A stretch of DNA of 43,773 bases, taken from Patescibacteria group bacterium. Its GTDB lineage: Bacteria; Patescibacteriota; Patescibacteriia; Patescibacteriales; UBA12075. The notes under the pieces were generated by a model, which was not told the origin of the DNA, made no database searches, and saw nothing but the letters and a program-made list of their open reading frames with translations. The position numbers and the translations under genes are program-made. Shown here piece after piece: positions 1 to 43,773 of this stretch. Positions within the stretch are counted from its first letter, which is position 1. The number at the start of each line of letters is the position of its first letter. The stretch lies in the NCBI GenBank assembly GCA_022705905.1, contig JAKJDO010000005.1, positions 1-43,773 on the forward strand, in the 5' to 3' direction.

Positions 1-1382
1 ATCGTAATGGGCGTGCCCATAAAGCCAAACTTTTCCCGTAAACGATTCTCAATGAATCGCAGATAGGAAAAATGAACAGTGTCTTTCGAGCCGATATGTA
101 TAGAAAAAACCGGCGGATTATTGCCTATTTGCTTAAAGCCGGAAAGATGCGGATGCTTAGTGCCTTTGGCTTTAGCTGGGCGGTGGACTTTAACAATCCG
201 GCCTAGAAATTTGCCCAAAGCATTTTCTGAAACTTGGGTCTGTCTAGCTTCAGCCACTTTAATAATAAGATCCATCACTTTATTAACTTTTTCACCAGTA
301 ACCGCGGAAATAAATTGAATCGGTGCCCATTGAATAAAGGGAAAGTTGCCGTAGATTTTTTGGGTAAATAATTTTGTATCTCTATTTTTTATTAAGTCCC
401 ATTTATTGGCGACAATAATAACACTGACTTTCCTGTCAACGATTTCCTCTACTAATTTTGCGTCTTGATGCGTCAAACCTTCATTTACATCAACTACCAA
501 TAAGGCAATTTGCGCTTTTTTTAAAGTTTTTAATGATTGTTCAATACTTAATTTTTCTAAAGAATTTTTTAATTTTTGCCGACGCGCGCCTTTTTGGCCT
601 TGCTTGCTGATGCCGGCAGTATCAACTAAATTTATTTGATAGCCGCCATATTCAATCAATGTGTCACGGGGTTCGCGAGTAGTGTGCGGAGTCGGGCTGA
701 CAATAATTTTTTCTTCACCTAGAATAGCATTGATTAAGCTTGATTTGCCGACATTCGGCTTGCCGATAATAGATACATTGATGATCGGTTGGACTTCCTC
801 TTTTTGCATTTTTACTTTTACGGCTTGCTTCGTTTTCTTTAAATCATTGACAATCACATCTAATAGATCGCCAGTGCCAGAGCCATTGGCAGCCGATACC
901 GCGATCGGTTCGCCTAAAGCCAGTTTATTAAATTCAGCAATTTCTTTTCTTAAGGATGGGCTATCAACCTTATTAGCCACTAAAATTATTTTTTTATTTT
1001 TAGGTAGTAATTTTTTAACGAGTATTGTCATTTGCCTGTCTTGAGGTAATAATCCGTCTCTTGCATCAACTACGAATAAAACTAGCGACGCTTTTATAAT
1101 ATAATCGCGCGCTTGTTTTTGTACTTTAGCTTCTATATCATCGGTTTTTATCTTTTGGCCGGTCAAATATTTTAAATCCATAATGCCGCCGGTGTCAATC
1201 AGCGAGAAGTTGGAATATTGCCACTCAACTGTGCCGATGTTGCTGTCTCTAGTTGTGCCTTCAATTGAAGAGACTAGAGCGCGGTGTTTCTCAGTTAAAC
1301 AATTAAAAAGAGTAGATTTACCGACGTTGGTGCGACCAAAAATAACCACCAAAGGTAGTTGTTGTTTATTATTTGAATTCAT
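1..1382 (-). CDS. der: Ribosome biogenesis GTPase Der (EngA); 3' end runs off the window
   Basis: Manual translation from the ATG at 1382: MNSNNKQQLPLVVIFGRTNVGKSTLFN (P-loop), then GTTRD. A second P-loop follows (IIGKPNVGKSSLINAILGE, PHTTR), and the frame ends in FGFMGTPIT at the window edge. Absent from the ORF track because there is no stop in the window. Confidence 0.95.
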   Translation of the reverse strand, partial: MNSNNKQQLPLVVIFGRTNVGKSTLFNCLTEKHRALVSSIEGTTRDSNIGTVEWQYSNFSLIDTGGIMDLKYLTGQKIKTDDIEAKVQKQARDYIIKASLVLFVVDARDGLLPQDRQMTILVKKLLPKNKKIILVANKVDSPSLRKEIAEFNKLALGEPIAVSAANGSGTGDLLDVIVNDLKKTKQAVKVKMQKEEVQPIINVSIIGKPNVGKSSLINAILGEEKIIVSPTPHTTREPRDTLIEYGGYQINLVDTAGISKQGQKGARRQKLKNSLEKLSIEQSLKTLKKAQIALLVVDVNEGLTHQDAKLVEEIVDRKVSVIIVANKWDLIKNRDTKLFTQKIYGNFPFIQWAPIQFISAVTGEKVNKVMDLIIKVAEARQTQVSENALGKFLGRIVKVHRPAKAKGTKHPHLSGFKQIGNNPPVFSIHIGSKDTVHFSYLRFIENRLREKFGFMGTPIT

Positions 1383-1388
1383 AAGTTT

Positions 1389-2885
1389 TTATTCGGGGTT
1401 TTCGTTGCCGGAATGGGTTGCGTCGGCATCTTGGCCAAGCACTAAAAGAAAATCAGGTTTTATCGGATCGTTTTCGTTAGCGACCTCTCGGCTAATTTCT
1501 TCTGCCAGCCAATCGGGAATGCCCAGAGAAACATTGGCGCCCGTATTGCGTTTTAATATAGTAAGAGATTCATTTTTTTCTCCATAAGTTAAGTCATAGA
1601 TAACCGACCGTTCAATATTGTGTCGGCTACTGTTGCCGATACGAACAACCGTAAAACCGTATTTTTCAATATCAACCGCTAGTTTTGAAGCCAGTCCGTT
1701 GATCCAGGTGCCGTTTCTAACTTCAACGGTCGCTTTTTGTTTAGTCACATTAGTTTTTGCTTCCCGCGGGGCGTCGCTGAATATGGAACTAACAAAATAC
1801 TGGATTTCGGCAAAATCGCCGCTGCGAGGTACGAGAATATAGGCGCCAGCGCTGGATACGCCATCAACTAGTAAGCCGCTAGTACTATTATCCAAGACTT
1901 TGTTGATGATGTTTTCTTTTTTGATATCCTTAAACATGTCCCACAGTTTTATCATCTCCCAAACTTTTAAATTCGTAATGACATGGTCTTCTAATTGTTC
2001 GGCTATATTACTGATGGCGGTTGGTCTAAATAGCAAACTGGCGCTTAGAGCTTTATCTTTAACAGCTTCAATAATTTTTTGTTGTCGTTTAGCGCGGGCA
2101 AAATCAGAGCCTTCAACCCCGACTCCGTGGCGAGAACGAGCATATTTTAAAGCCAAACCGCCATCCATAGTTTGCAAACCCTGGTCGACATGAAGATGCT
2201 CGTAGCGCGAATTATAATCAGGATTGTCTTCATTGCCTAAAATCGGATAAGAATAATCATCCAGCGTATTTTCAACCTCAACTTCAATCCCGCCCAATTC
2301 ATCAATAATATTTATAAAGCCTTGAAAATCTACCCTGATGTAATAATCAACGGGTATATTTAGCAAATCGCTGACTGCTTGGCTGACTGCTAGGCCGCCG
2401 CTGCCCGGATCTTTGCTTTCAGCATAAGCATTGATGGCGTTTATTTTCTGCTGTCCCATACCTTCAACCGGCACAGCTAAATCGCGAGGGATTGAAATCA
2501 AAGCCGTTTTTTTAGTTGACGGTTCTAAGCTGGCCAGAATAATAGTGTCGGTTAAATAGGCGCCGTCGTGGCCTTTGCCGCCGATACCTAAAAGCAGAAT
2601 GTTAATGCGATCGCTTTCTTCGCCTTTTAGTTTTCTTTCCGAGCCTTGTACAAAATCTTTTATCTGCTTTAAGACCGGCAGGTTGCTGAACCAGGAAGTA
2701 GAGCTTTGGCCAGATACTAAAATTTGGCTAGTGAAAACCGCTAAGAAAGTTAGGACGAAAACAAAGGAATAAGCAAAAATTTTTAGCTTTTTTTTCGGCT
2801 CTTTTGAATTGGGAGCAGAAGTGCCTGACGTTTCGTAAGAATTGTCATTCTCTAATTCAGAATTTTGGTTAATAAATTCGGACAT
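1389..2885 (-). CDS. LCP (LytR-CpsA-Psr) family cell-wall phosphotransferase with C-terminal LytR_C domain
   Basis: N-terminal TM helix; NILLLGIGG, TDTIIL, ISIPRDL, KINAINA, ALKYARSRH and SDFARAKRQQ motifs; C-terminal VEVRNGT..GLA LytR_C-like segment. Confidence 0.9.
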   Translation of the reverse strand: MSEFINQNSELENDNSYETSGTSAPNSKEPKKKLKIFAYSFVFVLTFLAVFTSQILVSGQSSTSWFSNLPVLKQIKDFVQGSERKLKGEESDRINILLLGIGGKGHDGAYLTDTIILASLEPSTKKTALISIPRDLAVPVEGMGQQKINAINAYAESKDPGSGGLAVSQAVSDLLNIPVDYYIRVDFQGFINIIDELGGIEVEVENTLDDYSYPILGNEDNPDYNSRYEHLHVDQGLQTMDGGLALKYARSRHGVGVEGSDFARAKRQQKIIEAVKDKALSASLLFRPTAISNIAEQLEDHVITNLKVWEMIKLWDMFKDIKKENIINKVLDNSTSGLLVDGVSSAGAYILVPRSGDFAEIQYFVSSIFSDAPREAKTNVTKQKATVEVRNGTWINGLASKLAVDIEKYGFTVVRIGNSSRHNIERSVIYDLTYGEKNESLTILKRNTGANVSLGIPDWLAEEISREVANENDPIKPDFLLVLGQDADATHSGNENPE

Positions 2886-2954
2886 AATTTACCCTTAAAG
2901 TCAATAGCAAAAAATAATTAAAAAATCTAATTGGGAATTAGATTGTCTTCTTTG

Positions 2955-2983
2955 ATTATAGCTACCTTTATTTTATTTGGCAA
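2955..2983 (-). promoter_or_regulatory. Sigma70-type promoter for the LCP-der operon
   Basis: The minus strand reads TTGCCA-17 bp-TATAAT, about 70 nt upstream of the LCP start. Confidence 0.7.
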
Positions 2984-3212
2984 TACTTAAGATAAAATGA
3001 AATTTACAAAAAAATTTTTGTTTATTTTTTAGCTAAAAATAAACAAATTTTAATATTTTATATTTACAAATTATAAAAAATATGATATAATATAATAATA
3101 TGGTATATTATCTTCATTATCCCATTTAAAATCACAATGTATTTTGTGAATTAGGATGGACTTATAAACGCCCAAGAAATTGGGTGCTTCTAAAAATCTG
3201 TAGATTTAAAAA

Positions 3213-3273
3213 TATTGTCCAGCTTGTCCCCGGCTCTGGACCCCGGCTCGGAGGCCGGGATGACACAAAAAAT
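3213..3273. repeat. REP-like palindromic element (TGTC...GGGATGACA family), copy 1
   Basis: CCCGGC-tcggag-GCCGGG hairpin followed by ATGACA. The terminal 17-mer GGGATGACACAAAAAAT is identical to 26341-26357. Confidence 0.65.
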
Positions 3274-3503
3274 AACGTGCAAATTATTGCTGTTGTTATA
3301 TATTTTATGCTGTTTGTTATGTGAAATAAGAGATTTGCTTTTTTTTAACGATAATGTTATATTGTATATAACTTTTACGGGTTTGACCGTAAAAAAACAA
3401 TAATCTAAACTAAAATTTGTACTCTATAAATAAGGTAAAGAAATTAACCTAATTTTTATTATTGTTTCATAAAGTTTAAAAATATAAAATTAGAGAATAA
3501 AAC

Positions 3504-4076
3504 ATGATTAAAAATTTTTTTGCGTTTGTTTTAGAATTGTTAAAAATAGTAGTAATTTCACTAATTATAATCATCCCAGTGAGATATTTTTTGATCCAGC
3601 CGTTTTACGTAAAGGGCGCGTCCATGGAACCTAATTTTTACGACCATGAATATTTAATTATAGATGAAATTTCTTACAGATTTAACGAGCCGGCCAGAGG
3701 CGATATTATAGTTTTCCGTTATCCGAAGGATCCGCAGGAATATTTTATTAAACGCGTCATTGGCCTGCCGGGAGAGAGCGTGCAAATCAAAGATGGCAAA
3801 GTTTATATTTTTAATCAAAGTAATCCCGACGGGTTGGTTTTGGCAGAAGATTATTTGTCGTCTGGTTTAAAAACTTACGGATTGAATGAAGATAAAGTTG
3901 ATTTAAATAATGGAGAGTATTATGTTTTGGGTGATAATCGCAATCAATCAAAAGATTCGCGCTATTTCGGCGCTGTTAATCGAAGCTTTATTATCGGACG
4001 AGTAATGTTCAGGGGCTGGCCTTTTAATAGAGTAACGGTTTTTGGAACTCCAGAATATGACATTTTGGTTAATTAG
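3504..4076 (+). CDS. lepB: Signal peptidase I
   Basis: VKGASMEPNF (catalytic Ser), YFIKRVIGLPGE (catalytic Lys) and GDNRNQSKDSR boxes; N-terminal TM helix. Confidence 0.97.
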   Translation: MIKNFFAFVLELLKIVVISLIIIIPVRYFLIQPFYVKGASMEPNFYDHEYLIIDEISYRFNEPARGDIIVFRYPKDPQEYFIKRVIGLPGESVQIKDGKVYIFNQSNPDGLVLAEDYLSSGLKTYGLNEDKVDLNNGEYYVLGDNRNQSKDSRYFGAVNRSFIIGRVMFRGWPFNRVTVFGTPEYDILVN

Positions 4077-4087
4077 AGTTTTAATAT

Positions 4088-5458
4088 ATGTCTAGAAAAA
4101 TAAATAAAAAAGTTATTGAAAAAGATTTAAAAAAAGAAAAGGATTTTAGAGTCAGGAGAAGTGAAAAATATAGTCGCTTGCGCGGCATGAAAGATATTCT
4201 TTTTGACGAATATAAGTATTGGAATTTAGTCTTAAAGAAGGCGACGGATTTATCCGCTACTTATAGTTTCAGCCATATTGACACGCCGATTTTAGAAAAG
4301 TTGGATTTATTTGAAAGATCAACCGGTAAGGAAACCGACATCGTTTCTAAAGAGATGTATAATTTTATTGACAAGAGCGGCGATCGCGTGGCTCTACGAC
4401 CAGAAGCTACGCCCGGTTTAGTACGCGCTTATGTTGAACACGGCATGTTTAACTTGCCGCAACCAGTCAAAATGTTTTGGTTAGGGCCTTTATTTCGGCA
4501 CGAAAAACCGCAATCAGGCAGACTGCGCCAGTTTAACCAATACGATCTGGAAATGTTTGGCGATCCTAGTCCGGTAGCCGACGCCCAACTGATTTTAGTC
4601 GCTTATAATTTTTTTAGCGAATTGCAAATCGATGTCCAGATACAAATCAACAGTATCGGCTGCAAAGAGTGCCGAACGGAATATGGAAAAAAATTGCTAG
4701 ATTATTATAAAGAAAGAGGCAAGCGCGCAAAGTTATGCGTTGACTGCAAAAAACGTATTACAAAAAACCCGATGCGCCTTTTGGATTGCAAGGAGCCATC
4801 TTGCCAATCGGTCAGAGAGGACGCCCCGCAGATAGTTGATTTTCTGTGCGATGGTTGTCGAGAACACTTTATAAAAGTATTAGAATATTTAGATGAATTA
4901 GATATCCCATATAATTTAAACCCTTTTTTAGTGAGAGGATTGGATTATTATAACCGCACCGTATTTGAAATTTTTACCGTTGGTGAAGAAGAAGCAGACG
5001 CCGACAAAAGACAGTCGGCTTTGGGCGGCGGCGGCCGTTATGACGAACTAGTTGAATTGATGGGCGGACGTCCAACGCCAGCTTGTGGTTTTGGTATTGG
5101 CTTAGAGAGGGTCATTAATAAAATAAAAGAAAAAAATATTCCGATTAAGGAAGATAAAGAGAATTTCATTTTTTTAGCGCAGCTGGGCGATCAGGGCAAG
5201 CGCAAAGCCTTCGCTTTATTTGAAGAATTGCGCAAGGCCGGTTTTAAAATCAGACAAGCTTTTACCAAAGACAGTTTAAAGACTCAGCTAGAGGAAGCAG
5301 ACAGAGCCGGCGCTAAGTATACTTTGATTTTAGGGCAGAAAGAACTTTTAGACGGTACGATAATTTTGCGTGATATGGAGTCGGGCACGCAAGAAGTGGT
5401 TGATTATAAAAAAATTATTTTTGAATTAAATAAAAGAATAGAAGGAAATAAGAATTAA
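4088..5458 (+). CDS. hisS: Histidine--tRNA ligase
   Basis: RGMKD, LRPEATPG, RHEKPQSGRLRQFNQ, LVRGLDYYNRTVFE, GGGRYD and FGIGLER motifs plus an anticodon-binding domain. Confidence 0.97.
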   Translation: MSRKINKKVIEKDLKKEKDFRVRRSEKYSRLRGMKDILFDEYKYWNLVLKKATDLSATYSFSHIDTPILEKLDLFERSTGKETDIVSKEMYNFIDKSGDRVALRPEATPGLVRAYVEHGMFNLPQPVKMFWLGPLFRHEKPQSGRLRQFNQYDLEMFGDPSPVADAQLILVAYNFFSELQIDVQIQINSIGCKECRTEYGKKLLDYYKERGKRAKLCVDCKKRITKNPMRLLDCKEPSCQSVREDAPQIVDFLCDGCREHFIKVLEYLDELDIPYNLNPFLVRGLDYYNRTVFEIFTVGEEEADADKRQSALGGGGRYDELVELMGGRPTPACGFGIGLERVINKIKEKNIPIKEDKENFIFLAQLGDQGKRKAFALFEELRKAGFKIRQAFTKDSLKTQLEEADRAGAKYTLILGQKELLDGTIILRDMESGTQEVVDYKKIIFELNKRIEGNKN

Positions 5459-5478
5459 TCTTTTAGTCATCTAGAAAT

Positions 5479-5485
5479 GGAGGTG
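5479..5485 (+). promoter_or_regulatory. Strong Shine-Dalgarno sequence (GGAGGTG) of rpsU
   Basis: GGAGGTG ends 4 nt before the ATG at 5490. Confidence 0.85.
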
Positions 5486-5489
5486 TCTT

Positions 5490-5726
5490 ATGGTAGAATT
5501 CAAAAGAAAAAAAGGCGAAAGTTTTGAAAGTTTTTTAAGACGTTTCAATAAAGCCTTAATTCAAAGCCGCAAGCTGAATGAAGTCCGACAGCGACAGTGG
5601 CAAAAAAAATCAAAAAACAAGAACCAGCAAAAGAAATATGCTTTAGTCAGCAAGCAGATGAGAGAGAAGAAAGAGTATCTAAGGAAGACGGGCAAATTAA
5701 AAGAAGAAACTAAAAATCGTTGGTAA
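5490..5726 (+). CDS. rpsU: 30S ribosomal protein bS21 with C-terminal extension
   Basis: Basic 78-aa protein with the RKKGESFESFLRRF bS21 signature; adjacent to yqeY as in Firmicutes. Confidence 0.85.
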   Translation: MVEFKRKKGESFESFLRRFNKALIQSRKLNEVRQRQWQKKSKNKNQQKKYALVSKQMREKKEYLRKTGKLKEETKNRW

Positions 5727-5781
5727 TATAAAAGCGGGCAATCGCGAAATCTCGAGGTTGCTCTCTTTAATAAAAATTGAT

Positions 5782-6246
5782 ATGTCGACTTTACATAATC
5801 AGGTCAATGAAGACTTAAAAAACGCTATGCGCAATAAGCAGGAGTTGGAATTGTCAACTTTAAGGATGTTAATAGCCGCTTTGAAAAATAAAAAAATCGC
5901 TTTGGGTGGCGGCACTAATGTTGACGAATTAACTGATGAGCAGTTTATCGAAACAGTAGCTACGGAGATAAAAAAACGTAAAGACTCGAAAGAAGCTTAT
6001 GAACAAGGCGGTCGTCAGGATTTAGCTGACAAGGAAATAGCGGAAATAAAAATTTTAGAAAAGTATATGCCGGCGCAATTGTCTGACGAAGAGATTGAAG
6101 CGGCTGTAAAGGATGTAGTTAGCTCTATAGGTGAAGTTACTCAAGCTGATTTCGGAAAAGTAATGGGACAGGCGATAGGCAAGTTAAAAGGTAGGGCCGA
6201 CGGAGGCAAAGTAACGGAAATAGTAAAAAAGGTTTTAGCAAAATAA
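5782..6246 (+). CDS. yqeY: GatB/YqeY domain protein
   Basis: DLKNAMRNK..LSTLRML, IKKRKDSKEAYEQGGRQDLADKE, YMPAQLS, GKVMG and GRADG motifs. The ATG at 5782 is preferred over the TTG at 5758. Confidence 0.9.
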   Translation: MSTLHNQVNEDLKNAMRNKQELELSTLRMLIAALKNKKIALGGGTNVDELTDEQFIETVATEIKKRKDSKEAYEQGGRQDLADKEIAEIKILEKYMPAQLSDEEIEAAVKDVVSSIGEVTQADFGKVMGQAIGKLKGRADGGKVTEIVKKVLAK

Positions 6247-6254
6247 ATTTTACA

Positions 6255-6291
6255 ACAAAAAAAGATGGTCTATGCAGATCGTCTTTTTTGT
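6255..6291. terminator. Bidirectional intrinsic terminator between yqeY and the convergent rel transcript
   Basis: ACAAAAAAAGATGGTCT / AGATCGTCTTTTTTGT inverted repeat with A and T tracts. Confidence 0.7.
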
Positions 6292-6548
6292 ATTTTAGCA
6301 AATAGTTTTGCTCCGCAGGGCAAATTTTTAAGAACAAGTTGCGTCAAAAGCGCTCGCTGTTCAAAATTTAGGATTGTTCATTATATAACCTAGCAAAATC
6401 CCAAGCTCGTCGTTTCTTTCCTTAAGCAATGAAATTTTGCACGGTTTCTAAGTTCATAATTTTCTCCTAAATTTTTTATGCTCTCATTATTGATTTGACG
6501 ATAATTCCAATAGCATTTATGATTTTTGGTTAGTAATTTATGTCTACG

Positions 6549-8015
6549 CTAAATTTTTGGGAAGATTTTTTTGAACGACGCGAATTTTGATTCGTTAGTA
6601 AAATGAGTAATTTTTTCTTTAGCTCGATTAGTTTTTACAAATTTTAGCCAATCTCGGCTTGGTCCCTTTCTTCTTTTATCAATTATTATCTCTGTCAGAT
6701 CACCGTTTTTTAAAGGGTGGTCTAGGGGCACCATTTTATTATTTACCAAGGCGCCGATAGCTTTATTGCCAATTTCGGTATGGACAGCATAAGCAAAATC
6801 AATAGGCGTTGAATCTTCCGGGAGATCAAAAACATCGCCTTTCGGAGAAAAAACAAAGATACGATCGTGGAAAATGTCTAATTTAATTTCTTTTATAAAA
6901 TCCTTATCTTCGTTTTCCTGTTTTAGAATATTGAGAATCTCTTTGACCCAGGCTGGCTGCCTTTCTTCATGATAATCAGAGCCGCTTCTTTGTTTATAAT
7001 ACCAGTGGGCGGCTATGCCGTAGTGGCTTTCTTCATTCATTTCTTCGGTTCTGATTTGGAATTCTGTTGGCTGGTTGTCTATGCCAAAAACAGTCGTGTG
7101 TAGACTGCGATAACCGTTAGGTTTCGGAACGGCTATATAATCTTTAATGCGGCCGACTTTAGGCTTCCAAATCGTATGGATTATGCCTAGGGTTTTATAG
7201 CAGTCAGGAATAGAGGGAACGATAATGCGCAGGGCGAACACATCAAGAATCTCATCAAATTTGCGGTCTTTAAGCTGCATTTTTTTATAAATACTGTAGA
7301 GATGCTTAAAGCGGCCTTCAACTTGATAGTCAATCCCGGCTTCAGATAATTTTTTACCCAAAGTATTTTTTACTTTTTGAATATATTGATTGCGTTCAAC
7401 CTTTTTTTCAACCTCGTATTTATAGAGTAATTTTTTGAATTCTTCCGGGTATAAATATTTAAAGCATAAATCTTCCATCTGCCATTTTAGCCTCCAAATA
7501 CCCAAAAGACCGGCAATAGGCGCGTAAATTTCTAGTGTTTCCCTGGCTATCCGTTGTCTTTTTTCTGTCGGCAAGGCGTCAAGTGTGCGCAAGTTATGTA
7601 AGCGGTCGCAAAATTTAATTAAAATGACGCGCAGATCTTCAGCCATAGCCAGGAACATTTTACGTAAATTCTCACGGTATCTTTCAACTCCGCGGTATTT
7701 TATTTTTCCTAATTTAGTAATTCCATGGACTAAGCTGGCAACGTCTTGGCCAAAATTTTTTTCGATTTCTTCCAGAGTAACTTCAGTATCTTCCGGCACA
7801 TCATGCAGTATGCCAGCGATGATAATTGTTAAATCTGCTTTCATCTGCGCCAACAAAAAAGCAGTATGCAGACTGTGCTGGATGTATGGCTCTCCGTTCA
7901 TCCTTTTTTGCCCTTTGTGAGCTTTATCGGCAAATTCATAGGCCAATTGTAACAAATCCGCGTCTGCTTGAGGGTCATTTTCTCTGACTTGATTAATAAT
8001 CTGGCCAATAGTCAT
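6549..8015 (-). CDS. rel: RelA/SpoT homolog (HD hydrolase + synthetase + TGS; no C-terminal ZFD/ACT domains)
   Basis: AHKGQKRMNGEPYIQH, LHDVPEDT, IKFCDRLHNLRTL, GRFKHLYSIYKKM, PKPNGYRSLHT, EFQIRT and TPIDFAYAVHT motifs; the protein ends right after the TGS domain. Confidence 0.93.
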   Translation of the reverse strand: MTIGQIINQVRENDPQADADLLQLAYEFADKAHKGQKRMNGEPYIQHSLHTAFLLAQMKADLTIIIAGILHDVPEDTEVTLEEIEKNFGQDVASLVHGITKLGKIKYRGVERYRENLRKMFLAMAEDLRVILIKFCDRLHNLRTLDALPTEKRQRIARETLEIYAPIAGLLGIWRLKWQMEDLCFKYLYPEEFKKLLYKYEVEKKVERNQYIQKVKNTLGKKLSEAGIDYQVEGRFKHLYSIYKKMQLKDRKFDEILDVFALRIIVPSIPDCYKTLGIIHTIWKPKVGRIKDYIAVPKPNGYRSLHTTVFGIDNQPTEFQIRTEEMNEESHYGIAAHWYYKQRSGSDYHEERQPAWVKEILNILKQENEDKDFIKEIKLDIFHDRIFVFSPKGDVFDLPEDSTPIDFAYAVHTEIGNKAIGALVNNKMVPLDHPLKNGDLTEIIIDKRRKGPSRDWLKFVKTNRAKEKITHFTNESKFASFKKIFPKI

Positions 8016-8071
8016 AAATTTAGACTAGTTTTTTTATCTAAACTTGTTTATAATAATAATTTTATGTTATA

Positions 8072-8100
8072 ATAATATTACAAAACTGTGGATTAGTCAA
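8072..8100 (-). promoter_or_regulatory. Sigma70-type promoter for rel
   Basis: The minus strand reads TTGACT-17 bp-TATTAT upstream of the ATG at 8015. Confidence 0.55.
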
Positions 8101-8179
8101 TTTATAAAATTTTTGTTGATAACTAAAAAAGTCGATATTTTTTGTTGTTTTCCTTTATTTTAACTATTTATATTTAATA

Positions 8180-9925
8180 ATGAAATCTCTTGTAAAAAAT
8201 AGAATAGGATTGACAGCGTTTTTGGTTGCCGCTGTTTTGTTGTTTTCATTTTTTTCGGCTTTAACGGTCTGGGGGCAAACGGATTTAGGATTAAATGAAG
8301 CTGGCGCTATCGGTCTACCTAGTTCTGACGGTCGAGATATAAAAACGTTATTAGTAGATATCGTCAAATACTTGCTTAGTTTTTTGGGAATGGTAGCAGT
8401 TGTAATTATTATGTATGCCGGCTGGCTGTGGATGACGAGCGGCGGTAATCAATATCAGCTGGAAAAAGCTAAAAAAACTTTAATAAATGCGACAATTGGT
8501 CTTATTATTATAGTTTTATCTTTTATGATCGTTGCTTGGGTGTCAAATTGGATTACTAGCACCATCAATTATAGGGGGTCAAGCAGCCGGGGGTCTTCTA
8601 GTGGAGTCGGTCTGGCTACCGCAGGCAATACTGCTATTGAGTCTCATTATCCTGCCCGAGATCAAAGAGATGTTCCGCGCAACACTCGTATAGTCGTTAC
8701 TTTCCGAGAGCCGATTAGAGTCGAAGATATTATAGAAGCTGGCCGTGTTAACACCGATAACGTCAAAATATTTAAGACAGTTGAAGATAATACCAGGCTT
8801 CATTCACCCAACTTGACTGCCGTAACTACTGATGGCCGCACTTTCCGTTTTGCGCAAGAAGAGCCGTTTATGGGCAGCCCATCGGAAAACTTTTGGTACA
8901 CAGTGGAATTGACAAGTAATATATATAAAGCCAATGGTGATCGTCTGTTTAGTATAGGTGGCGGCTATTCTTGGCAGTTTGAGTTAAGCACCGCAATTGA
9001 TAACGAGCCTCCAAAAATTGCCAGTTTTATACCTCGTATTAATGCTATTGAGCCTAGGAACGTCGTTATTCAAATCAACTTTAACGAAGCAATAGACCCG
9101 ATTACTGCTATGGGCGAAGCCCCCGCTTTTGATAATATTCAAGTTAATAGCGGCTCTATGTTAGCTGGTGAGTTTTATATCTCTAATCAATATCGCACGG
9201 TGGAATTTTTAACAACTGACCAATGCGGCGTTAATTCTTGCGGCCACCCTGTTTATTGTCTGCCAGCCGACAGCAATATTCGCACAACTGTTTTAGCAGC
9301 CACCTTAGATAATCCTGGTTCCGGCAGTGCTTACTCAAGCGCTATTGACGGCATTGTTGATATGGCTGGCAATTCTTTAGACGGTAACAACAACAATATC
9401 GCCGAAGGACCGACTTCTCAAAATGGTTTGCCTGCTTACGACGCTAATAATCCGACAGTCGCCTCAACCAGTGATAACTTTTCTTGGCTTTTTAGCACTA
9501 ATAACAATGTTGATATTACTGAGCCGAGAATAAACAGCATCAATCCTAACGCTTCTTATAACGATACAAATGTTGATGTTCGTGAAATACCTTTCGCTGT
9601 TTTTAACAAGTTGATATTAAGTAGCAGCTTAAAAAAGATAGAAACAATTTCGTTAAGAGCTAATCCGACTGCCAGCGAAGTTTTTTATTGGCTGACGTCT
9701 GCTAACGAACCAGCTGTTAATCCAAATCAAACAAGGGTATTTTTGAACCACAGACAGTTTGTTAATACAGTTAATTCAACCTACGCTCCTTTGTTTACTT
9801 CCGGCATTTTAGACATTTATCAAAATTGTTTTTATCCCAGTGGAGGACTTTCTTGCACCGCCAGCCCGGGCACAGGTTTTCCTTATTGTTGCAATGGAGC
9901 TTTGGCGACAGATTGCGACCCTTAG
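8180..9925 (+). CDS. VirB2/TrbC-like pilin domain fused to bacterial Ig-like (Big_5-type) repeats; surface protein
   Basis: Signal-like N-terminus, then a pilin helical hairpin (YLLSFLGMVAVVIIMYAGWLWMTSGGN..EKAKKTLINATIGLIII), then P-x-x-x-x-x-VPRNTRIVVTFREPI and PRNVVIQINFNEAID Ig-like repeats. Confidence 0.8.
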   Translation: MKSLVKNRIGLTAFLVAAVLLFSFFSALTVWGQTDLGLNEAGAIGLPSSDGRDIKTLLVDIVKYLLSFLGMVAVVIIMYAGWLWMTSGGNQYQLEKAKKTLINATIGLIIIVLSFMIVAWVSNWITSTINYRGSSSRGSSSGVGLATAGNTAIESHYPARDQRDVPRNTRIVVTFREPIRVEDIIEAGRVNTDNVKIFKTVEDNTRLHSPNLTAVTTDGRTFRFAQEEPFMGSPSENFWYTVELTSNIYKANGDRLFSIGGGYSWQFELSTAIDNEPPKIASFIPRINAIEPRNVVIQINFNEAIDPITAMGEAPAFDNIQVNSGSMLAGEFYISNQYRTVEFLTTDQCGVNSCGHPVYCLPADSNIRTTVLAATLDNPGSGSAYSSAIDGIVDMAGNSLDGNNNNIAEGPTSQNGLPAYDANNPTVASTSDNFSWLFSTNNNVDITEPRINSINPNASYNDTNVDVREIPFAVFNKLILSSSLKKIETISLRANPTASEVFYWLTSANEPAVNPNQTRVFLNHRQFVNTVNSTYAPLFTSGILDIYQNCFYPSGGLSCTASPGTGFPYCCNGALATDCDP

Positions 9926-9959
9926 GGATTTAGCTATTTTTTACAAAATTTTAAATAAA

Positions 9960-12623
9960 ATGTTGAGAATATATAAAACTAAGAAGTATCTCGTTTTTTT
10001 TGTCTTGTCTGTTTTTTTAATGGTTGCTTTTAAGTTTGTTCAGGCGCAAGATCTGGGCTTAAATGAAGCGGCCGGTTTAGGCCTGCCATCAGCCGGCGCC
10101 ACTGATCCGAGGTTGTTTGTCATTAATGTTGTTCGTTTCATTTTAGGATTTTTAGGCGTCGTTGCCACAATTATTATTTTATATGGCGGTTGGCTATGGA
10201 TGACTAGCGCCGGGGAACTGATGCGAGTGCAAAAAGCTAAAAAAACTTTAATCGCCGCTATTATCGGTTTGATTATCATTATTGCCGCCTTTGCCATAGT
10301 TTCTTTTGTTGCTAATTTTATGAGAGATACTATTGGCAGCGGCACTTCCTCCGGTTTATGCGACCCTCCTTGTCTGGCTGGACAGTGCTGTTGCAGCGGC
10401 GTTTGCCAGAGCTGTCCTTGCGGTTCGCTTACGCCTACCGGCAGCAGCTTTAGGTTGCGAAGCACTTCGCCGGTAGCTAATGCCATTAATCAGCCCAGAA
10501 ATGTCATAGTTAGAGCTTTTTTGAGCCGTCCGGCCGCGCCATCTGTCGATGATATACTCAGTAGCAATTTTATTTTACGAAGAATAGGTGACATTAATCC
10601 AGGAACAGGAGATTTTATTGACGGACCGGATACTGATGTTAACGGTATTGTTTCCACCTCATCTAATCGTACGATTTTGAATTTTACTCCTAGCGACAAT
10701 TTAGACTCGTGGTCAAGATACCAGGTGGTAATTGATGGTTCTACTAGTATGAACCCCGTAGACCATATAATCGATTTTGACGGCAATCGCTTGACTTGCG
10801 GTTTGCCGGCGCCTTGTAATTTTACTTTTGACACTAACGATTTAATAGATGCAGCTGTGCCAACCGTCCGCATTATACCAACTCAAATTTGCTATGACGA
10901 CGGCACTTTATCGCCCGGTTCTAATATTATTGGTGGCTGGGGTAGGGATGATACGGGCATTTCCTTTTTACGGGCTTATTATGAGATGCCCCATGTTAAT
11001 ATTTTTGATGTTGTCGGTACTGGCAATCGCTATCAATATGCCCAAAATGTGGTTGATACTAGCGGCATGACAGTCGGTGATGTTTACACTTTTACAGTAG
11101 AGGCCGACGATTTAGTTTTAAATACTGAAGCTGACAGTTTTGAAGCAACTATTAGAGCCGGTCATTGTTGCAACGACCAGCGCGATTTAGACGAAGAGGG
11201 TGTTGATTGTGGCGGCGCGGACTGCGATTCATGCGCCAGCATGAATCCAATTATTACTAATTTGTCTCCTGATAACGGCGCTCCGGGTAATTTTATTACT
11301 ATAATGGGGCGCTATTTTGGCATGACGCCCGGGCGAGTTTATTTTTCCAATGCGGCCGGTGATTTAGTGGTAGAGGCGCAACTTCCCAATACTGTAAATC
11401 CAAATTGCAATAATAATTGGAGTAACAATCAAATCGTGGTAGTTGTCCCCGGAGGAGCGGCTACTGGCCCGATTATGGTTGAAAGGAGTGACGGACGTTC
11501 AGACACAACTGCCGCAGACAGCGAGCCATATATTAATTTTGAAGTTAACACCATAGCTCGTCCCGGCCTTTGTCTAGCAAATCCTAATACCGGATTTTTT
11601 AATACCGAATTTGATTTGCATGGCATCGCCTTCGGCGGCACAAACCGCTATGTTCGTTTTGGTAATGAATCCGACTATATTACCGCTAACAACATGCACG
11701 ACTGGACAAATCTTTTTGTTAGCGCTCAGGTTCCTAATATCACTCGTGGCTTAGCAACGGTTTATGCTAATATTGATACTGTTAATTCTAACTTTTTATA
11801 TTTTATAGTTCAGCAAGACACCGATAATAACCCAGTAATTGATTATATTGATCCGCCGCAAGGCCCTAACAACCAGTATATTACTATTTATGGCAGCGGT
11901 TTTATGAGTTATCAGCCGGGCGTTAGTCAGGTTAGTTTTACTAATTTTGGCACCGGAGAAACTACCGCCGCTGGCATTGATTTTCCGGTAGAATGTCGTA
12001 ATAGTTGGTGGCGCGCCAGCTATATTACAGTAAAGGTCCCGGCCACAGTAGCTAACGGTAATTATCAAGTGAGAGTAACCAATAGAGCGAACAATACCAG
12101 TGAACCAGAAAATTTTAATATTATCGCCGGCACTCCGACGCCAGGTATTTGTTTGTTGTCGCCGCATAATGGGCCAGTGGGAACAGCGGTTAATATTTAT
12201 GGTGATAATATGGGTTCTACTCCAGGGACGGCTATATTCTATAATAATGTTTCTGTAACGCCTGCTGCTAGTGAATGGAGACAGCAATTAGTTGCAGCTT
12301 CGGTTCCAGCTGGAGCGGTAACGGGCCCGGTAGTTATTAGCAACGGTGCCAATAGCAATGGTCTTCCTTTTACAGTTGGCAGCTGCACTAGCAACGGCGA
12401 TTGTGAAAGCGGCGAAGAATGTTGCGGTTCGGGTTCGTCTTGGTCGGGTATTTGCCGAAACGTTGGCACTTGCGTTGGCGCTGGTTTTACATCCACTGCT
12501 TTTGGTTGGACTTTTTCTACTGCTTCAGCAGCGACGGCGGAGAATGCTCGGGCGTTTATCCGGCCTGTTCCGATCCTAACGAATTTTGCGATCCTGATTC
12601 CGATTGTACTTGCCAGCCTCTGA
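9960..12623 (+). CDS. Pilin-anchored giant surface protein, 5' part (pilin + Big_5 + three IPT/TIG-like repeats + Cys-rich segments)
   Basis: Same DLGLNEA + pilin hairpin as the upstream gene; PIITNLSPDNGAPGNFITIMG, PVIDYIDPPQGPNNQYITIYG and LLSPHNGPVGTAVNIYG TIG-like starts. The ATG at 9960 is preferred. The true frame appears to be lost near 12521-12545. Confidence 0.75.
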   Translation: MLRIYKTKKYLVFFVLSVFLMVAFKFVQAQDLGLNEAAGLGLPSAGATDPRLFVINVVRFILGFLGVVATIIILYGGWLWMTSAGELMRVQKAKKTLIAAIIGLIIIIAAFAIVSFVANFMRDTIGSGTSSGLCDPPCLAGQCCCSGVCQSCPCGSLTPTGSSFRLRSTSPVANAINQPRNVIVRAFLSRPAAPSVDDILSSNFILRRIGDINPGTGDFIDGPDTDVNGIVSTSSNRTILNFTPSDNLDSWSRYQVVIDGSTSMNPVDHIIDFDGNRLTCGLPAPCNFTFDTNDLIDAAVPTVRIIPTQICYDDGTLSPGSNIIGGWGRDDTGISFLRAYYEMPHVNIFDVVGTGNRYQYAQNVVDTSGMTVGDVYTFTVEADDLVLNTEADSFEATIRAGHCCNDQRDLDEEGVDCGGADCDSCASMNPIITNLSPDNGAPGNFITIMGRYFGMTPGRVYFSNAAGDLVVEAQLPNTVNPNCNNNWSNNQIVVVVPGGAATGPIMVERSDGRSDTTAADSEPYINFEVNTIARPGLCLANPNTGFFNTEFDLHGIAFGGTNRYVRFGNESDYITANNMHDWTNLFVSAQVPNITRGLATVYANIDTVNSNFLYFIVQQDTDNNPVIDYIDPPQGPNNQYITIYGSGFMSYQPGVSQVSFTNFGTGETTAAGIDFPVECRNSWWRASYITVKVPATVANGNYQVRVTNRANNTSEPENFNIIAGTPTPGICLLSPHNGPVGTAVNIYGDNMGSTPGTAIFYNNVSVTPAASEWRQQLVAASVPAGAVTGPVVISNGANSNGLPFTVGSCTSNGDCESGEECCGSGSSWSGICRNVGTCVGAGFTSTAFGWTFSTASAATAENARAFIRPVPILTNFAILIPIVLASL

Positions 12624-15600
12624 ACGATACAGCGGATAGTTGTCGGGGCAGATCAGCCAGAACTAATCGTTGCGATCCGTTTGTTTGTCCTAATTCTCCC
12701 GGCACCTGCTCGCCTTATACTGCCACCGGCTATCAAGTACTAGACGGATTTGCTTGCGATGATTCTTGCGCTGGCGTTGCTAATTGTGGTGTTGCTTGTA
12801 ATTATGTTGATAGCTTGGACTCTTGTGTTTTAACTGATAGATTTTGTACTCGGATAGAATACGATATATTTGGCCGGGAAATTGTCGCAACTTGCGCGGC
12901 TTACGGTTCTAGCGGTGAATATCGCTGGCAAATTTCAACCACAGTTGACTGTCCGTCCGGTTGGCTGAATATCGGCAGAAACCGTTGTGTTAATTTAACA
13001 GAAACTTGTCTGCCTTGTCCTAATAATTTTATTTGTCGGGATTATGATAATGACAGTCAAGGAGATTGTGTGGCCAATCGAAGAATGTGTGTTGGGACTT
13101 CGCATTGTATCGGCACGCAGTGCGTAGTATCCGACCGGAACTCTTGCGAATGTTGTTGCAGTATATCGCAAAATAATCTCGACGGCACGAACCCTTCTTG
13201 TTGCGCACCATTGACTTGTGAAGGCAATTGCGGCTCCGACGCTTCCGGAGTTGATACCGATACTTATGGTTTTTGTTCCGGTTGCGCGTCTGCTTCCGAT
13301 CCGGACTCTGCTTGTAATTGTGAAGGGCATAGCGGTAAGTATTGTGATACAACAACCAATCCGGCTGGAATTTGTCTTGATTGCGCCGCTTTAAATTCTA
13401 CCGAATGCACCAACCACGACGCTTGTTGTGTTGATGTTCAGAGCGGCGACGCTTGTCGCGGCGTAGGTGTTGATGGTCAGAGAAATATTAATGGTACTTG
13501 CGCTTATTATTCTTGCGAAATCAGCGGTCCGGACGCTAATTGTGTAGCTGGCGAAACGGGAGCTTATAAAACTTTAGCTAGATGTGAAGGTAGATGCGTC
13601 GGTTCAGCGGACATTCCAATTGGCCAAAGATGCCTTAGTTTGTCGCCTGTTTATAGTTGCACTTCCGGCATAAACAATTGCGGCGTTTATGATTGCATCA
13701 GCAACGATTTGGGTTCTGACTGCCGCTGTTGTTGCGATCCTAATAATAATACCTGTCCCAGCGGCTTGGATTGCACCCCCAAAGAGCCTTGCGATAGTCC
13801 GGCCGGTAATCGCGGCATATGTTGTGGCTGTGTTAGCAATGATCAATGCTATGGCGGCGGTTTTCAAGGCTGCGGCACAGACTCTTGCTGCCACGAAAGA
13901 CCTCAAATCAGCGAAGTATTTCCAATTGACGAGCAGGAAAACGTTTGCCGCAACACCTTGATAAGAGCCACTTTCAACCAAAGAATGAATATCCAAAGTT
14001 TTACCGGTAATATTATATTATTGGGAGATTATGAAGATTCTCCTTGCCCCGCTGGAACGACTTATTTAGCGCTAGAGGCGCCTCATCGCAATCAATTGTC
14101 CCAGTTTATTAATAAAATAAGAAGATCTTTTCATAGGCTTTTAGCTTTTGTTTGGCCACAGCCGACGGCTTTTGCCCAATTTAACCCCGAACCAGGCCGT
14201 AGTTATTGTGCGGTTAGAGGCGTTACTACCGGCTATAACGATGTTTCTGATAATGGGGTTTTAGAATTTAAATTAAGTTCCGTCCTTGATCCTAATAGAG
14301 TCTATTTCGCCATAGTTAGAGGCGACAGAAATTTGGATAATCAGCAAGGAGTAATAAGCTTTTGGGGGATAGGCATGAACGATATTACTTATGACGGACA
14401 ACCGGAAATGGTTACTTTTAACGGCATTGCTTATTATCGCTCTTCTATCTGGGCTTTCCGTACAGGCGATGATATTTGCGAGTTGAATAGCGTATCTATT
14501 GATCCCGCTAGCTATTTATTTACTACAGCTAATACAGCAGCTACGTTTATTGCCGAGCCACGTTCGTCTGACGGACAGATTTTAATTGGTAAACCGGGAG
14601 TTTATGAATGGACTTGGAATTGGCGTTCCAGCAAGCCATCAGTTGTCGTTGTGAGCAATGACGGCGGTCCCGATTCAATCCAAACAGTTACTTCACAAAA
14701 TGTTCAGGATGACAGGACTGTAATAAGTGCCACAGCTAGCGTTGTCGGCCAAAGTCGTTCCCGAACAGGTCAGTCTAATGTTTATGTTTTCTTGTGCGAA
14801 AATCCTTGGCCAGCTAGGAATAGCGATGGTTCTTGGGCGCCATGGCGCGATCAGGCAGGCAACTGCATTGCTGGTTCCGGCGATTGCACTAATAGTTATA
14901 ATTACGAATTGTATTATTGCCGAGACAGCGGTCGCGCGGGCACCTTTGACGATTTACCTCCGCTTTTAGGAACCACTTCAACCCCGCCAGTTATTCGCGG
15001 TCGATCTTCAACCACCTTGAAAGAGGCATATTTTTTCCGTGAGAATGTGCCGACCGCTACTACCAGCTTAACAATCGTAGATGATGGTACGGGCAATAGC
15101 GTGACCGCTAACTGGATAGCTGTGCCCGAAGTTAGTTTGACTAATTATCGCGTTTATTGGGGAACTGCTTCCGGCAACTATTCAAATAATCGAGAACTGC
15201 CCAACACAGCTAATACTTTCCAAGTGACTGGCTTACAGCCAGGAACTAGATACTACTTCCGCCTCACGGCGATTTATTCAGATAATCGGGTGGAAACTGA
15301 TTTATATAATGAAATTAGTATCGTTCCTAGAGACACCACTCCGCCCGACTTTCCAACTAACTTTACAGCCGCTACAACTACAATTAGCGGCGAGATTAGG
15401 CTTAGCTGGGACGCAGTGAATGGAGCCGTGAGCTACAATATTTATTACGGCACTACTTTAGGAGTTTATGGCACTTCGCGCAATGTTGGCAATATAACCA
15501 GCGTGATTTTATCAGGATTAAGATCAGACAATTCTTATTATTTTTCTGTTAGCGCTGTTGACGCGGCCGGAAACGAAAGTAGTCCTTCCGCGATTTCGGC

Positions 15601-15625
15601 TGGACCAATTTCTCCCAGTCCTTAA
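12521..15625 (+). CDS. Pilin-anchored giant surface protein, 3' part (very Cys-rich region + Big_5 + two FN3 domains); probably joined to 9960 by a frameshift
   Basis: No credible start or signal peptide; dense Cys motifs, PQISEVFP..ENVCRNTLIRATFN, and two FN3-like repeats (ANW..YRVYWGT..GLQPGTRYYF; LSWD..YNIYYGT..GLRSDNSYYFSVSAVD). Confidence 0.7.
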   Translation, partial: CFSSDGGECSGVYPACSDPNEFCDPDSDCTCQPLNDTADSCRGRSARTNRCDPFVCPNSPGTCSPYTATGYQVLDGFACDDSCAGVANCGVACNYVDSLDSCVLTDRFCTRIEYDIFGREIVATCAAYGSSGEYRWQISTTVDCPSGWLNIGRNRCVNLTETCLPCPNNFICRDYDNDSQGDCVANRRMCVGTSHCIGTQCVVSDRNSCECCCSISQNNLDGTNPSCCAPLTCEGNCGSDASGVDTDTYGFCSGCASASDPDSACNCEGHSGKYCDTTTNPAGICLDCAALNSTECTNHDACCVDVQSGDACRGVGVDGQRNINGTCAYYSCEISGPDANCVAGETGAYKTLARCEGRCVGSADIPIGQRCLSLSPVYSCTSGINNCGVYDCISNDLGSDCRCCCDPNNNTCPSGLDCTPKEPCDSPAGNRGICCGCVSNDQCYGGGFQGCGTDSCCHERPQISEVFPIDEQENVCRNTLIRATFNQRMNIQSFTGNIILLGDYEDSPCPAGTTYLALEAPHRNQLSQFINKIRRSFHRLLAFVWPQPTAFAQFNPEPGRSYCAVRGVTTGYNDVSDNGVLEFKLSSVLDPNRVYFAIVRGDRNLDNQQGVISFWGIGMNDITYDGQPEMVTFNGIAYYRSSIWAFRTGDDICELNSVSIDPASYLFTTANTAATFIAEPRSSDGQILIGKPGVYEWTWNWRSSKPSVVVVSNDGGPDSIQTVTSQNVQDDRTVISATASVVGQSRSRTGQSNVYVFLCENPWPARNSDGSWAPWRDQAGNCIAGSGDCTNSYNYELYYCRDSGRAGTFDDLPPLLGTTSTPPVIRGRSSTTLKEAYFFRENVPTATTSLTIVDDGTGNSVTANWIAVPEVSLTNYRVYWGTASGNYSNNRELPNTANTFQVTGLQPGTRYYFRLTAIYSDNRVETDLYNEISIVPRDTTPPDFPTNFTAATTTISGEIRLSWDAVNGAVSYNIYYGTTLGVYGTSRNVGNITSVILSGLRSDNSYYFSVSAVDAAGNESSPSAISAGPISPSP

Positions 15626-15670
15626 TTGTTATTGAATAATTTTTATTAAATTAATAGTAAGTTTAATTAT

Positions 15671-16369
15671 ATGGCTGACAACGAAATAAAAGGAGACGTT
15701 AAAAAGGACGAGCTAGTATTAGACGATATTTTTGCCGACGAAGATGAAGCTAAAACTAATGTTAATGCCGGCTCCAATAATCAGGCCGAGGAACCAATAG
15801 ACAAAAGTCAAATTCGGACTATTGACTACGAAAATGAAGGACTGGGTTTTTTTGGTATAATAAAAAAACATTTATTAAAGATTGTCGCTATAATTTTAGT
15901 TTTTTTGCTGATCGGCATCGGTTTTTTTTATCGCCAGCGTTTATTAGTTTTAAGCTCTTATTATGCCAATATTTTTAGCGTCAAGCTGGATAATTTAAAA
16001 CAAAAAGAGACAAAAATTCAAAACGGAGAAGTTAAAGTAGGCAATGGAGAAGAGATGTTAATAGATGCCGGGACTGTTATCAATCAAGATGCAGAAAAAG
16101 AATTAAACACCAATAATGCCGCAAGCCAGACTGCTAATGAAATTGACTCAGACCAGGATGGCTTAACTGACAGCGAAGAAGCTTCTTTGGGTACCGATCC
16201 ACTTAACCCGGATACTGACGGCGACGGTCTATTTGATCGCGAAGAGGTAAGGGTTTTTAAAACCGATCCGCTTAACCCGGATACTGACGGCGACGGCTTT
16301 AAAGACGGCGAAGAGGTAAGGGCAAAAATGAATCCTCGCGGACAAGGAACATTAAATGACATGAAATAA
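15671..16369 (+). CDS. Single-pass membrane protein with TSP3-like Ca-binding repeats
   Basis: One TM helix; DSDQDGLTDSEE..GTDPLNPDTDGDG repeated. Confidence 0.75.
   Translation: MADNEIKGDVKKDELVLDDIFADEDEAKTNVNAGSNNQAEEPIDKSQIRTIDYENEGLGFFGIIKKHLLKIVAIILVFLLIGIGFFYRQRLLVLSSYYANIFSVKLDNLKQKETKIQNGEVKVGNGEEMLIDAGTVINQDAEKELNTNNAASQTANEIDSDQDGLTDSEEASLGTDPLNPDTDGDGLFDREEVRVFKTDPLNPDTDGDGFKDGEEVRAKMNPRGQGTLNDMK
16193..16321 (+). repeat. Intragenic 69-bp tandem duplication (TDPLNPDTDGDG unit)
   Basis: ACCGATCC(A/G)CTTAACCCGGATACTGACGGCGACGG starts at 16193 and at 16262, with GCGAAGAGGTAAGGG in both copies. Confidence 0.85.
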
Positions 16370-16375
16370 TAAGCT

Positions 16376-17443
16376 ATGTTTTTTAAGAAAAAAACTGATA
16401 AAAAAATATTAGAGGCTGATATGGCTGCCAGCCAAATAGCGGAAAAGATTGAAAAAGACATTGTTGTGTATGCTATGCCCAAAAGGTTTTTAGGAAAAAA
16501 GCTGGACGCGCAAAAAGCCAAAAAAACAGGAGTAATTATATTGTTTTTTGGTTTTTTGGTTTTTGTTTCCGCAGCTGTTTTTATTTATTGGTATTTATTT
16601 AGGCAAGAGCCTAAAGAAATAGCTGGCAATGCCAATACGGCCGCGTCCGTAGATTCTGTTGGTAAAATTTCTGATTCTAATGCGGACAAACCAGACACCA
16701 ACAAAATAGAGTTCGCACCAGTCGGGTTAACGACCAGCGAGGATATTCCTCAGCCATCTTTAGTTAGTTCCACCACTGAGGAGTTGCTTTCCGGCCCTAC
16801 ATCAACCCTGCCTGATGGTTTGTCGAATGAGGTTGAAGATGGGCAAATTATCCCTAATACGCCGATAGTGCCTTCCACAACAACCACTAAGGCTCTGGTT
16901 ATTTCCGCCGATAGTGATGGCGACGGTTTAACCGATCTCGAAGAAGTGGTTATCGGCACAGATCCAATGTCTGGAGATAGTGATGGCGACGGCTACAGCG
17001 ATTTGTCTGAATTAAAAAATTTATATAATCCGGCCGGCCAAGGCAAGCTCATTGTTAATCCTCGTTTTGATATTTATAGCAATCCGACTTTTGGCTATAC
17101 TTTGTATTATCCAAAAGCTTGGGAAATAAATAATGGCGCCGGCGATGACGCCACTATTTTTAAAATCAATAATAGCCAGTTTATAGAAGTCGTGGTTATT
17201 GATAATACTAAACAGCAAACGATTCAAGAGTGGTATAAGGAGCAATTTAATACCAATTTGATTTTACCAACGCAAATAATATATAAACAAGGATGGACAG
17301 GTTTGGCCAGTGAAGACGGCTTGCATGCCTATTTATACAATCCTTTAGGTGATAAGATTTATGCTTTTTTCTATAACATTGGTGAGGGCGGCGCGCTTAG
17401 CCATAAAAATATATTTAACTTGATGATTGATAGTCTTAAGTAG
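16376..17443 (+). CDS. Single-pass membrane protein with TSP3-like repeats and a C-terminal PsbP-like domain
   Basis: TM helix, Ser/Thr/Pro-rich linker, DSDGDGLTDLEE..GTDPMSGDSDGDG, then YSNPTFGYTLYYPKAW (PsbP-like start). Confidence 0.7.
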   Translation: MFFKKKTDKKILEADMAASQIAEKIEKDIVVYAMPKRFLGKKLDAQKAKKTGVIILFFGFLVFVSAAVFIYWYLFRQEPKEIAGNANTAASVDSVGKISDSNADKPDTNKIEFAPVGLTTSEDIPQPSLVSSTTEELLSGPTSTLPDGLSNEVEDGQIIPNTPIVPSTTTTKALVISADSDGDGLTDLEEVVIGTDPMSGDSDGDGYSDLSELKNLYNPAGQGKLIVNPRFDIYSNPTFGYTLYYPKAWEINNGAGDDATIFKINNSQFIEVVVIDNTKQQTIQEWYKEQFNTNLILPTQIIYKQGWTGLASEDGLHAYLYNPLGDKIYAFFYNIGEGGALSHKNIFNLMIDSLK

Positions 17444-17452
17444 CCTTTTTGT

Positions 17453-17857
17453 ATGGTAGAAGTAAATAACCAGACTAAAAGCAAAATTGACATTAAGCTG
17501 GTTAGGCGAGTCGCGGAAGAATTTTTAGTTCATTATAAATTAAACACAAAGGAAGTATCAATCGTTTTTGTCAGCGATCAGGAAATAAAGCGAATAAATA
17601 AAAGTTATAGGCAGATTGATAAAGAAACTGACGTTTTGTCTTTTGAGGGAGAAGGAGATTTTTTAGGGGAGATTGTCATTGATTACGCGCAGATAAAAAG
17701 ACAAGCCAAAGAGTTTAATCGGGGAATTAACGACGAATTAGTTTTTATATTAGTACATGGTTTGCTGCACTTAGTCGGATATGACGACAAGACCGAGAAG
17801 AGCAGGCTTAAAATGGTAAAATTAGGAGAAAGGTTTATAAGAATTTTAAATTTCTAA
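17453..17857 (+). CDS. ybeY: rRNA maturation endoribonuclease YbeY
   Basis: NKSYRQIDKETDVLSF, GEIVI and HGLLHLVGYDD (variant of the HGxLHLxGYDH metal motif). Confidence 0.93.
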   Translation: MVEVNNQTKSKIDIKLVRRVAEEFLVHYKLNTKEVSIVFVSDQEIKRINKSYRQIDKETDVLSFEGEGDFLGEIVIDYAQIKRQAKEFNRGINDELVFILVHGLLHLVGYDDKTEKSRLKMVKLGERFIRILNF

Positions 17858-17972
17858 TTTTTAATTTTCAAAACAATGAATTAATTCATAAATTTTATAA
17901 TTTTTAAATATAAAATTTTAAAATTAACTCATTGAAAATTGTTTGAAAATTAAAAATTGAAAATTTGAAAAT
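17856..17972. repeat. AT-rich heptamer repeats (TGAAAAT-type) with a 17-bp perfect inverted repeat
   Basis: AATTTTTAATTTTCAAA (17856-17872) is the exact reverse complement of TTTGAAAATTAAAAATT (17942-17958); GAAAATT units recur through 17972. Confidence 0.7.
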
Positions 17973-17981
17973 TATTATTCT

Positions 17982-18338
17982 ATGATTCGCATTAAACGTT
18001 TGTTTAAAAGTTTTATATACGCCTTCAAGGGTTTGAGGAAAGTTTTTATTGAGGAGCAGAATTTTCAGATCCAGTCCTTGGTGGCTTTTATAGTAATTGC
18101 TTTAGGTTTATTTTTTAGAATCAGCGCCATAGAATGGTGCATTATTCTTTTTACTATTAGCGCCGTATTGCTAATGGAACTGGCCAATAGCGCGGTGGAA
18201 CGGGTGACAGATGTTTTAAAGCCAAGGATTCATGACTACGTTAAAGAAATAAAGGACATAATGGCCGCGGCTGTATTTATCGCATCATTTTTTGCGGTTA
18301 TAATCGGTATTATTATCTTTTGGCCGTATATTTTTTAA
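17982..18338 (+). CDS. dgkA: DgkA-family diacylglycerol/undecaprenol kinase
   Basis: SFIYAFKGL, EEQNF, ELANSAVERVTD and KDIMAAAV motifs; three TM helices; the ybeY-dgkA order matches Firmicutes. Confidence 0.92.
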   Translation: MIRIKRLFKSFIYAFKGLRKVFIEEQNFQIQSLVAFIVIALGLFFRISAIEWCIILFTISAVLLMELANSAVERVTDVLKPRIHDYVKEIKDIMAAAVFIASFFAVIIGIIIFWPYIF

Positions 18339-18394
18339 CCATCTTTTCCTTTACTAGATAATTTAGTATAATAATGTTATAATAAACGGAGTGG

Positions 18395-18430
18395 AAAGTT
18401 TGTAAAGTTATAAAGTTTATAAAGTCATAA
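18395..18430 (+). repeat. Short 8-9-mer tandem repeat upstream of ftsA
   Basis: AAAGTTTGT AAAGTTAT AAAGTTTAT AAAGTCAT. Confidence 0.65.
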
Positions 18431-18470
18431 TCTGTTCACATTTTTTATTCACTTGATACATAGATAATTT

Positions 18471-19739
18471 ATGAAAGAGAATATAATAGCCGGACTTGAT
18501 ATCGGTTCCACAGCCGTCCGCTTAGTCGTTGGTCAGCAGGTTCGTGGCATGGGCGAGGACGATAATTTAAAAATCATTGGCGCTGTTAGCGCTCCGTCGG
18601 TCGGAATCAATAAGGGCGCGGTGAAAAGTATAGAAGACGTTACTTCTTCTATTTCGGCTTGCCTGGAAAAATGCGAGAGATTAGTCGGCGTACCGGTCGA
18701 AAGCGTTTGGGTCAGCTTAAATAGCCCTTATATAAAATGCGAAAAAAGTCGGGGTGTTGTAGCGGTCAGCAAAAGCGACGGCGAGGTCAGCCAGGACGAT
18801 ATTGAGAGAGCCCTAGAAGCCGCTCGGGCTTTATCAGTTCCGCCTAACTACGAAATTCTTCATGTCATTCCAATTAAATTTACCGTTGATAACCAGGAAG
18901 ACGTTAAAGATCCGATTGGCATGATTGGCGTTCGTCTTGAGGTGGAAACTTTAATTATTCAAGGTTTGTCAAGTCAAATTAAAAATTTAACTAAAGCTAT
19001 TTTTAGAACCGGTTTAGATATAGAAGATTTAGTGCTTTCGCCACTCGCGGCTGCTGAAGCGGTTATTGGTCCGAAGCAAAAAGAACTAGGCGCGGCTTTA
19101 GTAAATATTGGCGCCTCTACTACTAGCTTAGCAGTCTTTGAAGAAGGTGAATTATTGCATACTGCCGTTATCCCGATCGGCTCAGAGCATATCACCGCTG
19201 ATGTTGCCATCGGTCTGCGCTGTCCAATAAATTTAGCCGACAGAATTAAGATGGAATATGGCAGCGCTTTGCCGGACAGTTTTAGCAAGAAAGACGAAAT
19301 CGATATTTCCGAAATTGCCAAAGAAGAAGACGCCCAAGACGAATTGACGACTATTTCCCGTCGCTATTTAGCCGAGATTATTGAGGCGAGAGTAGAAGAA
19401 ATTTTTGAGAAAATTGACACTGAATTAAAAAAGATTGACCGCTCCGGAATGTTGCCAGGCGGCGTTTATCTAGTCGGCGGCGGCACCAGACTGCATGACA
19501 TTGTCGAAGTAGCTAAAAAGCAACTACGCCTGCCGGTTTGCTTAGGGGTCAACAAAAACATTTCTACTATTATTGATAAAGTAAACGAAACTGAATTTTT
19601 CAACGCTTTAGGCCTAGTCGTTTGGGGCAACCAGATGTACGGTGCCTCCGGCAAGGGCAATTTTAAACTTCCGGGAGGAAAAGCCTTAAATAATACTTGG
19701 CAAAAAGTAAAAGATATCTTTTCCGGCATGATTCCCTAG
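18471..19739 (+). CDS. ftsA: Cell division protein FtsA
   Basis: GLDIGST, GINKG, ILHVIP, GVRLEV, VNIGASTT, IGSEHITADVA and GGVYLVGGGT motifs. Confidence 0.97.
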   Translation: MKENIIAGLDIGSTAVRLVVGQQVRGMGEDDNLKIIGAVSAPSVGINKGAVKSIEDVTSSISACLEKCERLVGVPVESVWVSLNSPYIKCEKSRGVVAVSKSDGEVSQDDIERALEAARALSVPPNYEILHVIPIKFTVDNQEDVKDPIGMIGVRLEVETLIIQGLSSQIKNLTKAIFRTGLDIEDLVLSPLAAAEAVIGPKQKELGAALVNIGASTTSLAVFEEGELLHTAVIPIGSEHITADVAIGLRCPINLADRIKMEYGSALPDSFSKKDEIDISEIAKEEDAQDELTTISRRYLAEIIEARVEEIFEKIDTELKKIDRSGMLPGGVYLVGGGTRLHDIVEVAKKQLRLPVCLGVNKNISTIIDKVNETEFFNALGLVVWGNQMYGASGKGNFKLPGGKALNNTWQKVKDIFSGMIP

Positions 19740-19868
19740 GGTGTGCAAATAATTTATACACCCTTTTTGTATAAAGTATCCATACTTGATAAAAAATGCA
19801 AAATATAATAGAATAAGAATGTAGATTTATGATTTTAGAATTAAGAAGATAATCTAAAAATAAGCGGA

Positions 19869-19896
19869 TTCTTAATTCGTAATTCTTAATTCTTAA
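19869..19896 (+). repeat. Four heptamer repeats (TTCTTAA/TTCGTAA) in the ftsZ 5' region
   Basis: TTCTTAA TTCGTAA TTCTTAA TTCTTAA; the complementary GAATTAAGAA lies at 19838-19847. Confidence 0.75.
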
Positions 19897-19907
19897 CGCT
19901 AGTTTAT

Positions 19908-21092
19908 ATGGCTGAAGTAAAACCAGCAGCAGAAACATTCGCTAAAATAAAGGTAGTGGGAGTGGGCGGTTCCGGTGGAAGCGCCGTTAATCGTATGATT
20001 GATATGGGTATTAAAGGCGTTGAATTTATTGCGGTTAATACCGATGTCCAGGCCCTTCATTACAATAAAGCTTCTAGAAAACTGCATATCGGTAAATCCA
20101 TTACTCGCGGCTTAGGTGCGGGTATGAATCCGGAGTTAGGTCGTCAGGCAGCTGAAGAATCTCAGAATGAAGTACGTGATGCCTTGAAAGACGCTGATAT
20201 GGTTTTTGTCACTTGCGGTCTAGGCGGTGGTACTGGCACTGGTGCCGCACCAGTTGTCGCGGAAATCGCTCGCGACTTGGGCGCTTTAACCGTCGCAGTC
20301 GTCACTAAGCCGTTTGGTTTTGAAGGCGCGCAGAGAAGAAATATTGCTGATCGCGGTATGACCGACTTAGCTGATAAAGTAGACACCATTATCACCATTC
20401 CTAACGACAAATTATTACAAGTTATTGATAAAAAGACGTCGCTACTCGACGCCTTTATGATTGTAGACGAGATTTTACAACAAGGCGTGCGCGGCATCGC
20501 CGAACTAATAACCGTTCCGGGTTTGATTAACGTTGACTTTGCCGATGTCAAAGCGATTATGGCTAACGCCGGTTCGGCTTTGATGGGAATCGGTCAAGCC
20601 AGCGGTGAGAATAAAGCGATAGAAGCCGCTAAGACCGCTATTAATTCACCACTTCTCGAGATGTCAATCGAAGGTGCCCGCGGCATTCTCTTTACTATTA
20701 CCGGCGGTGTTAACTTAGGTATGAACGAAGTTAACGAAGCCGCGAAGATTATTACCGCCTCAGCCGACGAAGACGCTAAAATCATTTTCGGTACCGTTAT
20801 TGATGAGAAGATGAAAGACGAATTAAAGGTAACGGTCGTCGCCACCGGCTTCGGCAACCGCATTAGAAATAACGTTGACGCAGTTAATTTAGAAAACCGC
20901 TACACCCCCAATACTTTTATTTCCGAAAAAGAAACGGAAGATAAAAAAACGATTTCAGAAAAGAAAAAACCTAAAATATCCTCCCTAAAAGCAGCCCAAG
21001 CCATACCGGCCCAGAGAAAAGAAGCGGCCGCGCCGGAAGAAGAGGAAGATGAACTTGGTATCCCTGCATTTATTCGGAAGAAGATGATGTAG
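19908..21092 (+). CDS. ftsZ: Cell division protein FtsZ
   Basis: [25 protein letters not shown] (tubulin signature), NVDFADV and the C-terminal peptide [11 protein letters not shown]. Confidence 0.99.
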
Positions 21093-21146
21093 TCCTGCGC
21101 CAAGGCTTCGGACTATAAATAAGATAAACAAATAATGATTCAAATA

Positions 21147-21176
21147 AAAAAGGCTGCAAGGGATTGCAGTCTTTTT
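21147..21176 (+). terminator. Intrinsic terminator after ftsZ
   Basis: AAAAAGGCTGCAA / TTGCAGTCTTTTT hairpin. Confidence 0.75.
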
Positions 21177-21273
21177 GACAACAAATAAGGTTCAGATATA
21201 TTGATTAATAAACTAAATTTATGAAAAATTTTTATTTCCAGTGGTTTGGTGACAGACCTTACAATTTAGTTGA

Positions 21274-21564
21274 ATGGGTGAAAAAAATTGGTTTAATTTT
21301 TTTATCATGGCAGCAGTTTTTATAGCAATATTTGGTTGGTTCTGCTGGGAGGAATGTAGGCCAGTGAGCATTAGAAAAGACTGTGCCAAGGAAGCAAGGC
21401 AAAAGAATGTCTGCACAATACTTGCTAACACAAGATCATTAGAGACGAAGGTGGTTCCGTGTTCTTCGAGGAATCAGCTTGATTATGTGATAAACGAAAG
21501 AATTTACGATCAATGTTTAAAGCGCACAAAGGGTATGCAAATTAAATTTTTATGCATTTTATAA
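21274..21564 (+). CDS. Hypothetical single-TM protein with Cys residues
   Basis: 96-aa ORF with one hydrophobic helix followed by RPVSIRKDC..YDQCL. Confidence 0.55.
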   Translation: MGEKNWFNFFIMAAVFIAIFGWFCWEECRPVSIRKDCAKEARQKNVCTILANTRSLETKVVPCSSRNQLDYVINERIYDQCLKRTKGMQIKFLCIL

Positions 21565-21800
21565 ATGAAAAGTACAATTCTTTTTTAAAGAGGCATCCTA
21601 TGTTGAAATTGATTATTGTCGTTTTTTTGTTTATTGTTATTATTGCCGTAGATTTTTATAGCTCTGTTTTGGATGGGGGGATAACTCGGAACAATATTAT
21701 TTTACTTCTCATTTTTACCCTTTTCGTAGCCTTTATGAATTGGAGCGAAGAAGAAAATTGCGATGACGAGAGTGAGGATGAAGATGAGATTGGCGATTGA
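21552..21800 (+). CDS. Hypothetical two-TM protein with acidic tail
   Basis: Two hydrophobic helices and an EEENCDDESEDEDE tail; overlaps the previous ORF by 13 nt. Confidence 0.55.
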   Translation: MHFINEKYNSFLKRHPMLKLIIVVFLFIVIIAVDFYSSVLDGGITRNNIILLLIFTLFVAFMNWSEEENCDDESEDEDEIGD

Positions 21801-21865
21801 TTAATTAGTCACATCCGATCAGCGATTGTTAGATATATTAAATATGAATTTATTAAATAAAATAT

Positions 21866-22189
21866 ATGATTGAATTGTTTAATACTCCTGTTAGTTCTTG
21901 GATTATTATAGTTCTAACTATCACCTATACTGTCACTTCCGCAATAACTACTTTTGACATTAGGTTAATACAAGCGAAAAAAAGTGGTGCTCTGCACCCA
22001 GACGAACCAATGTTACCAGGCTGGGTCGGTATTATAGCATGGTTTCACTGGGGAATTTTTATTTCAATTGTTTTGTTGAATTGGAAGTATGCGATTTTAG
22101 TTTTTGTAATAAAGTTTATTTTAAAAGTTTTGCCTGTTCTTGAAATTTTAGGAAATATTTTAATGTCTCCCTTTAAAATTAAAAAATAG
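21866..22189 (+). CDS. Hypothetical membrane protein
   Basis: 107-aa ORF with about three hydrophobic segments. Confidence 0.6.
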   Translation: MIELFNTPVSSWIIIVLTITYTVTSAITTFDIRLIQAKKSGALHPDEPMLPGWVGIIAWFHWGIFISIVLLNWKYAILVFVIKFILKVLPVLEILGNILMSPFKIKK

Positions 22190-22277
22190 CAGATAATAAT
22201 TTAAGAAGAATGGATGCTCACCATTCGTTTATTAGCAAAAAGAGATATCTAGACTAACATTTTTTAATATATTGTAT

Positions 22278-22306
22278 AAAAAGCGTCAAAAGGTTGACGT
22301 TTTTTT
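22278..22306 (+). terminator. Intrinsic terminator
   Basis: AAAAAGCGTCAA / TTGACGTTTTTT hairpin with U tract. Confidence 0.7.
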
Positions 22307-22453
22307 GTTGGTTTTTTGGAGTGGGGAATTTCTAAAAAGTTATCCACTGTTTTACGATTTTTCTTGATAAAAAAGGGGTTGTCTTTTACATAAAAAATGT
22401 TATTCTAATAATGTATTAAAAAATTAATTTAAAATAAGCGAAACCTCGAGGTC

Positions 22454-22508
22454 TTGACATTACTATATATAGTGGTATAATAGAAGTATGCTATACTAGA
22501 TGTTGTAT
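22454..22508 (+). promoter_or_regulatory. nrdR-nrdD-nrdG promoter overlapped by two NrdR boxes
   Basis: TTGACA (22454)-16 bp-TATAAT (22476), with a TG extension. Box 1 ttaCTATATATAGtgg (22460-22475) fills the spacer; box 2 ataCTAGATGTTGtat (22493-22508) lies 33 bp downstream. Both fit the acaCwAtATaTwGtgt consensus. Confidence 0.8.
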
Positions 22509-22669
22509 TATACCATCAGAGCGGCGCTGAAAGTAGCGCAAAACACCTTTATTTGGCCCCTTCTACACCCTTATGCTACGTGTAATGAAATGAATAGGTG
22601 TTTTTTTATTTGTCAGGGCAAATTTAGCCCCTAAATGCGGTTTTAAACCGTAAATAGTACTCTAAAGCT

Positions 22670-23140
22670 ATGAAATGTCCGGTTTGCCATTATCAAGACA
22701 CTAAAGTAGTGGATTCGCGCGTGGCTACAGACGGCTCGTCTATTAGAAGGCGACGAGAATGTCTAAAGTGCGGCTTTCGTTTTTCAACTTATGAGGAGAT
22801 AGAAATACTGGATTTAACCGTTATTAAGCGAGACGGCAGTAAGGAAGTTTATGATAAGGATAAATTAGTGCGAGGATTAAAGAAGGCTTTAGAAAAAAGA
22901 CCGATTACTGAGGAAAAATTTAAGCAATTAGTCAATTCCGTAGAAAGAGATATTCAGGCCTTGCGTAAAAACGAGATTACTTCCAACCAAATTGGCCAGA
23001 TCGTGATGAAATACTTAAGGAAGGTGGATCAGGTGGCCTATATCCGTTTTGCCAGCGTTTATCAGTCTTTCAAGGATTTGCAGACTTTTCAAAAGGAATT
23101 GGATAAGCTAACTGCCGGGAAGAAAAAAGCTAAAAAATAA
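22670..23140 (+). CDS. nrdR: Transcriptional repressor NrdR
   Basis: MKCPVC..TKVVDSR..IRRRRECLKCGFRFSTYE zinc ribbon + ATP cone + DQVAYIRFASVY. Confidence 0.98.
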   Translation: MKCPVCHYQDTKVVDSRVATDGSSIRRRRECLKCGFRFSTYEEIEILDLTVIKRDGSKEVYDKDKLVRGLKKALEKRPITEEKFKQLVNSVERDIQALRKNEITSNQIGQIVMKYLRKVDQVAYIRFASVYQSFKDLQTFQKELDKLTAGKKKAKK

Positions 23141-23159
23141 AATTTTATATAAAAAACCC

Positions 23160-25274
23160 ATGCCCCAAGAAAAGATAACTCAAATTAGAAAAAGAAATGG
23201 TCAGATCACTGATTTTAATCAGGAAAAGATCACTACCGCTATTTACAAGGCAACGGAAGCGATAGGTAAGGCTGATAAATACTTAGCCGCCAAGCTGAGT
23301 GAGCAGGTCGTAGAAGCGTTAAACGAAAAATTCCATGCTCGCAGCATTCCGGCCGTAGAAGAAATTCAGGATATAGTTGAAGAAGTTTTAATCGTTAATA
23401 AACAGATTAAAACCGCCAAGTCATATATCCTTTATCGTGACAACCGCGCCCGTTTACGCGAAATGGAATCCATGATTAATTCTAACGATATCATGGAAGA
23501 TTATTTGAAACAGTCGGATTGGCGAGTCAAGGAAAATTCTAACATGAGTTTTAGTTTACAGGGTTTAAATAATCACCTAGCTTCAATAATCTCTTCTAAT
23601 TATTGGTTGAATAAAGTTTATACCGCTAATATCCGTGACGCTCATCATAACGGTGATTTGCACATTCATGATTTACAGCTTCTTGCGCCCTATTGCGCCG
23701 GCTGGGATTTAAAAGATTTATTAATGCGCGGTTTTGGCGGCGTTAGTGGTAAGATCGATTCAAAACCACCAAAGCATTTCCGTACCGCCCTTGGTCAAAT
23801 TATTAATTTTTTCTATACACTACAAGGAGAAGTAGCCGGCGCCGAAGCTTTTTCCAGCTTTGATACTTATTTGGCGCCCTTTATTCGTTATGACAATTTA
23901 ACCTATAAAGAAGTTAAACAATGTATTCAGGAATTTTTATTCAATATTAACGTGCCGACCCGCGTTGGCTTCCAAACCCCCTTTACCAACATTACGATGG
24001 ACTTAGTTCCGCCTTCAATTATTGCCAATGAAAATGTTATTATTGGCGGCGAAGTCAAAGCAGAAAAATATAAAGATTTCCAAAAAGAAATGGATGTTTT
24101 AAATACCGCTTTTGCCGAAGCGATGATGGACGGCGACGCTAAGGGCAGAGTTTTTACTTTTCCAATTCCAACCTATAATATTACGCGCGAATTTGATTGG
24201 GATTCGCCAGTGGCGGCTAAAGTTTTTGAAATGACCGCTAAATACGGCATCCCTTATTTTTCTAATTTTGTTAATTCAGAAATGAAACCGGAAGACGCTC
24301 GTTCTATGTGCTGCCGCTTACGCCTCGATAATAGAGAATTACGAAGACGGGGTGGCGGTCTTTTTGGCGCCAATCCCTTAACTGGTTCAATTGGCGTCGT
24401 GACTTTAAATTTACCGCGCATTGGCTATTTATCAAAAACTAAAGAAGAATTTTTTGAGCGTTTAAATAATTTTATGCAGATTGCTAAGGAAAGCTTGGAA
24501 ACTAAACGTTTGATGCTTGAGAATTTTACGGAGAGCGGTCTTTATCCCTACGCTGCGCACTATCTTTCCAGTGTCAAGGAAAGATTCGGGCGCTATTGGC
24601 AAAATCATTTTTCAACTATCGGCATTATCGGCATGAATGAAGCACTTTTGAATTTTGAGCCAGTGCGCCGCAGCATTGCTGAGCCAGAAGGCAGGAAGTT
24701 TGCTTTGGAGGTTTTAGATTTTATGCGCGAACGCATCATGGATTTTCAAAACACCACTAACAACCTGTATAATTTAGAAGCTACGCCAGCTGAAGGCACA
24801 ACTAGACGGTTGTCTCGTATCGACAAAGATAAATATCCGGATATTATCGTGGCTAACGACGAAGCGGTTAAATCGGGCAAGGCTTCGCCATATTATACTA
24901 ACTCCACTCATTTGCCGGTTAATTATACTGATGATATTTTTGAAGCCTTAGATTTACAAGATGATATCCAGACGAAATATACTGGCGGCACGGTACTGCA
25001 TACTTATTTAGGCGAGGCTTTGCCTTCAGCCGAAGCCGTTAAGAATTTAATCAGAAAGATAGCTTACAATTACCATTTGCCATATTTTACTTTAACTCCG
25101 ACTTTTTCTATCTGTCCGAAACACGGCTATCTGTCAGGTGAACATCATTATTGTCCCAAATGCGATGAAGAATTGGGAATTGTTAAAAAAGATGAATTGC
25201 TCGCCGTTGCCGAAGAAATAGCTGAGCACGAGATGGTTGATACGGAAAGAGAAATAATTAAAGCCCTAGCTTAA
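23160..25274 (+). CDS. nrdD: Anaerobic (class III) ribonucleoside-triphosphate reductase, large part (ATP cone + catalytic barrel + Zn site), lacking the glycyl-radical segment
   Basis: N-terminal ATP cone (IRKRNG..FNQEKI), WRVKENSN, HIHDL, FTFPIPTYN, SMCCRL, GSIGVVTLN, LEATPAE, YTGGTV and CPKHG..YCPKC; there is no RxxGY motif before the TAA. Confidence 0.93.
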   Translation: MPQEKITQIRKRNGQITDFNQEKITTAIYKATEAIGKADKYLAAKLSEQVVEALNEKFHARSIPAVEEIQDIVEEVLIVNKQIKTAKSYILYRDNRARLREMESMINSNDIMEDYLKQSDWRVKENSNMSFSLQGLNNHLASIISSNYWLNKVYTANIRDAHHNGDLHIHDLQLLAPYCAGWDLKDLLMRGFGGVSGKIDSKPPKHFRTALGQIINFFYTLQGEVAGAEAFSSFDTYLAPFIRYDNLTYKEVKQCIQEFLFNINVPTRVGFQTPFTNITMDLVPPSIIANENVIIGGEVKAEKYKDFQKEMDVLNTAFAEAMMDGDAKGRVFTFPIPTYNITREFDWDSPVAAKVFEMTAKYGIPYFSNFVNSEMKPEDARSMCCRLRLDNRELRRRGGGLFGANPLTGSIGVVTLNLPRIGYLSKTKEEFFERLNNFMQIAKESLETKRLMLENFTESGLYPYAAHYLSSVKERFGRYWQNHFSTIGIIGMNEALLNFEPVRRSIAEPEGRKFALEVLDFMRERIMDFQNTTNNLYNLEATPAEGTTRRLSRIDKDKYPDIIVANDEAVKSGKASPYYTNSTHLPVNYTDDIFEALDLQDDIQTKYTGGTVLHTYLGEALPSAEAVKNLIRKIAYNYHLPYFTLTPTFSICPKHGYLSGEHHYCPKCDEELGIVKKDELLAVAEEIAEHEMVDTEREIIKALA

Positions 25275-25311
25275 TAAATTATTCGATATAGTATAAATAA
25301 AAATAAAAAAT

Positions 25312-25452
25312 ATGAGCCCTATTGAAGCCAAAAGAGTACCGTGCGAAGTTTATAGCCGAGTCAATGGTTATTTGCGCCCGGTAAAACAATGGAATGACGC
25401 AAAAGCGGCGGAGTTCGAAAATCGTAAATGTTTTAAGCTGAAAGAAGCTTAA
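25312..25452 (+). CDS. Stand-alone NrdD glycyl-radical domain (46 aa)
   Basis: Manual translation: MSPIEAKRVPCEVYSRVNGYLRPVKQWNDAKAAEFENRKCFKLKEA*. It matches the NrdD C-terminal CEVYSRxxGYLRP..WN..K..EF..R pattern and is below the ORF-track length cutoff. Confidence 0.88.
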   Translation: MSPIEAKRVPCEVYSRVNGYLRPVKQWNDAKAAEFENRKCFKLKEA

Positions 25453-25528
25453 TACGAGGGGGATTTTTAAGAGTTTTTGGGAATCCCAATAGTTTTTCTT
25501 AGAAGTCCCAAACTAACTTAAAAATTCC

Positions 25529-26272
25529 ATGCTAATTGGCGGTTTACAAAAATTTAGTCTTTTAGATTATCCCGGTCACGTTACAGCTATCGTCTTTACT
25601 CAAGGATGCAATTTTCGCTGCCAATTTTGCTACAACCCTATGCTTGTCTGGCCCCCTGAGGTTGGCAAGTTAAAAAATAGTTTTTCGTCAAAAAACGAAG
25701 GAATCAAGAAGGGCCACCCTTTGATAAAGGAGGGTGACCTTTTTGATTTTTTAAAAAGCAGGATGGGTAAACTTGATGGCGTCGTTGTCAGTGGCGGTGA
25801 ACCGACCATTCAGCGCGATTTACCAGAATTTTTAGCCAAAATAAAAGAGTTGGGTTTTAAAATTAAGCTGGATACTAACGGCACGAGCCCCAATATGCTT
25901 AAAAAAGTACTGGCTAAAAAATTAGTTGATTACATCGCCATGGATATTAAAGCGCCGGCAGAAAAATACGAAAAAGTGACTGGCGTAAAGTCAAATTTTT
26001 CAAAAATCAAAGAAAGTATTAAAATAATAAGAGAAAGCGGCCTGCCATATGAGTTTCGCAGTACAACAGTGCCGGGCCTGCATTCAGCTGAAGATATTAG
26101 AAAGATGGGAGAGTTAATTAGGGGCGCGGATAAGTGGTTTTTGCAAATTTTAAAATCAAACACCGATTTAATAAATATCGAATTAGAGAAGGTCAAGCCA
26201 TATACTAAAAAAGAGATGGAAGAATTTAAAAAAATTGGATTAAAATTAGTGAAAGAGTGCAGGGTGAGATAA
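25529..26272 (+). CDS. nrdG: Anaerobic RNR activase (radical SAM)
   Basis: IGGLQKFSLLDYPG, FTQGCNFRCQFCYN (CxxxCxxC), SGGEPT, KLDTNGT, DYIAMDIK and YEFRST motifs. Confidence 0.93.
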   Translation: MLIGGLQKFSLLDYPGHVTAIVFTQGCNFRCQFCYNPMLVWPPEVGKLKNSFSSKNEGIKKGHPLIKEGDLFDFLKSRMGKLDGVVVSGGEPTIQRDLPEFLAKIKELGFKIKLDTNGTSPNMLKKVLAKKLVDYIAMDIKAPAEKYEKVTGVKSNFSKIKESIKIIRESGLPYEFRSTTVPGLHSAEDIRKMGELIRGADKWFLQILKSNTDLINIELEKVKPYTKKEMEEFKKIGLKLVKECRVR

Positions 26273-26285
26273 AAATTAATTTTTA

Positions 26286-26357
26286 TATTGTCATTCCCGC
26301 CGGTCCGCCAGCAGACAAGCGGAAGCGAGGGTTCCCGCCTGGGATGACACAAAAAAT
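26286..26357. repeat. REP-like palindromic element, copy 2
   Basis: TGTCATTCCC ... GGGATGACA terminal inverted repeat with an inner CCGC..GCGG stem; shares ATATTGTC at the left end and the 17-mer GGGATGACACAAAAAAT with the copy at 3213. Confidence 0.7.
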
Positions 26358-26359
26358 TT

Positions 26360-26704
26360 ATGGACGAAGATTTAAAGCAAACTTTGGAGAAGCTTGTCCA
26401 GCTGACCGAAGAAAACAACAAGCTACTTAAAAAGATTAATTTTTTCGTAAACACGCAAAGAATTTGGGGCGCAATAAAAATATTGATTATTGTTGTGCCG
26501 ATAATTTTAGCTTATATTTATTTGCCAAAATGGTTGGCGGGTTTTCAAGCTGATCCTAGCGCACTACTTAGCAATCCGTGGCTAGAAACATACACCCAAG
26601 GTTTAACAGAGCAGATGCTTAAAAATGCCGATGTGAAAAATGTGGATTTAAATAATATTGACCCGGCCAAATTAGAACAATACAAAAAATTACTGACCAA
26701 ATAA
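26360..26704 (+). CDS. Hypothetical single-TM protein
   Basis: N-terminal coiled segment (LEKLVQLTEENNKLL) and one TM helix. Confidence 0.7.
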   Translation: MDEDLKQTLEKLVQLTEENNKLLKKINFFVNTQRIWGAIKILIIVVPIILAYIYLPKWLAGFQADPSALLSNPWLETYTQGLTEQMLKNADVKNVDLNNIDPAKLEQYKKLLTK

Positions 26705-26707
26705 TTT

Positions 26708-27019
26708 ATGCCGGTGGCTATTTTTCAAAAAGCGGTTTGGGAAGCAACCAAACAAGTGCCGAGGGGCAAGGTGACGACTTATGCGGCTATTGCGAAATTT
26801 ATCGGTCGGCCGCGAGCTGCTCGCGCGGTTGGCAATGCGTTAAATAAAAATCCTTACTCGCCAAAAGTGCCTTGTCATCGGGTGGTAAAAAGCAATGGTA
26901 GTTTGGGCGGTTTTGCCGGAGGTGCGAGAAAGAAAAAGCAGTTTTTAGAAAGAGAAGGAGTAAAAATAAGAAATAATAAAGTAATTGATTTTGGTGAAAA
27001 GATTTTAAATATTATTTAA
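26708..27019 (+). CDS. MGMT-family (O6-alkylguanine DNA alkyltransferase) C-terminal domain protein
   Basis: VPRGKVTTYAAIA, ARAVGNAL, PCHRVV (active-site Cys retained), GGFAGG and KKQFLEREG motifs. Confidence 0.9.
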   Translation: MPVAIFQKAVWEATKQVPRGKVTTYAAIAKFIGRPRAARAVGNALNKNPYSPKVPCHRVVKSNGSLGGFAGGARKKKQFLEREGVKIRNNKVIDFGEKILNII

Positions 27020-27058
27020 CAAAATATTTTGGGAAGAAAAAAATAAGGAGGTTCGTCC

Positions 27059-27226
27059 ATGGCCCTGTATGAAAAATATCTGTTGAAGTGCAAAGATTGC
27101 GGTCATCGGGAAACCGTTTCTGAACTTTCAATCTATGAACCGTCTGCCAAGTCTTGTCCTCATTGCGGCAAGCAATTGATCATTATACCTATTTCCAGCC
27201 AGGAAGGCGTGTCGGCAGTGAGTTGA
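27059..27226 (+). CDS. Small zinc-ribbon protein (55 aa)
   Basis: Manual translation: MALYEKYLLKCKDCGHRETVSELSIYEPSAKSCPHCGKQLIIIPISSQEGVSAVS*. Two CxxC pairs; TAAGGAGGT SD at 27044-27052; GGAGGAC/GTCCTCC hairpin at 27253-27275. Confidence 0.75.
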   Translation: MALYEKYLLKCKDCGHRETVSELSIYEPSAKSCPHCGKQLIIIPISSQEGVSAVS

Positions 27227-27359
27227 CAACGTAATGGGGCAGAACGGTTGTCGGAGGACTTTTTTAGCGTCCTCCCTCTTCCCAAGGTATTTTGTTTTTT
27301 GGTTGCTTTTGGCTAAGATAAGAGATATAATTAAATTAATAAAATATATTAGCTAAATT

Positions 27360-28292
27360 ATGTTTTTCAGTACAGTCACTATTATCGTCGGTTTGTGCAT
27401 TTTTGAAATTATTTGTAGCGTTGATAATGCTATTATCAACGCTAACGTTTTAAAAACCATGCCCGACAAATACCGCAAAATATTTTTGTTTTGGGGTATT
27501 TTGTTTGCAGTTTTTGTCGTGCGCGGTCTTTTACCATTTTTGATTATTTGGATAGCCAATCCAGAAATGCCAATAAAGGAAATTATAATGTCAGCTTTTT
27601 CCAGTTCTAGCCACATGGGAGAGTATTTGAACGAATCAAAGCCCCTGTTGCTTTTAGGCGGCGGTGTTTATTTGTTTTTTGTTTTTCTTGGCTGGCTGTT
27701 TCTCGAGGAAAAAAAGTATGCATTTTTAGCCGAGCACTTTATTCATCGTCAAGGCGTTTGGTTTTATGCCTGCGCTTCTCTTTTTACCACTTTAGTGGTT
27801 TATATATCGCTTAAAATTAACCCTATTTTGGCTTTAGCGGCCACTATTGGCGTGTCTGCTTTTTTTATTACTGACGGTTTTAAAAAAAATGCCGAGGAAA
27901 AAGAAAAAGAGCTTGTTTCCGGGAATATGAGTTCATGGAGCAAGATTTTATATTTAGAGGTGCTGGACACATCTTTTTCAATTGATGGGGTGATTGGCGC
28001 CTTCGCTTTTACCCTGTCTGTTCCCCTGATTATTCTCGGCAATGGTTTGGGTGCTTTTATTGTTCGCGAGCTGACTATTAGAGGCATAGATACAATTGCT
28101 AAATTCGCTTATTTAAAAAATGGCGCCATGTATTCCATTGGCATTTTGGGTAGCATCATGATTTTAGAAAGCTTCGGGGGACATTTTCCTTTTTGGCTAG
28201 CTCCGTTAACGACAGTGTCATTGCTTAGTTTGTTTTTATTTTTATCTTGCCGGGAAATGCGCAAAGAAGAGAAGTTGGTTGTCGCAAAATAA
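27360..28292 (+). CDS. DUF475 / TerC-like integral membrane protein
   Basis: FEIICSVDNAIINA, WGILFAVFVVRGLLP, LEVLDTSFSIDGVIGAFA and YLKNGAMYSIG motifs. Confidence 0.85.
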   Translation: MFFSTVTIIVGLCIFEIICSVDNAIINANVLKTMPDKYRKIFLFWGILFAVFVVRGLLPFLIIWIANPEMPIKEIIMSAFSSSSHMGEYLNESKPLLLLGGGVYLFFVFLGWLFLEEKKYAFLAEHFIHRQGVWFYACASLFTTLVVYISLKINPILALAATIGVSAFFITDGFKKNAEEKEKELVSGNMSSWSKILYLEVLDTSFSIDGVIGAFAFTLSVPLIILGNGLGAFIVRELTIRGIDTIAKFAYLKNGAMYSIGILGSIMILESFGGHFPFWLAPLTTVSLLSLFLFLSCREMRKEEKLVVAK

Positions 28293-28300
28293 AATTAGCT

Positions 28301-29398
28301 ATGGAAAATTTATTAAAAAATTTAGAAGGATTGCGAGAGAAAGCAATTGCCGCAACGGACTTATTAGCGATTGAACGCAAGCGAGTTGAGTTGATGGAAT
28401 TGAAAAAAGCGGCTAGCCAGCCAAATTTTTGGGACGATCAGACTAGGGCGATTGAAACTAATAAGAAGATTGAAGAACTGGACAGTGAAATAAATACTTG
28501 GGATAAATTTCTGCAAGAAGTCCGCGAATTAGAAGAACTAGTAGCTGTAGCCAACAAGGAGGGGGATAGTTCGATTGCTGAAGAAGCCGATAAAAAGTAT
28601 GAGGAGTTAAAAAAAGAATTAATAAAGTTAGAATTTTACATTTTATTTTCTAAAGAATATGACCGCAGTAACGCTATTTTATCAATACACGCCGGCACGG
28701 GCGGAGTTGACGCGCAAGACTGGGCGGAAATTTTAGAGCGAATGTATTTGCGGTTTGCGGAAAAGAAAAAATGGAAGGTGGAATTAGTTGATCGGACTGT
28801 CGGCAATGAAGCTGGCATAAAAAGCGCGACTTATCGGATCAATGGCAGTTGGTCTTATGGCTATTTGCAAAGCGAAAATGGCGTCCATCGTTTAGTGCGC
28901 ATTTCACCGTTTGACGCCGAGGCTATGCGCCACACTTCTTTCGCTCTAGTAGAAGTTATTCCGGAAATGCCGGAGGCGGTTGAAGTAGAAATTAAAGACG
29001 AAGACTTACGCATTGATGTTTTTCGTTCTTCCGGACCTGGCGGCCAAAGCGTCAATACAACCGATTCAGCTGTGCGTATTGTCCATAAGCCGACCAACAT
29101 TGCTGTCACCTGCCAAAGCGAACGTTCACAACACCAGAATAAGGAAAATGCTTTAAAAATTTTAAAGTCAAAATTATATCAGAAACAAATTGAAGAGCGA
29201 GAAAAAGAGGAACTAAAAATGCGTGGCGAAGCGCAAAAAGCGGAATGGGGCAAGCAGATTCGGTCGTATGTAATGCAACCTTATAAAATGGTTAAAGATC
29301 ACCGCACTGATTTTGAAACGCAAGATATCGACGGCGTATTGGATGGGAATTTGGAATCGTTCGCTGAAGCGTATTTGCGATGGATAAAAAGAGTTTAG
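28301..29398 (+). CDS. prfB: Peptide chain release factor 2 (no programmed frameshift)
   Basis: AGTGGVDAQDWA, GVHRLVRISPF (SPF anticodon mimic), SSGPGGQSVNTTDSAVR and QIRSYV motifs; one continuous frame from the ATG at 28301. Confidence 0.97.
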   Translation: MENLLKNLEGLREKAIAATDLLAIERKRVELMELKKAASQPNFWDDQTRAIETNKKIEELDSEINTWDKFLQEVRELEELVAVANKEGDSSIAEEADKKYEELKKELIKLEFYILFSKEYDRSNAILSIHAGTGGVDAQDWAEILERMYLRFAEKKKWKVELVDRTVGNEAGIKSATYRINGSWSYGYLQSENGVHRLVRISPFDAEAMRHTSFALVEVIPEMPEAVEVEIKDEDLRIDVFRSSGPGGQSVNTTDSAVRIVHKPTNIAVTCQSERSQHQNKENALKILKSKLYQKQIEEREKEELKMRGEAQKAEWGKQIRSYVMQPYKMVKDHRTDFETQDIDGVLDGNLESFAEAYLRWIKRV

Positions 29399-29410
29399 AG
29401 TTCATATAAA

Positions 29411-30922
29411 ATGAAATTTTCTAAATCGAAAATTTTTTTATTTTGTTTAATAGATTTTATTGTTGGTGTCGGTATTGCTTCATTTTTGCCGCCGGAGTAT
29501 TTAATTAATGATTTATATTGGTTTGTTGTCTGCCTGTTTTTTGGTTTTTTGGTTATAGTATTTTGGCGGAAACTTAATATCAGATTAATAGGCTTTTTAG
29601 CCTTATTTTTATTTTTAGGGATATGGCGCTATTCTTTCGGTCTAGCTGTTTCTTCTGCGGACGATATTAGTTATTACAATGGTCAGGAAATAAATTTTAC
29701 CGGCAATATTATTAGCGAGCCAGATATTAGGAGCGCAAATCAAAAATTAAAAATTGGTAATATCAAGCTGAGAGACAAAAGTAGCGATATAAAAGGAATA
29801 GTGCTTTTGACTGCCAATCGTTATCCGGAATATGATTATGGCGATCAGTTATTAATAAAATGCAAGTTAAAAGCACCAGAGAAATTTAATGACTTTGCTT
29901 ATGACCGGTATTTAGCGCGCTATAATATTTACTCAGTTTGTTATTATCCTAAGATCAATAAGTTGAGCAGTGATAATGGCAATAAATTGTTAGCTACGAT
30001 TTATGATTTTAAAAATATTGTCCGCAATAAAATAAATCGTAATTTAGCTGAGCCACAAAGTAGTTTAGCGGGCGGAATTTTATTAGGCGACATGCGCAAT
30101 GCCGATGAAAATTTGAAGTTGGCTTTTTCCAGGTCTGGTCTAAGTCATTTGACAGCTGTTTCAGGAATGAACGTTAGTATTTTAGCCTTAGTTTCTATAT
30201 CAATTTTACTTTTTGTCGGAATGAAACGCCGCTATGCCTTTTATATTGCAACTTTATTTTTGGTTGTATTTATTATTTTGGTCGGGATGCCGGCCAGCGC
30301 TGTGCGCGCCGGGATTATGGGTTTTTTGGCTTTACTCGCTTTAAATATTGGTCGGCTAAATCGCATCACCAACGTTTTATTTTTAACCGCTGCTGTTTTA
30401 TTATTTTTTAACCCCAAATTATTGCGCGACGATATCGGTTTTCAGCTGTCTTTTTTAGCAGTCCTTGGTATTATTTATATTTATCCTTTATTTAATATTT
30501 TTTCCAATAAAATGAAGACAGCTTGGCTAAAAGGCATTTTTGATATTTTAGCCATTACTTTAAGCGCGCAAATTTTTACTCTACCAATTATTGCCTATAA
30601 TTTTTCAATAATATCGTTAGTGGCGCCGTTATCAAATTTGTTGGTTTTGTGGTGTATTGCTTTGTTGACGATTGGCTTGATGATCGCTTTATTTTTAAGT
30701 TTTTTATTGCCAGTTTTGGCCTGGTGGCTTTTTTTGCCTTTTGATCTGCTTTTACGGTATGTGGTAAAGGTGGGCGAGATGAGTGCCGCTTGGCCGTTAG
30801 CTTTTTTAGAGATTGACCATTTGTGGCCCGGTTGGTTGTTTGTCTATTATTTTATAGCCGGTTCAACGGTCGCTTATTTTACGAAAAAAAATAAAATTCA
30901 GGATAATTTAATTTATTTTTAA
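29411..30922 (+). CDS. comEC: ComEC/Rec2 DNA-uptake channel (DUF4131 + Competence domain; no beta-lactamase domain)
   Basis: OB-like segment, GILLGD, SGLSHLTAVSGMNV, ASAVRAGIMG, DIGFQLSFLAV and LSAQIFTLPI motifs. Confidence 0.92.
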   Translation: MKFSKSKIFLFCLIDFIVGVGIASFLPPEYLINDLYWFVVCLFFGFLVIVFWRKLNIRLIGFLALFLFLGIWRYSFGLAVSSADDISYYNGQEINFTGNIISEPDIRSANQKLKIGNIKLRDKSSDIKGIVLLTANRYPEYDYGDQLLIKCKLKAPEKFNDFAYDRYLARYNIYSVCYYPKINKLSSDNGNKLLATIYDFKNIVRNKINRNLAEPQSSLAGGILLGDMRNADENLKLAFSRSGLSHLTAVSGMNVSILALVSISILLFVGMKRRYAFYIATLFLVVFIILVGMPASAVRAGIMGFLALLALNIGRLNRITNVLFLTAAVLLFFNPKLLRDDIGFQLSFLAVLGIIYIYPLFNIFSNKMKTAWLKGIFDILAITLSAQIFTLPIIAYNFSIISLVAPLSNLLVLWCIALLTIGLMIALFLSFLLPVLAWWLFLPFDLLLRYVVKVGEMSAAWPLAFLEIDHLWPGWLFVYYFIAGSTVAYFTKKNKIQDNLIYF

Positions 30923-31001
30923 CTGGTATCGTGCTATAATAAAGTTATATAATGTAAATTAACAAACGAATATAATATGCTTGTTTGCAAAGTTGTTGGT
31001 T

Positions 31002-31250
31002 AAAAAAGCTTCACCAAAGCTATTACAAGTTTTGGATCAAACAGTTAAGATTGGCTATCCGAGTCTCTGTCCTTTTTTGAAGAACAGAGTAGGATGCAAA
31101 GGTAAAATAAGTCTTAGTTCGTTCCATTAAAGGATGTCATGAGTAAATGAACGTCTCGTGAAAATGAATTGAGACTGACTGTTAAAATAGTTTAGCAGGA
31201 CCTATTGTTTTAAGCCAATTCTTGATTAGCCATTTTGGTGGAGCTTTTTT
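31002..31250 (+). ncRNA. Candidate large structured non-coding RNA (family not recognised)
   Basis: 17-bp closing stem (31002-31018 with 31234-31250, one G-U pair), several internal helices and a crossing helix; no long ORF; TGCTATAAT extended -10 at 30932-30940. Confidence 0.55.
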
Positions 31251-31318
31251 AGTACTTTAATTATCCTGGACATTAGTCCAGTTTTTTTGTAGGATTAAAG
31301 TGTATTTAGCTGTATTTA

Positions 31319-31389
31319 CGGAGTATAGTATAACGGTAGTACGCGTCCATGGGGTGGATGTAGCCTGGGTTCAATTCCCAGTACTCCGA
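31319..31389 (+). tRNA. tRNA-Pro (GGG); CCA not encoded
   Basis: Acceptor stem CGGAGTA/TACTCCG, D arm, anticodon arm CGTCC-ATGGGGT-GGATG, T arm CTGGG-TTCAATT-CCCAG. Confidence 0.93.
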
Positions 31390-31401
31390 CAGAAAAAGAT
31401 A

Positions 31402-31478
31402 GGTGGACGTGTTGGCGAATAAGTTATAGCCGCGGTTCTCTGTCTGCCGGCAGGCAGAAATTCCGCTCAGCTCGACCA
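31402..31478 (+). other. Degenerate tRNA-like element carrying a TGCCGGCA palindrome, ending in CCA
   Basis: D-arm-like GGC-GAATAAGTTATA-GCC; T-arm-like GCGG-TTC...GAAATT-CCGC interrupted by TCTGTCTGCCGGCAGGCAGA; ends ..CTCGACCA; no anticodon arm. Confidence 0.45.
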
Positions 31479-31483
31479 AAAAT

Positions 31484-31795
31484 ATGTCAGAAAAAATAAA
31501 CCAATTTTTTTTCGATTATTTTAACCAAATAATAAATTCAGAAGTGATTGGACGCTATTTAGACTATGTTGGCAATCTTTCTTCTCGAGATGTTCTCATT
31601 TTAGTGGTTGTGACGGCGGTTTTGATTTTGATCATGGCTTACCGCAAATTAGGCATAGGAGCTGTTTTTGGCCTGTGCCTTATTTATTTTTTTATTTACG
31701 TAATTTTTTACTCTAATATTTTTGATAATTGGCAGAAAGAAAAAATGGAAGAACAAAGAAGAATGCAGATTTATAATGTGGAATTACAGAAATAA
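31484..31795 (+). CDS. Hypothetical membrane protein
   Basis: 103-aa ORF with two hydrophobic helices. Confidence 0.65.
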   Translation: MSEKINQFFFDYFNQIINSEVIGRYLDYVGNLSSRDVLILVVVTAVLILIMAYRKLGIGAVFGLCLIYFFIYVIFYSNIFDNWQKEKMEEQRRMQIYNVELQK

Positions 31796-31809
31796 TAAAG
31801 TTTTTTATC

Positions 31810-32832
31810 ATGAAAAAAATTTTTATATTCATTATTGTTTTTGTTTTATTTTCGCCGATATCAGCGTCGGCCAGCAATAATTTGGCTGCCAGTTTGTCGG
31901 GTCGGATTTTACTGCAGGTTGAGGCGCGCGGCGAAGCTTGGTATGTCAATCCGGTTAATTTAAAGCGATATTATTTGGGTCGGCCAGAAGATGCTTACAA
32001 CATCATGCGCAAGCTAGGACTAGGCATTACTAATGCAGATTTATATAGAATTATATCCTTTACACCATCTTACCAAGCAACCTTTTTGGAGAGAGCAGTC
32101 TTTGACGCTGTTAACGCCGAAAGAGCTAAAAACGGACGGACGGTATTAATTTGGAACGACGAGCTGGCGGCGGTGGCGCGTGAGCATAGCCAAGATTTAG
32201 CCAAAGAAAATGAGCAATATACCGGCATTGGCTATAGTTGCGACTATCCCTTGATTCATCACGAAGGTACAAGCTTTGGTTTTTATAACAGCGAGCGCCT
32301 TAATAACCGAGGCGTTTATTATTTTAGTAAAAGCGGAGAAAATATCGCGCTCATTCCTGAAGCCCGCTATAAAGTGAGCTTTATCGCCAACGATCCGGCA
32401 AAGACTGAAGTAGAAAATTGTGGCACCTTAGTTTCTGGTATGGATTCTAGTTTTAAAACCGCTATTGAGGAAGCCAAAAATGACGCTGAAAAATTAAATA
32501 TTTTACAAGCAGAAGTAAATAAACGTATAAAGTTATTTCAGCAAGCCAAAACGGTTAATGTTGTTGATGTCAGCTGGTTTAGCACCGACGATTTAGTTGG
32601 TAGTACTGTGAATGGGTGGATGAATAGCGAGGGTCATCGGCGCAATATTTTAGACTCTGATTATACGGAATCTGGCTTGGGCATAGCTAGTATAAATGGC
32701 TATATGATTGCCACGCAAGTTTTTATAAGGCGGGCAAGTTGCGGTTTTGAAACAGGTCCTTGTTGTGAAAAGATAGGTTATTATCCATATTGCTTCACGC
32801 CTTTGACTTGTCAGGATAGAACTTGTCGTTAA
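31810..32832 (+). CDS. Secreted CAP (SCP) domain protein
   Basis: Signal peptide; GRILLQVEARGEAWYVNP module; VNAERAK, VAREHSQDL, GENIA and GWMNSEGHRRNIL CAP motifs; Cys-rich tail. Confidence 0.85.
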   Translation: MKKIFIFIIVFVLFSPISASASNNLAASLSGRILLQVEARGEAWYVNPVNLKRYYLGRPEDAYNIMRKLGLGITNADLYRIISFTPSYQATFLERAVFDAVNAERAKNGRTVLIWNDELAAVAREHSQDLAKENEQYTGIGYSCDYPLIHHEGTSFGFYNSERLNNRGVYYFSKSGENIALIPEARYKVSFIANDPAKTEVENCGTLVSGMDSSFKTAIEEAKNDAEKLNILQAEVNKRIKLFQQAKTVNVVDVSWFSTDDLVGSTVNGWMNSEGHRRNILDSDYTESGLGIASINGYMIATQVFIRRASCGFETGPCCEKIGYYPYCFTPLTCQDRTCR

Positions 32833-32859
32833 TTTTGTGGGTTTTTAGTTATGCGCAGA

Positions 32860-32888
32860 TTGACAAAATGCAATAATTTTGCTAATAT
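32860..32888 (+). promoter_or_regulatory. Sigma70-type promoter for the 33051 gene
   Basis: TTGACA-17 bp-TAATAT with a TG extension. Confidence 0.7.
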
Positions 32889-33050
32889 ATAGATAGAATG
32901 TCAAAAGCATTCGAAAATAAAAATAAAAACAAAAATGTACAATTTTATATTATTGACTTTTGATATATTAAAAAAGGCAACAGACGGAAAGGTTTAGTAT
33001 TAAACTTTTGTTCTGTTGCTTTTTTATATTCTAAAAATAAAAACAAAAAT

Positions 33051-35357
33051 ATGCACTCAAAAAACTTTAAAAAGGAGCTTTATTCCTATGCTCTTTTTTC
33101 CGTTTTTTCTGTTTTAGCGCTTGCTATTGTTAGTATTTCGGCAGTTGATTTAGAAAGATCATTCAATAATCCAGTTAAAGCAGAAACGGTAACTAAATTA
33201 TGGATTGGCGATGCTTTGGGGTATATAAAGAGTTGTAGCGCCAATGCTTCTTGCACTAGTCATGGTCAAATCGGTTCTCAAATTTTGGGCATGGGGTATT
33301 TTAATAATAGGGTATGGATCAGTGAACTAACGGGTATAGTTTTAGTCTGTGATTATGCGGGGAGCTGTGCTAGCTTAGGAGATCAGGGGACGTTTGCTTA
33401 CAACATGGCAGAGTTCAATAATAGAATTTGGATAGGGGAAAATGACGGCACTTTGATTGCCTGTGATACTAACAGCTGCACGAGTTACGGAGATAAAGGA
33501 GCGGGTATAAATGGTATTGCCGTTTTTGATAATAAGCTTTGGATTGGCCAAAACGACGGTAAGTTGCAGTCTTGCGATTCATCTGGCGAGTGTATTGATT
33601 ATGGCACAAAATCTTCTGCTGCTTCTTATGCTAATCGGCTGACTGGCATTATTTCGATAGAAACTTTTGCGGACAAGCTTTGGCTTTGTGCGGAAACAGG
33701 GGAGCTTAAGGCTTGTGATGCGACAGGGGAGTGTACGAACCATGGAGATAGAGGATATCAATGGAGTCGGATGTCTGTTTTTAATGAAAAACTTTGGTTT
33801 ATCACTCAAGACGGTTATTTACAATCATGTGATTCAGAAGGGTCCTGCACTAATTATGGGCAAAAAGCAACTAGCACAACTAATTTTGCTATAGCTACTT
33901 ATGAAAATAAACTTTGGCTTGGTTTAAGTTCTCATCTCTATTCTTGCGACAGTTCAGGAAACTGCACTGATCATGGCGATCAAGGAGGGATTGCTATTGA
34001 AGACATGGTTTCAGCTAGCTTAGATAGTAGCGCGAGCCAAAGCTCGGAAGGCTCAGTGCCAAACAGTTGTACCGATTCCGATAATGGTAAAAATTACGAA
34101 GTAAAGGGCTACATACTGCGAGGTTTCAAATACTCTGAAGATACTTGCTCTGACGCCTACTACCTACTTGAGTATCATTGCTATTTAGACGGACTAAATG
34201 GTAAACATTATTCTTATTATCGTTGTCCGAATGGTTGTAAAAACGGAACATGCATACCTGACTCCAATTCGACGTCTAATAATACAGCTTCAAGTACCTC
34301 AAGTACCAATAATGTCAGCAGCACAACGTCAAATATTTCTACTAGCACATCCAGTAGCGACTTAAGCAGTTCAACAGATCAATCGAATATATCAACCAGC
34401 ACCGAGAAAAAAGTAATGATATGTCATATTCCGCCAGGAAATGAAGACAATAAAAAAACTATAGAAGTCGGAGAATCTGCTGTACGGGCCTTATTGGATC
34501 AAGGTAGCTACTTAGGTAAATGTATCGAAGAGCAAGAAGATACGGCTACCAGCACCGTCGATAATTCAGATGATAGAAAAAATAAAATTAAAAATAAAGA
34601 CCAGGAGATAGTTCAAATAGAGGAAAAAGCCAGAAACTTGTTAGCTAATAAAATAGATGATTTACTCTTCGCCATAAAGGAGTCGAGAGATCGAATGGCT
34701 GAACAACAAATAGAAAAAAAATATTTAGCTAGATTGAAAGTAGGTGTTGGCAATTTATCAGAGAATTTAGAGACAGCCATTAATAGTTTTATTACTTATG
34801 GAATAGATGAAAATACTAAAAAATTAGGTGCGGGAGAAAGAGCTGCTGTAATGTATTCTTATAAGGAGGCTTACGGGAAGCTTCCGGAGACTGAGGTTGA
34901 AATGTCCGACGCCATAAAAATTGCTAACGGTCGTTGGCCAATTTTAGCCAACGAAGAAGCAGAAAAACGAGCCAAGGAGGAATTCAGAAAAGTTTATAAA
35001 CATGTTGCCGACATGAATGACCCGAAAGATAATGCCGCCGTGACTATTATGGCTTATGGTTTAAGACAAAGAGCAGAAAATCGTAATTTAGTCAGTGAAC
35101 AGCAAGGAATTAGTATTTATGAGAGCATTTATAACAAAGTCCCTAGTTCTACTGGCGAGTGGAACGTTATGCAAGCTATAACTTATTCTGGCGCTATGCG
35201 TGGAATAGATAGTGATAATGATTTATTAACTGACGAGCAGGAAGAAAAACTTGGCACCGATCCTAAAAAGGCCGATTCTGACGGTGATGGTTATAACGAC
35301 GGTATTGAATTTGAGAATGGGTATAATCCCAAAGGAGTGGGGAAAATAAAGTGGTAA
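33051..35357 (+). CDS. Mosaic secreted protein: seven Cys-paired repeats (putative beta-propeller), Cys-rich module, S/T linker, helical domain, TSP3-like tail
   Basis: Signal/TM N-terminus; 7 repeats of about 38 aa (LW..xxxG.L..CD..G.C...G); SCTDSDNGKNYEVKG; KVMICHIPPGN; DSDNDLLTDEQE..GTDPKKADSDGDG. Confidence 0.75.
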   Translation: MHSKNFKKELYSYALFSVFSVLALAIVSISAVDLERSFNNPVKAETVTKLWIGDALGYIKSCSANASCTSHGQIGSQILGMGYFNNRVWISELTGIVLVCDYAGSCASLGDQGTFAYNMAEFNNRIWIGENDGTLIACDTNSCTSYGDKGAGINGIAVFDNKLWIGQNDGKLQSCDSSGECIDYGTKSSAASYANRLTGIISIETFADKLWLCAETGELKACDATGECTNHGDRGYQWSRMSVFNEKLWFITQDGYLQSCDSEGSCTNYGQKATSTTNFAIATYENKLWLGLSSHLYSCDSSGNCTDHGDQGGIAIEDMVSASLDSSASQSSEGSVPNSCTDSDNGKNYEVKGYILRGFKYSEDTCSDAYYLLEYHCYLDGLNGKHYSYYRCPNGCKNGTCIPDSNSTSNNTASSTSSTNNVSSTTSNISTSTSSSDLSSSTDQSNISTSTEKKVMICHIPPGNEDNKKTIEVGESAVRALLDQGSYLGKCIEEQEDTATSTVDNSDDRKNKIKNKDQEIVQIEEKARNLLANKIDDLLFAIKESRDRMAEQQIEKKYLARLKVGVGNLSENLETAINSFITYGIDENTKKLGAGERAAVMYSYKEAYGKLPETEVEMSDAIKIANGRWPILANEEAEKRAKEEFRKVYKHVADMNDPKDNAAVTIMAYGLRQRAENRNLVSEQQGISIYESIYNKVPSSTGEWNVMQAITYSGAMRGIDSDNDLLTDEQEEKLGTDPKKADSDGDGYNDGIEFENGYNPKGVGKIKW

Positions 35358-35375
35358 TCTAAAATACAAAACAAC

Positions 35376-35407
35376 AAAAGACCGCTCCTAGCCAGGAGCG
35401 GTCTTTT
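35376..35407 (+). terminator. Intrinsic terminator
   Basis: Perfect 14-bp stem AAAAGACCGCTCCT-agcc-AGGAGCGGTCTTTT. Confidence 0.85.
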
Positions 35408-35472
35408 AGGTTTGACACGATCTTGTTTTATTGATACTCTAGAAAAATATCAAAAAACGAAAGGAGAAGGGG

Positions 35473-36135
35473 ATGAACATATTAGCTCGTTACGTCCCTT
35501 TCTACAATGGGGACACCAAAAATTTGTTCTTTGCAACGGTTAAAAAATATTTTCCCATGAAAGCCCAATATTCCCGCGTTATGAATGAGCACGATGAAGT
35601 TGAGGCGGCTTTTAATGAAGCTGGTATTATTAGGTTCAGCGGTGAATCATATGTTACGCATCTGGAGAGAGTATCTCTGATCAACATAGACACTCGCGTT
35701 AGAAGCCGTGGACGATATAGCCTAAACTATACGGATGTAATATTTACCCTGCATCATGACACGCTAGAAGACCTTGAAGGTCTTAATGGCTATAATCTCG
35801 GTTTTTTCAAAAGGGAGTTTGGTGAAGATTTTGCCATTGATCTTTTGTCAGTTTCCAATACTAAGGTTGATGGTAGATTTTTTAAAGACAAGATGGCTGC
35901 CGAAGCAGACACCTATCGACGAGTGGTCGCCAGTCGGGTAAGGTCGCAAATTTGTAAATTATGTGATCGTCTCGATTTTTTTATCGACTATCATAGCGTA
36001 TCAAGAGAGGCGACAGACGATAAAATCGCCAAAACAAGGCTGTATTTAATGGATGTAGCGTGGAGACTTAACGTTTTGCCATGCGAGCTAGAAATGGCTA
36101 TGTTGATAGCCGAGGGGAGGGTGAAGCCCATTTAG
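35473..36135 (+). CDS. Stand-alone HD-domain protein, small alarmone hydrolase (SAH/Mesh1)-like
   Basis: RFSGESYVTHLERV, LHHDTLED and KLCDRL match the RelA/SpoT hydrolase motifs; AAGGAG SD; downstream hairpin at 36136-36170. Confidence 0.7.
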   Translation: MNILARYVPFYNGDTKNLFFATVKKYFPMKAQYSRVMNEHDEVEAAFNEAGIIRFSGESYVTHLERVSLINIDTRVRSRGRYSLNYTDVIFTLHHDTLEDLEGLNGYNLGFFKREFGEDFAIDLLSVSNTKVDGRFFKDKMAAEADTYRRVVASRVRSQICKLCDRLDFFIDYHSVSREATDDKIAKTRLYLMDVAWRLNVLPCELEMAMLIAEGRVKPI

Positions 36136-36252
36136 AAGCGGTGAGTCGTGCAAGGACTAGCCGCTTTTTTATTTTAGTAACATTTTTAAATTTACTGTGT
36201 ATTATATTATATAAGTCAAAAATTTTAATATTTTATTGATTAAACAAAAAAT

Positions 36253-37212
36253 ATGGCGAAAAAAAATTTTATCAATTTAATGGCTATTTTTGCTATTTTA
36301 TTAGTTAATTTTTGGGTCGCAAATATTGTTAAGGCAGAAGTTTCTACTGCTTGTCCAGATGAGATAAAAATTTATTATTATGATAGCGATGGTGATGGTT
36401 ATGGCAATGCCGCTATTTCGGTATTGGCCTGTACGACGCCAAAAAATTATGTGGCTAATAATTCTGATTGTGATGATGCCAACGCTGCAGTTAAACCAGG
36501 CGCGACAGAAGCATGCAATGGTATAGATGATAATTGTGATGGCGTAATTGATGAAAATTTAGCTACATTAACTTTTTACTTTGATTATGATCAAGACGGC
36601 TATGGCTCCGCTACAACTTCAACGGTCGCTTGTGCAGCACCTAGCGGTTATATTGCTACAAGTTCCGATTGTAATGATAACAATTTTTTAATTAATCCTG
36701 GAGTATTAGAAATTTGTGATGGAATTGATAATAATTGCGACGGCGTAATCGATGAAAATTGCCATACCATAGCTACTTCAACTTTTTATCTTGACGCTGA
36801 CGGCGATGGCTATGGCAGTTCAACCAGCAGTGTCGTTGCTACTAGCGCGCCAGCCGGCTATGTTTTAAACAATAAAGACTGCAACGACAATAACGCCAGT
36901 ATCTATCCTGGCGCCAAAGAACTGTGTGACAATATTGATAATAACTGTAACGGCAGAGTTGATGAGAGATGCAGCGCAAGTTATATCTATCCTTGCGGTA
37001 ATTTAAAATTATACAGAAATCACGGCGCTTATGTTAGCTGCGTGGCTCATTGGACTAACCAATTGAGAAAACAGCGCATGATCAGCGATCAGGAGAAAAT
37101 TCAGTTAAGAAGAGAAGCGGCTATTAAAAAATTTGAAGATAGTTGGAATAAATTATGGAATAACTTTCAGCAGAAAATAAATAATATAAAAGAAAAAGGT
37201 AAAAATAAATAA
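36253..37212 (+). CDS. Secreted protein with three putative metal-binding (MopE-like) repeats
   Basis: Signal peptide; three repeats of YxDxDxDGYG...DC(D/N)DxN....PG..ExC(D/N)xIDNNCxGx(I/V)DE. Confidence 0.85.
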   Translation: MAKKNFINLMAIFAILLVNFWVANIVKAEVSTACPDEIKIYYYDSDGDGYGNAAISVLACTTPKNYVANNSDCDDANAAVKPGATEACNGIDDNCDGVIDENLATLTFYFDYDQDGYGSATTSTVACAAPSGYIATSSDCNDNNFLINPGVLEICDGIDNNCDGVIDENCHTIATSTFYLDADGDGYGSSTSSVVATSAPAGYVLNNKDCNDNNASIYPGAKELCDNIDNNCNGRVDERCSASYIYPCGNLKLYRNHGAYVSCVAHWTNQLRKQRMISDQEKIQLRREAAIKKFEDSWNKLWNNFQQKINNIKEKGKNK

Positions 37213-37234
37213 AAGTTTTAATTGGGAAAACGAG

Positions 37235-37273
37235 AGGCGGCTTAATGGCATTATGTTATTGGGCCGTCTTTTT
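37235..37273 (+). terminator. Intrinsic terminator
   Basis: AGGCGGCTTAAT / ATTGGGCCGTCT stem followed by a T tract. Confidence 0.65.
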
Positions 37274-37352
37274 GAAGCTTGAAAAAATACGTGATTTTTT
37301 GTAAAGTATATCAAGTAACAAAAGGCGTTATTTGGTGTATAATATTATAGAA

Positions 37353-37853
37353 ATGGGCGATAAAAAAAAGGAAAAGCTATTTATTAGTAATTATAACCAG
37401 TATAAAAATAAAATATATACTTACTTTTTGTATCGCGTGAATTTTAACGAGGCATTGGCTGAAGATTTGACTTCCGAAGCATTTTTAAAAGCATATAAAA
37501 GTTGGGAGAGTTTTGACTGCGAGCGTTCTTTCCAGTCGTGGATTTACGCTATTAGCCACAATCATTTGTTGAATCACTATCGCACGGTTGGCAGAGAAGT
37601 CAGTACGGAAGAAACTAATGATATAGCGACTGAATTTAAGAATAATCTAGAGGCGAGTATTGAGCTAGAAAGAATTATAACCGAGATTTACAAAATGGAC
37701 AATTACTGCCGCGAAGTTCTACTGCTTCGATTTGTAGACGGGCTGGAAAACAAAGAAATTGCTGATTTATTGGCGAAAGACGAGAGCGCAGTTAGGACTC
37801 AAATGAGTAGGGCACTGGCATCATTGAGAGATAAATTAAACTTGAATTTATGA
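37353..37853 (+). CDS. ECF-family RNA polymerase sigma factor
   Basis: Region 2 (AEDLTSEAFLKAY..FQSWIYAISHN..LNHYR) and region 4 (EVLLLRFVDGLENKEIADLL..AVRTQMSRAL). The ATG at 37353 is preferred; a TGTATAAT extended -10 lies just upstream. Confidence 0.92.
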   Translation: MGDKKKEKLFISNYNQYKNKIYTYFLYRVNFNEALAEDLTSEAFLKAYKSWESFDCERSFQSWIYAISHNHLLNHYRTVGREVSTEETNDIATEFKNNLEASIELERIITEIYKMDNYCREVLLLRFVDGLENKEIADLLAKDESAVRTQMSRALASLRDKLNLNL

Positions 37854-39004
37854 CAAACATTGAAGACCAATTGAATAAATTACCCAAAGGAAGATTGGGT
37901 CTTAAAGCAGATTGGCGTTTGCGTTTTGTTTTTTTAAGATTAAGGTGGCAAAAAAGATTTACCGAATATAGCTCTTTGTTAGTTATCAAGAAGATGGCGC
38001 CAGTTGTCATTGTGGCTGCTTTATTGTTGTCGTTGGTGTATTTACCTTACTATGCTTATGCCAGCGAAGGCGTTGTTAAGGGTAATATTTTATACCCAAT
38101 AAAACAAAGCATAGAAAAAATTGAATTAAGTTTAGCAGATACACCAGCTAAAAAAATAGAAGTTTACACAAAGTTGGCAGAGCGGCGCTTAGCAGAGGCT
38201 GAAAAATTGAGCGAGAAAGATTCTAAAACTGCCAATGACAACTTAGCATCTACGATTGATAATATGGCAGTTTTAACCGTAGAAGCTAGAGCGGAGATTG
38301 AGAATGAATTAAATTTAGAAAAAAAGGAGTGGGCAATCAACAAAATTGCACAGATAAAAGAACGGCAATTGGAAAAAATGGAAAAAATTGCTAATAGATT
38401 CGGGCTTCAGGCTAGCGACAACTTGCTTGATAGCTTAGCGTTAAATATTGACGATCTCAAAAAAGATAAACAAGAAAAAAATGATTTTACTCGCATTTTA
38501 TCTGAAGTAAGAGTCTCAACCACCACAAAAGATTATAGACTATTTTCGCAAATTAAAACAGAAATCTCAGGTTTAGCCACTGTTTCAACATCTACCGTTA
38601 TTATTGCCAAGCCAGGCAGTGCTAGTATAAAAATCGATCAAACAATTATAGCTGAATCTTGGGATAATGCCAACGATCAGATAGCCGCCCTCAAAGAAAG
38701 TTTATTAGCCCAAGGTGTTAGTGAAAATGAATTTAATAATTTATTTAATAAGTTAGATGACAGATTGAATAAAGCCCAAGACTCTATAAACTCGGGAAAT
38801 TTTATGCAAGCTGACGGCCTGATAAAATCTACGGAGGCTTTAAGCAATAACGCTAAACATTTTTTAAAATTTAATAATAAAGCAACCGGCAATATTTGGC
38901 AGGCCACCTCTTCTCCGAATCAAGCGACTAGCTCAATTAACAATTGGCGCAATGAAATAGAAAAAAGAATAAAAGATATGAGAGGACGCAGCAATAATCG
39001 GTAA
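37850..39004 (+). CDS. DUF5667-like single-TM protein, putative anti-sigma factor
   Basis: ATGA overlap with the sigma gene; TM helix then GNILYPIKQSIEKIELSL..KIEVYTKLAERRLAEA. Confidence 0.65.
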   Translation: MTNIEDQLNKLPKGRLGLKADWRLRFVFLRLRWQKRFTEYSSLLVIKKMAPVVIVAALLLSLVYLPYYAYASEGVVKGNILYPIKQSIEKIELSLADTPAKKIEVYTKLAERRLAEAEKLSEKDSKTANDNLASTIDNMAVLTVEARAEIENELNLEKKEWAINKIAQIKERQLEKMEKIANRFGLQASDNLLDSLALNIDDLKKDKQEKNDFTRILSEVRVSTTTKDYRLFSQIKTEISGLATVSTSTVIIAKPGSASIKIDQTIIAESWDNANDQIAALKESLLAQGVSENEFNNLFNKLDDRLNKAQDSINSGNFMQADGLIKSTEALSNNAKHFLKFNNKATGNIWQATSSPNQATSSINNWRNEIEKRIKDMRGRSNNR

Positions 39005-39074
39005 AAACAAACTATTGTCTAATAATAAAAAAAAGTGATAAAGTGAGAGTAAGAAGGGCTCTCACTTTGTTTAT

Positions 39075-39887
39075 ATGAAAATAAAGACAAAAATTATATC
39101 AGCGTCCGTGTTTTCGATATTAGTAATTTTTGGGTTTATCGAATACACGACTGTTAATGATCGACAAATTTTTTTGCCTCCGGCGGATAAAAAAGAAGAA
39201 CAAGAAACAAAGAAGAAAATCGTCGAAATCCAAGCGCCAAAAATATTGCCGCCGTCGACAGATGATTTTAGAAATGACTTCAAGGGAGAAATTCGGGGTA
39301 CTTCGAGTACTATTTTATTGGACGTGCCGTTTACCTCGCAGGCCCCTTTTGGTGAGTGGGATGATCCTAGACAGCAAGACGGTTGTGAAGAGGCGTCAGT
39401 ATTGATGGCAATAGCTTGGGCAAGAGAAGAAGAATTGAACAAAGAAAATGCCAAAAAAGAAATATTAGCTATCGCTGAATATGAAAAAAATAAATACGGC
39501 AGTTTTGTTGATACTGACGTGCATGATACTGTAGACCGGATAATCCTTGGTTATTTTGGCTATGAAAAATCTAAAGCAATAGAGAATATTACTTTAGACA
39601 ATATCAAGGCCGAATTATACAAAGGCAATTTAGTTTTAGTTCCTTGTAACGGCCGTAAACTTGGCAACCCCAATTATACCCCGCCTGGTCCGGAACGGCA
39701 TATGCTTGTTATCCGCGGCTATGACCCTATAAAAAAAGAATTTATTACGAATGATGCTGGTACGCGCAAAGGCGAAGGTTATAGATATCAAGACGATGTT
39801 TTATATAAAGCAATAGTTAATTATCCAACCGGAGAACATATTCCAATAAAAGAAGAAAAGAAAGCAATGATTGTAGTTTGGAGATAG
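39075..39887 (+). CDS. Membrane-anchored peptidase C39-like protein
   Basis: LDVPFTSQAP, QQDGCEEAS (Cys), HMLVIRGYD (His/Asp) and FITND motifs; N-terminal TM helix. Confidence 0.85.
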   Translation: MKIKTKIISASVFSILVIFGFIEYTTVNDRQIFLPPADKKEEQETKKKIVEIQAPKILPPSTDDFRNDFKGEIRGTSSTILLDVPFTSQAPFGEWDDPRQQDGCEEASVLMAIAWAREEELNKENAKKEILAIAEYEKNKYGSFVDTDVHDTVDRIILGYFGYEKSKAIENITLDNIKAELYKGNLVLVPCNGRKLGNPNYTPPGPERHMLVIRGYDPIKKEFITNDAGTRKGEGYRYQDDVLYKAIVNYPTGEHIPIKEEKKAMIVVWR

Positions 39888-39948
39888 GGCTTGAAAAATA
39901 GTAGGCAATAATTTAAAATAATTTAACTATCTTAAAAGGAGGTGGCGC

Positions 39949-40098
39949 ATGGCATATCACAATCTCGAGAAGTCGTTTTTTTATCGTCTGGAGATGTTTG
40001 CCAGGTACATGAGATTGCTTTGTCGTGAAATTGAAAACAGGCTGATGTCTCGGCAGATCAGTGCGCGCTGCCCCGACGATCATGGGGATTTCTTTTAG
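39949..40098 (+). CDS. Small hypothetical protein (49 aa)
   Basis: Manual translation: MAYHNLEKSFFYRLEMFARYMRLLCREIENRLMSRQISARCPDDHGDFF*. AAGGAGGTG SD at 39936-39944; TTGAAA-17 bp-TAAAAT upstream. Confidence 0.6.
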   Translation: MAYHNLEKSFFYRLEMFARYMRLLCREIENRLMSRQISARCPDDHGDFF

Positions 40099-40114
40099 CC
40101 CCCAGCTGTGACGA

Positions 40115-40158
40115 AGGCCGAGCCCATTTACATTAACACTTGGGCTCGGCCTCTTTTT
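40115..40158. terminator. Terminator hairpin between two convergent small ORFs
   Basis: Perfect 12-bp stem AGGCCGAGCCCA (40115-40126) / TGGGCTCGGCCT (40141-40152) followed by a T tract. Confidence 0.8.
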
Positions 40159-40343
40159 TAGAACACCCTGTCATCATTTTTTAACTTTGGCAGAAATACT
40201 CCGATGGACGGATCACATGTTCTTATGTAATCTATTGTTTCGGAAATAATCAGATCAGATCTGGGAGAGAGGCATAAACAGACTCGTTGGATTTCTGCAA
40301 TTATTTTTACCATGTTTATGTCTTTGATGTCTGGGGTTTCCAT
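40158..40343 (-). CDS. Small hypothetical protein (61 aa)
   Basis: GAGGAGGT SD precedes the ATG at 40343 (METPDIKD...), so this start is preferred over 40388. Confidence 0.55.
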   Translation of the reverse strand: METPDIKDINMVKIIAEIQRVCLCLSPRSDLIISETIDYIRTCDPSIGVFLPKLKNDDRVF

Positions 40344-40416
40344 CGCAACCTCCTCTTTATTTAATATGGACAAAATTAAACTAGCCATTTAGCTAGCTTA
40401 ATTTTTTATTTTAAAA

Positions 40417-40659
40417 TTATTTTTTTCGCATCTTGCTGATACCAATGGCAGCGGCGATTAAGGCAGCTGCGCCAGCTACGCCAGCAACTACTTGTTTTTT
40501 AGTCTTGTCGTCGACTTTATCATATTTCTTTTTAGCTTCCTTAGCTAAATTAACCAGTTCATCAGTTACTCTTTTGATCTCAATAGCAATCTGATCGGTT
40601 GGTTTTTTATTTTTGTTTGGCGTCCTGGCGTTTTTTGCGTTAGTTTTTTTAGTAGGCAT
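40417..40659 (-). CDS. Small Lys-rich protein with C-terminal hydrophobic helix
   Basis: 80-aa ORF; basic N-terminus and a VVAGVAGAAALIAAAIG segment. Confidence 0.7.
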   Translation of the reverse strand: MPTKKTNAKNARTPNKNKKPTDQIAIEIKRVTDELVNLAKEAKKKYDKVDDKTKKQVVAGVAGAAALIAAAIGISKMRKK

Positions 40660-40792
40660 AAGTTTTATAATTGAATTATTCTCTAATATAATTATAATAC
40701 AAATTTTATTAAAATTAAATGAGTGTTTGTATTTTTCTAAAAATAGTGATAATCTTAAATATTATTTGATTTTATAGGGGAAGGAGAAGAAA

Positions 40793-41470
40793 ATGGAAGA
40801 CCAGGGCAACAGCCGCATAGTTAATTGTCTTGATGAAGGTATCTTAATATCGCTTGAAGAGGGGGATGTTTCTTTTGAAGAGTATGCCAAGATCGTTGAT
40901 CATTGCATGTCATGCAGAATCTGCGCTCAAGTATTTGCAGGTAGGGAGCGGGAAATTAGAGGACGGCGTCCGCAAGCAGTTCCCATCTTTGCCCTGAATG
41001 CTCCGTCGAGGTTCGGTTGTTTGACGGTTGAAGAAATTGTTCATTTTAAATCAAATCACCAACGAATGTCAAAAATCTACACCGATTATGTTGTTACGCA
41101 TAGTTGCTCATGTCCAAGGTGTTATGAAATAAGCTATCAATTGAAAGGTTTTGAGGCCAGCGATGACATGGACCACTCCTTTGTTTGTATACCTTTACGT
41201 TCCGTGGTGAACGATTTAATGCTGAAGCAGATTGTAGGAGATGATGGCTTTAGATCTATATGCTTAGATTTGGAATGCGAGATGTACGAACTTTTTGGTA
41301 AAAAAATCGAAATCGTTGATTTTTGCGATTATGCTTACCAAATAGGCGTTACCGAATCTAAGGCTGTGCTATTGGATTATCGTGGAAGTGATGTTGCTGG
41401 TAAGCGATTTCGAGTGAGCCTTGTTGAATATGAGGAGGGGGCATATTGCGAAGACATATCTTCATTCTGA
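40793..41470 (+). CDS. Hypothetical protein with two HxxxCxxC (zinc anti-sigma-like) motifs
   Basis: HCMSCRIC and HSCSCPRC, each preceded by a similar helix; AAGGAG SD; downstream hairpin at 41485-41509. Confidence 0.65.
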   Translation: MEDQGNSRIVNCLDEGILISLEEGDVSFEEYAKIVDHCMSCRICAQVFAGREREIRGRRPQAVPIFALNAPSRFGCLTVEEIVHFKSNHQRMSKIYTDYVVTHSCSCPRCYEISYQLKGFEASDDMDHSFVCIPLRSVVNDLMLKQIVGDDGFRSICLDLECEMYELFGKKIEIVDFCDYAYQIGVTESKAVLLDYRGSDVAGKRFRVSLVEYEEGAYCEDISSF

Positions 41471-41516
41471 CAGACGATTGGTTAGGGCCGAGTCTTTAAT
41501 GATCGGCCTTTTCTTT

Positions 41517-41545
41517 TTGACATTTGCTTTAATTTAGGCTAAAAT
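41517..41545 (+). promoter_or_regulatory. Sigma70-type promoter for ileS
   Basis: TTGACA-17 bp-TAAAAT. Confidence 0.7.
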
Positions 41546-41572
41546 TATAGCCATAATGACTAATTTTTATTT

Positions 41573-43773
41573 ATGAATAAAAAAAATAATAATAAAAGCG
41601 AAGAAGCCGTCAGCCCTTTTCCGAAAGTGGAAGAGGATGTTTTGCGATTTTGGCAGAGTAATAAAATTTTTGAAAAATCAGTAAAAAAAGAAGCGCCGCA
41701 AGGAAGTTATATTTTTAATGACGGCCCACCGTTCATAACCGGTTTGCCTCATTATGCTACATTACTGCCTAGTGTTGCTAAAGATGTTGTGCCGAGATAC
41801 TGGACAATGAAGGGTTGTCGAGTAGAAAGAAAATGGGGGTGGGATTGCCACGGTCTACCAGCCGAAAATAAAGTTGAAGGGCAACTTGGTTTAAAAAACA
41901 AAAAGGATATAGAAGATTTAGGTGTGGGTAAATTTGTTGATGCTTGTCGAAATTATGTTAAAGAAGGATCTGATCAGTGGCGTTGGTATATAGATCGCAT
42001 CGGTCGCTGGGTTGATATGGACAACGCTTATCGCACGATGGATTTAAATTTTATGGAAAGTGTTATCTGGGCGTTTAAAAAGCTGTATGACGATGGCTTT
42101 ATTTATGAAGGCTATCGGACGTCTTTGCATTGTCCACGCTGCGCTACTCCTTTGTCAAAATTTGAAATAACTATGGATGCTGGTTCTTATCGCGATATAA
42201 CTGAACCTTCAGTAACCGTAAAATTTAAAGTCGTTGGCAAAGAAAATGAATATTTATTAGCCTGGACAACTACTCCCTGGACTTTGCCTGGCAATTTAGC
42301 TTTGGCAGTCGGCGAAAAAGTAAAATACATTAAAGCGGAAGTTGACGGTGAGATTTTGATTTTAGCGAAAGATCGAATGGGAGAAATTTTACAAGATAAA
42401 AAGTATAAAATTGCTAAGGAGTTGTCTGGTAGCGATTTGATTGGTGAGCAGTATGAACCTTTATATATTTTGAACAGTGAAGAAATAAGAAAAAATTACA
42501 ACGTATATAAAGTTTATGGCGCCAATTTTGTAACTACTGAAGATGGTACCGGCATTGTTCATATAGCCCCAAATTTTGGTGAAGATGATTTCGAATTAGG
42601 CAAGGTAATTGGTTTGCCGATGGTTGATTTAATGGACGAGAATGGAATATATGCTAAAGAAGCTGGGCAATGGCAGAATTTTTATTTTAAAAAAACCGGC
42701 GAAGCCGTTAAAGAAGATCTGCAAAAAAGAAATATAATTTTTTCAGTTTTTGACGTCACTCATCCTTATCCTTTCTGCTATCGTTGTAATACTTCTTTAA
42801 TTTACAGAACACAGAAAGCTTGGTATTTGAAAATTGATAAAATTAGGGGAAAACTTGTTGAGACTAATAAAGAAATAAATTGGGTACCGGAATATTTCAA
42901 AGAAGGGCGTTTTCAATTTAACCTAGAATCAGCTCCTGATTGGTGTTTATCGAGGTCACGATATTGGGGCTCGCCTATACCGGTTTGGCGTTGTCAGAAT
43001 TGTGAAGAGGTGAAAGTCGTTGGTTCTCTTAAAGAAATAGAAAAGTTGAGCGGAAAAAGAATTAATGATTTACATCGTCCAGGCATTGATGAGATTGAAT
43101 TCAGATGCGATAAGTGCGGCAAGACAATGAAAAGAGTGCCGGAAGTTTTAGATTGCTGGTTTGAATCTGGCTCAATGCCTTTTGCTCAGTGGCATTATCC
43201 TTTTGAGCGAGAAGCTGATTTTAAAAATATTTTCCCGGCTGATTTTATAGTTGAATATACTGGTCAACTGCGCGGTTGGTTTTATTACCTACATGTTTTG
43301 TCTAATTGTTTGTTTGAATCTTTGTCATACAAGAACGTTATTGTGACAGGCGTTTTAGCTGGTACGGATGGTCGTAAAATGAGCAAATCTTTTGGTAATT
43401 ATCCTGACCCACGATTAGTACTGGAAAAATATGGTAGTGATGCTTTGCGCATGTATTTTATGAGCAGTTCGATTATGATGGGGGACGATACTAGCTTATC
43501 GGAGAAGGATATTCAGGATTCTTTACGTAAGAATGTAATGATTTTATGGAATATTTATAATTTTTACTCCATGTATGCTAACTATGAGAATCGAAATATT
43601 AGTTCTCTAGAAAGCGACAAAGAAACAGCTGAGAAATTCCTCGCTGACGCTCGGAATGACAACGTACTTGATAAATGGATTTTAGCCAAATTAAATCAAC
43701 TGATTTTTGAGGTAACTGGTAATTTAGAAAAATATCATTTGCCGGCAGCCGCAAATGATATTTTTCTAAATTA
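41573..43773 (+). CDS. ileS: Isoleucine--tRNA ligase type 2 (IleRS2); 3' end runs off the window
   Basis: Manual translation: DGPPFITGLPHYAT, GWDCHGLPAE, AWTTTPWTLPGN, GTGIVHIAP, DWCLSRSRYWGSPIP, DCWFESGSMP, GQLRGWFY, GRKMSKSFGNY and LDKWIL. Absent from the ORF track because there is no stop in the window. Confidence 0.96.
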   Translation, partial: MNKKNNNKSEEAVSPFPKVEEDVLRFWQSNKIFEKSVKKEAPQGSYIFNDGPPFITGLPHYATLLPSVAKDVVPRYWTMKGCRVERKWGWDCHGLPAENKVEGQLGLKNKKDIEDLGVGKFVDACRNYVKEGSDQWRWYIDRIGRWVDMDNAYRTMDLNFMESVIWAFKKLYDDGFIYEGYRTSLHCPRCATPLSKFEITMDAGSYRDITEPSVTVKFKVVGKENEYLLAWTTTPWTLPGNLALAVGEKVKYIKAEVDGEILILAKDRMGEILQDKKYKIAKELSGSDLIGEQYEPLYILNSEEIRKNYNVYKVYGANFVTTEDGTGIVHIAPNFGEDDFELGKVIGLPMVDLMDENGIYAKEAGQWQNFYFKKTGEAVKEDLQKRNIIFSVFDVTHPYPFCYRCNTSLIYRTQKAWYLKIDKIRGKLVETNKEINWVPEYFKEGRFQFNLESAPDWCLSRSRYWGSPIPVWRCQNCEEVKVVGSLKEIEKLSGKRINDLHRPGIDEIEFRCDKCGKTMKRVPEVLDCWFESGSMPFAQWHYPFEREADFKNIFPADFIVEYTGQLRGWFYYLHVLSNCLFESLSYKNVIVTGVLAGTDGRKMSKSFGNYPDPRLVLEKYGSDALRMYFMSSSIMMGDDTSLSEKDIQDSLRKNVMILWNIYNFYSMYANYENRNISSLESDKETAEKFLADARNDNVLDKWILAKLNQLIFEVTGNLEKYHLPAAANDIFLN
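43631..43661 (+). repeat. REP-like half element embedded in frame in ileS
   Basis: GAGAAATTCCTCGCTGACGCTCGGAATGACA ends in the same G-A-T-G-A-C-A-type terminus (GGAATGACA) as the intergenic elements (GGGATGACA); translated as EKFLADARND. Confidence 0.5.

What the first reader, a model, noticed from the sequence alone, without database searches (positions are those of the whole stretch)
5479..5726. rpsU is the only housekeeping gene with a strong Shine-Dalgarno: possible bS21 autoregulation through anti-SD sequestration in CPR
Seen: rpsU is preceded by GGAGGTG (5479-5485). The starts of der, lepB, hisS, yqeY, rel, ybeY, dgkA, ftsA, ftsZ, nrdR, nrdD, nrdG, prfB, comEC and ileS have only A/T-rich, SD-less leaders. 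This bS21 also has a C-terminal extension (REKKEYLRKTGKL..) containing a Tyr. Known: in Bacteroidia such as Flavobacterium johnsoniae, the anti-SD is occluded by bS21/bS18/bS6, most genes lack SDs, and rpsU keeps a strong SD so that bS21-free ribosomes preferentially translate it. Inference: the same feedback loop may have arisen independently in this Patescibacteria lineage.
Basis: partly seen in the sequence, partly recalled or inferred. Interest (0 to 1): 0.8.

Follow-up and report, generated by a model that had tools for sequence, protein, structure and literature searches.

The report
Long ribosome-binding site on rpsU
In an ultra-small (Patescibacteria) bacterium whose genes almost never use the classical ribosome-docking sequence, the gene for ribosomal protein bS21 alone among ribosomal genes carries a very long one that matches the whole tail of the 16S rRNA and changes in step with it across relatives, which is the signature that in Flavobacteria lets ribosomes lacking bS21 switch its synthesis back on.

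Summary
GGAGGTG (5479-5485) is the 3' half of a 15-nt element, CTAGAAA-T-GGAGGTG (5471-5485). It complements the whole 16S 3' tail (CACCUCCUUUCUAG) apart from one bulged base. The genome is SD-poor: about 4.5% of genes have GGAGG. The 16S keeps the canonical anti-SD. Among 51 ribosomal-protein genes plus infC, nusG and ssb, rpsU is the only one with an SD: -13.1 kcal/mol (core), -21.4 (full tail), against -6.8 or weaker at the likely starts of the others. It ranks 3rd of 863 starts. The element recurs in 72/73 leaders of the same family and order and 59/62 of the class. Only 1-6% of neighbouring genes have an equivalent site. Three genomes with a mutated anti-SD carry the compensating change in the rpsU leader. 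These features match the published Bacteroidota signature of bS21 autoregulation by bS21-free ribosomes, which I found unreported for CPR. There are three differences. The helix is nearly always interrupted. About 40 GC-rich accessory genes also have SDs. Neither anti-SD sequestration nor feedback is shown. Direct rRNA-mRNA pairing is about 0.9 likely, the feedback loop about 0.55.

The parts
5471..5485 (+). Extended Shine-Dalgarno element CTAGAAA-T-GGAGGTG, the complement of the 16S 3' tail 5'-CACCUCCUUUCUAG-3' with one extra base.
   Evidence: Sequence and 16S tail. Duplex with the full tail is -21.4 kcal/mol. Conserved in relatives.
5479..5485 (+). Helix-1 arm GGAGGTG, which pairs with CACCUCC (the anti-SD core).
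   Evidence: -13.1 kcal/mol with CACCUCCUUU. G-to-A changes here track C-to-U changes in variant 16S genes.
5478..5478 (+). Unpaired (bulged) T that interrupts the duplex. The identity and position of this base vary among relatives.
   Evidence: 71 of 73 family and order leaders have a bulge or internal loop.
5471..5477 (+). Helix-2 arm CTAGAAA, complementary to the extreme 3' end UUUCUAG of the 16S gene. Pairing of the last 1-2 bases assumes the mature rRNA reaches that far.
   Evidence: A-to-G variants keep G.U pairs (L014, L017). TTAGA goes with a CUAA tail in G052.
5486..5489 (+). Spacer TCTT, with the T at -1 that is typical of starts in this genome.
   Evidence: T at -1 in 92% of r-protein genes and 73% of all genes.
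5490..5726 (+). rpsU, encoding a divergent 78-aa ribosomal protein bS21.
   Evidence: Pfam S21 17 bits and TIGR00030 19.9 bits, both below cut-off. It is the only S21-like ORF in the genome. There are 491 homologues, many named S21. The family profile hits bS21 chains of solved ribosomes at E = 1e-7. AF2 model has pLDDT 85 with helices 12-26, 28-36 and 44-67.
5437..5444 (+). Likely 5' boundary of the rpsU transcript, inside the 3' end of hisS. This is weak evidence.
   Evidence: Metatranscriptome contigs from three runs of three studies start at 5437, 5438 and 5444 and cover only rpsU. No sigma-70-like promoter was found by the scan.
4088..5458 (+). hisS (histidine-tRNA ligase), the upstream neighbour, with an SD-less leader.
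   Evidence: TIGR00442 at E = 1.8e-135. Leader dG is -2.4.
5782..6246 (+). GatB/YqeY-domain protein, the downstream neighbour, with an SD-less ATG start.
   Evidence: Weak GatE C-terminal matches. Leader dG is +0.6 at the ATG at 5782.

Best explanation
The rpsU mRNA leader is built to pair with essentially the whole single-stranded 3' tail of 16S rRNA. GGAGGUG pairs with CACCUCC, and CUAGAAA pairs with UUUCUAG. The two stretches are separated by one unpaired base. In this organism, ribosomal and nearly all other core genes start translation without a Shine-Dalgarno sequence, using A-rich leaders with U at -1. This pairing (shown by conservation and covariation; about 0.9 likely) makes rpsU translation uniquely dependent on a free 16S tail. 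By inference from the Bacteroidota system, bS21 sits next to or on that tail, so a 30S subunit carrying bS21 cannot accommodate the very long helix or cannot free its tail. Subunits lacking bS21 can do so and therefore translate rpsU preferentially. When bS21 is short, bS21-free subunits accumulate and make more bS21. When all subunits are filled, rpsU translation falls. Weak GTG start codons in nearly half of the orthologues fit a regulated start. The feedback step is inferred, not shown.
For: 1) The genome is SD-poor. GGAGG at SD spacing occurs at 4.5% of starts and 4-mers at 7.5%.
2) The anti-SD is retained.
3) Among 51 Pfam-verified r-protein genes plus infC, nusG and ssb, only rpsU has an SD. 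Its dG is -13.1 with the core and -21.4 with the full tail. The others are -6.8 or weaker at their likely starts and mostly about 0. bS18 is -1.1 and bS6 is -1.0.
4) rpsU ranks 3rd of 863 translation-initiation regions by full-tail pairing.
5) The element is present in 72/73 leaders from 26 families of the order and 59/62 from about 60 further families of the class, with median 13-14 bp and dG of -19 to -20. It is also present in 11/15 leaders sampled from other classes.
6) In a matched control, full-tail dG <= -13 is found in 100%, 94%, 88% and 79% of rpsU leaders (family, order, class, phylum) against 4%, 1%, 6% and 0% of neighbouring genes in the same loci.
7) There is natural covariation. 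G037 has 16S CACUUCC and leader GGAAGU. G443 has CAUCUCC and leader AGAAAGGAGAUG. G289 has CAUCUCC and leader GAAAGAGAUGA. Each leader binds its own tail better than the canonical one by 2.4-4.7 kcal/mol.
8) A-to-G changes opposite U are tolerated, and the position and identity of the bulge drift while total complementarity is kept.
9) rpsU is transcribed with this leader in four metatranscriptomes.
10) The published precedent has the same numbers. In Bacteroidota, rpsU has dG of -14 to -21 and a 9-13 bp helix, and is the winner among r-protein genes. bS21-free ribosomes initiate faster on it, and a 13-bp helix clashes with the bS21 C-terminal helix (PMC9976891, PMC7797042, PMC13000457).
11) The AF2 model gives this bS21 a long C-terminal helix at 44-67.
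Against: There are no functional data for any CPR ribosome.

SDs are enriched, not depleted, at a minority of genes. 39 TIRs reach <= -13 against 10-17 in mock windows, and two genes pair more strongly than rpsU. The anti-SD therefore seems usable, which differs from Flavobacteriales.

The helix is interrupted in 71/73 close relatives, whereas Bacteroidota have consecutive pairs.

The Bacteroidia signature residues could not be mapped. The conserved Tyr63 lies about 9 residues further from the KP(S/T) region than Tyr54 of F. johnsoniae, and the CTD is still basic with pI about 10.5.

A few genomes with a canonical anti-SD have no SD on rpsU: G059 and G396, plus one family (G564, G586, G639) and G541, whose 16S tails could not be read.

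Two of the five variant-anti-SD genomes (G049, G033) are ambiguous.

Pairing of CUAG assumes a mature 16S 3' end that was not determined.

In E. coli (my knowledge: van Duin and Wijnands 1981), S21 promotes rather than blocks SD pairing, so the sign of the effect is not a given.

Gene starts come from my own simple gene caller.
Confidence: 0.55

Rival explanations
1. The element is a constitutive strong ribosome-binding site with no feedback. It would be a retained ancestral long SD (Firmicutes-style AAAGGAGGUGA) that simply guarantees efficient translation of a very short, possibly monocistronic mRNA.
For: SD pairing seems usable in this genome, since about 40 other genes have SDs. rpsU appears to have its own short transcript. 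Long SDs are normal in some Gram-positive lineages (title and abstract of PMC13009471).
Against: No other highly expressed r-protein gene kept an SD, including equally short ones such as L34, L36, L35, L33 and S18. The complementarity extends to the terminal nucleotides of the rRNA, far beyond what efficiency needs. The interruption is conserved, and weak GTG starts are common. The only known lineage with the same pattern uses it for feedback.
Confidence: 0.25
2. The leader is the target of a different trans-acting regulator rather than, or in addition to, 16S. Candidates are a small RNA copying the 16S tail (an anti-SD mimic) or free bS21 protein binding the leader, alone or as a leader:RNA duplex.
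For: This genome holds one intergenic h45-like hairpin followed by GGATCACCTCCTT at C18:55219-55389, minus strand.
Against: The C18 element is not conserved in 120 genomes of the order by DNA search and matches no Rfam family. Covariation tracks the 16S gene itself. No conserved intramolecular structure or Rfam leader exists at rpsU. The leader is complementary to the rRNA rather than similar to it, so classical mimicry of a protein-binding site does not apply.
Confidence: 0.08
3. The bS21 dependence has the opposite sign. As reported for E. coli, bS21 would be needed to expose the anti-SD, so bS21-replete ribosomes translate rpsU best. The long SD would then serve another purpose, for example coupling bS21 output to the number of active ribosomes.
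For: My knowledge of E. coli S21 biochemistry (van Duin and Wijnands 1981, cited in PMC9723584). This bS21 keeps a basic C-terminal domain like proteobacterial bS21.
Against: Positive feedback is not homeostatic. The genomic context (SD-poor core genes, rpsU the lone exception, extended helix) matches Bacteroidota rather than E. coli.
Confidence: 0.07
4. The finding is a chance match or an artefact of gene calling.
For: My gene starts come from a home-made caller, and the single-sequence HMM scores for S21 are below the curated cut-offs.
Against: The motif has the same position in more than 130 independent genomes and covaries with 16S. The DNA is identical in four independent metagenomes. The family profile hits solved bS21 chains.
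Confidence: 0.01

Closest known systems
bS21 (rpsU) translational autoregulation by bS21-lacking 'specialized' ribosomes in Flavobacterium johnsoniae and other Bacteroidota (Jha et al. 2021, PMC7797042; McNutt et al. 2023, PMC9976891; NAR 2026, PMC13000453 and PMC13000457)
   Same: The genome is SD-poor with a canonical anti-SD. rpsU is the only r-protein gene with an SD. Its pairing energy lies in the same range (-13 to -23 kcal/mol) and reaches the 3'-terminal nucleotides of 16S. The element is conserved lineage-wide and covaries naturally with variant anti-SDs. Other starts have an A-rich, Kozak-like context.
   Different: The phylum is different (Patescibacteria/CPR, Falkowbacteria-like, at least class-wide). 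The helix is two arms split by a 1-nt bulge or 1-2 mismatches in about 97% of close relatives, instead of 9-13 consecutive pairs. The genome also holds about 40 GC-rich SD-led accessory genes, so SDs are not depleted. bS21 is a divergent 78-aa form with a basic C-terminal domain. Sequestration-pocket residues of bS21, bS18 and bS6 were not demonstrated. No biochemical evidence exists.
Classical ribosomal-protein translational feedback by rRNA mimicry (for example the S15, S4, L20 and L1 leaders)
   Same: A ribosomal protein gene with a conserved, lineage-specific leader element that plausibly balances protein supply against rRNA.
   Different: Here the leader is complementary to rRNA, not a mimic of the protein's rRNA site. 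It has no conserved fold and no Rfam family. The sensor would be the ribosome's occupancy state rather than free protein binding to mRNA.
Extended SD motifs of Firmicutes such as Staphylococcus aureus (PMC13009471)
   Same: The SD-anti-SD helix is longer than the E. coli norm, and the 16S tail is of the CCUCCUUUCUA type.
   Different: In those organisms long SDs are the genome-wide rule. Here one sits on a single core gene in an otherwise SD-less core genome.

Membership tests
Bacteroidota-type rpsU/bS21 autoregulation | SDs are rare genome-wide and absent from ribosomal-protein genes. | tested here: met
   GGAGG is found at 4.5% of starts. None of the other 50 r-protein genes has an SD.
Bacteroidota-type rpsU/bS21 autoregulation | A canonical anti-SD is retained at the 16S 3' end. 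| tested here: met
   The own 16S ends ...GGATCACCTCCTTTCTAG. Most relatives with a readable tail keep the canonical CACCUCC core; five have a variant core.
Bacteroidota-type rpsU/bS21 autoregulation | [quoted passage not shown] | tested here: met
   dG is -13.1 with the core and -21.4 with the full tail. The next r-protein gene is -6.8. rpsU ranks 3rd of 863 TIRs.
Bacteroidota-type rpsU/bS21 autoregulation | The feature is conserved across the lineage and covaries with alternative anti-SD sequences. | tested here: met
   It is present in 72/73 (family and order) and 59/62 (class) leaders. There are three clean compensatory cases and two ambiguous ones.
Bacteroidota-type rpsU/bS21 autoregulation | The SD-anti-SD helix has 9-13 consecutive base pairs. 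| tested here: not met
   The window has arms of about 7 bp each, separated by a bulged T. 71/73 close relatives are interrupted, with a median longest run of 9 and 14 bp in total.
Bacteroidota-type rpsU/bS21 autoregulation | rpsU is essentially the only gene with a strong SD, and SDs are depleted relative to mock windows (Flavobacteriales). | tested here: not met
   39 TIRs reach <= -13 against 10-17 in mock windows, and two TIRs are stronger than rpsU. The others are GC-rich accessory genes.
Bacteroidota-type rpsU/bS21 autoregulation | The anti-SD is sequestered in a bS21/bS18/bS6 pocket with signature residues: bS21 Tyr54 and a less basic CTD; bS18 K37, F50, N56 and Q58; bS6 C-terminal helix W100 and R103. 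| tested here: inconclusive
   Tyr63 is conserved in the C-terminal helix but at a different linear distance. The CTD has pI about 10.5. bS6 has a long Glu/Lys-rich C-terminal extension.
Bacteroidota-type rpsU/bS21 autoregulation | Ribosomes lacking bS21 initiate faster on rpsU mRNA. | not testable with these tools
   This needs biochemistry or genetics.
Ribosomal protein bS21 (PF01165 / TIGR00030) | The sequence matches the family model. | tested here: met
   The single sequence scores below the curated cut-offs (17 against 27 bits; 19.9 against 28.95). The 44-sequence family profile hits 22 distinct bS21 chains of solved ribosomes, best E = 1.2e-7 over residues 4-67. It is the sole candidate in a 99%-complete genome.
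Structured r-protein leader (rRNA mimic) families of Rfam | A conserved secondary structure or covariance-model match in the leader. | tested here: not met
   There is no Rfam match. No consistent intramolecular pairing of the SD was found in 118 leaders.

The most novel reading that the evidence does not exclude
Patescibacteria of this class, and perhaps much of the phylum, may run a two-population ribosome system like the one in Bacteroidia but with its own architecture. bS21-replete 30S subunits would translate the SD-less, A-rich core mRNAs. bS21-free subunits would be the SD-reading population. That population would translate rpsU through a bulged, roughly 14-bp helix spanning the entire 16S tail, and would also translate the GC-rich, SD-led accessory genes. 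bS21 occupancy would then act as a global switch between core and accessory expression. The obligatory interruption of the helix would be a structural determinant: a kink that fits the platform or enforces the clash with the long C-terminal helix of CPR bS21.
Probability: 0.2. Interest if true: 0.85.

Novelty: new variant of a known kind. Interest (0 to 1): 0.66.

Why it matters
bS21-free 'specialized ribosomes' are currently documented in one phylum, the Bacteroidota.

Finding the same sequence logic class-wide in the Candidate Phyla Radiation has several consequences:
- The circuit may be a general solution for SD-independent bacteria, or an ancient one.
- It offers a reason why SD-poor CPR lineages keep the anti-SD.
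- It cautions that bS21 in Parcubacteria is under-detected by standard HMMs. Here it scores below the cut-offs, while PMC9297842 reports it as 'frequently absent'.
- It gives concrete predictions: the position of the mature 16S 3' end, incompatibility of the helix with bS21, and the role of the bulge. These can be tested with reporters, reconstituted subunits or cryo-EM of enrichment-derived ribosomes.
- It links to the puzzling class of GC-rich, SD-led accessory genes in these genomes.

Tried and rejected
- Rfam scan of the leader found only noise (GOLLD, E = 0.32).
- I looked for a conserved SD-sequestering hairpin. Mean pairing probability of the SD was 0.55 against 0.45-0.47 in flanking sequence, and the small hairpin in the window is not conserved.
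- The sigma-70 promoter and terminator scan around rpsU gave nothing convincing upstream of the RNA contig starts.
- I tried to read the mature 16S 3' end from metatranscriptome contigs. No contig covered the last 170 nt of the 16S.
- The anti-SD-like hairpin at C18:55219-55389 was considered as a regulator. It is not conserved in the order and has no Rfam family, so it was left as a side note.
- I looked for a prfB +1 frameshift site as an independent read-out of anti-SD use in elongation. The window's RF2 gene has no frameshift site, so it is uninformative.
- Mapping the F. johnsoniae signature residues failed. The profile search of solved structures did not surface an identifiable F. johnsoniae bS21 chain, and no organism names are given.
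- G049 and G033 as covariation cases are ambiguous by energy and are not counted.
- 16Gap5, a 16S region reported missing in CPR, Bacteroidetes and Chlorobi (PMC9297842), is the tip of h44 and is unrelated.

Full report
**Observation**

The window is contig C7 of a 0.95-Mb, 99%-complete, 38% G+C assembly. GGAGGTG lies at 5479-5485, four bases before the ATG of a 78-codon ORF at 5490-5726.

The ORF scores below the curated cut-offs of the S21 models (Pfam 17 bits, TIGR00030 19.9 bits). It is nevertheless bS21:
- It is the only S21-like frame in the genome.
- It has 491 homologues of the same length, many named ribosomal protein S21, in Candidatus Falkowbacteria and Parcubacteria.
- A profile of 44 orthologues hits bS21 chains of solved ribosomes at E = 1e-7.
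- It sits between hisS and a GatB/YqeY-domain gene.

**Genome context**

The 16S gene (C16, minus strand) ends ...GGATCACCTCCTTTCTAGGGAG, so the anti-SD is canonical.

I called 894 genes with a simple dicodon model. GGAGG at SD spacing precedes only about 4.5% of starts, against 0.3-0.5% by chance. Four-base SD cores precede about 7.5% of starts, against 3-4% by chance.

I identified 51 ribosomal-protein genes plus infC, nusG and ssb by Pfam and scored their leaders:
- rpsU scores -13.1 kcal/mol against CACCUCCUUU and -21.4 against the full tail GAUCACCUCCUUUCUAG.
- Every other gene is -6.8 or weaker at its likely start, and most are near 0. This includes bS18 (-1.1) and bS6 (-1.0).
- Core starts instead have U at -1 (92% of r-protein genes) and A-rich positions -2 to -6.

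Over all 863 scorable starts, rpsU ranks third by full-tail pairing.

The other roughly 44 strongly SD-led genes differ from core genes:
- They are G+C-rich (0.40-0.58).
- Their codon scores are low (median 0.16 against 0.31 per residue).
- Where any family matches, they encode hydrolases, radical-SAM enzymes, T4SS pilin/PrgI, DUF559, NUDIX, HD, MBL and similar proteins. None belongs to the core translation machinery.

In the window, two such genes (35473 and 40793) have AGGAG sites of about -9 kcal/mol.

**The element is longer than reported**

Reading upstream, 5471-5485 is CTAGAAA-T-GGAGGTG. This is the exact complement of CACCUCC + UUUCUAG, the whole 3' tail of the 16S gene, with one extra T.

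**Relatives**

The bS21 family is present in 21/25 genomes of the GTDB family, 185/201 of the order, 291/301 of the class and 196/251 of a phylum sample. I read 150 leaders.

- In the family and order, 72 of 73 carry the element. The commonest form is CTAGAAAGG-N-AGGTG.
- The extra base varies in identity and sits after AGAAA, AGAAAG, AGAAAGG or AGAAAGGA. Other versions replace it by one or two mismatches, for example CTAGAA[TC]GGAGGTG and TAGATCGGAGGTG.
- A-to-G changes opposite U are tolerated.
- The median is 14 bp at -20 kcal/mol, and 71/73 leaders are interrupted.
- In the rest of the class, 59/62 are strong and 15 are uninterrupted. In other classes, 11/15 are strong.
- Start codons are GTG in nearly half.

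As a matched control, neighbouring genes in the same loci reach full-tail dG <= -13 in only 4%, 1%, 6% and 0% of cases (family, order, class, phylum). The rpsU leaders reach it in 100%, 94%, 88% and 79%.

Real exceptions exist. G059 and G396 have a canonical 16S tail but no SD on rpsU. One family (G564, G586, G639) and G541 also lack it; their 16S tails could not be read.

**Covariation**

I paired 16S tails with rpsU leaders for 52 genomes. Five have an altered anti-SD.

Three show the exact compensating change:
- G037 has CACUUCC with leader GGAAGU.
- G443 has CAUCUCC with leader AGAAAGGAGAUG, 12 perfect pairs.
- G289 has CAUCUCC with leader GAAAGAGAUGA.

Each of these leaders binds its own tail better than the canonical one: -15.4 against -11.2, -20.5 against -18.1, and -12.6 against -7.9.

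G049 and G033 have changed leaders but are ambiguous by energy. G052 (tail CUAA) has TTAGA instead of CTAGA, which hints that pairing reaches the last nucleotides.

Selection for direct rRNA-mRNA pairing is therefore well supported.

**Expression**

Four metatranscriptomes from sludge and anaerobic digesters contain contigs that cover rpsU only (5437-5721, 5438-5588 and 5614-5764, 5507-5702, 5444-5671). None covers the 3' part of hisS or yqeY. This suggests a separate, more abundant rpsU transcript whose roughly 50-nt leader includes the element.

DNA contigs from four independent metagenomes are identical over 5380-5800.

**Comparison with what is known**

In Bacteroidota, the anti-SD is sequestered by bS21, bS18 and bS6. 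rpsU alone keeps an extended SD of 9-13 bp with dG of -14 to -21, and it covaries with alternative anti-SDs. bS21-free ribosomes initiate faster on rpsU. The 13-bp helix sterically excludes the C-terminal helix of bS21 (PMC7797042, PMC9976891, PMC13000457).

None of these papers mentions Patescibacteria or candidate phyla; the 2026 structure paper was searched only for 'phylum' and 'outside'. Three full-text searches found no paper linking CPR, bS21 and SD. The CPR ribosome survey PMC9297842 reports bS21 as often undetected in Parcubacteria and the anti-SD motif as lost in a subgroup. It says nothing about rpsU leaders.

The present case shares the genomic signature but differs in four ways:
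- The helix is interrupted.
- SD-led accessory genes coexist with the SD-less core.
- The bS21 C-terminal domain is basic (pI about 10.5).
- Pocket residues are unverified.

The AF2 model of this bS21 has a long C-terminal helix at residues 44-67, which carries the conserved Tyr63, Leu64 and Lys66.

**Mechanism: what is shown and what is inferred**

Shown:
- The element exists.
- It is unique among core genes.
- It is conserved, and it covaries with 16S.
- rpsU is transcribed.

Inferred by analogy:
- bS21 occupancy of the 30S subunit decides whether the long helix can form. This would give negative feedback.

I put direct pairing at about 0.9 and the feedback loop at about 0.55.

The main rival is a constitutive strong RBS retained from an SD-using ancestor (0.25). 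Minor rivals are another trans-acting partner such as an anti-SD-mimic RNA (0.08) and an E. coli-like positive role of bS21 (0.07).

**Earlier notes of this scan**

Notes from other CPR genomes describe the same lone SD on rpsU and the GC-rich SD-led accessory genes. I treated them as leads. My analyses of this genome agree with them independently.

**Verdict**

The finding is real, conserved well beyond the window, and best filed as a new variant of the Bacteroidota rpsU/bS21 circuit in a second phylum. Its mechanism is still to be tested.

Noticed in passing
window 35473-36135 and 40793-41470: Two further genes in the window have AGGAG-type SDs of about -9 kcal/mol. One is a small HD-domain protein with a weak RelA/SpoT-like match. 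The other is a 225-aa protein with no family match.
   Followed up: partly
G000 contigs C13, C16 (62-89 kb), C18 (29-65 kb), C30, C32, C37, C42 (outside the window): About 44 strongly SD-led genes are G+C-rich (0.40-0.58 against 0.38 for the genome) and have atypical codon usage. Many are small orphans. Others encode radical-SAM enzymes, T4SS pilin/PrgI, DUF559, NUDIX, HD and MBL proteins. They form a distinct accessory class that uses the SD the core genome ignores.
   Followed up: partly
genome-wide; for example window 5489, 4087, 3503: The start context is strongly biased. T is at -1 in 92% of r-protein genes and 73% of all genes, and positions -2 to -6 are A-rich. This is a Kozak-like signal that differs in detail from the Bacteroidia pattern.
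   Followed up: partly
G000 C13:64985-65011 (outside the window): A 186-aa ORF that looks to my eye like a GNAT acetyltransferase (no family search was run) is preceded by CTAGAAAGGAG. This is the same 11-nt complement of the 16S end as in the rpsU leaders, and it lies directly before its ATG codons.
   Followed up: no
G000 C18:55219-55389, minus strand (locus L233/L234): An intergenic sequence resembles the 16S 3' end: an h45-like GCGC hairpin followed by GGATCACCTCCTT. It is a possible anti-SD mimic or an rRNA fragment. It matches no Rfam family and was not found in 120 genomes of the order by DNA search.
   Followed up: partly
window 5594-5601: The A8 run inside rpsU carries +1 A (run X25) or +2 A (run X28) in metatranscriptome contigs. 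Four DNA metagenomes all show A8. This could be transcriptional slippage or a low-depth assembly or RT error.
   Followed up: partly
window 28247-29398: The RF2 (prfB) gene is a single open frame without the usual SD-dependent +1 frameshift site.
   Followed up: partly
window 9840-12623 and 12419-15625: Two very long same-strand ORFs (927 and 1068 aa) overlap by 204 nt in different frames. This could be a real overlap, a late start of the second ORF, or a frameshift.
   Followed up: no
G000 C18:10274-10768 (bS6) and C32/C34 r-protein genes: bS6 carries a Glu/Lys-rich C-terminal extension of about 65 aa. uS10, uS11, uS5, uL22, uL23 and uL3 also have long low-complexity extensions.
   Followed up: no
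loci L118 and L152: In two relatives the rpsU frame seems to begin at a non-standard codon. One has CTG. In the other the SD abuts the only GTG. This suggests unusual start codons on some rpsU genes.
   Followed up: no

What the first reader, a model, noticed from the sequence alone, without database searches (positions are those of the whole stretch)
8180..17443. Pilin-anchored giant adhesin cluster with no T4SS genes nearby
Seen: two tandem genes start with nearly the same DLGLNEA + VirB2/TrbC-like pilin hairpin. They carry large extracellular cargo: Big_5 repeats in the first; Big_5, three TIG repeats, a long Cys-dense tract and two FN3 domains in the second (about 1,890 codons if joined). 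Two membrane proteins with Ca-binding TSP3-like repeats follow. There is no VirB4, VirD4 or relaxase in the window. Known: VirB2 pilins are normally small, and CPR cells are host-attached episymbionts rich in pilin-like and Cys-rich proteins. Inference: the pilin domain acts as a display or polymerisation handle for disulfide-stabilised host-attachment modules, and the TSP3 proteins are accessory anchors.
Basis: partly seen in the sequence, partly recalled or inferred. Interest (0 to 1): 0.62.

Follow-up and report, generated by a model that had tools for sequence, protein, structure and literature searches.

The report
Pilin-handled giant surface protein operon
An ultra-small (Falkowbacteria-type Patescibacteria) bacterium has a conserved four-gene operon in which two large surface proteins each start with a complete conjugation-type (VirB2-like) pilin; these pilin ends co-evolve with one free pilin encoded elsewhere, which suggests an undescribed way of mounting surface or adhesion proteins on the group's unexplained type IV secretion apparatus.

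Summary
Window 8180-17443 encodes four genes:
- g1 (581 aa): signal peptide, VirB2-like hairpin (Pfam T4SS_pilin, over cut-off), then a rod of about four Ig-like domains.
- g2: the same pilin module, then Big_5, three TIG domains, a Cys-rich tract and two FN3 domains.
- g3 and g4: two membrane proteins with TSP3 repeats.

- g2 is one 1892-aa gene in six other assemblies of this species. The window lacks 13 bp after position 12529, which splits the frame.
- The genome does have a T4SS-like cluster (VirB6-like, PrgI, TraC-like, VirB4-like, DsbA-like). It lies about 89 kb away on the same chromosome. A seven-gene small-pilin array lies elsewhere.
- The module sits between relA and ybeY-dgkA-ftsA-ftsZ in this species and three relatives, so it is not a mobile element. 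In 16/16 closed genomes the giant fusion is followed by TSP3 ORFs and g4; 12/16 have the g1-g2 pair.

New evidence:
- The hairpin is as conserved as the folded domains.
- The mature N-terminal tails of g1, g2 and one orthologous free pilin co-vary within genomes (0/5000 permutations). Codon identity shows no sign of recent gene conversion.

Best reading (about 0.5): the three pilin modules co-assemble, with the cargo outside the cell. Pilus incorporation and host binding are untested. I found no paper describing such fusions.

The parts
8180..9925 (+). g1: pilin-handled Ig-rod protein (581 aa). Signal peptide aa 1-32 (8180-8275), mature N-tail with DLGLNEA aa 33-58 (8276-8353), VirB2-like helical hairpin aa 59-125 (8354-8554), Gly/Ser linker (8555-8629), about four Ig-like domains aa 151-581 (8630-9922).
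   Evidence: Pfam T4SS_pilin 36.8 bits and Big_5 46.6 bits. AlphaFold2 model pLDDT 84.7: helices 54-86 and 91-129, then beta domains with pLDDT above 90. Foldseek matches tandem Ig domains of LdtMt2 and the S-layer protein SbsC. More than 500 homologues with the same architecture.
9960..15625 (+). g2: pilin-handled giant protein, one 1892-aa gene in other assemblies. In the window it is split by a 13-bp deletion after 12529 (frame 1 runs 9960-12623, frame 2 from about 12530 to 15625).
   Evidence: Six same-species assemblies carry the 13 bp and call a single 1892-aa gene. Orthologues of 1632-1976 aa align along almost the whole length at 36-43% identity.
10125..10322 (+). g2 VirB2-like hairpin. 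It is preceded by a signal peptide (9960-10046) and the N-tail QDLGLNEAAGLGLP... (10047-10124), and followed by a small Cys-rich knot (10356-10424).
   Evidence: T4SS_pilin 27.1 bits in the six-frame search and 21.3 bits in hmmscan, with a weak TrbC hit. Alignment with g1 and the genome's small pilins.
11238..12383 (+). g2: four IPT/TIG-like repeats. Units 1, 3 and 4 pass the Pfam cut-off.
   Evidence: 31.6, 33.0 and 24.4 bits against a cut-off of 20.9. Coordinates.
12387..13950 (+). g2: Cys-dense tract (about aa 810-1340 of the intact protein). It contains the 13-bp deletion site at 12529/12530.
   Evidence: Cys counts per 100 aa are 13, 10, 17, 14 and 16. The whole protein has 102 Cys.
15065..15601 (+). 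g2: two C-terminal fibronectin type III domains. A second Big_5 domain lies at 13895-14047.
   Evidence: Pfam fn3 at 65 bits with two stretches, and Big_5.
15671..16369 (+). g3: bitopic membrane protein (232 aa) with three TSP3_bac Ca-binding repeats (about 16145-16345).
   Evidence: Pfam TSP3_bac at 77 bits, three stretches. TSP3 ORFs lie between the giant and g4 in all 16 closed genomes.
16376..17443 (+). g4: bitopic membrane protein (355 aa). TM helix aa 45-75, disordered Ser/Thr/Pro linker, a TSP3 pair (about 16898-17050), and a C-terminal PsbP-like globular domain (about 17051-17440).
   Evidence: Pfam TSP3_bac at 36 bits with a weak PsbP hit. AlphaFold2 model with pLDDT above 90 for aa 175-355. 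Foldseek matches CyanoP 2xb3 and BT_1490 at E about 1e-4. About 700 homologues. It lies downstream of the giant in 16/16 closed genomes.

Best explanation
What it is. This is a chromosomal, vertically inherited four-gene surface module of Falkowbacteria-type Patescibacteria.

- g1 and g2 are Sec-exported proteins. Each has a complete VirB2-like (PF18895) pilin module as its first ~125 residues: signal peptide, a ~26-residue N-tail, and a two-helix hairpin with a basic loop. The rest of each protein is extracellular.
- g1 carries a conserved rod of about four Ig-like domains.
- g2 carries a long, lineage-variable chain: Big_5, TIG, a ~530-aa Cys-rich tract and FN3.

Proposed mechanism.
1. After signal-peptide cleavage the hairpin sits in the membrane with both ends outside.
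2. The hairpins of g1, g2 and one particular free pilin ('P', C13:33485-33865 in this genome) join into one hetero-oligomeric assembly through their hairpins and matching N-tails.
3. This assembly belongs to, or is built by, the genome's T4SS-like apparatus (VirB6-like, PrgI, TraC-like, VirB4-like), which lies about 89 kb away.
4. g1 and g2 can only be minority subunits, such as a cap, tip or base. A 450-1770-residue cargo on every subunit could not pack.
5. g1 would be the conserved stalk or adaptor and g2 the distal contact or adhesion element.
6. g3 and g4 are constant membrane-anchored partners with Ca-binding repeats. g4 also has a PsbP-like protein-binding-type domain. They probably hold or help assemble the ectodomains.
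7. A DsbA-like oxidoreductase next to the virB4 cluster could form the many disulfides.

Shown here: domain content, conservation, synteny, N-tail co-variation, and presence of the T4SS genes.

Inferred: topology, co-assembly, minority stoichiometry, the roles of g3 and g4, and adhesion.
For: - Pilin module: Pfam hits, a predicted helical hairpin, and alignment with the genome's nine other small pilins.
- The hairpin is not a passive anchor. Across 66 orthologues its majority-residue fraction is 0.72-0.75. The Ig domains score 0.65-0.72, the signal peptide 0.44 and the linker 0.50.
- Co-variation was tested in 13 genomes from 12 families. N-tails of g1, g2 and the orthologous free pilin P are much more alike within a genome than between genomes.
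  - g1-g2: 0.538 observed against 0.266 under permutation.
  - g1-P: 0.378 against 0.231.
  - g2-P: 0.392 against 0.241.
  - None of 5000 permutations reached the observed value in any of the three tests.
  - The own-genome P is the best match in 16 of 26 cases.
  - Other array pilins show no such effect: 0.158 against 0.145.
- P was chosen by hairpin-core similarity, independently of the tail.
- At identical residues, codon identity is near the codon-usage expectation: 0.46-0.49 against 0.41-0.42. The similarity therefore comes from selection on the protein, not recent gene conversion.
- Module conservation:
  - relA | g1 g2 g3 g4 | ybeY dgkA, followed by ftsA-ftsZ in the window and two of the three relatives, at about 42-46% identity.
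  - A giant followed by TSP3 ORF(s) and g4 in 16/16 closed genomes.
  - g1-like matches in 298/301 genomes of the class.
- T4SS parts are present: a VirB6-like gene, PrgI, a TraC-like gene, a P-loop_TraG VirB4-like gene and a DsbA-like gene on C29. There is one VirB4-like gene in each of 16/16 closed genomes.
- Published context: VirB2-like pilin arrays are part of the essential T4SS of Patescibacteria (PMC10633639, PMC12102498, PMC12857230).
Against: - No direct evidence exists for any filament, any contact between the three proteins, or surface exposure.
- The module is never next to virB4. In closed genomes it lies 20-680 kb away.
- Its neighbours are housekeeping and cell-division genes. 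That fits a general envelope protein equally well.
- Co-variation of the N-tails could also arise if all three are read by one common lineage-specific partner, such as a processing or sorting factor, without co-assembling.
- VirB4 and the fusions are both nearly universal in the class, so co-occurrence cannot discriminate.
- g2's pilin hit is below the Pfam cut-off in hmmscan (21.3 bits).
- The pilin profile finds no solved structure by sequence.
- g2 is frameshifted in this assembly.
Confidence: 0.5

Rival explanations
1. Passive anchor. The VirB2-like hairpin has been recruited only as a two-helix membrane anchor. g1 and g2 are ordinary envelope or S-layer-like proteins of the cell wall zone, independent of the T4SS and of any pilus.
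For: - The module lies between relA and ybeY-dgkA-ftsA-ftsZ, far from virB4.
- The g1 rod resembles the S-layer protein SbsC and the Ig domains of a peptidoglycan transpeptidase.
- The g1 cargo is highly conserved and near-universal, as for a structural envelope protein.
- A large cargo is hard to fit into a pilus lattice (inference).
Against: - A mere anchor should drift, yet the hairpin and its loop are as conserved as the folded domains.
- The N-tails co-vary with one specific free pilin encoded elsewhere and not with other array pilins.
- The full pilin layout, including the signal peptide and basic loop, is retained.
Confidence: 0.27
2. Shared recognition tag. g1, g2 and P do not assemble together. 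They share an N-terminal tag (DLGLNEA... in this genome) that one lineage-specific factor recognises, for example a processing peptidase, a sorting or modification enzyme, or a host receptor.
For: - The co-varying segment starts right at the predicted signal-peptide cleavage site.
- Published work on other VirB2-family pilins describes dedicated N- and C-terminal processing (cyclisation in RP4/Ti, acetylation in F). This rests on my own knowledge and was not tested here.
Against: - The hairpin core also shows a smaller within-genome excess: 0.645 against 0.569 under permutation, 0/2000.
- No candidate dedicated enzyme is encoded in the module.
Confidence: 0.15
3. Decaying or split gene. In this strain g2 is a pseudogene, or two separate genes, so the 'giant adhesin' is not made.
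For: The window has two overlapping frames caused by a 13-bp gap after 12529.
Against: - Six of six other assemblies of the same species, from four sources and including a 1.06-Mb contig, are intact.
- The downstream 1068 codons remain open and nearly identical. The gap is therefore either an assembly error or a very recent variant.
Confidence: 0.05
4. Part of a conjugative or integrative element.
For: The proteins carry a conjugation-type pilin domain.
Against: - The flanks are housekeeping genes.
- Synteny is identical in relatives at about 42-46% identity.
- The fusion-TSP3-g4 arrangement is found in all 16 closed genomes examined.
- No relaxase, T4CP or VirB4 lies on the contig.
Confidence: 0.01

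Closest known systems
VirB2-like pilins and pilin arrays of the Patescibacteria T4SS (Pfam PF18895/PF04956; Wang et al. 2023 PMC10633639; Quinonero-Coronel et al. 2025 PMC12102498; review PMC12857230)
   Same: Same pilin family, and the same genome also has a 7-gene small-pilin array. The T4SS has the same MPF-FATA-like make-up (VirB4, VirB6, PrgI) with no relaxase seen nearby. The pilins are often not next to virB4.
   Different: Published arrays are small pilins. That survey detected no PrgB-type adhesins, and I found no mention of large fusions in the passages I read. Here the pilin module carries 450-1770 extracellular residues. It forms a fixed g1-g2 pair with two TSP3 membrane proteins, sits in a housekeeping neighbourhood, and co-varies with one free pilin.
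Canonical conjugative pilins (VirB2, TrbC, TraA) and their tip/adhesin partners (VirB5; PrgB in Gram-positive systems)
   Same: Signal peptide plus a two-helix hairpin with a basic loop, and a weak TrbC profile hit. Functionally it may supply the adhesin that VirB5 or PrgB provide in other systems.
   Different: Canonical pilins are about 70-130 residues with no appended domains. VirB5 and PrgB are separate proteins without a pilin hairpin, and PrgB is wall-anchored. No LPXTG, VirB5 or PrgB domain was detected here.
Big_5 (SbsA-type) Ig-like S-layer proteins such as SbsC (PDB 4uic)
   Same: The g1 ectodomain is a rod of Big_5/Ig-like domains, and Foldseek matches SbsC at E = 5e-8.
   Different: No S-layer anchoring domain is present. 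Anchoring is by a pilin hairpin instead. TM-scores are low (0.13-0.16), so the likeness is at the level of single domains.
Pam pili of CPR bacteria (PamA/PamB, Ig-like pilins joined by donor-strand exchange; PMC13278184)
   Same: A CPR-specific surface appendage built from Ig-like folds and thought to mediate host contact.
   Different: A different assembly principle (chaperone-usher-like) with no VirB2 hairpin. It is reported mainly in Saccharimonadia and Microgenomatia, not in this lineage. No relationship was tested here.

Membership tests
VirB2/TrbC-like T4SS pilin (Pfam PF18895 T4SS_pilin) | Profile match above the curated cut-off | tested here: met
   g1 scores 36.8 bits against 26.6. 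g2 scores 27.1 bits in the six-frame search but 21.3 bits in hmmscan, so it is borderline. The g2 module is 45% identical to the g1 module.
VirB2/TrbC-like T4SS pilin (Pfam PF18895 T4SS_pilin) | Signal peptide followed by two hydrophobic helices joined by a short basic loop | tested here: met
   The sequence shows it. The AlphaFold2 model has helices 5-31, 54-86 and 91-129.
VirB2/TrbC-like T4SS pilin (Pfam PF18895 T4SS_pilin) | Small protein made of little more than the hairpin | tested here: not met
   g1 is 581 aa and g2 1892 aa. The genome's other ten PF18895 hits lie in open frames of 127-188 aa.
VirB2/TrbC-like T4SS pilin (Pfam PF18895 T4SS_pilin) | Encoded with, or at least in a genome with, VirB4/VirB6-type machinery | tested here: met
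   It is in the same genome but not adjacent. The cluster on C29 has VirB6-like, PrgI, TraC-like and VirB4-like genes. It lies about 89 kb away on the same-species contig.
VirB2/TrbC-like T4SS pilin (Pfam PF18895 T4SS_pilin) | Polymerises into an extracellular pilus | not testable with these tools
   No multimer prediction, reads or imaging were available. No pilus of this type has been shown in any Patescibacterium (PMC12857230).
Patescibacteria VirB2-like pilin array (Quinonero-Coronel 2025) | Two to eleven tandem genes with a PF18895/PF04956 hit | tested here: met
   g1 and g2 are adjacent and both hit. The genome also has a 7-gene array of small pilins on C13. The published description covers small pilins only.
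Gram-positive T4SS adhesin (PrgB type) | PrgB-like adhesin domains and an LPXTG cell-wall anchor | tested here: not met
   Pfam shows none in g1 or g2. No LPXTG at the C-termini.
Conjugative or integrative mobile element | Relaxase, coupling protein and integrase nearby, with patchy distribution | tested here: not met
   Flanks are housekeeping genes. Synteny is conserved in three relatives and the fusion-TSP3-g4 arrangement is present in 16/16 closed genomes. The only T4CP-like hit is on another contig.
PsbP-like fold proteins (g4 C-terminal domain) | Alpha/beta PsbP fold | tested here: inconclusive
   Foldseek matches CyanoP 2xb3 at E = 1e-4 with TM 0.53 on the target. The Pfam PsbP hit is 17 bits, below the cut-off. 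One NCBI record names a homologue 'PsbP-related'.

The most novel reading that the evidence does not exclude
P, g1 and g2 form the cap or nucleating tip complex of a T4SS-type (VirB2-family) filament in a monoderm bacterium. They would be the first modular conjugative-type pilins. The adhesin is built into the pilin itself, rather than being a separate VirB5 or PrgB protein. The lineage-specific N-tails act as the code that joins the three subunits. This would give the essential but unexplained Patescibacteria T4SS a concrete role: holding and probing the host surface. It would also explain why a published survey found no PrgB-type adhesin.
Probability: 0.3. Interest if true: 0.85.

Novelty: new variant of a known kind. 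Interest (0 to 1): 0.64.

Why it matters
Patescibacteria may make up a large share of bacterial diversity, and the cultivated ones live attached to other cells. How most of them make contact is unknown. Their T4SS is essential in the one species tested, it has VirB2-like pilins that Gram-positive-type systems normally lack, and no function or adhesin has been assigned to it.

A near-universal gene pair in a whole class welds that pilin to large Ig-like and Cys-rich ectodomains and co-evolves with one free pilin. It is a concrete, testable candidate for the missing contact device. It also offers a natural example of protein display on a conjugation-type pilin scaffold.

Tried and rejected
I could not check the 13-bp gap in raw reads, expression or co-transcription.
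- VirB4 by PF03135: no hit. The gene was found with PF12846/PF19044 instead.
- The weak AAA_10 hit on C18 is FtsK by inspection of its sequence motifs. The one at C29:16590 is RecG.
- Co-occurrence test. VirB4-like genes are in 283/301 class genomes and g1-like genes in 298/301. The 18 genomes without VirB4 are all fragmented MAGs scattered over families whose other members have it. The test cannot separate dependence from independence.
- Sequence search of the g1 family profile and the pilin profile against PDB found nothing useful.
- The Foldseek search of g1 returned only generic Ig-like tandems.
- The promoter and terminator scan of 7900-18500 gave no clear signals above background. Operon structure is inferred only from gaps of 7-46 bp.
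- A whole-protein Pfam scan missed TIG. Scanning single repeats found it.
- VKOR (a DsbB substitute): none.
- Gene conversion as the cause of the shared N-tails is rejected for g1-P and g2-P, because codon identity is near expectation. A slight excess remains for the g1-g2 core: 0.52 against 0.42.
- I considered a dockerin-like role for the paired TSP3 repeats. No Dockerin profile hit supports it.
Full report
**Observation.**

The ORF list and translations show four co-directional genes at 8180-17443, separated by gaps of 7-46 bp.

- g1 (8180-9925, 581 aa) hits Pfam T4SS_pilin (PF18895) at 36.8 bits against a cut-off of 26.6. It also hits Big_5 at 46.6 bits.
- g2 starts at 9960 with the same layout. 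Its signal peptide ends in VQA, the mature end reads QDLGLNEAAGLGLP, and a two-helix hairpin follows. T4SS_pilin scores 21.3 bits in hmmscan and 27.1 bits in the six-frame search, with a weak TrbC/VirB2 hit.
- g2 continues with Big_5, four IPT/TIG-like units and a Cys-dense tract, then a second Big_5 and two fn3 domains. Three of the TIG-like units pass the Pfam cut-off when scanned singly. The whole protein has 102 Cys, with 10-17 per 100 residues over about aa 800-1300.
- g3 (232 aa) and g4 (355 aa) are bitopic membrane proteins with TSP3_bac repeats.

**The split in g2.**

The window reads g2 in two overlapping frames. Alignment with six other assemblies of the same species was informative. 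These come from ENA, JGI, NCBI and Logan, and include a 1.06-Mb contig.

- The window lacks 13 bp (AGTGGTGCATTGT, flanked by a 2-bp AG microhomology) after position 12529.
- With those bases g2 is one 1892-aa protein.
- The downstream frame is otherwise intact. The gap is therefore an assembly error or a very recent variant.

**Context.**

The window is a whole 43.8-kb contig of a 0.95-Mb, 99%-complete genome. The closest named relatives of g1 are Candidatus Falkowbacteria and Magasanikbacteria. In the NCBI taxonomy these belong to the Patescibacteria/Parcubacteria group.

- The flanks are housekeeping genes. Upstream are der, lytR, lepB, hisS, yqeY and relA/spoT. Downstream are ybeY, dgkA, ftsA, ftsZ, nrdR/D/G, terC, prfB and comEC.
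- No VirB4, coupling protein or relaxase lies on the contig.
- The genome does have a T4SS-like cluster on contig C29: a VirB6/TrbL-like gene (821 aa), PrgI (VirB3-like), a TraC-like 226-aa ORF, a 642-aa P-loop_TraG/AAA_10 VirB4-like ATPase and a DsbA-like thioredoxin.
- On a 124.6-kb contig of the same species, this cluster and the g1-g4 module lie about 89 kb apart.
- The genome has twelve PF18895 hits: g1, g2, nine on contig C13 (seven of them tandem at 30552-33865) and one on C18.
- A second DsbA-like gene is on C3. No VKOR was found.
- A T4CP-like ATPase candidate is on C34, just over the cut-off.

**Conservation.**

- g1 has more than 500 homologues of about 570-620 aa with the same T4SS_pilin plus Big_5 architecture, at 41-71% identity.
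- In three relatives at 42-46% identity the order is the same: relA (divergent), g1, g2 (1632-1976 aa), a TSP3 protein, a g4 orthologue, ybeY, dgkA. In two of them ftsA-ftsZ follow, as in the window.
- Of 301 genomes sampled across the class, 298 have a g1-like match.
- In 16 closed or nearly closed genomes from 14 families:
  - each has one VirB4-like gene and 7-14 pilin hits;
  - 12 have an adjacent g1 (540-980 aa) and g2 (2500-3800 aa);
  - 4 have a lone giant fusion;
  - in all 16 the giant is followed by one or two TSP3 ORFs and a g4 orthologue;
  - the pair lies 20-680 kb from virB4.

This is a core chromosomal module, not a mobile element.

**Structure.**

- The AlphaFold2 model of g1 used 66 sequences and has pLDDT 84.7 and pTM 0.73. 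It shows a signal-peptide helix, a hairpin (helices 54-86 and 91-129), a disordered Gly/Ser linker, and beta-sandwich domains at pLDDT above 90 up to the C-terminus.
- Foldseek finds tandem Ig-like domains: LdtMt2 at E = 6e-9, the S-layer protein SbsC at E = 5e-8, and titin. There is no enzyme fold.
- The g1 cargo has many invariant residues across families. This argues for a conserved structural partner rather than a variable host receptor.
- The g4 model used 57 sequences. It has a TM helix, a ~100-residue disordered linker, a TSP3 pair and a confident C-terminal domain. That domain resembles cyanobacterial PsbP and BT_1490 at E about 1e-4.

**Is the hairpin more than an anchor?**

Two tests say yes.

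First, conservation along 66 g1 orthologues. The hairpin and its loop have a majority-residue fraction of 0.72-0.75. That is at least as high as the Ig domains (0.65-0.72) and far above the signal peptide (0.44) and the linker (0.50).

Second, co-variation. I fetched the pair and the small-pilin array from 12 closed genomes and recovered every pilin module with an HMM built from this genome's pilins.

- One array pilin, P, is orthologous across genomes by its hairpin core. Its signature is ..GGFKWMTAGGNE.KV.EAKK, and in this genome it is C13:33485-33865.
- The 26 residues before helix 1 of g1, g2 and P resemble each other within a genome much more than orthologues do between genomes. Examples are DLGLNEA here, VTSNELLP in G258, (S/T)(T/A)D(F/L)G(L/I) in G169 and DTFGL in G287.
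- The mean normalised score is 0.436 within genomes against 0.243 between genomes, with 0 of 2000 permutations reaching it.
- Taken separately, g1-P is 0.378 against 0.231 and g2-P is 0.392 against 0.241, with 0 of 5000 permutations each.
- The own-genome P is the best match in 16 of 26 cases.
- The other array pilins show no within-genome effect: 0.158 against 0.145.
- At identical residues, codon identity is 0.46-0.49 against 0.41-0.42 expected from codon usage. Recent gene conversion therefore does not explain the pattern. It is selection at the protein level.

This independently reproduces a lead from earlier notes of this scan.

**Mechanism.**

The topology is inferred from what is established for the VirB2 family. 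After signal-peptide cleavage both ends face outward and the basic loop faces the cytoplasm. In solved conjugative pili both ends lie on the outer surface of the filament (my own knowledge, not tested here). A C-terminal cargo is thus displayed outward.

My best reading, at about 0.5, is as follows.

- g1, g2 and P form one heteromeric assembly tied to the T4SS-like apparatus.
- g1 and g2 are minority subunits. g1 is a conserved stalk and g2 the distal, length-variable contact element.
- g3 and g4 are constant membrane partners.

The main rivals are a passive anchor (0.27) and a shared N-terminal recognition tag without co-assembly (0.15). Co-occurrence with VirB4 cannot separate these readings, because both features are nearly universal in the class.

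**Literature.**

- Patescibacterial T4SSs with VirB2-like pilin arrays are described, and the arrays are essential in Southlakia (PMC10633639, PMC12102498, PMC12857230).
- The 2025 survey detected no PrgB-type adhesins. The passages I read describe arrays of VirB2 proteins and say nothing of large fusions.
- A 2026 preprint describes a different CPR pilus built from Ig-like Pam pilins by donor-strand exchange, in other classes (PMC13278184).
- Five full-text searches found no description of pilin modules fused to large ectodomains.
- Earlier notes of this scan have flagged the same design in many genomes. It is recurrent in the data but, as far as I could search, unpublished.

**Verdict.**

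The feature is real and conserved. It is a new variant of a known kind: VirB2-like pilins of Patescibacteria carrying large cargo within a fixed four-gene module. Adhesion and pilus incorporation remain hypotheses.

Noticed in passing
L037:187-9634 (same-species contig; partly C29:36-2954 of this genome): Directly upstream of the VirB6-like gene of the T4SS cluster lie a 233-aa TSP3 membrane protein and a 2898-aa giant secreted protein. The giant has a weak CBM_4_9 hit and a signal anchor but no pilin hairpin. The pairing of a TSP3 membrane protein with a giant surface protein therefore recurs at the T4SS cluster itself.
   Followed up: partly
L001:9203-11815 (G000:C29): The VirB4-like ATPase is preceded by a separate 226-aa ORF matching the N-terminal TraC-like domain (TraC_F_IV/PF26593). 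The N-domain and the P-loop domain are two adjacent genes, 4 bp apart.
   Followed up: no
L001:12506-13267 (G000:C29) and G000:C3:2839-3315: There are two DsbA-like (Thioredoxin_4) genes, one two genes downstream of virB4. No VKOR-type reoxidase was found in the genome. This matters for the many Cys-rich surface proteins.
   Followed up: partly
G000:C34:17328-19823 (minus strand): An 831-aa membrane ATPase with Walker motifs hits T4SS-DNA_transf (VirD4-type coupling protein) just above the cut-off, at 24.8 bits. It lies far from the virB4 cluster.
   Followed up: no
window 31810-37212: More secreted or surface proteins lie downstream: a CAP-domain protein (31810-32832), a 768-aa protein ending in a TSP3 repeat (33051-35357), and a protein with three MopE-type metal-binding motifs (36253-37212). 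TSP3 tails seem to be a common surface-protein feature in this genome.
   Followed up: no
G000:C18:62380-65022: FtsK carries a long acidic Glu/Asp-rich repeat insert (about 60 residues of EEEEEEDDEDDKD-type repeats) between its membrane part and its motor.
   Followed up: no
L001:19292-20851 (G000:C29, minus strand): A 519-aa protein that looks from its sequence like a large serine recombinase (no family scan was run) sits about 7 kb downstream of the T4SS cluster, at the end of the contig. It could mark an integrated element or an assembly break.
   Followed up: no
closed genomes G128, G169, G180, G258, G071, G290, G245, G032, G108, G194: Most closed genomes of the class carry a further pilin-domain ORF of 340-500 aa within about 10 kb of virB4. 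This genome shows none on its virB4 contig.
   Followed up: no

What the first reader, a model, noticed from the sequence alone, without database searches (positions are those of the whole stretch)
23160..26272. Split class III ribonucleotide reductase: the glycyl-radical segment is a separate 46-aa gene
Seen: NrdD (23160-25274) ends at a double stop TAATAA after its Zn site and a ~30-aa acidic helical tail, with no RxxGY motif. After 37 nt, in a different frame, an unannotated ORF (25312-25452) encodes CEVYSRVNGYLRP..WN..K..EF..R, with the predicted radical Gly codon at 25366-25368. nrdG follows. Known: in NrdD the radical Gly sits in this C-terminal segment, and O2 cleaves the protein at that Gly; pyruvate formate-lyase is rescued by the autonomous glycyl-radical 'spare part' GrcA/YfiD. 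Inference: this is a two-chain RNR with a permanently exchangeable radical subunit, so O2 damage would cost 46 aa rather than about 750 aa. The extra tail, the double stop and a clean ATG argue for an evolved split rather than a sequencing error. The Asn in RVNGY is also atypical.
Basis: partly seen in the sequence, partly recalled or inferred. Interest (0 to 1): 0.82.

Follow-up and report, generated by a model that had tools for sequence, protein, structure and literature searches.

The report
Two-gene anaerobic ribonucleotide reductase
This tiny bacterium's only enzyme for making DNA building blocks is encoded in two pieces, a 704-residue catalytic body and a separate 46-residue peptide that carries the radical glycine; the layout is real, conserved and transcribed, and I found no paper that describes it.

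Summary
nrdD (23160-25274) covers Pfam NRDD positions 1-529 and ends after a complete zinc ribbon and a 36-aa acidic tail. The 46-aa ORF (25312-25452) covers positions 532-562 and holds the RVNGY glycine. nrdG follows.

It is not an artefact. Four independent metagenome assemblies are colinear with the window, with no indel. Metatranscriptome contigs show no splice or edit.

It is an evolved split:
- 55 of 56 loci from the same order, the window included, have it.
- The gap is 11-216 nt and the frame offsets are 18/19/18.
- 53 peptides start at a conserved ATG (MSPIxxKRQxC), and peptide dN/dS is about 0.18.
- NrdD is the only RNR in this genome.

The cut lies between the zinc ribbon and the glycine loop. 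The same cut recurs in other Patescibacteria, DPANN archaea, Chloroflexi and Hippea, needing at least 2-6 changes on the tree.

Peptide RNA contigs are deeper than nrdD RNA contigs in 8 of 8 metatranscriptomes, by 1.2-24 fold (median about 6).

The "replaceable radical cartridge" idea stays unproven. Indirect support comes from the RNA excess, unlinked extra peptide genes, lone copies on viral contigs, and stand-alone NrdD-type radical domains in Fur/rubrerythrin/SOD operons.

The Asn in RVNGY and the double stop are not significant. I found no publication on a split class III RNR.

The parts
22670..23140 (+). nrdR, the transcriptional repressor of RNR genes (Zn ribbon + ATP-cone)
   Evidence: Pfam Zn_ribbon_NrdR and ATP-cone
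23160..25274 (+). nrdD body, 704 aa: ATP-cone, catalytic barrel with MCCR finger loop (nt 24306-24317), Zn ribbon and acidic tail. It has no glycyl-radical loop.
   Evidence: Pfam NRDD 1-529/562, E 9e-185. NF006126 scores 1066 bits over profile positions 2-656/684. Motif positions.
25113..25163 (+). Zn ribbon CPKH-x9-CPKC (C652, H655, C665, C668), the last canonical element of the body
   Evidence: Read from the sequence. The T. maritima NrdD Zn site is C-x3-H-x6-C-x2-C and lies between the barrel and the Gly loop (PMC4493059).
25164..25271 (+). 36-aa acidic tail (net charge -8) ending EREIIKALA. It has no counterpart in fused NrdD.
   Evidence: Alignment of 55 relatives: tails are 10-63 aa, net negative in 49/55, and 32/55 end in ER[DE][LI]IxA[IM]A.
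25272..25311 (+). Stops TAA TAA plus an A/T-rich, SD-less spacer (8% GC). The abundant small-ORF RNA probably starts here.
   Evidence: RNA contigs start at 25292-25316 in 8 runs.
25312..25452 (+). 46-aa glycyl-radical peptide ('NrdD tip'). Gly19 codon is at 25366-25368.
   Evidence: Pfam NRDD 532-562/562. 98 clusters of 40-66-aa homologues. Median dN/dS 0.18. In the pseudo-fusion model of a relative, the core is a beta-hairpin plus helix at pLDDT about 82.
25460..25487 (+). Terminator-like hairpin followed by a T run, between the peptide gene and nrdG. RNA contigs run through it.
25529..26272 (+). nrdG, the radical-SAM activase
   Evidence: TIGR02495 NrdG2, 213.6 bits against a cut-off of 131
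25292..25715 (+). Segment covered by a discrete, deeper RNA contig in 8 metatranscriptomes (peptide ORF plus the 5' part of nrdG)
   Evidence: Contig depth is 3.9-64 here against 2.5-6.8 for the last nrdD contig. DNA depth is flat across the same stretch.
25715..25736 (+). Terminator-like hairpin inside nrdG, where three of the abundant RNA contigs end

Best explanation
This is a working class III (anaerobic) ribonucleotide reductase made of two separately translated chains.

- The body: the 704-aa NrdD body provides the ATP-cone, the catalytic barrel with the Cys finger loop, and a complete zinc ribbon.
- The peptide: the 46-aa peptide is the canonical C-terminal glycyl-radical loop. The gene is cut at the linker between the zinc ribbon and that loop.
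- Expression: the peptide is translated from its own ATG behind an SD-less, A-rich leader. Its RNA is in part separate from, or more stable than, the nrdD RNA.
- Assembly (inferred): the peptide docks non-covalently. Its beta-hairpin with Gly19 sits in the barrel next to Cys384/385, and its WN..K..EF..R helix packs against the barrel. The acidic tail of the body and the basic N-extension of the peptide (MSPIxxKRQ) may help capture.
- Activation (inferred): NrdG abstracts the Gly19 hydrogen, and catalysis then follows the known pathway.

The peptide is the regular, obligatory radical subunit. It is not an accessory to an enzyme that has its own tip. Because the chain is discontinuous, oxidative scission at Gly19 would spare the body. 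Whether that is why the split is kept is not shown.
For: Shown:
- The two ORFs give complementary profile matches.
- Four independent metagenome assemblies (2016-2025) have no indel across 24900-25700.
- Eight metatranscriptomes show no joint or indel, and one contig spans 25085-25333 colinearly.
- 55 of 56 loci of the order (26 GTDB families; window included) are split. Gaps are 11-216 nt, frame offsets are 18/19/18, and 53 of the 55 split loci start the peptide at ATG.
- Peptide dN/dS is about 0.18.
- A clade of 65 NrdD bodies with 99% support is entirely split.
- G000 (99% complete) and 54/61 genomes searched (G000 plus 60 relatives) have no class I/II RNR, so this is the sole RNR.
- nrdG is intact.
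- A relative's body and peptide, joined through its in-frame stops, fold as a class III RNR. The peptide core has pLDDT about 82, while the tail and N-extension fall below 50-65.
- Peptide RNA contigs are deeper than nrdD contigs in 8/8 runs, by 1.2-24 fold, while DNA depth is flat.
Against: - There is no protein-level or biochemical evidence. Nobody has shown that a class III RNR works with its glycine loop in trans.
- Docking and activation are inferred from homology and from a pseudo-fused AlphaFold model. I could read confidence values for that model, not contacts.
- Contig depth is a poor measure of expression. The ends of the RNA contigs may partly reflect strain SNPs (25655) rather than true transcript ends.
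Confidence: 0.87

Rival explanations
1. Replaceable radical cartridge. The split is kept by selection because the peptide is a consumable. It is made in excess, and after O2 cleaves it at Gly19 the fragments leave and a fresh peptide restores the 704-aa body. It would be a built-in version of the GrcA/YfiD spare-part principle.
For: - Peptide RNA is deeper than body RNA in 8/8 metatranscriptomes, with a median of about 6-fold.
- The organism occurs in aerated activated sludge as well as in digesters.
- Some relatives carry a second, unlinked peptide gene between rsmH and ftsL: G161, G208, G275.
- 53/80 IMG/VR loci carry lone peptide genes with no NrdD body within 3 kb.
- Related stand-alone domains (Zn ribbon plus Gly loop) lie in Fur-family / peroxiredoxin / rubrerythrin / desulfoferrodoxin / SOD operons in 4/4 contexts read.
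Against: - All of this is circumstantial, and most of it comes from other genomes. G000 itself has only the one peptide gene.
- An RNA excess may only reflect the stability of a small transcript.
- An earlier follow-up in this scan (e1-909946) reports that pre-set tests of the spare-part reading failed, and priced it at 6/100.
- Split genes are common in reduced CPR/DPANN genomes without any adaptive story.
Confidence: 0.25
2. Neutral gene fission. The linker between the Zn ribbon and the Gly loop varies in length and tolerates insertions. A stop and a start arose there, the two parts still assemble, and the state is simply inherited. The split brings no benefit.
For: - The spacer between CPxC and CEVYSRV is 3-22 aa in fused homologues. 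One of them, L114, has a long spacer that resembles the tail joined to the N-extension.
- Tails are very variable, 10-63 aa.
- The split recurs mainly in reduced CPR and DPANN genomes.
Against: - There is no reversion in a clade of 65 members spanning 26 families.
- The N-extension MSPIxxKRQ and, in 32/55, the tail end ER[DE][LI]IxA[IM]A are conserved.
- The peptide has a separate, deeper transcript.
- The same cut arose or was lost at least 2-6 times.
Confidence: 0.45
3. One polypeptide is restored by recoding or splicing: a programmed frameshift, stop read-through, an intron, or a split intein.
For: Phage nrdD genes are known to carry group I introns. The peptide has a Cys at position 11 that could look like a +1 extein residue.
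Against: - Frame offsets are random (18/19/18) and gaps run from 11 to 216 nt.
- There is no Rfam hit in 22300-26600.
- Eight runs show no RNA joint or indel.
- Tail plus N-extension come to about 46 aa. That is far too short for an intein, and no HN motif precedes the Cys.
Confidence: 0.02
4. Assembly or sequencing error, or a decaying pseudogene.
For: None beyond the prior expectation for a broken gene in a MAG.
Against: - Independent assemblies give the same sequence.
- 55 of 56 loci of the order, including the window, share the layout.
- The peptide is under purifying selection.
- It is the sole RNR and it is transcribed.
Confidence: 0.01

Closest known systems
Canonical single-chain class III RNR NrdD with NrdG (T. 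maritima 4COI/4U3E, P. copri 8P23, phage T4 1H78; NCBIfam NF006126 / TIGR02487)
   Same: ATP-cone, barrel, MCCR double-Cys finger loop as in T. maritima, C/H/C/C Zn ribbon, RVxGY loop sequence, adjacent nrdG, nrdR control. The fold model matches these structures.
   Different: The glycyl-radical loop is a separate gene product. The body gains an acidic tail of 10-63 aa, and the peptide gains a 10-aa basic N-extension with its own ATG.
GrcA/YfiD of E. coli and Y06I of phage T4 (autonomous glycyl-radical cofactors, 'spare parts' for pyruvate formate-lyase)
   Same: A small stand-alone protein carries the radical glycine of a glycyl radical enzyme and presumably acts in trans.
   Different: - GrcA is PFL-type (RVSGY) and 127 aa. 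It backs up an enzyme that has its own radical domain.
- Here the peptide is NrdD-type and 46 aa, lacks the Zn ribbon, and is the only tip the enzyme has.
- A 2026 review says spare parts are known only for formate lyases (PMC13450708).
Split class II RNR NrdJa/NrdJb of Pseudomonas aeruginosa (Crona et al. 2015, cited in PMC9669993), and the homing-endonuclease-split class Ia NrdA of Aeromonas phage Aeh1 (the latter from my own knowledge)
   Same: An RNR catalytic subunit is encoded by two adjacent genes that reassemble.
   Different: They belong to other RNR classes and are cut at other points. In neither does the small piece carry the radical cofactor.
Small subunits of X-succinate synthases (BSS beta and gamma)
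   Same: A glycyl radical enzyme with extra small polypeptides.
   Different: In BSS the radical glycine stays on the large alpha chain.

Membership tests
Class III RNR catalytic subunit NrdD (PF13597, TIGR02487, NF006126) | Ten-stranded barrel domain with the finger-loop cysteine | tested here: met
   Pfam NRDD 1-529/562, E 9e-185. NF006126 1066 bits against a cut-off of 548. MCCR at residues 383-386.
Class III RNR catalytic subunit NrdD (PF13597, TIGR02487, NF006126) | Zn ribbon between the barrel and the Gly loop | tested here: met
   C652-x2-H655-x9-C665-x2-C668. Compare the C/H/C/C site of T. maritima NrdD.
Class III RNR catalytic subunit NrdD (PF13597, TIGR02487, NF006126) | C-terminal RVxGY glycyl-radical loop on the same polypeptide | tested here: not met
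   The body ends at profile position 529/562. The loop (532-562) lies in the separate 46-aa ORF, in another frame.
Class III RNR catalytic subunit NrdD (PF13597, TIGR02487, NF006126) | Cognate radical-SAM activase NrdG | tested here: met
   TIGR02495, 213.6 bits, directly downstream.
Class III RNR catalytic subunit NrdD (PF13597, TIGR02487, NF006126) | Glycyl radical formed and NTP reduced | not testable with these tools
   Needs anaerobic biochemistry and EPR.
GrcA/YfiD-type spare-part protein | Small autonomous protein carrying a GRE radical-glycine loop | tested here: met
   46-aa ORF with RVNGY. It is conserved and transcribed.
GrcA/YfiD-type spare-part protein | Homology to the PFL C-terminal domain (Pfam Gly_radical PF01228, RVSGY) | tested here: not met
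   Only NrdD models hit the peptide.
GrcA/YfiD-type spare-part protein | Coexists with a full-length enzyme whose own radical domain it replaces after O2 cleavage | tested here: not met
   G000 has one body without a tip and one peptide. The peptide is the regular part.
GrcA/YfiD-type spare-part protein | Restores activity to the O2-damaged enzyme | not testable with these tools
   Needs biochemistry.
Intron- or intein-interrupted or recoded nrdD | Self-splicing RNA, intein blocks, or a fixed frame relation that allows recoding | tested here: not met
   No Rfam hit. No RNA joints. Frame offsets 18/19/18. The insert is too short for an intein.
Split RNR (genes in pieces, as NrdJa/NrdJb) | Two adjacent ORFs that together align end to end with a single-chain homologue | tested here: met
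   Body 1-529 plus peptide 532-562 of Pfam NRDD. The fused relative L047 reads CPTCQTK-CEVWSRVMGY across the break.

The most novel reading that the evidence does not exclude
Class III RNR has an undescribed family of trans-acting glycyl-radical modules, and the window's 46-aa peptide is its obligate form. The peptide would be a separately transcribed, over-produced radical cartridge that is replaced after O2 scission.

The same module occurs in three other forms:
- unlinked second copies of the peptide gene;
- lone genes on viral contigs;
- proteins of about 100 aa (Zn ribbon plus Gly loop) that sit directly behind a Fur/PerR-like regulator and in front of peroxiredoxin, rubrerythrin, superoxide reductase or SOD genes.

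These would be the first spare-part proteins for a glycyl radical enzyme other than pyruvate formate-lyase.
Probability: 0.22. Interest if true: 0.85.

Novelty: new variant of a known kind. Interest (0 to 1): 0.62.

Why it matters
In every characterised glycyl radical enzyme the radical glycine sits on the catalytic chain. The field's 2026 review states that spare-part proteins are known only for formate lyases, and that it is undetermined whether others exist.

A natural class III RNR whose radical loop is always supplied in trans would give several things:
- It would be the first GRE with a detachable cofactor-bearing subunit.
- It would be a minimal 46-residue substrate for studying how the activase NrdG reaches the glycine.
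- It would allow a direct test of whether oxygen damage can be repaired by subunit exchange.
- It would warn annotators that 'truncated' nrdD genes in CPR, DPANN and other genomes are not pseudogenes.

In this class, about 64% of the genomes that hold an NrdD-type glycine segment have it in a short separate frame. In most genomes of the window's order this enzyme is the only route to dNTPs, so it also bears on how these ultra-small cells survive in aerated sludge.

Tried and rejected
- **Fused relatives (my misreading):** I first read 13 relatives as 'fused with an insertion', because the genome search reported open frames of 768-810 aa. My own scan showed stop codons in all of them. The tool had chained same-frame matches across stops.
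- **Stop positions:** The stop positions were partly wrong where a tblastn match ran through a stop. They are corrected. The conclusion did not change.
- **Intervening RNA element:** The Rfam scan of 22300-26600 found nothing.
- **Split intein:** Rejected. The insert is too short and there is no HN motif before the Cys.
- **Peptide Cys11 as fourth Zn ligand:** Rejected. The body already has C/H/C/C, as in T. maritima NrdD, and some fused homologues have T or A at that position.
- **Tail as a decayed copy of the Gly loop:** The tail often starts D-E-E-I-G-Y, and fused L047 ends ..VIYEIA. This is suggestive but not convincing, so I did not pursue it.
- **RNA runs for two relatives (L077, L086):** None are served, so I could not test whether the RNA excess is general.
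- **Literature:** Seven full-text searches or readings found no description of a split class III RNR. Subscription-only papers were not searched.
- **Earlier scan notes by sequence:** No match.
Full report
**1. What is in the window**

- nrdD runs from 23160 to 25274 and gives 704 aa. It has an ATP-cone and the catalytic domain with the double-cysteine finger loop MCCR (residues 383-386).
- It also has a zinc ribbon, C652-x2-H655-x9-C665-x2-C668 (nt 25113-25163).
- After the ribbon come 36 further residues, DEELGIVKKDELLAVAEEIAEHEMVDTEREIIKALA (net charge -8), then TAA TAA.
- A 37-nt spacer with 8% GC follows. An ATG at 25312, in another frame, opens a 46-codon ORF: MSPIEAKRVPCEVYSRVNGYLRPVKQWNDAKAAEFENRKCFKLKEA. 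Gly19 is encoded at 25366-25368.
- nrdG follows at 25529-26272 (TIGR02495 NrdG2, 214 bits). nrdR precedes at 22670-23140.

The two ORFs are exactly complementary on the family profiles. The body matches Pfam NRDD positions 1-529 of 562 and the peptide matches 532-562. On NCBIfam NF006126 they match 2-656 and 650-683 of 684. These are the only two NRDD matches in the genome. The genome is 0.95 Mb and 99% complete.

**2. Not an artefact and not repaired at the RNA level**

Logan contigs from four metagenomes cover 24900-25700 as single pieces. The four come from different studies (activated sludge 2016, wastewater 2024, digester 2024, biogas 2025). They show no inserted or missing letters. The only differences are SNPs at 24950-24986 and 25655.

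Eight metatranscriptomes from at least five studies show no joint and no indel. One RNA contig spans 25085-25333, crossing the end of nrdD, the spacer and the start of the small ORF colinearly with the DNA. Rfam finds no intron or other RNA family in 22300-26600.

**3. The split is conserved and under selection**

A Pfam search of 60 relatives from the same GTDB order (26 families, 49 genera) found NrdD in 58 of the 61 genomes searched, G000 included. Nearly all showed two separate matches, 1-~530 and ~530-562.

I fetched 55 of these loci and scanned them myself. Counting the window, 55 of 56 loci are split.

| Feature across the 55 split loci (window included) | Result |
|---|---|
| Gap between body stop and peptide start | 11-216 nt, median 94 |
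| Frame offset body to peptide (0/1/2) | 18 / 19 / 18 |
| Peptide starts at ATG | 53 of 55 |
| Peptide consensus | MSPIxxKRQxCEVYSRVxG[YW]..P...WN.[AG]K..E[FYH]..R |
| Gene order | nrdD, peptide, nrdG |
| Leader before the peptide ATG | A-rich, no Shine-Dalgarno in 48 of 56 |
| Pairwise dN/dS of the peptide | median 0.18, with mean dS 1.7 |

The random frame relation rules out frameshifting or read-through and implies independent initiation. The dN/dS value shows a protein under purifying selection.

Only G028 has a fused gene. It is a distant NrdD (54% identity) on a long branch, so it looks like a replacement rather than a re-fusion.

In the protein database the peptide has 98 clusters of 40-66-aa homologues. 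Where they are named, the names are Candidatus Falkowbacteria, Patescibacteria or 'anaerobic ribonucleoside-triphosphate reductase'.

**4. It must work**

A search for the class I/II large-subunit family PF02867 finds nothing in G000, and nothing in 54 of the 61 genomes searched (G000 plus 60 relatives). The 14 control genomes behave as expected. The split NrdD is therefore the only RNR in most of these organisms.

**5. Where the cut lies**

The fused relative reads ...CPSHGYLKGEVETCPTC-QTK-CEVWSRVMGY.... The window reads ...CPKHGYLSGEHHYCPKC-DEE[tail]stop / MSPIEAKRVP-CEVYSRVNGY....

[quoted passage not shown] The cut is thus at the linker between ribbon and loop, and the body keeps all four ligands.

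In fused homologues this linker is 3-22 aa long, so it tolerates insertions.

The added pieces are not random.
- Tails are net negative in 49/55 loci, with a mean charge of -5.2.
- 32/55 tails end in ER[DE][LI]IxA[IM]A.
- The peptide's N-extension is net positive in 44/55.

This suggests an electrostatic capture device. That is inference.

**6. Model**

I took a relative whose peptide lies in frame 0 (L077, 75% identical). Its two stops were read as residues, and it was aligned with 34 natural fused homologues.

AlphaFold2 gives mean pLDDT 80 and pTM 0.74.
- The body is confident.
- The peptide core forms the beta-hairpin plus helix expected for a glycyl-radical loop, at pLDDT about 82.
- The tail, the read-through linker and the N-extension are mostly below 65, and below 50 at 670-681 and 713-736.

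Foldseek places the model with the class III RNRs of P. copri, S. thermophilus, T. maritima and phage T4. The tool gives confidence values but not coordinates, so I could not read contacts.

**7. Expression**

In all eight metatranscriptomes a discrete contig starts at 25292-25316, just upstream of the ATG, and runs to 25618-25803. Its depth is 38, 42, 64, 3.9, 19, 8.8, 15 and 7.5. The last nrdD contig of the same runs has depth 2.9, 6.8, 2.7, 3.2, 3.4, 2.5, 2.6 and 2.7. The ratios are 1.2-24 with a median of about 6. DNA depth is flat across the same stretch.

The peptide RNA is therefore more abundant than the body RNA, either through its own promoter in the A/T-rich spacer or through differential stability.

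Caveats apply. Contig depth is crude. Contig ends near 25620-25640 probably reflect the SNP at 25655. The 3' limit near 25715 coincides with a hairpin inside nrdG and is unexplained.

**8. Wider distribution**

In a sample of 301 genomes of the same class, 109 have the peptide sequence. By my count of frame lengths:

| State in the 109 genomes | Number |
|---|---|
| Short frame (47-135 aa) | about 70 |
| Long frame (fused) | about 37 |
| Uncertain | 1 |
| Only a stand-alone domain | 1 |

Five of the short-frame cases were verified by sequence.

In named GTDB genomes the same cut occurs in several other groups:
- other Patescibacteria (Saccharibacteria, Dojkabacteria);
- DPANN and other archaea (Micrarchaeota, Woesearchaeota, Nanobdellota, Aenigmatarchaeota, Thermoplasmata, a Methanosarcinales MAG);
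- Chloroflexi;
- Hippea.

A maximum-likelihood tree of 112 bodies has one 99%-supported clade of 65 members that is entirely split and contains the window. Other split lineages are interleaved with fused ones. The tree needs at least 6 changes of state, and at least 2 are forced by well-supported branches. Shuffled labels give a mean of 31. The tree was built by a quick search, and two long branches meet, so the exact count is soft.

**9. Related free modules (outside the window)**

- Three genomes with a split locus also carry a second, unlinked peptide gene between rsmH and ftsL.
- A family of proteins of about 100 aa consists of a CxxC..CxxC ribbon plus the NrdD-type loop. It has 641 clusters.
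- In all four contexts I read, this gene overlaps the end of a Fur-family regulator gene. Downstream lie rubrerythrin (L166); peroxiredoxin, rubrerythrin and desulfoferrodoxin (L168); or a cupin, a rubrerythrin-like protein and Fe-SOD (L169/L170).
- One genome has this protein beside a fused NrdD. A congener has it with no NrdD at all.
- Of 80 IMG/VR loci with the peptide motif, 53 have a lone small gene and no NrdD body within 3 kb. I only spot-checked that these contigs look viral (RNase H, HNH).

These observations make trans action of the loop plausible. They also link some family members to oxidative stress. They do not show what the window's peptide does beyond being the enzyme's tip.

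**10. Literature**

Full-text searches and readings found no split class III RNR. [quoted passage not shown] Known precedents are the split class II NrdJa/NrdJb, cited in PMC9669993, and GrcA/YfiD.

Earlier notes of this scan report the same layout in other genomes, and they too found no paper. One later check priced the spare-part reading low. I treat these notes as leads, not as evidence.

**11. Verdict**

Whether the split is kept because it makes the radical part replaceable (about 0.25), or is a tolerated neutral fission (about 0.45), is open and experimentally testable. The remainder covers other or mixed reasons.

The Asn in RVNGY and the double stop carry no weight.

Noticed in passing
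L166:2469-3713; L168:2652-5308; L169/L170:2658-4711: Stand-alone proteins of 96-101 aa (CxxC..CxxC zinc ribbon plus NrdD-type glycine loop; 641 clusters in the protein database). The gene overlaps the end of a Fur-family regulator gene and precedes peroxiredoxin, rubrerythrin, desulfoferrodoxin or Fe-SOD genes. This is an oxidative-stress operon context in 4 of 4 loci read.
   Followed up: partly
L157, L159, L163 (genomes G161, G208, G275): A second, unlinked copy of the ~50-aa glycyl-radical peptide gene lies between rsmH and an ftsL-like gene. These genomes also have the split nrdD-peptide-nrdG locus.
   Followed up: partly
G234 (whole genome): A 0.6-Mb, 98%-complete genome has the stand-alone radical-domain protein but no NrdD body at all. 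Its congener G196 has both a fused NrdD and the stand-alone protein.
   Followed up: no
L171-L250 (IMG/VR contigs): 53 of 80 loci carry a lone small gene with the NrdD-type glycine motif and no NrdD body within 3 kb. One 90-kb contig carries two copies. I only spot-checked that the contigs are viral.
   Followed up: partly
window 25292-25803 and 25850-26385: The abundant RNA contig runs through the intergenic hairpin (25460-25487) into nrdG. In three runs it ends at about 25715, where a second hairpin lies inside nrdG (25715-25736). No RNA contig covers the rest of nrdG in any of 8 runs. This may be attenuation or processing inside nrdG.
   Followed up: no
window 25245-25271 and the tails of L022-L075: 32 of 55 body tails end in ER[DE][LI]IxA[IM]A at the very C-terminus. 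The one fused relative (L047) has an extension after its glycine domain that ends ..VIYEIA. This may be a conserved C-terminal docking motif of unknown partner.
   Followed up: no
L114 (Nanoarchaeota MAG): A fused NrdD with a 22-aa spacer (CPTCDKENNYKEGDAESALKRTKCEVYSRV) that looks like tail and N-extension joined. It could be an intermediate or a re-fused form. The ORF is 1061 aa and probably holds an intein elsewhere.
   Followed up: no
L104 (Thermoguttaceae MAG), L125 (deltaproteobacterial MAG): Lone glycine-loop genes outside CPR and DPANN, with no nrdD or nrdG within 3.5 kb. The open frames are 65 aa (L104) and 155 aa with a zinc ribbon (L125).
   Followed up: no
G022, G030, G057: Three relatives in the order have no detectable RNR of any class. 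They may depend on deoxynucleoside salvage, or the gene may lie in an unassembled part.
   Followed up: no
L077-L079, L083, L085, L088 record titles: Several TPA MAG records titled 'uncultured Gammaproteobacteria bacterium' carry NrdD loci identical to genomes of the window's (Falkowbacteria-like) order. The organism labels look wrong.
   Followed up: no

What the first reader, a model, noticed from the sequence alone, without database searches (positions are those of the whole stretch)
30932..31250. Orphan ~250-nt pseudoknotted RNA between comEC and tRNA-Pro
Seen: an extended -10 (TGCTATAAT, 30932-30940), an 8-codon ORF (MLVCKVVG*, 30977-31003), then a 17-bp closing stem (31002-31018/31234-31250) ending in a U tract. 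The stem continues as GCTA/TAGC and CAAG/CTTG. AGATTGGCT (31048-31056) pairs with AGCCAATTCT (31213-31222). Internal helices are ATCC/GGAT, CTCTGT/ACAGAG, CGTTC/GAACG, GTCTC/GAGAC and AATAG/CTATT. AACAGT (31040-31045) with ACTGTT (31178-31183) crosses the 31051/31213 helix, forming a pseudoknot. I could not match it to RNase P, tmRNA, SRP, 6S, a group I/II intron or a common riboswitch. Inference: an undescribed ncRNA, ribozyme or attenuating leader for the downstream tRNA and accessory genes.
Basis: partly seen in the sequence, partly recalled or inferred. Interest (0 to 1): 0.75.

Follow-up and report, generated by a model that had tools for sequence, protein, structure and literature searches.

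The report
Abundant 6S-like RNA of Patescibacteria
This is a real, very highly expressed non-coding RNA gene of about 230-250 bases, conserved in one order of ultra-small (Patescibacteria) bacteria and absent from RNA catalogues; its fold and a built-in alternative helix most resemble 6S RNA, the RNA that blocks RNA polymerase.

Summary
The structured element at 31001-31251 (+) is real. It folds far better than shuffles (z -7.3). It has single-copy homologues in 78 of 301 genomes of the same order (Falkowbacteria and relatives). In 38 diverse sequences 94.7% of modelled pairs form, and 39 of 46 pairs show compensatory changes. In four metatranscriptomes it assembles as a stand-alone contig at 59-206x, against 2-5x for neighbouring mRNAs. 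No Rfam 15 family matches it.

The AACAGT/ACTGTT pseudoknot pairs in only 50% of cells. AGATTGGCT/AGCCAATTCT competes with a better conserved helix (P2).

The corrected fold has a long closing stem, a large central bubble, a terminal hairpin (P3) and a branched domain in the 3' strand of the bubble. The distal 5' bubble (AUUGGC) can pair with the 3' strand of P2 in 59 of 70 sequences, like the "central bubble collapse helix" of B. subtilis 6S-1 RNA. The P2 5' strand (AAGUUUUGG) resembles the product-RNA templates of B. subtilis 6S-1 and 6S-2.

My best reading is a divergent 6S-type RNA (about 50%). The main rival is a new class of trans-acting structured RNA (about 30%). A tRNA-Pro(GGG) gene follows it on the same strand in 38 of 70 genomes, often within about 12 nt, so co-transcription looks ancestral.

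The parts
30932..30940 (+). Extended -10 promoter TGCTATAAT of the RNA gene; it overlaps the region just after the comEC stop codon (30920-30922).
   Evidence: Read directly. A TGnTAnAAT box lies upstream of nearly all homologues, 25-100 nt before P1.
30947..31000 (+). A/U-rich 5' leader, apparently removed from the mature RNA. It contains the non-conserved 8-codon ORF at 30977-31003.
   Evidence: No metatranscriptome contig covers it although the RNA body is at 59-206x. The leader sequence is not conserved.
31001..31019 (+). P1, 5' strand of the closing stem (UAAAAAAGCUUCACCAAAG).
   Evidence: Pairs with 31233-31251. 16 of its 17 modelled pairs (the 13-pair and 4-pair segments) show changes on both sides; 94.5-98.6% of cells are paired.
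31026..31035 (+). P2, 5' strand (CAAGUUUUGG), the helix next to the bubble. Under the 6S reading it is the "downstream duplex" and product-RNA template.
   Evidence: Pairs with 31215-31224 and is nearly invariant. The outer pairs are compensated (C-G 47 / U-A 17 / A-U 2; A-U to G-C; G-C to A-U). It resembles the B. subtilis 6S-1 and 6S-2 templates deduced from their pRNAs (PMC3923129).
31036..31056 (+). 5' strand of the central bubble: AUCAAAC...AUUGGCU. The distal AUUGGC (31050-31055) is complementary to GCCAAU (31214-31219).
   Evidence: I found no consistent pairing partner for it in the ground state. AUUGGC/GCCAAU is pairable at 5 or more of 6 positions in 59 of 70 homologues and excludes P2.
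31057..31095 (+). P3, the terminal stem-loop (AUCC/GGAU, CUCUGU/ACAGAG). Most homologues cap it with a C(CGUG)G tetraloop.
   Evidence: It gives the strongest covariation in the family (helices 5-7). G-C pairs close the bubble on this side.
31096..31214 (+). 3' strand of the bubble with an inserted branched domain. The domain comprises P4 (31100-31103/31200-31203), junction AAAAU, the long hairpin P4a (31110-31176, apical GGA..UCU) and the hairpin P5 (31179-31186/31191-31198). It is followed by CCUAUUGUUUUAAG.
   Evidence: P4 and P5 pair in 91-95% of cells with double changes. Per-sequence folds give the same three-way layout. Two homologues replace the domain with one 8-9-bp hairpin.
31215..31224 (+). 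P2, 3' strand (CCAAUUCUUG).
31233..31251 (+). P1, 3' strand, ending in the U tract 31245-31250; this is the likely 3' end and intrinsic terminator in this lineage.
   Evidence: RNA contigs end at 31239-31244 and there is no coverage beyond. The U tract is absent in lineages where the tRNA abuts the RNA.
31266..31288 (+). Second hairpin plus U7 (CUGGAC AUUA GUCCAG UUUUUUU), a back-up terminator. Its 5' arm is the -35 box of the tRNA promoter.
   Evidence: Read directly.
31267..31295 (+). Separate promoter for tRNA-Pro: TGGACA (31267-31272), 17 nt, TAGGAT (31290-31295).
   Evidence: Read directly. The same TGGACA / -10 layout stands in several relatives (alignment A4).
31319..31390 (+). tRNA-Pro(GGG), the conserved downstream partner gene.
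   Evidence: ARAGORN and Rfam. It lies on the same strand within 310 nt in 38 of 70 homologues, and within about 12 nt in about 17.

Best explanation
The locus encodes a stable, very abundant, trans-acting RNA that is most likely the 6S-type RNA of this Patescibacteria order.

Shown:
- The gene has its own extended -10 promoter.
- The mature species roughly coincides with the P1-enclosed fold (about 31001/31019 to 31244/31251).
- The conserved fold consists of a roughly 30-bp closing stem (P1, P1b, P2), a large central bubble closed by G-C pairs on both sides, and a terminal hairpin (P3).
- The 3' bubble strand carries a hairpin. In 68 of 70 members this hairpin has grown into a 70-100-nt three-way domain.

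Inferred, by analogy with B. subtilis 6S-1 RNA:
- The RNA mimics an open promoter and sequesters the housekeeping RNA polymerase holoenzyme.
- The polymerase uses the 5' bubble and P2 5' strand (..CAAGUUUUGGAUCAAAY) as template for a short product RNA, roughly (G/A)UUUGAUCCAAAACUU.
- That product unzips P2. The freed 3' strand (GCCAAU) then pairs with the distal 5' bubble (AUUGGC), collapses the bubble and releases the polymerase.

Ancestrally the RNA was made as one precursor with tRNA-Pro(GGG), so RNase P cleavage at the tRNA would set its 3' end. In the window's family a U tract after P1, a second terminator and a new tRNA promoter have uncoupled the two genes.
For: Reality and expression:
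- z = -7.3 for the + strand.
- 78 of 301 genomes and 47 of 96 genera of the order have one copy each.
- The structure is 94.7% paired against 74.9% in shuffles; the covariation score is 0.575 against 0.216 (0 of 500 shuffles) and 0.10-0.16 when slid.
- RNA contigs stand at 59, 122, 73.5 and 206x, against 2-5x for flanking mRNAs and zero on the immediate flanks.
- There is no conserved ORF.

6S likeness:
1. In the two minimal members (matches of 178-180 nt) the MFE fold is a closing stem, a bubble with one 8-9-bp hairpin in its 3' strand, and a terminal stem-loop.
2. The 5' bubble strand is 17-26 nt (median 21) with no conserved partner.
3. GG/CC closes the bubble on the P2 side and CC/GG on the P3 side. 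The B. subtilis 6S-2 consensus has the bulge closed by G-C pairs (PMC3923129).
4. AUUGGC/GCCAAU is mutually exclusive with P2. All 6 bp can form in 43 of 70 sequences and 5 bp in 16 more. The only homologue with a change in the invariant CCAA (L034, A to U) compensates it in AUUGGC and not in P2. [quoted passage not shown]
5. The predicted product GUUUGAUCCAAAACUU shares 12 of 15 aligned positions with the 6S-1 pRNA GUUCGGUCAAAACU. It shares the AAAACUU run with the 6S-2 pRNA AAAGGUUAAAACUUAA. This comparison is my own alignment by eye.
6. The genome has RNase P RNA, tmRNA and 5S, 16S and 23S rRNA elsewhere, but no RF00013 match anywhere.
Against: - Rfam's 6S model (RF00013) gives no match, even at E<=10 with lax filters, on the window or on the two short homologues. 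Formal family membership is therefore not met.
- 68 of 70 members carry a large, conserved, branched domain in the 3' bubble strand (conserved AAAU junction, apical GGA/UCU). To my knowledge (not checked here), no described 6S RNA has such a domain, and extra 3'-bubble hairpins impaired release in 6S-1 mutants (PMC8876501).
- P3 is shorter (about 15 bp) than the usual upstream arm.
- P2 and the 5' bubble are far more sequence-conserved than is typical of 6S.
- The CBCH-like helix shows conserved complementarity but almost no covariation.
- The similarity to the B. subtilis templates covers only about 15 nt.
- A tight linkage to a tRNA gene is, to my knowledge, not reported for 6S genes; I did not check this.
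- Polymerase binding and product RNAs could not be tested.
- RNA contigs start at 31019 or 31026, just after the P1 5' strand. The exact mature ends, and whether P1 survives in the mature RNA, are not settled.
Confidence: 0.5

Rival explanations
1. It is a new class of compactly folded, trans-acting structured RNA unrelated to 6S, comparable to the raiA motif/ModT or OLE RNAs. It would be the RNA subunit or scaffold of an unknown ribonucleoprotein, or a ligand-binding or catalytic RNA. On this reading the conserved junction nucleotides build a tertiary core, and the 6S-like features are coincidental.
For: - No Rfam family matches.
- Many invariant unpaired nucleotides sit in junctions (GAUCAAA, AUUGGC, AAAU, GGA/UCU, AACCYAYUG).
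- The branched P4/P4a/P5 domain is kept in 68 of 70 members.
- The RNA is very abundant.
- Its size, abundance, independence as a transcript and position beside a competence gene parallel the raiA motif RNA (PMC10861870).
Against: - It does not account for the conserved alternative pairing of AUUGGC with the P2 3' strand, or for the open-bubble topology seen cleanly in the two minimal members.
- No protein gene is consistently adjacent across families.
- CsrA and Hfq are absent from the genome.
Confidence: 0.3
2. It is a cis-acting leader or processing module of the tRNA-Pro(GGG) transcript. The large fold and the terminal helix next to the tRNA 5' end would control read-through into the tRNA or its RNase P processing, and the abundant RNA would be only the stable by-product.
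For: - tRNA-Pro(GGG) follows on the same strand in 38 of 70 homologues, and within about 12 nt in about 17, where no U tract intervenes.
- In the g58 lineage the outermost P1 strand (AAAGAAC-like) ends 1-2 nt before the tRNA.
- In the window's family P1 is followed by a U tract, like a giant terminator hairpin.
Against: - 32 of 70 homologues have no tRNA within 300-400 nt (some are limited by contig ends).
- In the window and its relatives the tRNA has its own conserved promoter behind one or two terminators.
- The internal sequence conservation far exceeds what a processing stem needs.
- The RNA accumulates 20-80 fold over nearby mRNAs.
- The T-box-like features I looked for fail: UGGC does not match the A73 discriminator, and the CCY triplet is paired within P4.
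Confidence: 0.1
3. It is a highly divergent copy of another universal RNA (SRP RNA, RNase P RNA, tmRNA), or a mobile or retron-type element.
For: - No SRP RNA is detectable in the genome.
- ACAGAACC and AGGAA..AAAG superficially recall RNase P CR-V and CR-I.
- The long closing stem recalls retron a1/a2 repeats.
Against: - RNase P RNA (110.7 bits) and tmRNA are elsewhere in the genome.
- Neither Ffh nor FtsY is encoded, so an SRP RNA has no partner, and the domain IV motif is absent from this RNA (my reading of the sequence).
- The RNA is single-copy, vertically inherited and syntenic, with no reverse transcriptase nearby.
- It is absent from viral contigs.
Confidence: 0.03

Closest known systems
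6S RNA (SsrS), especially the Firmicutes 6S-1 type (B. subtilis bsrA; Rfam RF00013)
   Same: - It is an abundant, independently transcribed RNA processed from a longer precursor.
- It has a long closing stem, a large central bubble closed by G-C pairs, a terminal stem-loop and a hairpin in the 3' bubble strand.
- The distal 5' bubble is complementary to the 3' strand of the bubble-proximal helix (CBCH geometry).
- The 5' strand of that helix carries an AAGUUUU run, as in the 6S-1 and 6S-2 product-RNA templates.
   Different: - There is no match to RF00013.
- Typical length is 240-270 nt rather than 180-200 nt.
- The 3' bubble hairpin is expanded into a conserved three-way domain of 70-100 nt.
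- The upstream arm is shorter.
- P2 and the bubble sequence are nearly invariant.
- The gene is linked to tRNA-Pro(GGG).
- Polymerase binding and product RNA are untested.
raiA motif RNA / ModT (Rfam RF03072; PMC10861870, PMC11706538)
   Same: It is a structured RNA of about 200-250 nt with many invariant junction nucleotides, among the most abundant non-rRNA transcripts, trans-acting, and often just downstream of a competence gene (comFC there; comEC or a ComEC-like MBL gene here).
   Different: There is no sequence or structure match. The helices differ, no supported pseudoknots were found, and the phyla differ (Bacillota and Actinomycetota against Patescibacteria). The neighbouring genes differ too: comEC and tRNA-Pro rather than comFC and raiA.
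RNAs matured through an adjacent tRNA or tRNA-like structure (MALAT1/mascRNA; stable RNAs in bacterial tRNA/rRNA operons with RNase P and processing stems). This comparison rests on my own knowledge.
   Same: In many lineages the RNA abuts tRNA-Pro, so RNase P cleavage would create its 3' end. A long terminal helix joins the sequences that flank the mature RNA, as in rRNA processing stems.
   Different: Here the upstream RNA is itself a conserved, complex fold with its own likely function. In the window's lineage the two genes have been uncoupled.

Membership tests
6S RNA (RF00013) | Match to the curated covariance model | tested here: not met
   No RF00013 match at E<=10 on window 30850-31480, on the two short homologues L069 and L075, or anywhere in the genome.
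6S RNA (RF00013) | Rod-like fold: closing stem, large central bubble, terminal stem-loop | tested here: met
   P1/P2 and P3 covary. The 5' bubble strand is 17-26 nt and unpaired. The minimal members fold exactly this way. Caveat: 68 of 70 carry a 70-100-nt branched insert in the 3' bubble strand.
6S RNA (RF00013) | G-C pairs closing the bubble on both sides | tested here: met
   UUGG/CCAA ends P2 (G-C 68-69 of 70). CC/GG opens P3 (C-G 41-46 of 70).
6S RNA (RF00013) | Rearrangement element that uses the 3' strand of the bubble-proximal helix (CBCH, or an extended 3'-bubble hairpin) | tested here: inconclusive
   AUUGGC/GCCAAU is pairable in 90% of cells, with 5 or more of 6 bp in 59 of 70 sequences, and excludes P2. 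There is one compensated change (L034). There is too little variation for covariation statistics.
6S RNA (RF00013) | Binds the housekeeping RNA polymerase holoenzyme and templates short product RNAs | not testable with these tools
   This needs biochemistry or small-RNA sequencing. Only the template-like sequence similarity to the B. subtilis 6S-1 and 6S-2 templates was seen.
6S RNA (RF00013) | High cellular abundance as a discrete stable species | tested here: met
   Stand-alone contigs at 59-206x in four metatranscriptomes, against 2-5x for the neighbouring mRNA fragments.
raiA motif RNA (RF03072) | Match to the model; six major base-paired regions (P1-P6, further stems to P8) with two covarying pseudoknots | tested here: not met
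   No match at E<=10. No supported pseudoknot.
Bacterial SRP RNA (RF00169 / RF01854) | Domain IV (helix 8) motif and an Ffh partner | tested here: not met
   No model match in the genome. No SRP54-type GTPase domain is encoded.
T-box leader (RF00230) | Specifier codon in a loop and a UGGN bulge matching the tRNA discriminator, controlling a downstream terminator | tested here: not met
   No model match. The CCY triplet is paired in P4. UGGC/UGGA do not match the A73 of tRNA-Pro. The tRNA has its own promoter.

The most novel reading that the evidence does not exclude
The RNA is not a 6S RNA but a new class of ornate, highly abundant RNA specific to one Patescibacteria order. It would have been born and kept in a transcription unit with tRNA-Pro(GGG). 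Its conserved three-way domain and switchable P2/AUUGGC helices would serve an undescribed function, for instance an RNP or sensor tied to translation in these minimal cells, which in the genomes sampled here also lack the SRP system.
Probability: 0.3. Interest if true: 0.8.

Novelty: new variant of a known kind. Interest (0 to 1): 0.66.

Why it matters
Patescibacteria (CPR) have tiny genomes, and almost nothing is known about how they regulate themselves. Apart from rRNA, tRNA, RNase P RNA and tmRNA, I found no conserved housekeeping RNA described for them in the literature searches I ran.

This locus adds a conserved RNA that is 20-80 times more abundant than the neighbouring mRNAs in the 20-kb stretch examined.

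If it is a 6S RNA, three things follow:
- Growth-phase control of RNA polymerase by promoter mimicry would extend to CPR.
- The 6S-1-type "bubble collapse" release mechanism would be shown to be old and widespread.
- It would be a natural 6S variant with a large extra domain whose role can be tested.

If it is not a 6S RNA, it is a new large structured RNA class with a precise covariation-supported model, ready for biochemistry. Either way the alignment can seed a new covariance model, which would improve the annotation of thousands of metagenome-assembled genomes.

Tried and rejected
- Extra helix between AAAYNNN (5' bubble) and AYUGNNN (3' bubble): only 36-70% paired, rejected.
- RNase P-like reading (ACAGAACC resembling CR-V): rejected, because a bona fide RNase P RNA is elsewhere.
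- SRP RNA: rejected.
- T-box-like sensing of tRNA-Pro (CCY-A as specifier, UGGN): rejected.
- CsrA/Hfq sponge: neither protein is encoded.
- Retron or mobile element: single copy, syntenic, no reverse transcriptase, absent from IMG/VR.
- Small protein gene: no conserved ORF.
- boxA reading of the G[UC]UCUUU leader box: ambiguous. In the g58 lineage the box is simply the outermost 5' strand of P1 and pairs with AAAGA(A/G)C before the tRNA. The genome's own rRNA leader has GAACTTTGACAAC.
- Raw-read runs X38 and X39: no reads, so exact RNA ends and strand come only from contigs, the promoter, the U tract and G-U pairs.
- A DNA-alignment query to the genome search is not accepted.
As a result I could not run a class-level pattern search or compare RNA depth with RNase P RNA and tmRNA.
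- The genome contigs pattern scan returned mostly chance hits; 26 of 119 were true.
- (large flank alignments) were an unnecessary detour.

Full report
**1. What is in the sequence**

The flagged stretch lies between comEC (29411-30922; Pfam Competence plus DUF4131) and tRNA-Pro(GGG) (31319-31390).

The + strand of 30995-31260 folds to -88.9 kcal/mol, with z = -7.3 against dinucleotide shuffles. The - strand reaches only -65.4 kcal/mol.

Rfam 15 finds nothing here except the tRNA, either at gathering scores or at E<=10 with lax filters.

**2. The element is conserved, single-copy and restricted**

- BLASTN found one copy per genome in about 20 of 40 relatives.
- A covariance model built from 20 sequences (R1) found one copy in 78 of 301 genomes and 47 of 96 genera of the same order. 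The only second hits were weak matches on the opposite strand of the same site.
- R1 found none in 400 other genomes of the phylum at E<=1e-4. That search used the stricter filters, so this is a lower bound.
- Record titles of true hits name Candidatus Falkowbacteria, Parcubacteria and Patescibacteria MAGs.
- Viral contigs hold none.

**3. Structure**

I aligned 70 homologues to the model (A5) and a diverse subset of 38 (A7). On these I tested a structure made of P1, P2, P3, P4 and P5.

- 94.7% of cells pair, against 74.9% in shuffles.
- 39 of 46 pairs show changes on both sides.
- The covariation score is 0.575, against 0.216 in shuffles (0 of 500 reach it) and 0.10-0.16 for slid partners.

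In window coordinates the helices are:

| Helix | Coordinates | Note |
|---|---|---|
| P1 | 31001-31019 / 31233-31251 | closing stem |
| P2 | 31026-31035 / 31215-31224 | CAAGUUUUGG / CCAAUUCUUG |
| P3 | 31057-31060 / 31092-31095 and 31065-31070 / 31084-31089 | terminal hairpin |
| P4 | 31100-31103 / 31200-31203 | |
| P4a | 31110-31176 | long variable hairpin, conserved apical GGA..UCU |
| P5 | 31179-31186 / 31191-31198 | |

P2 is 98.7-99.3% paired, and its variable outer pairs are compensated.

The many G-U pairs, the much lower reverse-strand scores (211 against 29 bits), the promoter and the U tract all fix the + strand as the RNA strand. No ORF is conserved.

**4. Expression**

Logan contigs of six RNA runs each hold a single stand-alone contig inside the element:

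- 31019-31239, 31026-31243, 31019-31243 and 31026-31240 at word depths 59, 122, 73.5 and 206;
- two further runs at 2.8 and 4.1.

There is no coverage of comEC, the leader or the tRNA flank. The few mRNA fragments in the surrounding 20 kb are at 2-5x. So this is a discrete, stable, very abundant RNA.

The promoter-proximal leader (30947-31000) is not part of the abundant species. Contig ends cannot fix the termini to better than about 15 nt. Two raw-read runs gave no reads.

**5. Context**

An extended -10 (TGnTAnAAT) precedes nearly every homologue, 25-100 nt upstream of P1.

comEC lies upstream only in three families. In one genus it lies downstream on the other strand. In the g58 lineage the upstream genes are a ComEC-like MBL protein and ndk.

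The conserved partner is tRNA-Pro(GGG). It follows on the same strand within 310 nt in 38 of 70 homologues. In about 17 it starts within about 12 nt of the end of P1, with no U tract between. In those lineages the RNA and the tRNA must be one precursor, and RNase P would create the RNA's 3' end.

In the window's family the two genes are uncoupled. A U tract after P1, a second hairpin terminator (31266-31288) and a TGGACA-N17-TAGGAT promoter separate them.

A G[UC]UCUUU box in the leader looks like boxA. In the g58 lineage, however, it is the outermost 5' strand of an extended P1, pairing with AAAGA(A/G)C just before the tRNA. I leave its meaning open.

**6. What kind of RNA**

The genome has RNase P RNA, tmRNA and 16S, 23S and 5S rRNA. 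It has no SRP RNA. It also has neither Ffh nor FtsY, so the RNA is not an SRP RNA. No RF00013 (6S) match exists anywhere in the genome.

Once the two wrong helices are removed, the topology reads as follows:

- a closing stem (P1, P1b, P2);
- a 17-26-nt unpaired 5' strand (AUCAAAY...AUUGGC);
- a terminal hairpin (P3);
- a 3' strand carrying a structured insert;
- the return strands of P2 and P1.

Two natural variants (matches of 178-180 nt) have only a single 8-9-bp hairpin in the 3' strand. They fold as a textbook 6S-1-like molecule. G-C pairs close the bubble on both sides.

The distal 5' bubble, AUUGGC, is complementary to GCCAAU, the inner end of the P2 3' strand. All 6 bp can form in 43 of 70 sequences and 5 bp in 16 more. 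The single homologue that changed the otherwise invariant CCAA (to CCAU) compensates in AUUGGC (giving AUGGC), not in P2.

This is the arrangement described for the central bubble collapse helix of B. subtilis 6S-1 and A. aeolicus 6S. [quoted passage not shown]

The P2 5' strand plus the proximal bubble (CAAGUUUUGGAUCAAAY) would template (G/A)UUUGAUCCAAAACUUG. The B. subtilis products are GUUCGGUCAAAACU (6S-1) and AAAGGUUAAAACUUAA (6S-2) (PMC3923129). By my own hand alignment, 12 of 15 positions match 6S-1, and all three share the AAAACU(U) run.

**7. Weighing**

These points make a 6S-type polymerase-sequestering RNA the best single explanation. I put it at about 0.5, not higher, for these reasons:

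- The curated model does not match, even on the short variants.
- The 3'-bubble domain is large, branched and conserved in 68 of 70 members.
- P3 is short.
- The alternative helix lacks covariation.
- The sequence resemblance is short.
- Nothing could be tested about polymerase binding or product RNA.

The main rival (0.3) is a new class of trans-acting structured RNA in the manner of raiA/ModT (PMC10861870). A purely cis-acting tRNA-Pro leader (0.1) is disfavoured by the separate tRNA promoter, by the homologues without an adjacent tRNA, and by the accumulation of the RNA.

**8. Novelty**

I found no description of this RNA in Rfam 15 or in the paper library. I file it as a new variant of a known kind (6S-like), and the new-class reading remains open.

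This prevented a class-level search and a depth comparison with RNase P RNA and tmRNA.

Noticed in passing
whole genome G000 (outside the finding) and 120 other Patescibacteria genomes: No SRP54-type GTPase domain (Ffh, FtsY) and no SRP RNA were detected in this 99%-complete genome. The same holds for 40 relatives in the order. In an 80-genome sample of the phylum the only match was one weak partial hit, while all 14 control genomes matched. The SRP pathway may be missing from the whole group. I found no paper saying so.
   Followed up: partly
L021:1501-2141 (G000 contig C36:8700-9340, minus strand): The type-A RNase P RNA match (110.7 bits) spans about 640 nt for a 367-position model, which implies one or more large insertions.
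   Followed up: no
window 31266-31295: The back-up terminator hairpin after the RNA (CUGGAC-AUUA-GUCCAG-U7) contains the -35 box TGGACA of the tRNA-Pro promoter. Terminator and promoter are therefore superimposed. The TGGACA / -10 layout recurs in relatives.
   Followed up: partly
leaders of homologues, e.g. L024:1440-1500, L071:270-300; window 30980-30995 (GCUUGUUUGCAAAG): A conserved G[UC]UCUUU box lies between the promoter and P1 and resembles rRNA-operon boxA. In the g58 lineage it is instead the outermost strand of P1, paired with AAAGA(A/G)C just before tRNA-Pro.
   Followed up: partly
L069:301-478 and L075:301-480 (minus strand): Two homologues lack the whole P4a/P5 domain and are only 178-180 nt long, with a single hairpin in the 3' bubble strand. 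They are natural minimal versions, useful for experiments.
   Followed up: yes
window 29411-30922; L150:2860-3768 and relatives: The window's ComEC (503 aa) matches only DUF4131 plus the Competence domain. In the g58 lineage a separate 302-aa protein with a ComEC-type metallo-beta-lactamase motif, followed by ndk, sits upstream of the RNA.
   Followed up: no
genome G000, ARAGORN list: ARAGORN lists a tRNA-Ile with anticodon UAU, which to my knowledge is unusual in bacteria. Only 34 tRNA genes were found; no tRNA-Phe, tRNA-Asn or tRNA-Pro(UGG) was called in this assembly.
   Followed up: no

What the first reader, a model, noticed from the sequence alone, without database searches (positions are those of the whole stretch)
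41735..41770. IleRS2 with a non-canonical HIGH motif, HYAT
Seen: DGPPFITGLP-HYAT-LLPS (codons 41750-41761) where IleRS2 normally has HYGH; KMSKS and the editing motifs are intact. Known: the HxGH Gly and second His line the ATP pocket, and a rearranged signature (GxHH/ALHH type) in some IleRS2 enzymes confers mupirocin hyper-resistance. Inference: loss of both the Gly and the second His is a different active-site solution that could change ATP handling or inhibitor sensitivity, and may be lineage-specific.
Basis: partly seen in the sequence, partly recalled or inferred. Interest (0 to 1): 0.65.

Follow-up and report, generated by a model that had tools for sequence, protein, structure and literature searches.

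The report
IleRS lacking second HIGH histidine
The only isoleucyl-tRNA synthetase of this tiny-genome (Patescibacteria) bacterium really reads HYAT where the textbook HIGH motif sits; this is no error but the conserved signature of a large, undescribed enzyme branch, shared with ultra-small archaea, that has also lost the aspartate that normally holds the ATP ribose.

Summary
Codons 41750-41761 (CAT TAT GCT ACA) encode H-Y-A-T in the HIGH position of a type-2 IleRS. It is the only ileS in a 99%-complete genome of 0.95 Mb.

HYAT is not an error. 104 of the 120 closest database clusters read HYAT; the other 16 read HYGT, HYGS, HYAS or HFAT, and none has the second His. Seven genomes encode HYAT with different synonymous codons.

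Trees place the gene in a fully supported clade that is uniformly HY[A/G][T/S]. Gly and Ala at position 3 toggle about ten times, so that change looks near-neutral. Thr or Ser at position 4 never reverts.

The ribose motif E-G-x-D-Q has become E-Y-T-G-Q (43253-43267), losing the Asp that binds ribose O2'.

The type is rare and patchy: about 9% of sampled Patescibacteria species lack His4, and 1.5% have HYA[T/S]. It differs between species of one genus and also occurs in an archaeal contig, which points to gene replacement by transfer.

My reading is a working housekeeping enzyme with a remodelled adenylate pocket. Effects on ATP or inhibitor binding are untested. I found no paper describing it.

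The parts
41573..43771 (+). ileS, N-terminal 733 aa of a type-2 isoleucyl-tRNA synthetase. The gene runs off the window (contig C7) and continues on contig C22 of the same assembly. A near-identical full-length form, P0001, is 984 aa.
   Evidence: (TIGR00392, 740.7 bits). The AF2 model of P0001 has pLDDT 85.8 and its best fold matches are IleRS2 structures: 8C8V TM 0.85, 8WND TM 0.88.
41720..41773 (+). HIGH-loop context DGPPFITGLP-HYAT-LLPS. Ile55 (PPF-I-TG) replaces the usual Ala.
   Evidence: A55I is fixed in the clade, against Ala in 90% of HxGH relatives.
41750..41761 (+). Signature motif H60-Y61-A62-T63 in place of H-x-G-H. The first His is kept, Gly is Ala, and the second His is Thr.
   Evidence: In the 69-sequence alignment A1, H60 and Y61 are invariant, T63 is at least 90% conserved, and A62 is variable (A/G). 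The ungapped alignment to T. thermophilus HVGH 54-57 is.
43253..43267 (+). Ribose/amino-acid motif E561-Y562-T563-G564-Q565 in place of E-G-x-D-Q. Gly becomes Tyr and the ribose-O2'-binding Asp becomes Gly.
   Evidence: ungapped against 'aegidqtrgwf' of 1ILE and 8C8U; E561, Y562 and Q565 invariant. Residue roles come from the Ca IleRS:Ile-AMP structure paper PMC7191050.
43376..43390 (+). Canonical KMSKS loop (aa 602-606).
   Evidence: K602, M603, S604 and K605 are invariant in A1. The loop has low pLDDT, as expected for a mobile loop.
42146..42166 (+). CP-core motif TPLS-K-FE. Lys196 replaces the usual Asn and is a weak candidate for a compensating positive charge.
   Evidence: K in 100% of the HYA[TS] group, N in 81% of HxGH. 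K accompanies the Thr4 lineages but not the Ser4 lineages, and it also occurs in a few HxGH enzymes, so the link is not clean.
42263..42589 (+). CP1 editing domain with intact Thr-rich (WTTTPWTLP) and GTGIVHIAPNFGEDD motifs.
   Evidence: T232-T234, H330 and D339 are invariant in A1.

Best explanation
This is the working, housekeeping type-2 isoleucyl-tRNA synthetase of a Patescibacteria bacterium. It belongs to a distinct and so far undescribed sub-branch of IleRS2, found in Patescibacteria and in DPANN-like archaea, whose adenylate-binding pocket was remodelled in steps.

1. In a wider 'EY' branch, the ribose motif E-G-x-D-Q became E-Y-x-(A/G)-Q. This removes the Asp that H-bonds ribose O2' and places a Tyr two residues upstream.
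2. Inside that branch, PPF-A-TG became PPF-(I/V)-TG, and the second His of H-x-G-H, which H-bonds the adenylate phosphate, was replaced by Thr or Ser (rarely Asn).
3. In the core clade, position 3 became free to alternate between Gly and Ala.

Shown: the sequence states, their conservation, their nesting on the tree, single-copy status, and an intact fold, KMSKS loop and editing site.

Inferred: the catalytic first His and the KMSKS loop carry the chemistry. The Thr/Ser hydroxyl substitutes, directly or through water, for the His-phosphate contact, and the Tyr hydroxyl may take over ribose binding. Ala is tolerated because IleRS2 holds the motif about 1.7 A further from the adenine (Brkic 2023) and because the bulky His4 is gone.

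The gene type spreads by replacing resident HYGH-type ileS genes, even between species of one genus and across domains. Whether the remodelling is adaptive (for example against adenylate-mimic inhibitors) or tolerated drift is open.
For: Single copy:
- The only other class-Ia hits in the 99%-complete genome are LeuRS, ValRS and MetRS.
- A TIGR00392 search finds one ileS.

Conservation under selection:
- Of the 120 closest clusters, 104 read HYAT, 9 HYGT, 4 HYGS, 2 HYAS and 1 HFAT; none has His4.
- All 120 have EYx[G/A]Q.
- Synonymous codons differ among seven genomes.
- H60, Y61, E561, Y562, Q565 and K602-K605 are invariant in A1.

Nesting on the trees (trait columns removed):
- FastTree, 171 rows: the core clade has support 100, lies inside a 64-row clade (99), which lies inside an 82-row EY clade (99).
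- IQ-TREE LG+G4, 98 rows: the corresponding supports are 100, 99 and 97.
- Gly/Ala at position 3 changes 11 times, almost all in the His4-less background; only one HYAH occurs among about 93 HxGH rows.

Residue roles in a solved IleRS2-type enzyme (PMC7191050):
- The His64 side chain H-bonds the Ile-AMP phosphate.
- Asp571 and the Gly569 NH bind O2', Glu568 binds O3', and Gln572 binds the Ile carbonyl.

Room at position 3 in IleRS2: PMC10485003.

Fold:
- The AF2 model has pLDDT 85.8 and pTM 0.81.
- The helix starts at residue 61; a strand ends at E561 and a helix starts at G564, as in solved IleRS.
- Best structural matches are IleRS2.

Patchy distribution:
- In an even sample of 137 resolved Patescibacteria species, 67 are HxGH, about 58 G/AxHH, 10 HxG[STN] and 2 HYA[TS].
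- In the own order, about 6 of 80 other genomes carry the type.
- In the own family, only G201 shares it.
- G201 and G214, of one genus, differ.
- An archaeal contig carries a 69%-identical HYAT/EYTGQ gene between prefoldin and Pno1-type KH genes.
Against: - No enzymology exists for any member, so activity, Km(ATP) and inhibitor sensitivity are all inferred.
- I could not inspect model coordinates. The proposed Thr63-phosphate and Tyr562-ribose contacts are untested geometry.
- The independent-contrast test found no same-branch coupling between His4 loss and Asp loss. The order 'Asp first, His later' rests on nesting alone.
- His4 was also lost in three singleton lineages that keep the Asp: L044, P0186 and P0214.
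- The candidate compensator Lys196 is inconsistent across lineages.
- The close-homolog search is word-seeded and could over-sample HYAT. The unbiased samples show the type is a minority.
Confidence: 0.8

Rival explanations
1. Adaptive inhibitor escape. The EYxGQ + HY(A/G)(T/S) pocket was selected because it weakens binding of natural adenylate-mimicking IleRS inhibitors (mupirocin-like or Ile-AMP analogues) more than binding of the substrates. It would then be a third resistance-type signature beside HxGH and G/AxHH, and this advantage would explain why the gene spreads horizontally and displaces HYGH copies.
For: Motif rearrangement in IleRS2 is a proven resistance route: G/AxHH raises Ki up to 10^3-fold (PMC10485003). 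The monic-acid part of mupirocin occupies the Ile/ribose pocket (PMC7191050), so losing the ribose-binding Asp and the phosphate-binding His should cost inhibitor contacts. The gene type replaces resident copies within a genus and crosses domains. One genome bin (G164) holds both a HYAT-type and a HYGH-type ileS, which recalls the Bacillus IleRS1+IleRS2 pairs.
Against: No inhibition data exist. The same contacts are lost for the true intermediate Ile-AMP, so selectivity is not obvious. No producer, biosynthetic cluster or efflux gene lies near the gene. The type is rare, about 1.5% of sampled species, which argues against a strong general advantage. The G164 double copy may be bin contamination (3%).
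Confidence: 0.2
2. Tolerated drift. In slow-growing, small-population episymbionts the second His and the ribose Asp are dispensable enough that their loss was fixed by chance. The enzyme is simply a somewhat poorer IleRS, and the motif has no special functional meaning.
For: Position 3 toggles freely. His4 has been lost repeatedly in IleRS2, with at least 9 changes on the tree. It has also been lost in another class-Ia enzyme of the same phylum: MetRS reads HIGF in this genome and in about 13 of 30 sampled Patescibacteria. Human MetRS is naturally HLGN (PMC8216282), so the fourth position is intrinsically less constrained.
Against: Position 4 is not free. In the core clade it is only Thr or Ser (120 of 120) and never reverts to His. 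Tyr562 and Gly564 are invariant or nearly so. This pattern indicates a constrained alternative state, not decay. Horizontal spread of a merely poorer enzyme over resident canonical copies is hard to explain.
Confidence: 0.35
3. Non-catalytic or degraded copy. The HYAT gene is a pseudo-synthetase, or a paralog with another role, and charging of tRNA-Ile is done by another gene that is missing from the assembly.
For: The two textbook ligand-binding residues are missing. The assembly is in 42 contigs and the gene itself is split over two contigs.
Against: The genome is 99.2% complete and has no other IleRS-like gene. The first His, KMSKS, the Ile-pocket Gln, the editing motifs and full-length type-2 architecture are all conserved. 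Four other genomes with this type (G156, G171, G201, G098) also have one ileS only.
Confidence: 0.03
4. Sequencing or assembly error at 41756-41761.
For: None beyond the unusual residues. The window end does show a short contig-end artefact: the last 7 aa differ from contig C22.
Against: The identical motif is present in more than 100 independent clusters and in seven genomes with different codons.
Confidence: 0.01

Closest known systems
Type-2 IleRS (IleRS2 / HUP-2) with canonical HxGH, e.g. Thermus thermophilus IleRS (1ILE/1JZQ), Priestia megaterium IleRS2 (8C8U/8C8V), and yeast and Candida cytosolic IleRS (8WND, 6LDK)
   Same: Same family, domain order and fold. Sequence E-values are 1e-197 to 1e-205 against IleRS2 and 1e-60 to 1e-86 against IleRS1. 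TM-scores are 0.85-0.88. It shares the PPFxTGxPH context, KMSKS, the editing site, and a type-2 C-terminus without a Cys cluster.
   Different: H-x-G-H reads H-Y-A-T and E-G-x-D-Q reads E-Y-T-G-Q. The phosphate-binding His and the ribose-binding Asp of the solved enzymes are therefore both absent.
IleRS2 with the non-canonical G/AxHH signature (Deinococcus radiodurans ALHH, Streptomyces griseus; Brkic et al. 2023, PMC10485003)
   Same: A natural, clade-wide departure from the class I signature in a housekeeping IleRS2. Both occur only in the IleRS2/HUP-2 background and both are common in Patescibacteria, where about 58 of 137 sampled species are G/AxHH.
   Different: G/AxHH swaps positions 1 and 3 and keeps two His residues. 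Here position 1 keeps its His, no His moves to position 3, and the fourth His is lost. On the tree the G/AxHH sequences are a separate group used as outgroup. G/AxHH enzymes keep E-(A/G)-x-D-Q. Hyper-resistance is demonstrated for G/AxHH and is untested here.
Class I synthetases with a natural non-His fourth position, e.g. human MetRS HLGN (PMC8216282). From memory, not checked here: bacterial TrpRS TIGN and Thermus GluRS HVGT.
   Same: They show that a class I enzyme can work with Asn or Thr in place of the second His.
   Different: These are other families. Within IleRS, the papers I could search describe only HxGH and G/AxHH.
MupA/MupB plasmid-borne mupirocin-resistant IleRS
   Same: IleRS2-type sequence; partial matches of 552-558 bits.
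   Different: Far below the 1900-bit cut-offs of NF000257 and NF000258. It is not a member.

Membership tests
Isoleucyl-tRNA synthetase (NCBIfam TIGR00392 ileS) | Whole-protein score above the curated cut-off of 621.4 bits | tested here: met
   740.7 bits for the truncated 733-aa ORF. The genome-wide search gives the same single locus.
Type-2 IleRS (IleRS2 / HUP-2) | Closer in sequence and fold to IleRS2 than to IleRS1 | tested here: met
   PDB sequence E-values are 1e-197 to 1e-205 for IleRS2 and eukaryotic enzymes, against 1e-60 to 1e-86 for IleRS1. Foldseek TM is 0.85-0.88 against 0.66-0.72.
Type-2 IleRS (IleRS2 / HUP-2) | Type-2 C-terminal domain without the zinc-binding Cys cluster of IleRS1 | tested here: met
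   The C-terminal 299 aa on contig C22 contain only two isolated Cys. The model aligns over the full length with 8C8V, whose C-terminal domain is resolved.
Class I aminoacyl-tRNA synthetase signature | H-x-G-H (HIGH) motif | tested here: not met
   It reads H-Y-A-T. The first His is present; Gly and the second His are absent.
Class I aminoacyl-tRNA synthetase signature | KMSKS loop | tested here: met
   KMSKS at aa 602-606, invariant in the clade.
Class Ia ribose-binding motif (IleRS E-G-x-D-Q) | Asp that H-bonds ribose O2' (Asp571 in Ca IleRS, Asp553 in Tt IleRS) | tested here: not met
   E-Y-T-G-Q has Gly at the Asp position in an ungapped alignment. The residue's role is from PMC7191050.
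G/AxHH hyper-resistant IleRS2 (Brkic 2023) | Gly or Ala at position 1 and His at position 3 of the signature | tested here: not met
   Position 1 is His and position 3 is Ala. The gene lies in a separate clade from the G/AxHH sequences.
G/AxHH hyper-resistant IleRS2 (Brkic 2023) | Millimolar Ki for mupirocin | not testable with these tools
   Needs enzyme assays.
MupA / MupB (NF000257, NF000258) | Score above 1900 bits | tested here: not met
   551.7 and 557.6 bits.
Functional IleRS (activity) | Ile activation and tRNA-Ile charging | not testable with these tools
   Inferred from single-copy status and conservation.

The most novel reading that the evidence does not exclude
The Patescibacteria/DPANN 'EY' IleRS2 branch has rebuilt the adenylate site by relocating functional groups. 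A Tyr two residues upstream replaces the universal ribose-binding Asp, a positional swap analogous to HxGH->GxHH. A Thr/Ser hydroxyl replaces the phosphate-binding second His. On this reading the rebuilt pocket is a third natural IleRS2 signature type that confers strong intrinsic insensitivity to mupirocin-like and adenylate-mimic inhibitors, which would explain why it spreads horizontally and displaces canonical copies across species and even domains.
Probability: 0.2. Interest if true: 0.75.

Novelty: new variant of a known kind. Interest (0 to 1): 0.5.

Why it matters
HIGH and the class-Ia ribose-binding Asp are among the most conserved catalytic features in biology, and they shape how IleRS inhibitors such as mupirocin are understood. 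The recent discovery that IleRS2 tolerates a swapped G/AxHH signature was judged 'highly surprising' and explained hyper-resistance (PMC10485003). This gene shows a second, different natural solution in a large branch of essential enzymes: no second His, no ribose Asp, and Gly optional.

The branch offers a ready-made series of natural intermediates: EGxDQ/HYGH, then EYxAQ/HYGH, then EYxGQ/HYG(T/S), then EYTGQ/HYAT. With this series one can test how much of the 'invariant' class I machinery is really needed, and whether such remodelling changes ATP affinity or inhibitor binding.

It also documents frequent replacement of an essential translation gene among ultra-small bacteria and archaea. If the enzyme turns out kinetically ordinary, the result still matters as a caution against calling class I synthetases inactive from signature motifs alone.

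Tried and rejected
- **Host names.** The search for related loci on genome contigs chose generic peptide patterns. It returned mostly 41-48%-identical Clostridia and Saccharibacteria IleRS2 and only one HYAT-type locus, L177, so it was of little use for naming the clade's hosts.
- **Co-evolution test.** An independent-contrast test for coupled loss of His4 and the ribose Asp was uninformative, because the two changes lie on different branches. I therefore claim nesting, not coupling.
- **Lys196 as compensator.** It accompanies the Thr4 lineages but not the Ser4 lineages, and it occurs in some HxGH enzymes. I keep it only as a weak candidate.
- **Literature searches on motif strings.** Searches for HYAT, HYGT, HXGT, HVGT, TIGN and similar returned almost only noise. 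A search combining IleRS with Patescibacteria/CPR/DPANN found nothing relevant.
- **DaIleRS2.** I could not determine the signature of this enzyme, the one DPANN IleRS2 characterised biochemically (PMC13752280). Whether a member of this branch has already been assayed is therefore unknown.
- **Structure model.** The AF2 model gave confidence values and topology only, with no coordinates, so the proposed Thr63 and Tyr562 contacts could not be measured.
- **RNA leader.** Rfam found no T-box or other RNA leader upstream of ileS.
Full report
**What is in the sequence.**
- The window ends inside a gene on the + strand, 41573..43771, giving 733 aa with no stop before the window end.
- It scores 740.7 bits on NCBIfam TIGR00392 (ileS, cut-off 621.4), well above the ValRS, LeuRS and MetRS models. 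Pfam finds tRNA-synt_1.
HYAT is aa 60-63, nt 41750-41761, CAT TAT GCT ACA.
- KMSKS (aa 602-606) and the CP1 editing motifs WTTTPWTLP and GTGIVHIAPNFGEDD are intact.
- The window is contig C7 of a 949,608-bp, 42-contig assembly rated 99.2% complete. The gene continues on contig C22 (299 further aa).
- The only other similar genes are a LeuRS (HVGH), a ValRS (HLGH) and a MetRS. A search with the ileS family model also finds one ileS only. So there is no second, canonical ileS.

**Is HYAT real and conserved?**
- The 120 closest 90%-identity clusters in the 5.8-billion-protein collection are 62-99% identical. Their names include Patescibacteria, Falkowbacteria, Kuenenbacteria, Parcubacteria, and also Pacearchaeota and Nanoarchaeota.
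- Among them, 104 read HYAT, 9 HYGT, 4 HYGS, 2 HYAS and 1 HFAT. None has a His at position 4.
- That search is seeded by shared words and could favour HYAT, so I added unbiased samples.
- The best 150 representatives at 50% identity from an exhaustive HMMER scan show what is normal for IleRS2: HYGH 84, HFGH 8, about two dozen G/AxHH, and a minority of HYGS, HYGT, HHGT, HYGN, HVGN and HIGN among the nearest representatives.
- Seven genomes for which I hold DNA encode HYAT with different synonymous codons: Ala as GCT/GCG/GCC and Thr as ACA/ACT/ACG. The same holds for EYTGQ.

**A second departure in the same pocket.**
- In an ungapped alignment with T. thermophilus and P. megaterium IleRS2, the motif 'AEGIDQTRGWF' reads 'VEYTGQLRGWF' here, at aa 561-565, nt 43253-43267.
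- In the Candida albicans IleRS:Ile-AMP structure, the fourth His of HIGH (His64) H-bonds a phosphate oxygen. Asp571 and the Gly569 amide bind ribose O2', Glu568 binds O3', and Gln572 binds the Ile carbonyl (PMC7191050).
- The window enzyme keeps the Glu and the Gln. It has Tyr at the Gly position and Gly at the Asp position, and Thr in place of the His.
- Every HxA[TS] sequence I collected has EYx[G/A]Q: 106 EYxGQ and 1 EYxAQ among the close homologs, plus all 6 from the genome samples. Most HxG[STN] sequences have it too.
- EYx[A/G/S/P]Q also occurs in many IleRS2 that still have HxGH, about 31 of about 100 representatives.
- Other substitutions fixed in the HYAT group are A55I, Y186H, N196K, an inserted G204, F360Y and T566L.

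**Phylogeny.**
- I removed the nine trait columns before building trees.
- A FastTree of 171 sequences and an IQ-TREE (LG+G4, SH-aLRT) of 98 sequences agree.
- The window's protein lies in a core clade with support 100 in both trees. Every member of that clade is HY[A/G][T/S] + EYTGQ.
- That clade lies in a larger, mostly His4-less clade (support 99 in both), which lies in the 'EY' clade lacking the ribose Asp (support 99 and 97).
- Parsimony counts on the large tree give 5 changes for Asp loss, 9 for His4 loss and 11 for Gly/Ala at position 3.
- The Gly/Ala changes are nearly all within the His4-less background. They include pairs only 0.1-0.2 substitutions per site apart, such as L149 HYAT / P0057 HYGT and L148 HYAT / P0062 HYGT.
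- Among about 93 HxGH rows there is one HYAH. So Ala at position 3 looks conditionally neutral once His4 is gone. Thr/Ser at position 4 is held: 120 of 120 close homologs.
- His4 was also lost in three singleton lineages that keep the Asp (L044 HYGS, P0186 HYGN, P0214 HYGT).
- A contrast test found no same-branch coupling of the two losses. The order of events is therefore inferred from nesting only.

**Distribution.**
- In an even sample of 150 Patescibacteria species I resolved 137 IleRS signatures. They split as 67 HxGH, about 58 G/AxHH (including a large 'DGPITANNPMGVHH' group), 10 HxG[S/T/N] and 2 HYA[T/S].
- In the window's own order, 6 of 80 other genomes have the 66-71%-identical type. 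HYAT was verified in four of them. Most of the rest have about 50%-identical HYGH enzymes.
- In its own family only G201 shares the type. G186, G165 and G214 read HYGH, and G186 and G226 read EGxDQ.
- G201 and G214 belong to one genus yet differ.
- One bin (G164) holds both a HYAT-type and a HYGH/EGSDQ ileS. G161 has an intact HYGH gene plus a broken copy.
- A 135.7-kb contig labelled 'uncultured archaeon' carries a 69%-identical HYAT/EYTGQ gene between a prefoldin gene and a KRR1/PNO1-type KH gene. Its 0.8-Mb genome encodes ribosomal protein L21e, a marker that rang only in the four archaeal controls.
- The named Nanoarchaeota and Pacearchaeota sequences (P0058, P0065, P0117) fall in one subclade nested inside the core clade.
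- The gene type therefore moves horizontally and replaces resident ileS genes, within genera and between domains.

**Structure.**
- An AlphaFold2 model of the 984-aa form, built from 69 aligned sequences, has mean pLDDT 85.8 and pTM 0.81.
- The long helix begins at residue 61, so His60 caps it as in solved IleRS. A strand ends at Glu561 and a helix starts at Gly564, matching the beta25/alpha19 arrangement described for Ca IleRS.
- Only the KMSKS loop and the termini are of low confidence.
- The best fold matches are P. megaterium IleRS2 (TM 0.85) and yeast IleRS (TM 0.88). T. thermophilus IleRS scores 0.88 when normalised to the target. All are ahead of IleRS1, at about 0.7.

**How it most likely works.**
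- Shown: it is an essential, single-copy, full-length IleRS2 under purifying selection with an alternative, constrained pocket.
- Inferred: the first His and KMSKS still stabilise the transition state.
- The hydroxyl of Thr63 (Ser in relatives) replaces, directly or through water, the His-phosphate H-bond.
- Tyr562 may supply the ribose contact lost with the Asp. This would be a positional relocation reminiscent of the HxGH->GxHH swap, in which the third-position His takes the place of the first (PMC10485003).
- Ala62 fits because IleRS2 holds the motif about 1.7 A further from the adenine (same paper) and His4 is absent.
- Human MetRS, with HLGN, shows that a class Ia enzyme can work without the fourth His (PMC8216282).
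- Whether the change is adaptive (inhibitor escape) or tolerated drift cannot be decided from sequence. I give drift about 0.35 and adaptive escape about 0.2 as accounts of why it arose.

**Comparison with what is known.**
- Brkic et al. 2023 analysed 379 IleRS and reported only HxGH and G/AxHH.
- The 2026 study of 97,678 IleRS again treats 'HIGH' and 'GIHH' as the two groups. [quoted passage not shown]
- Full-text searches for the motif strings, and for IleRS together with Patescibacteria/CPR/DPANN, found no description.
- Earlier notes of this scan on related IleRS genes concern nested phosphatase domains and type-2 status, not this motif.
- I therefore file it as a new variant of a known kind. 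It is a member of IleRS2 by sequence and fold, but it fails the canonical HIGH and ribose-Asp features, and it is not a member of the G/AxHH or MupA/MupB groups.

**Verdict.** It overweighted the Gly->Ala change, missed the larger EYTGQ change, and its functional consequences remain untested. Interest is moderate at 0.5. It would surprise aaRS specialists and is directly testable, but the fourth position has precedents for variation in other class I families.

Noticed in passing
G000:C17:20991-22409 (locus L258/L008), same genome, not in the window: The genome's MetRS reads H-I-G-F at its HIGH motif (TTTLPYINADPHIGFALE). In 30 MetRS genes from an even Patescibacteria sample, about 13-14 read HIGF or HVGF, one HIGY, one HLGS and one HIGN; the rest are HxGH. 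Loss of the fourth His is thus common in a second class-Ia synthetase of this phylum.
   Followed up: partly
window 43751-43771 versus G000:C22:2-136 (L002/L147): ileS is split over two contigs. The last 7 residues of the window ORF (ANDIFLN) differ from the continuation on C22 (ARPISEF), while the preceding ~40 residues match. This is a contig-end assembly artefact, not a real gene end.
   Followed up: partly
L177:2980-6039 (contig CAZJGC010000001.1, 'uncultured archaeon', 135.7 kb): A 69%-identical HYAT/EYTGQ IleRS lies in an archaeal context: prefoldin at 795-1172 on the minus strand, a KRR1/PNO1-type KH gene at 7691-8050 on the minus strand, and L21e elsewhere in the 0.8-Mb genome. An essential synthetase is shared between Patescibacteria and DPANN-like archaea.
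   Followed up: partly
L288 (G164:C13:1800-6200) and L148 (G164:C29); L289 (G161:C5): One genome bin of the same order holds both a HYAT-type ileS and a 1181-aa HYGH/EGSDQ ileS; this is either real co-existence or bin contamination (3%). Another genome has an intact HYGH ileS plus a second copy broken by stops and frameshifts. Both fit ongoing gene replacement.
   Followed up: partly
proteins P0206, P0251, P0254 (representatives): Some IleRS representatives show Trp wherever Gly is conserved (DWPPFITWTPHYWH, EWLDQ). These are probably genes from UGA=Gly (code 25) lineages that were translated with UGA=Trp in the source database.
   Followed up: no
proteins P0077, P0091: Two HYAT-type IleRS of 1214 and 1246 aa carry a histidine-phosphatase domain (PF00300). 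This is the nested-phosphatase design already noted by earlier agents in other Patescibacteria IleRS.
   Followed up: no
window 40793-41470 (+): A 225-aa Cys-rich ORF directly upstream of ileS (CMSCRIC, SCSCPRC motifs) has no Pfam match. No T-box or other Rfam RNA lies between it and ileS.
   Followed up: partly
G000:C16:~38312-40960 (L004-L006), same genome: The ValRS of this genome reads E-T-G-Y-E-I-I at the position where, from memory, ValRS usually has E-T-G-x-D-I-I. This may be a conservative Asp->Glu change at the equivalent ribose-binding position. Not compared with relatives.
   Followed up: no
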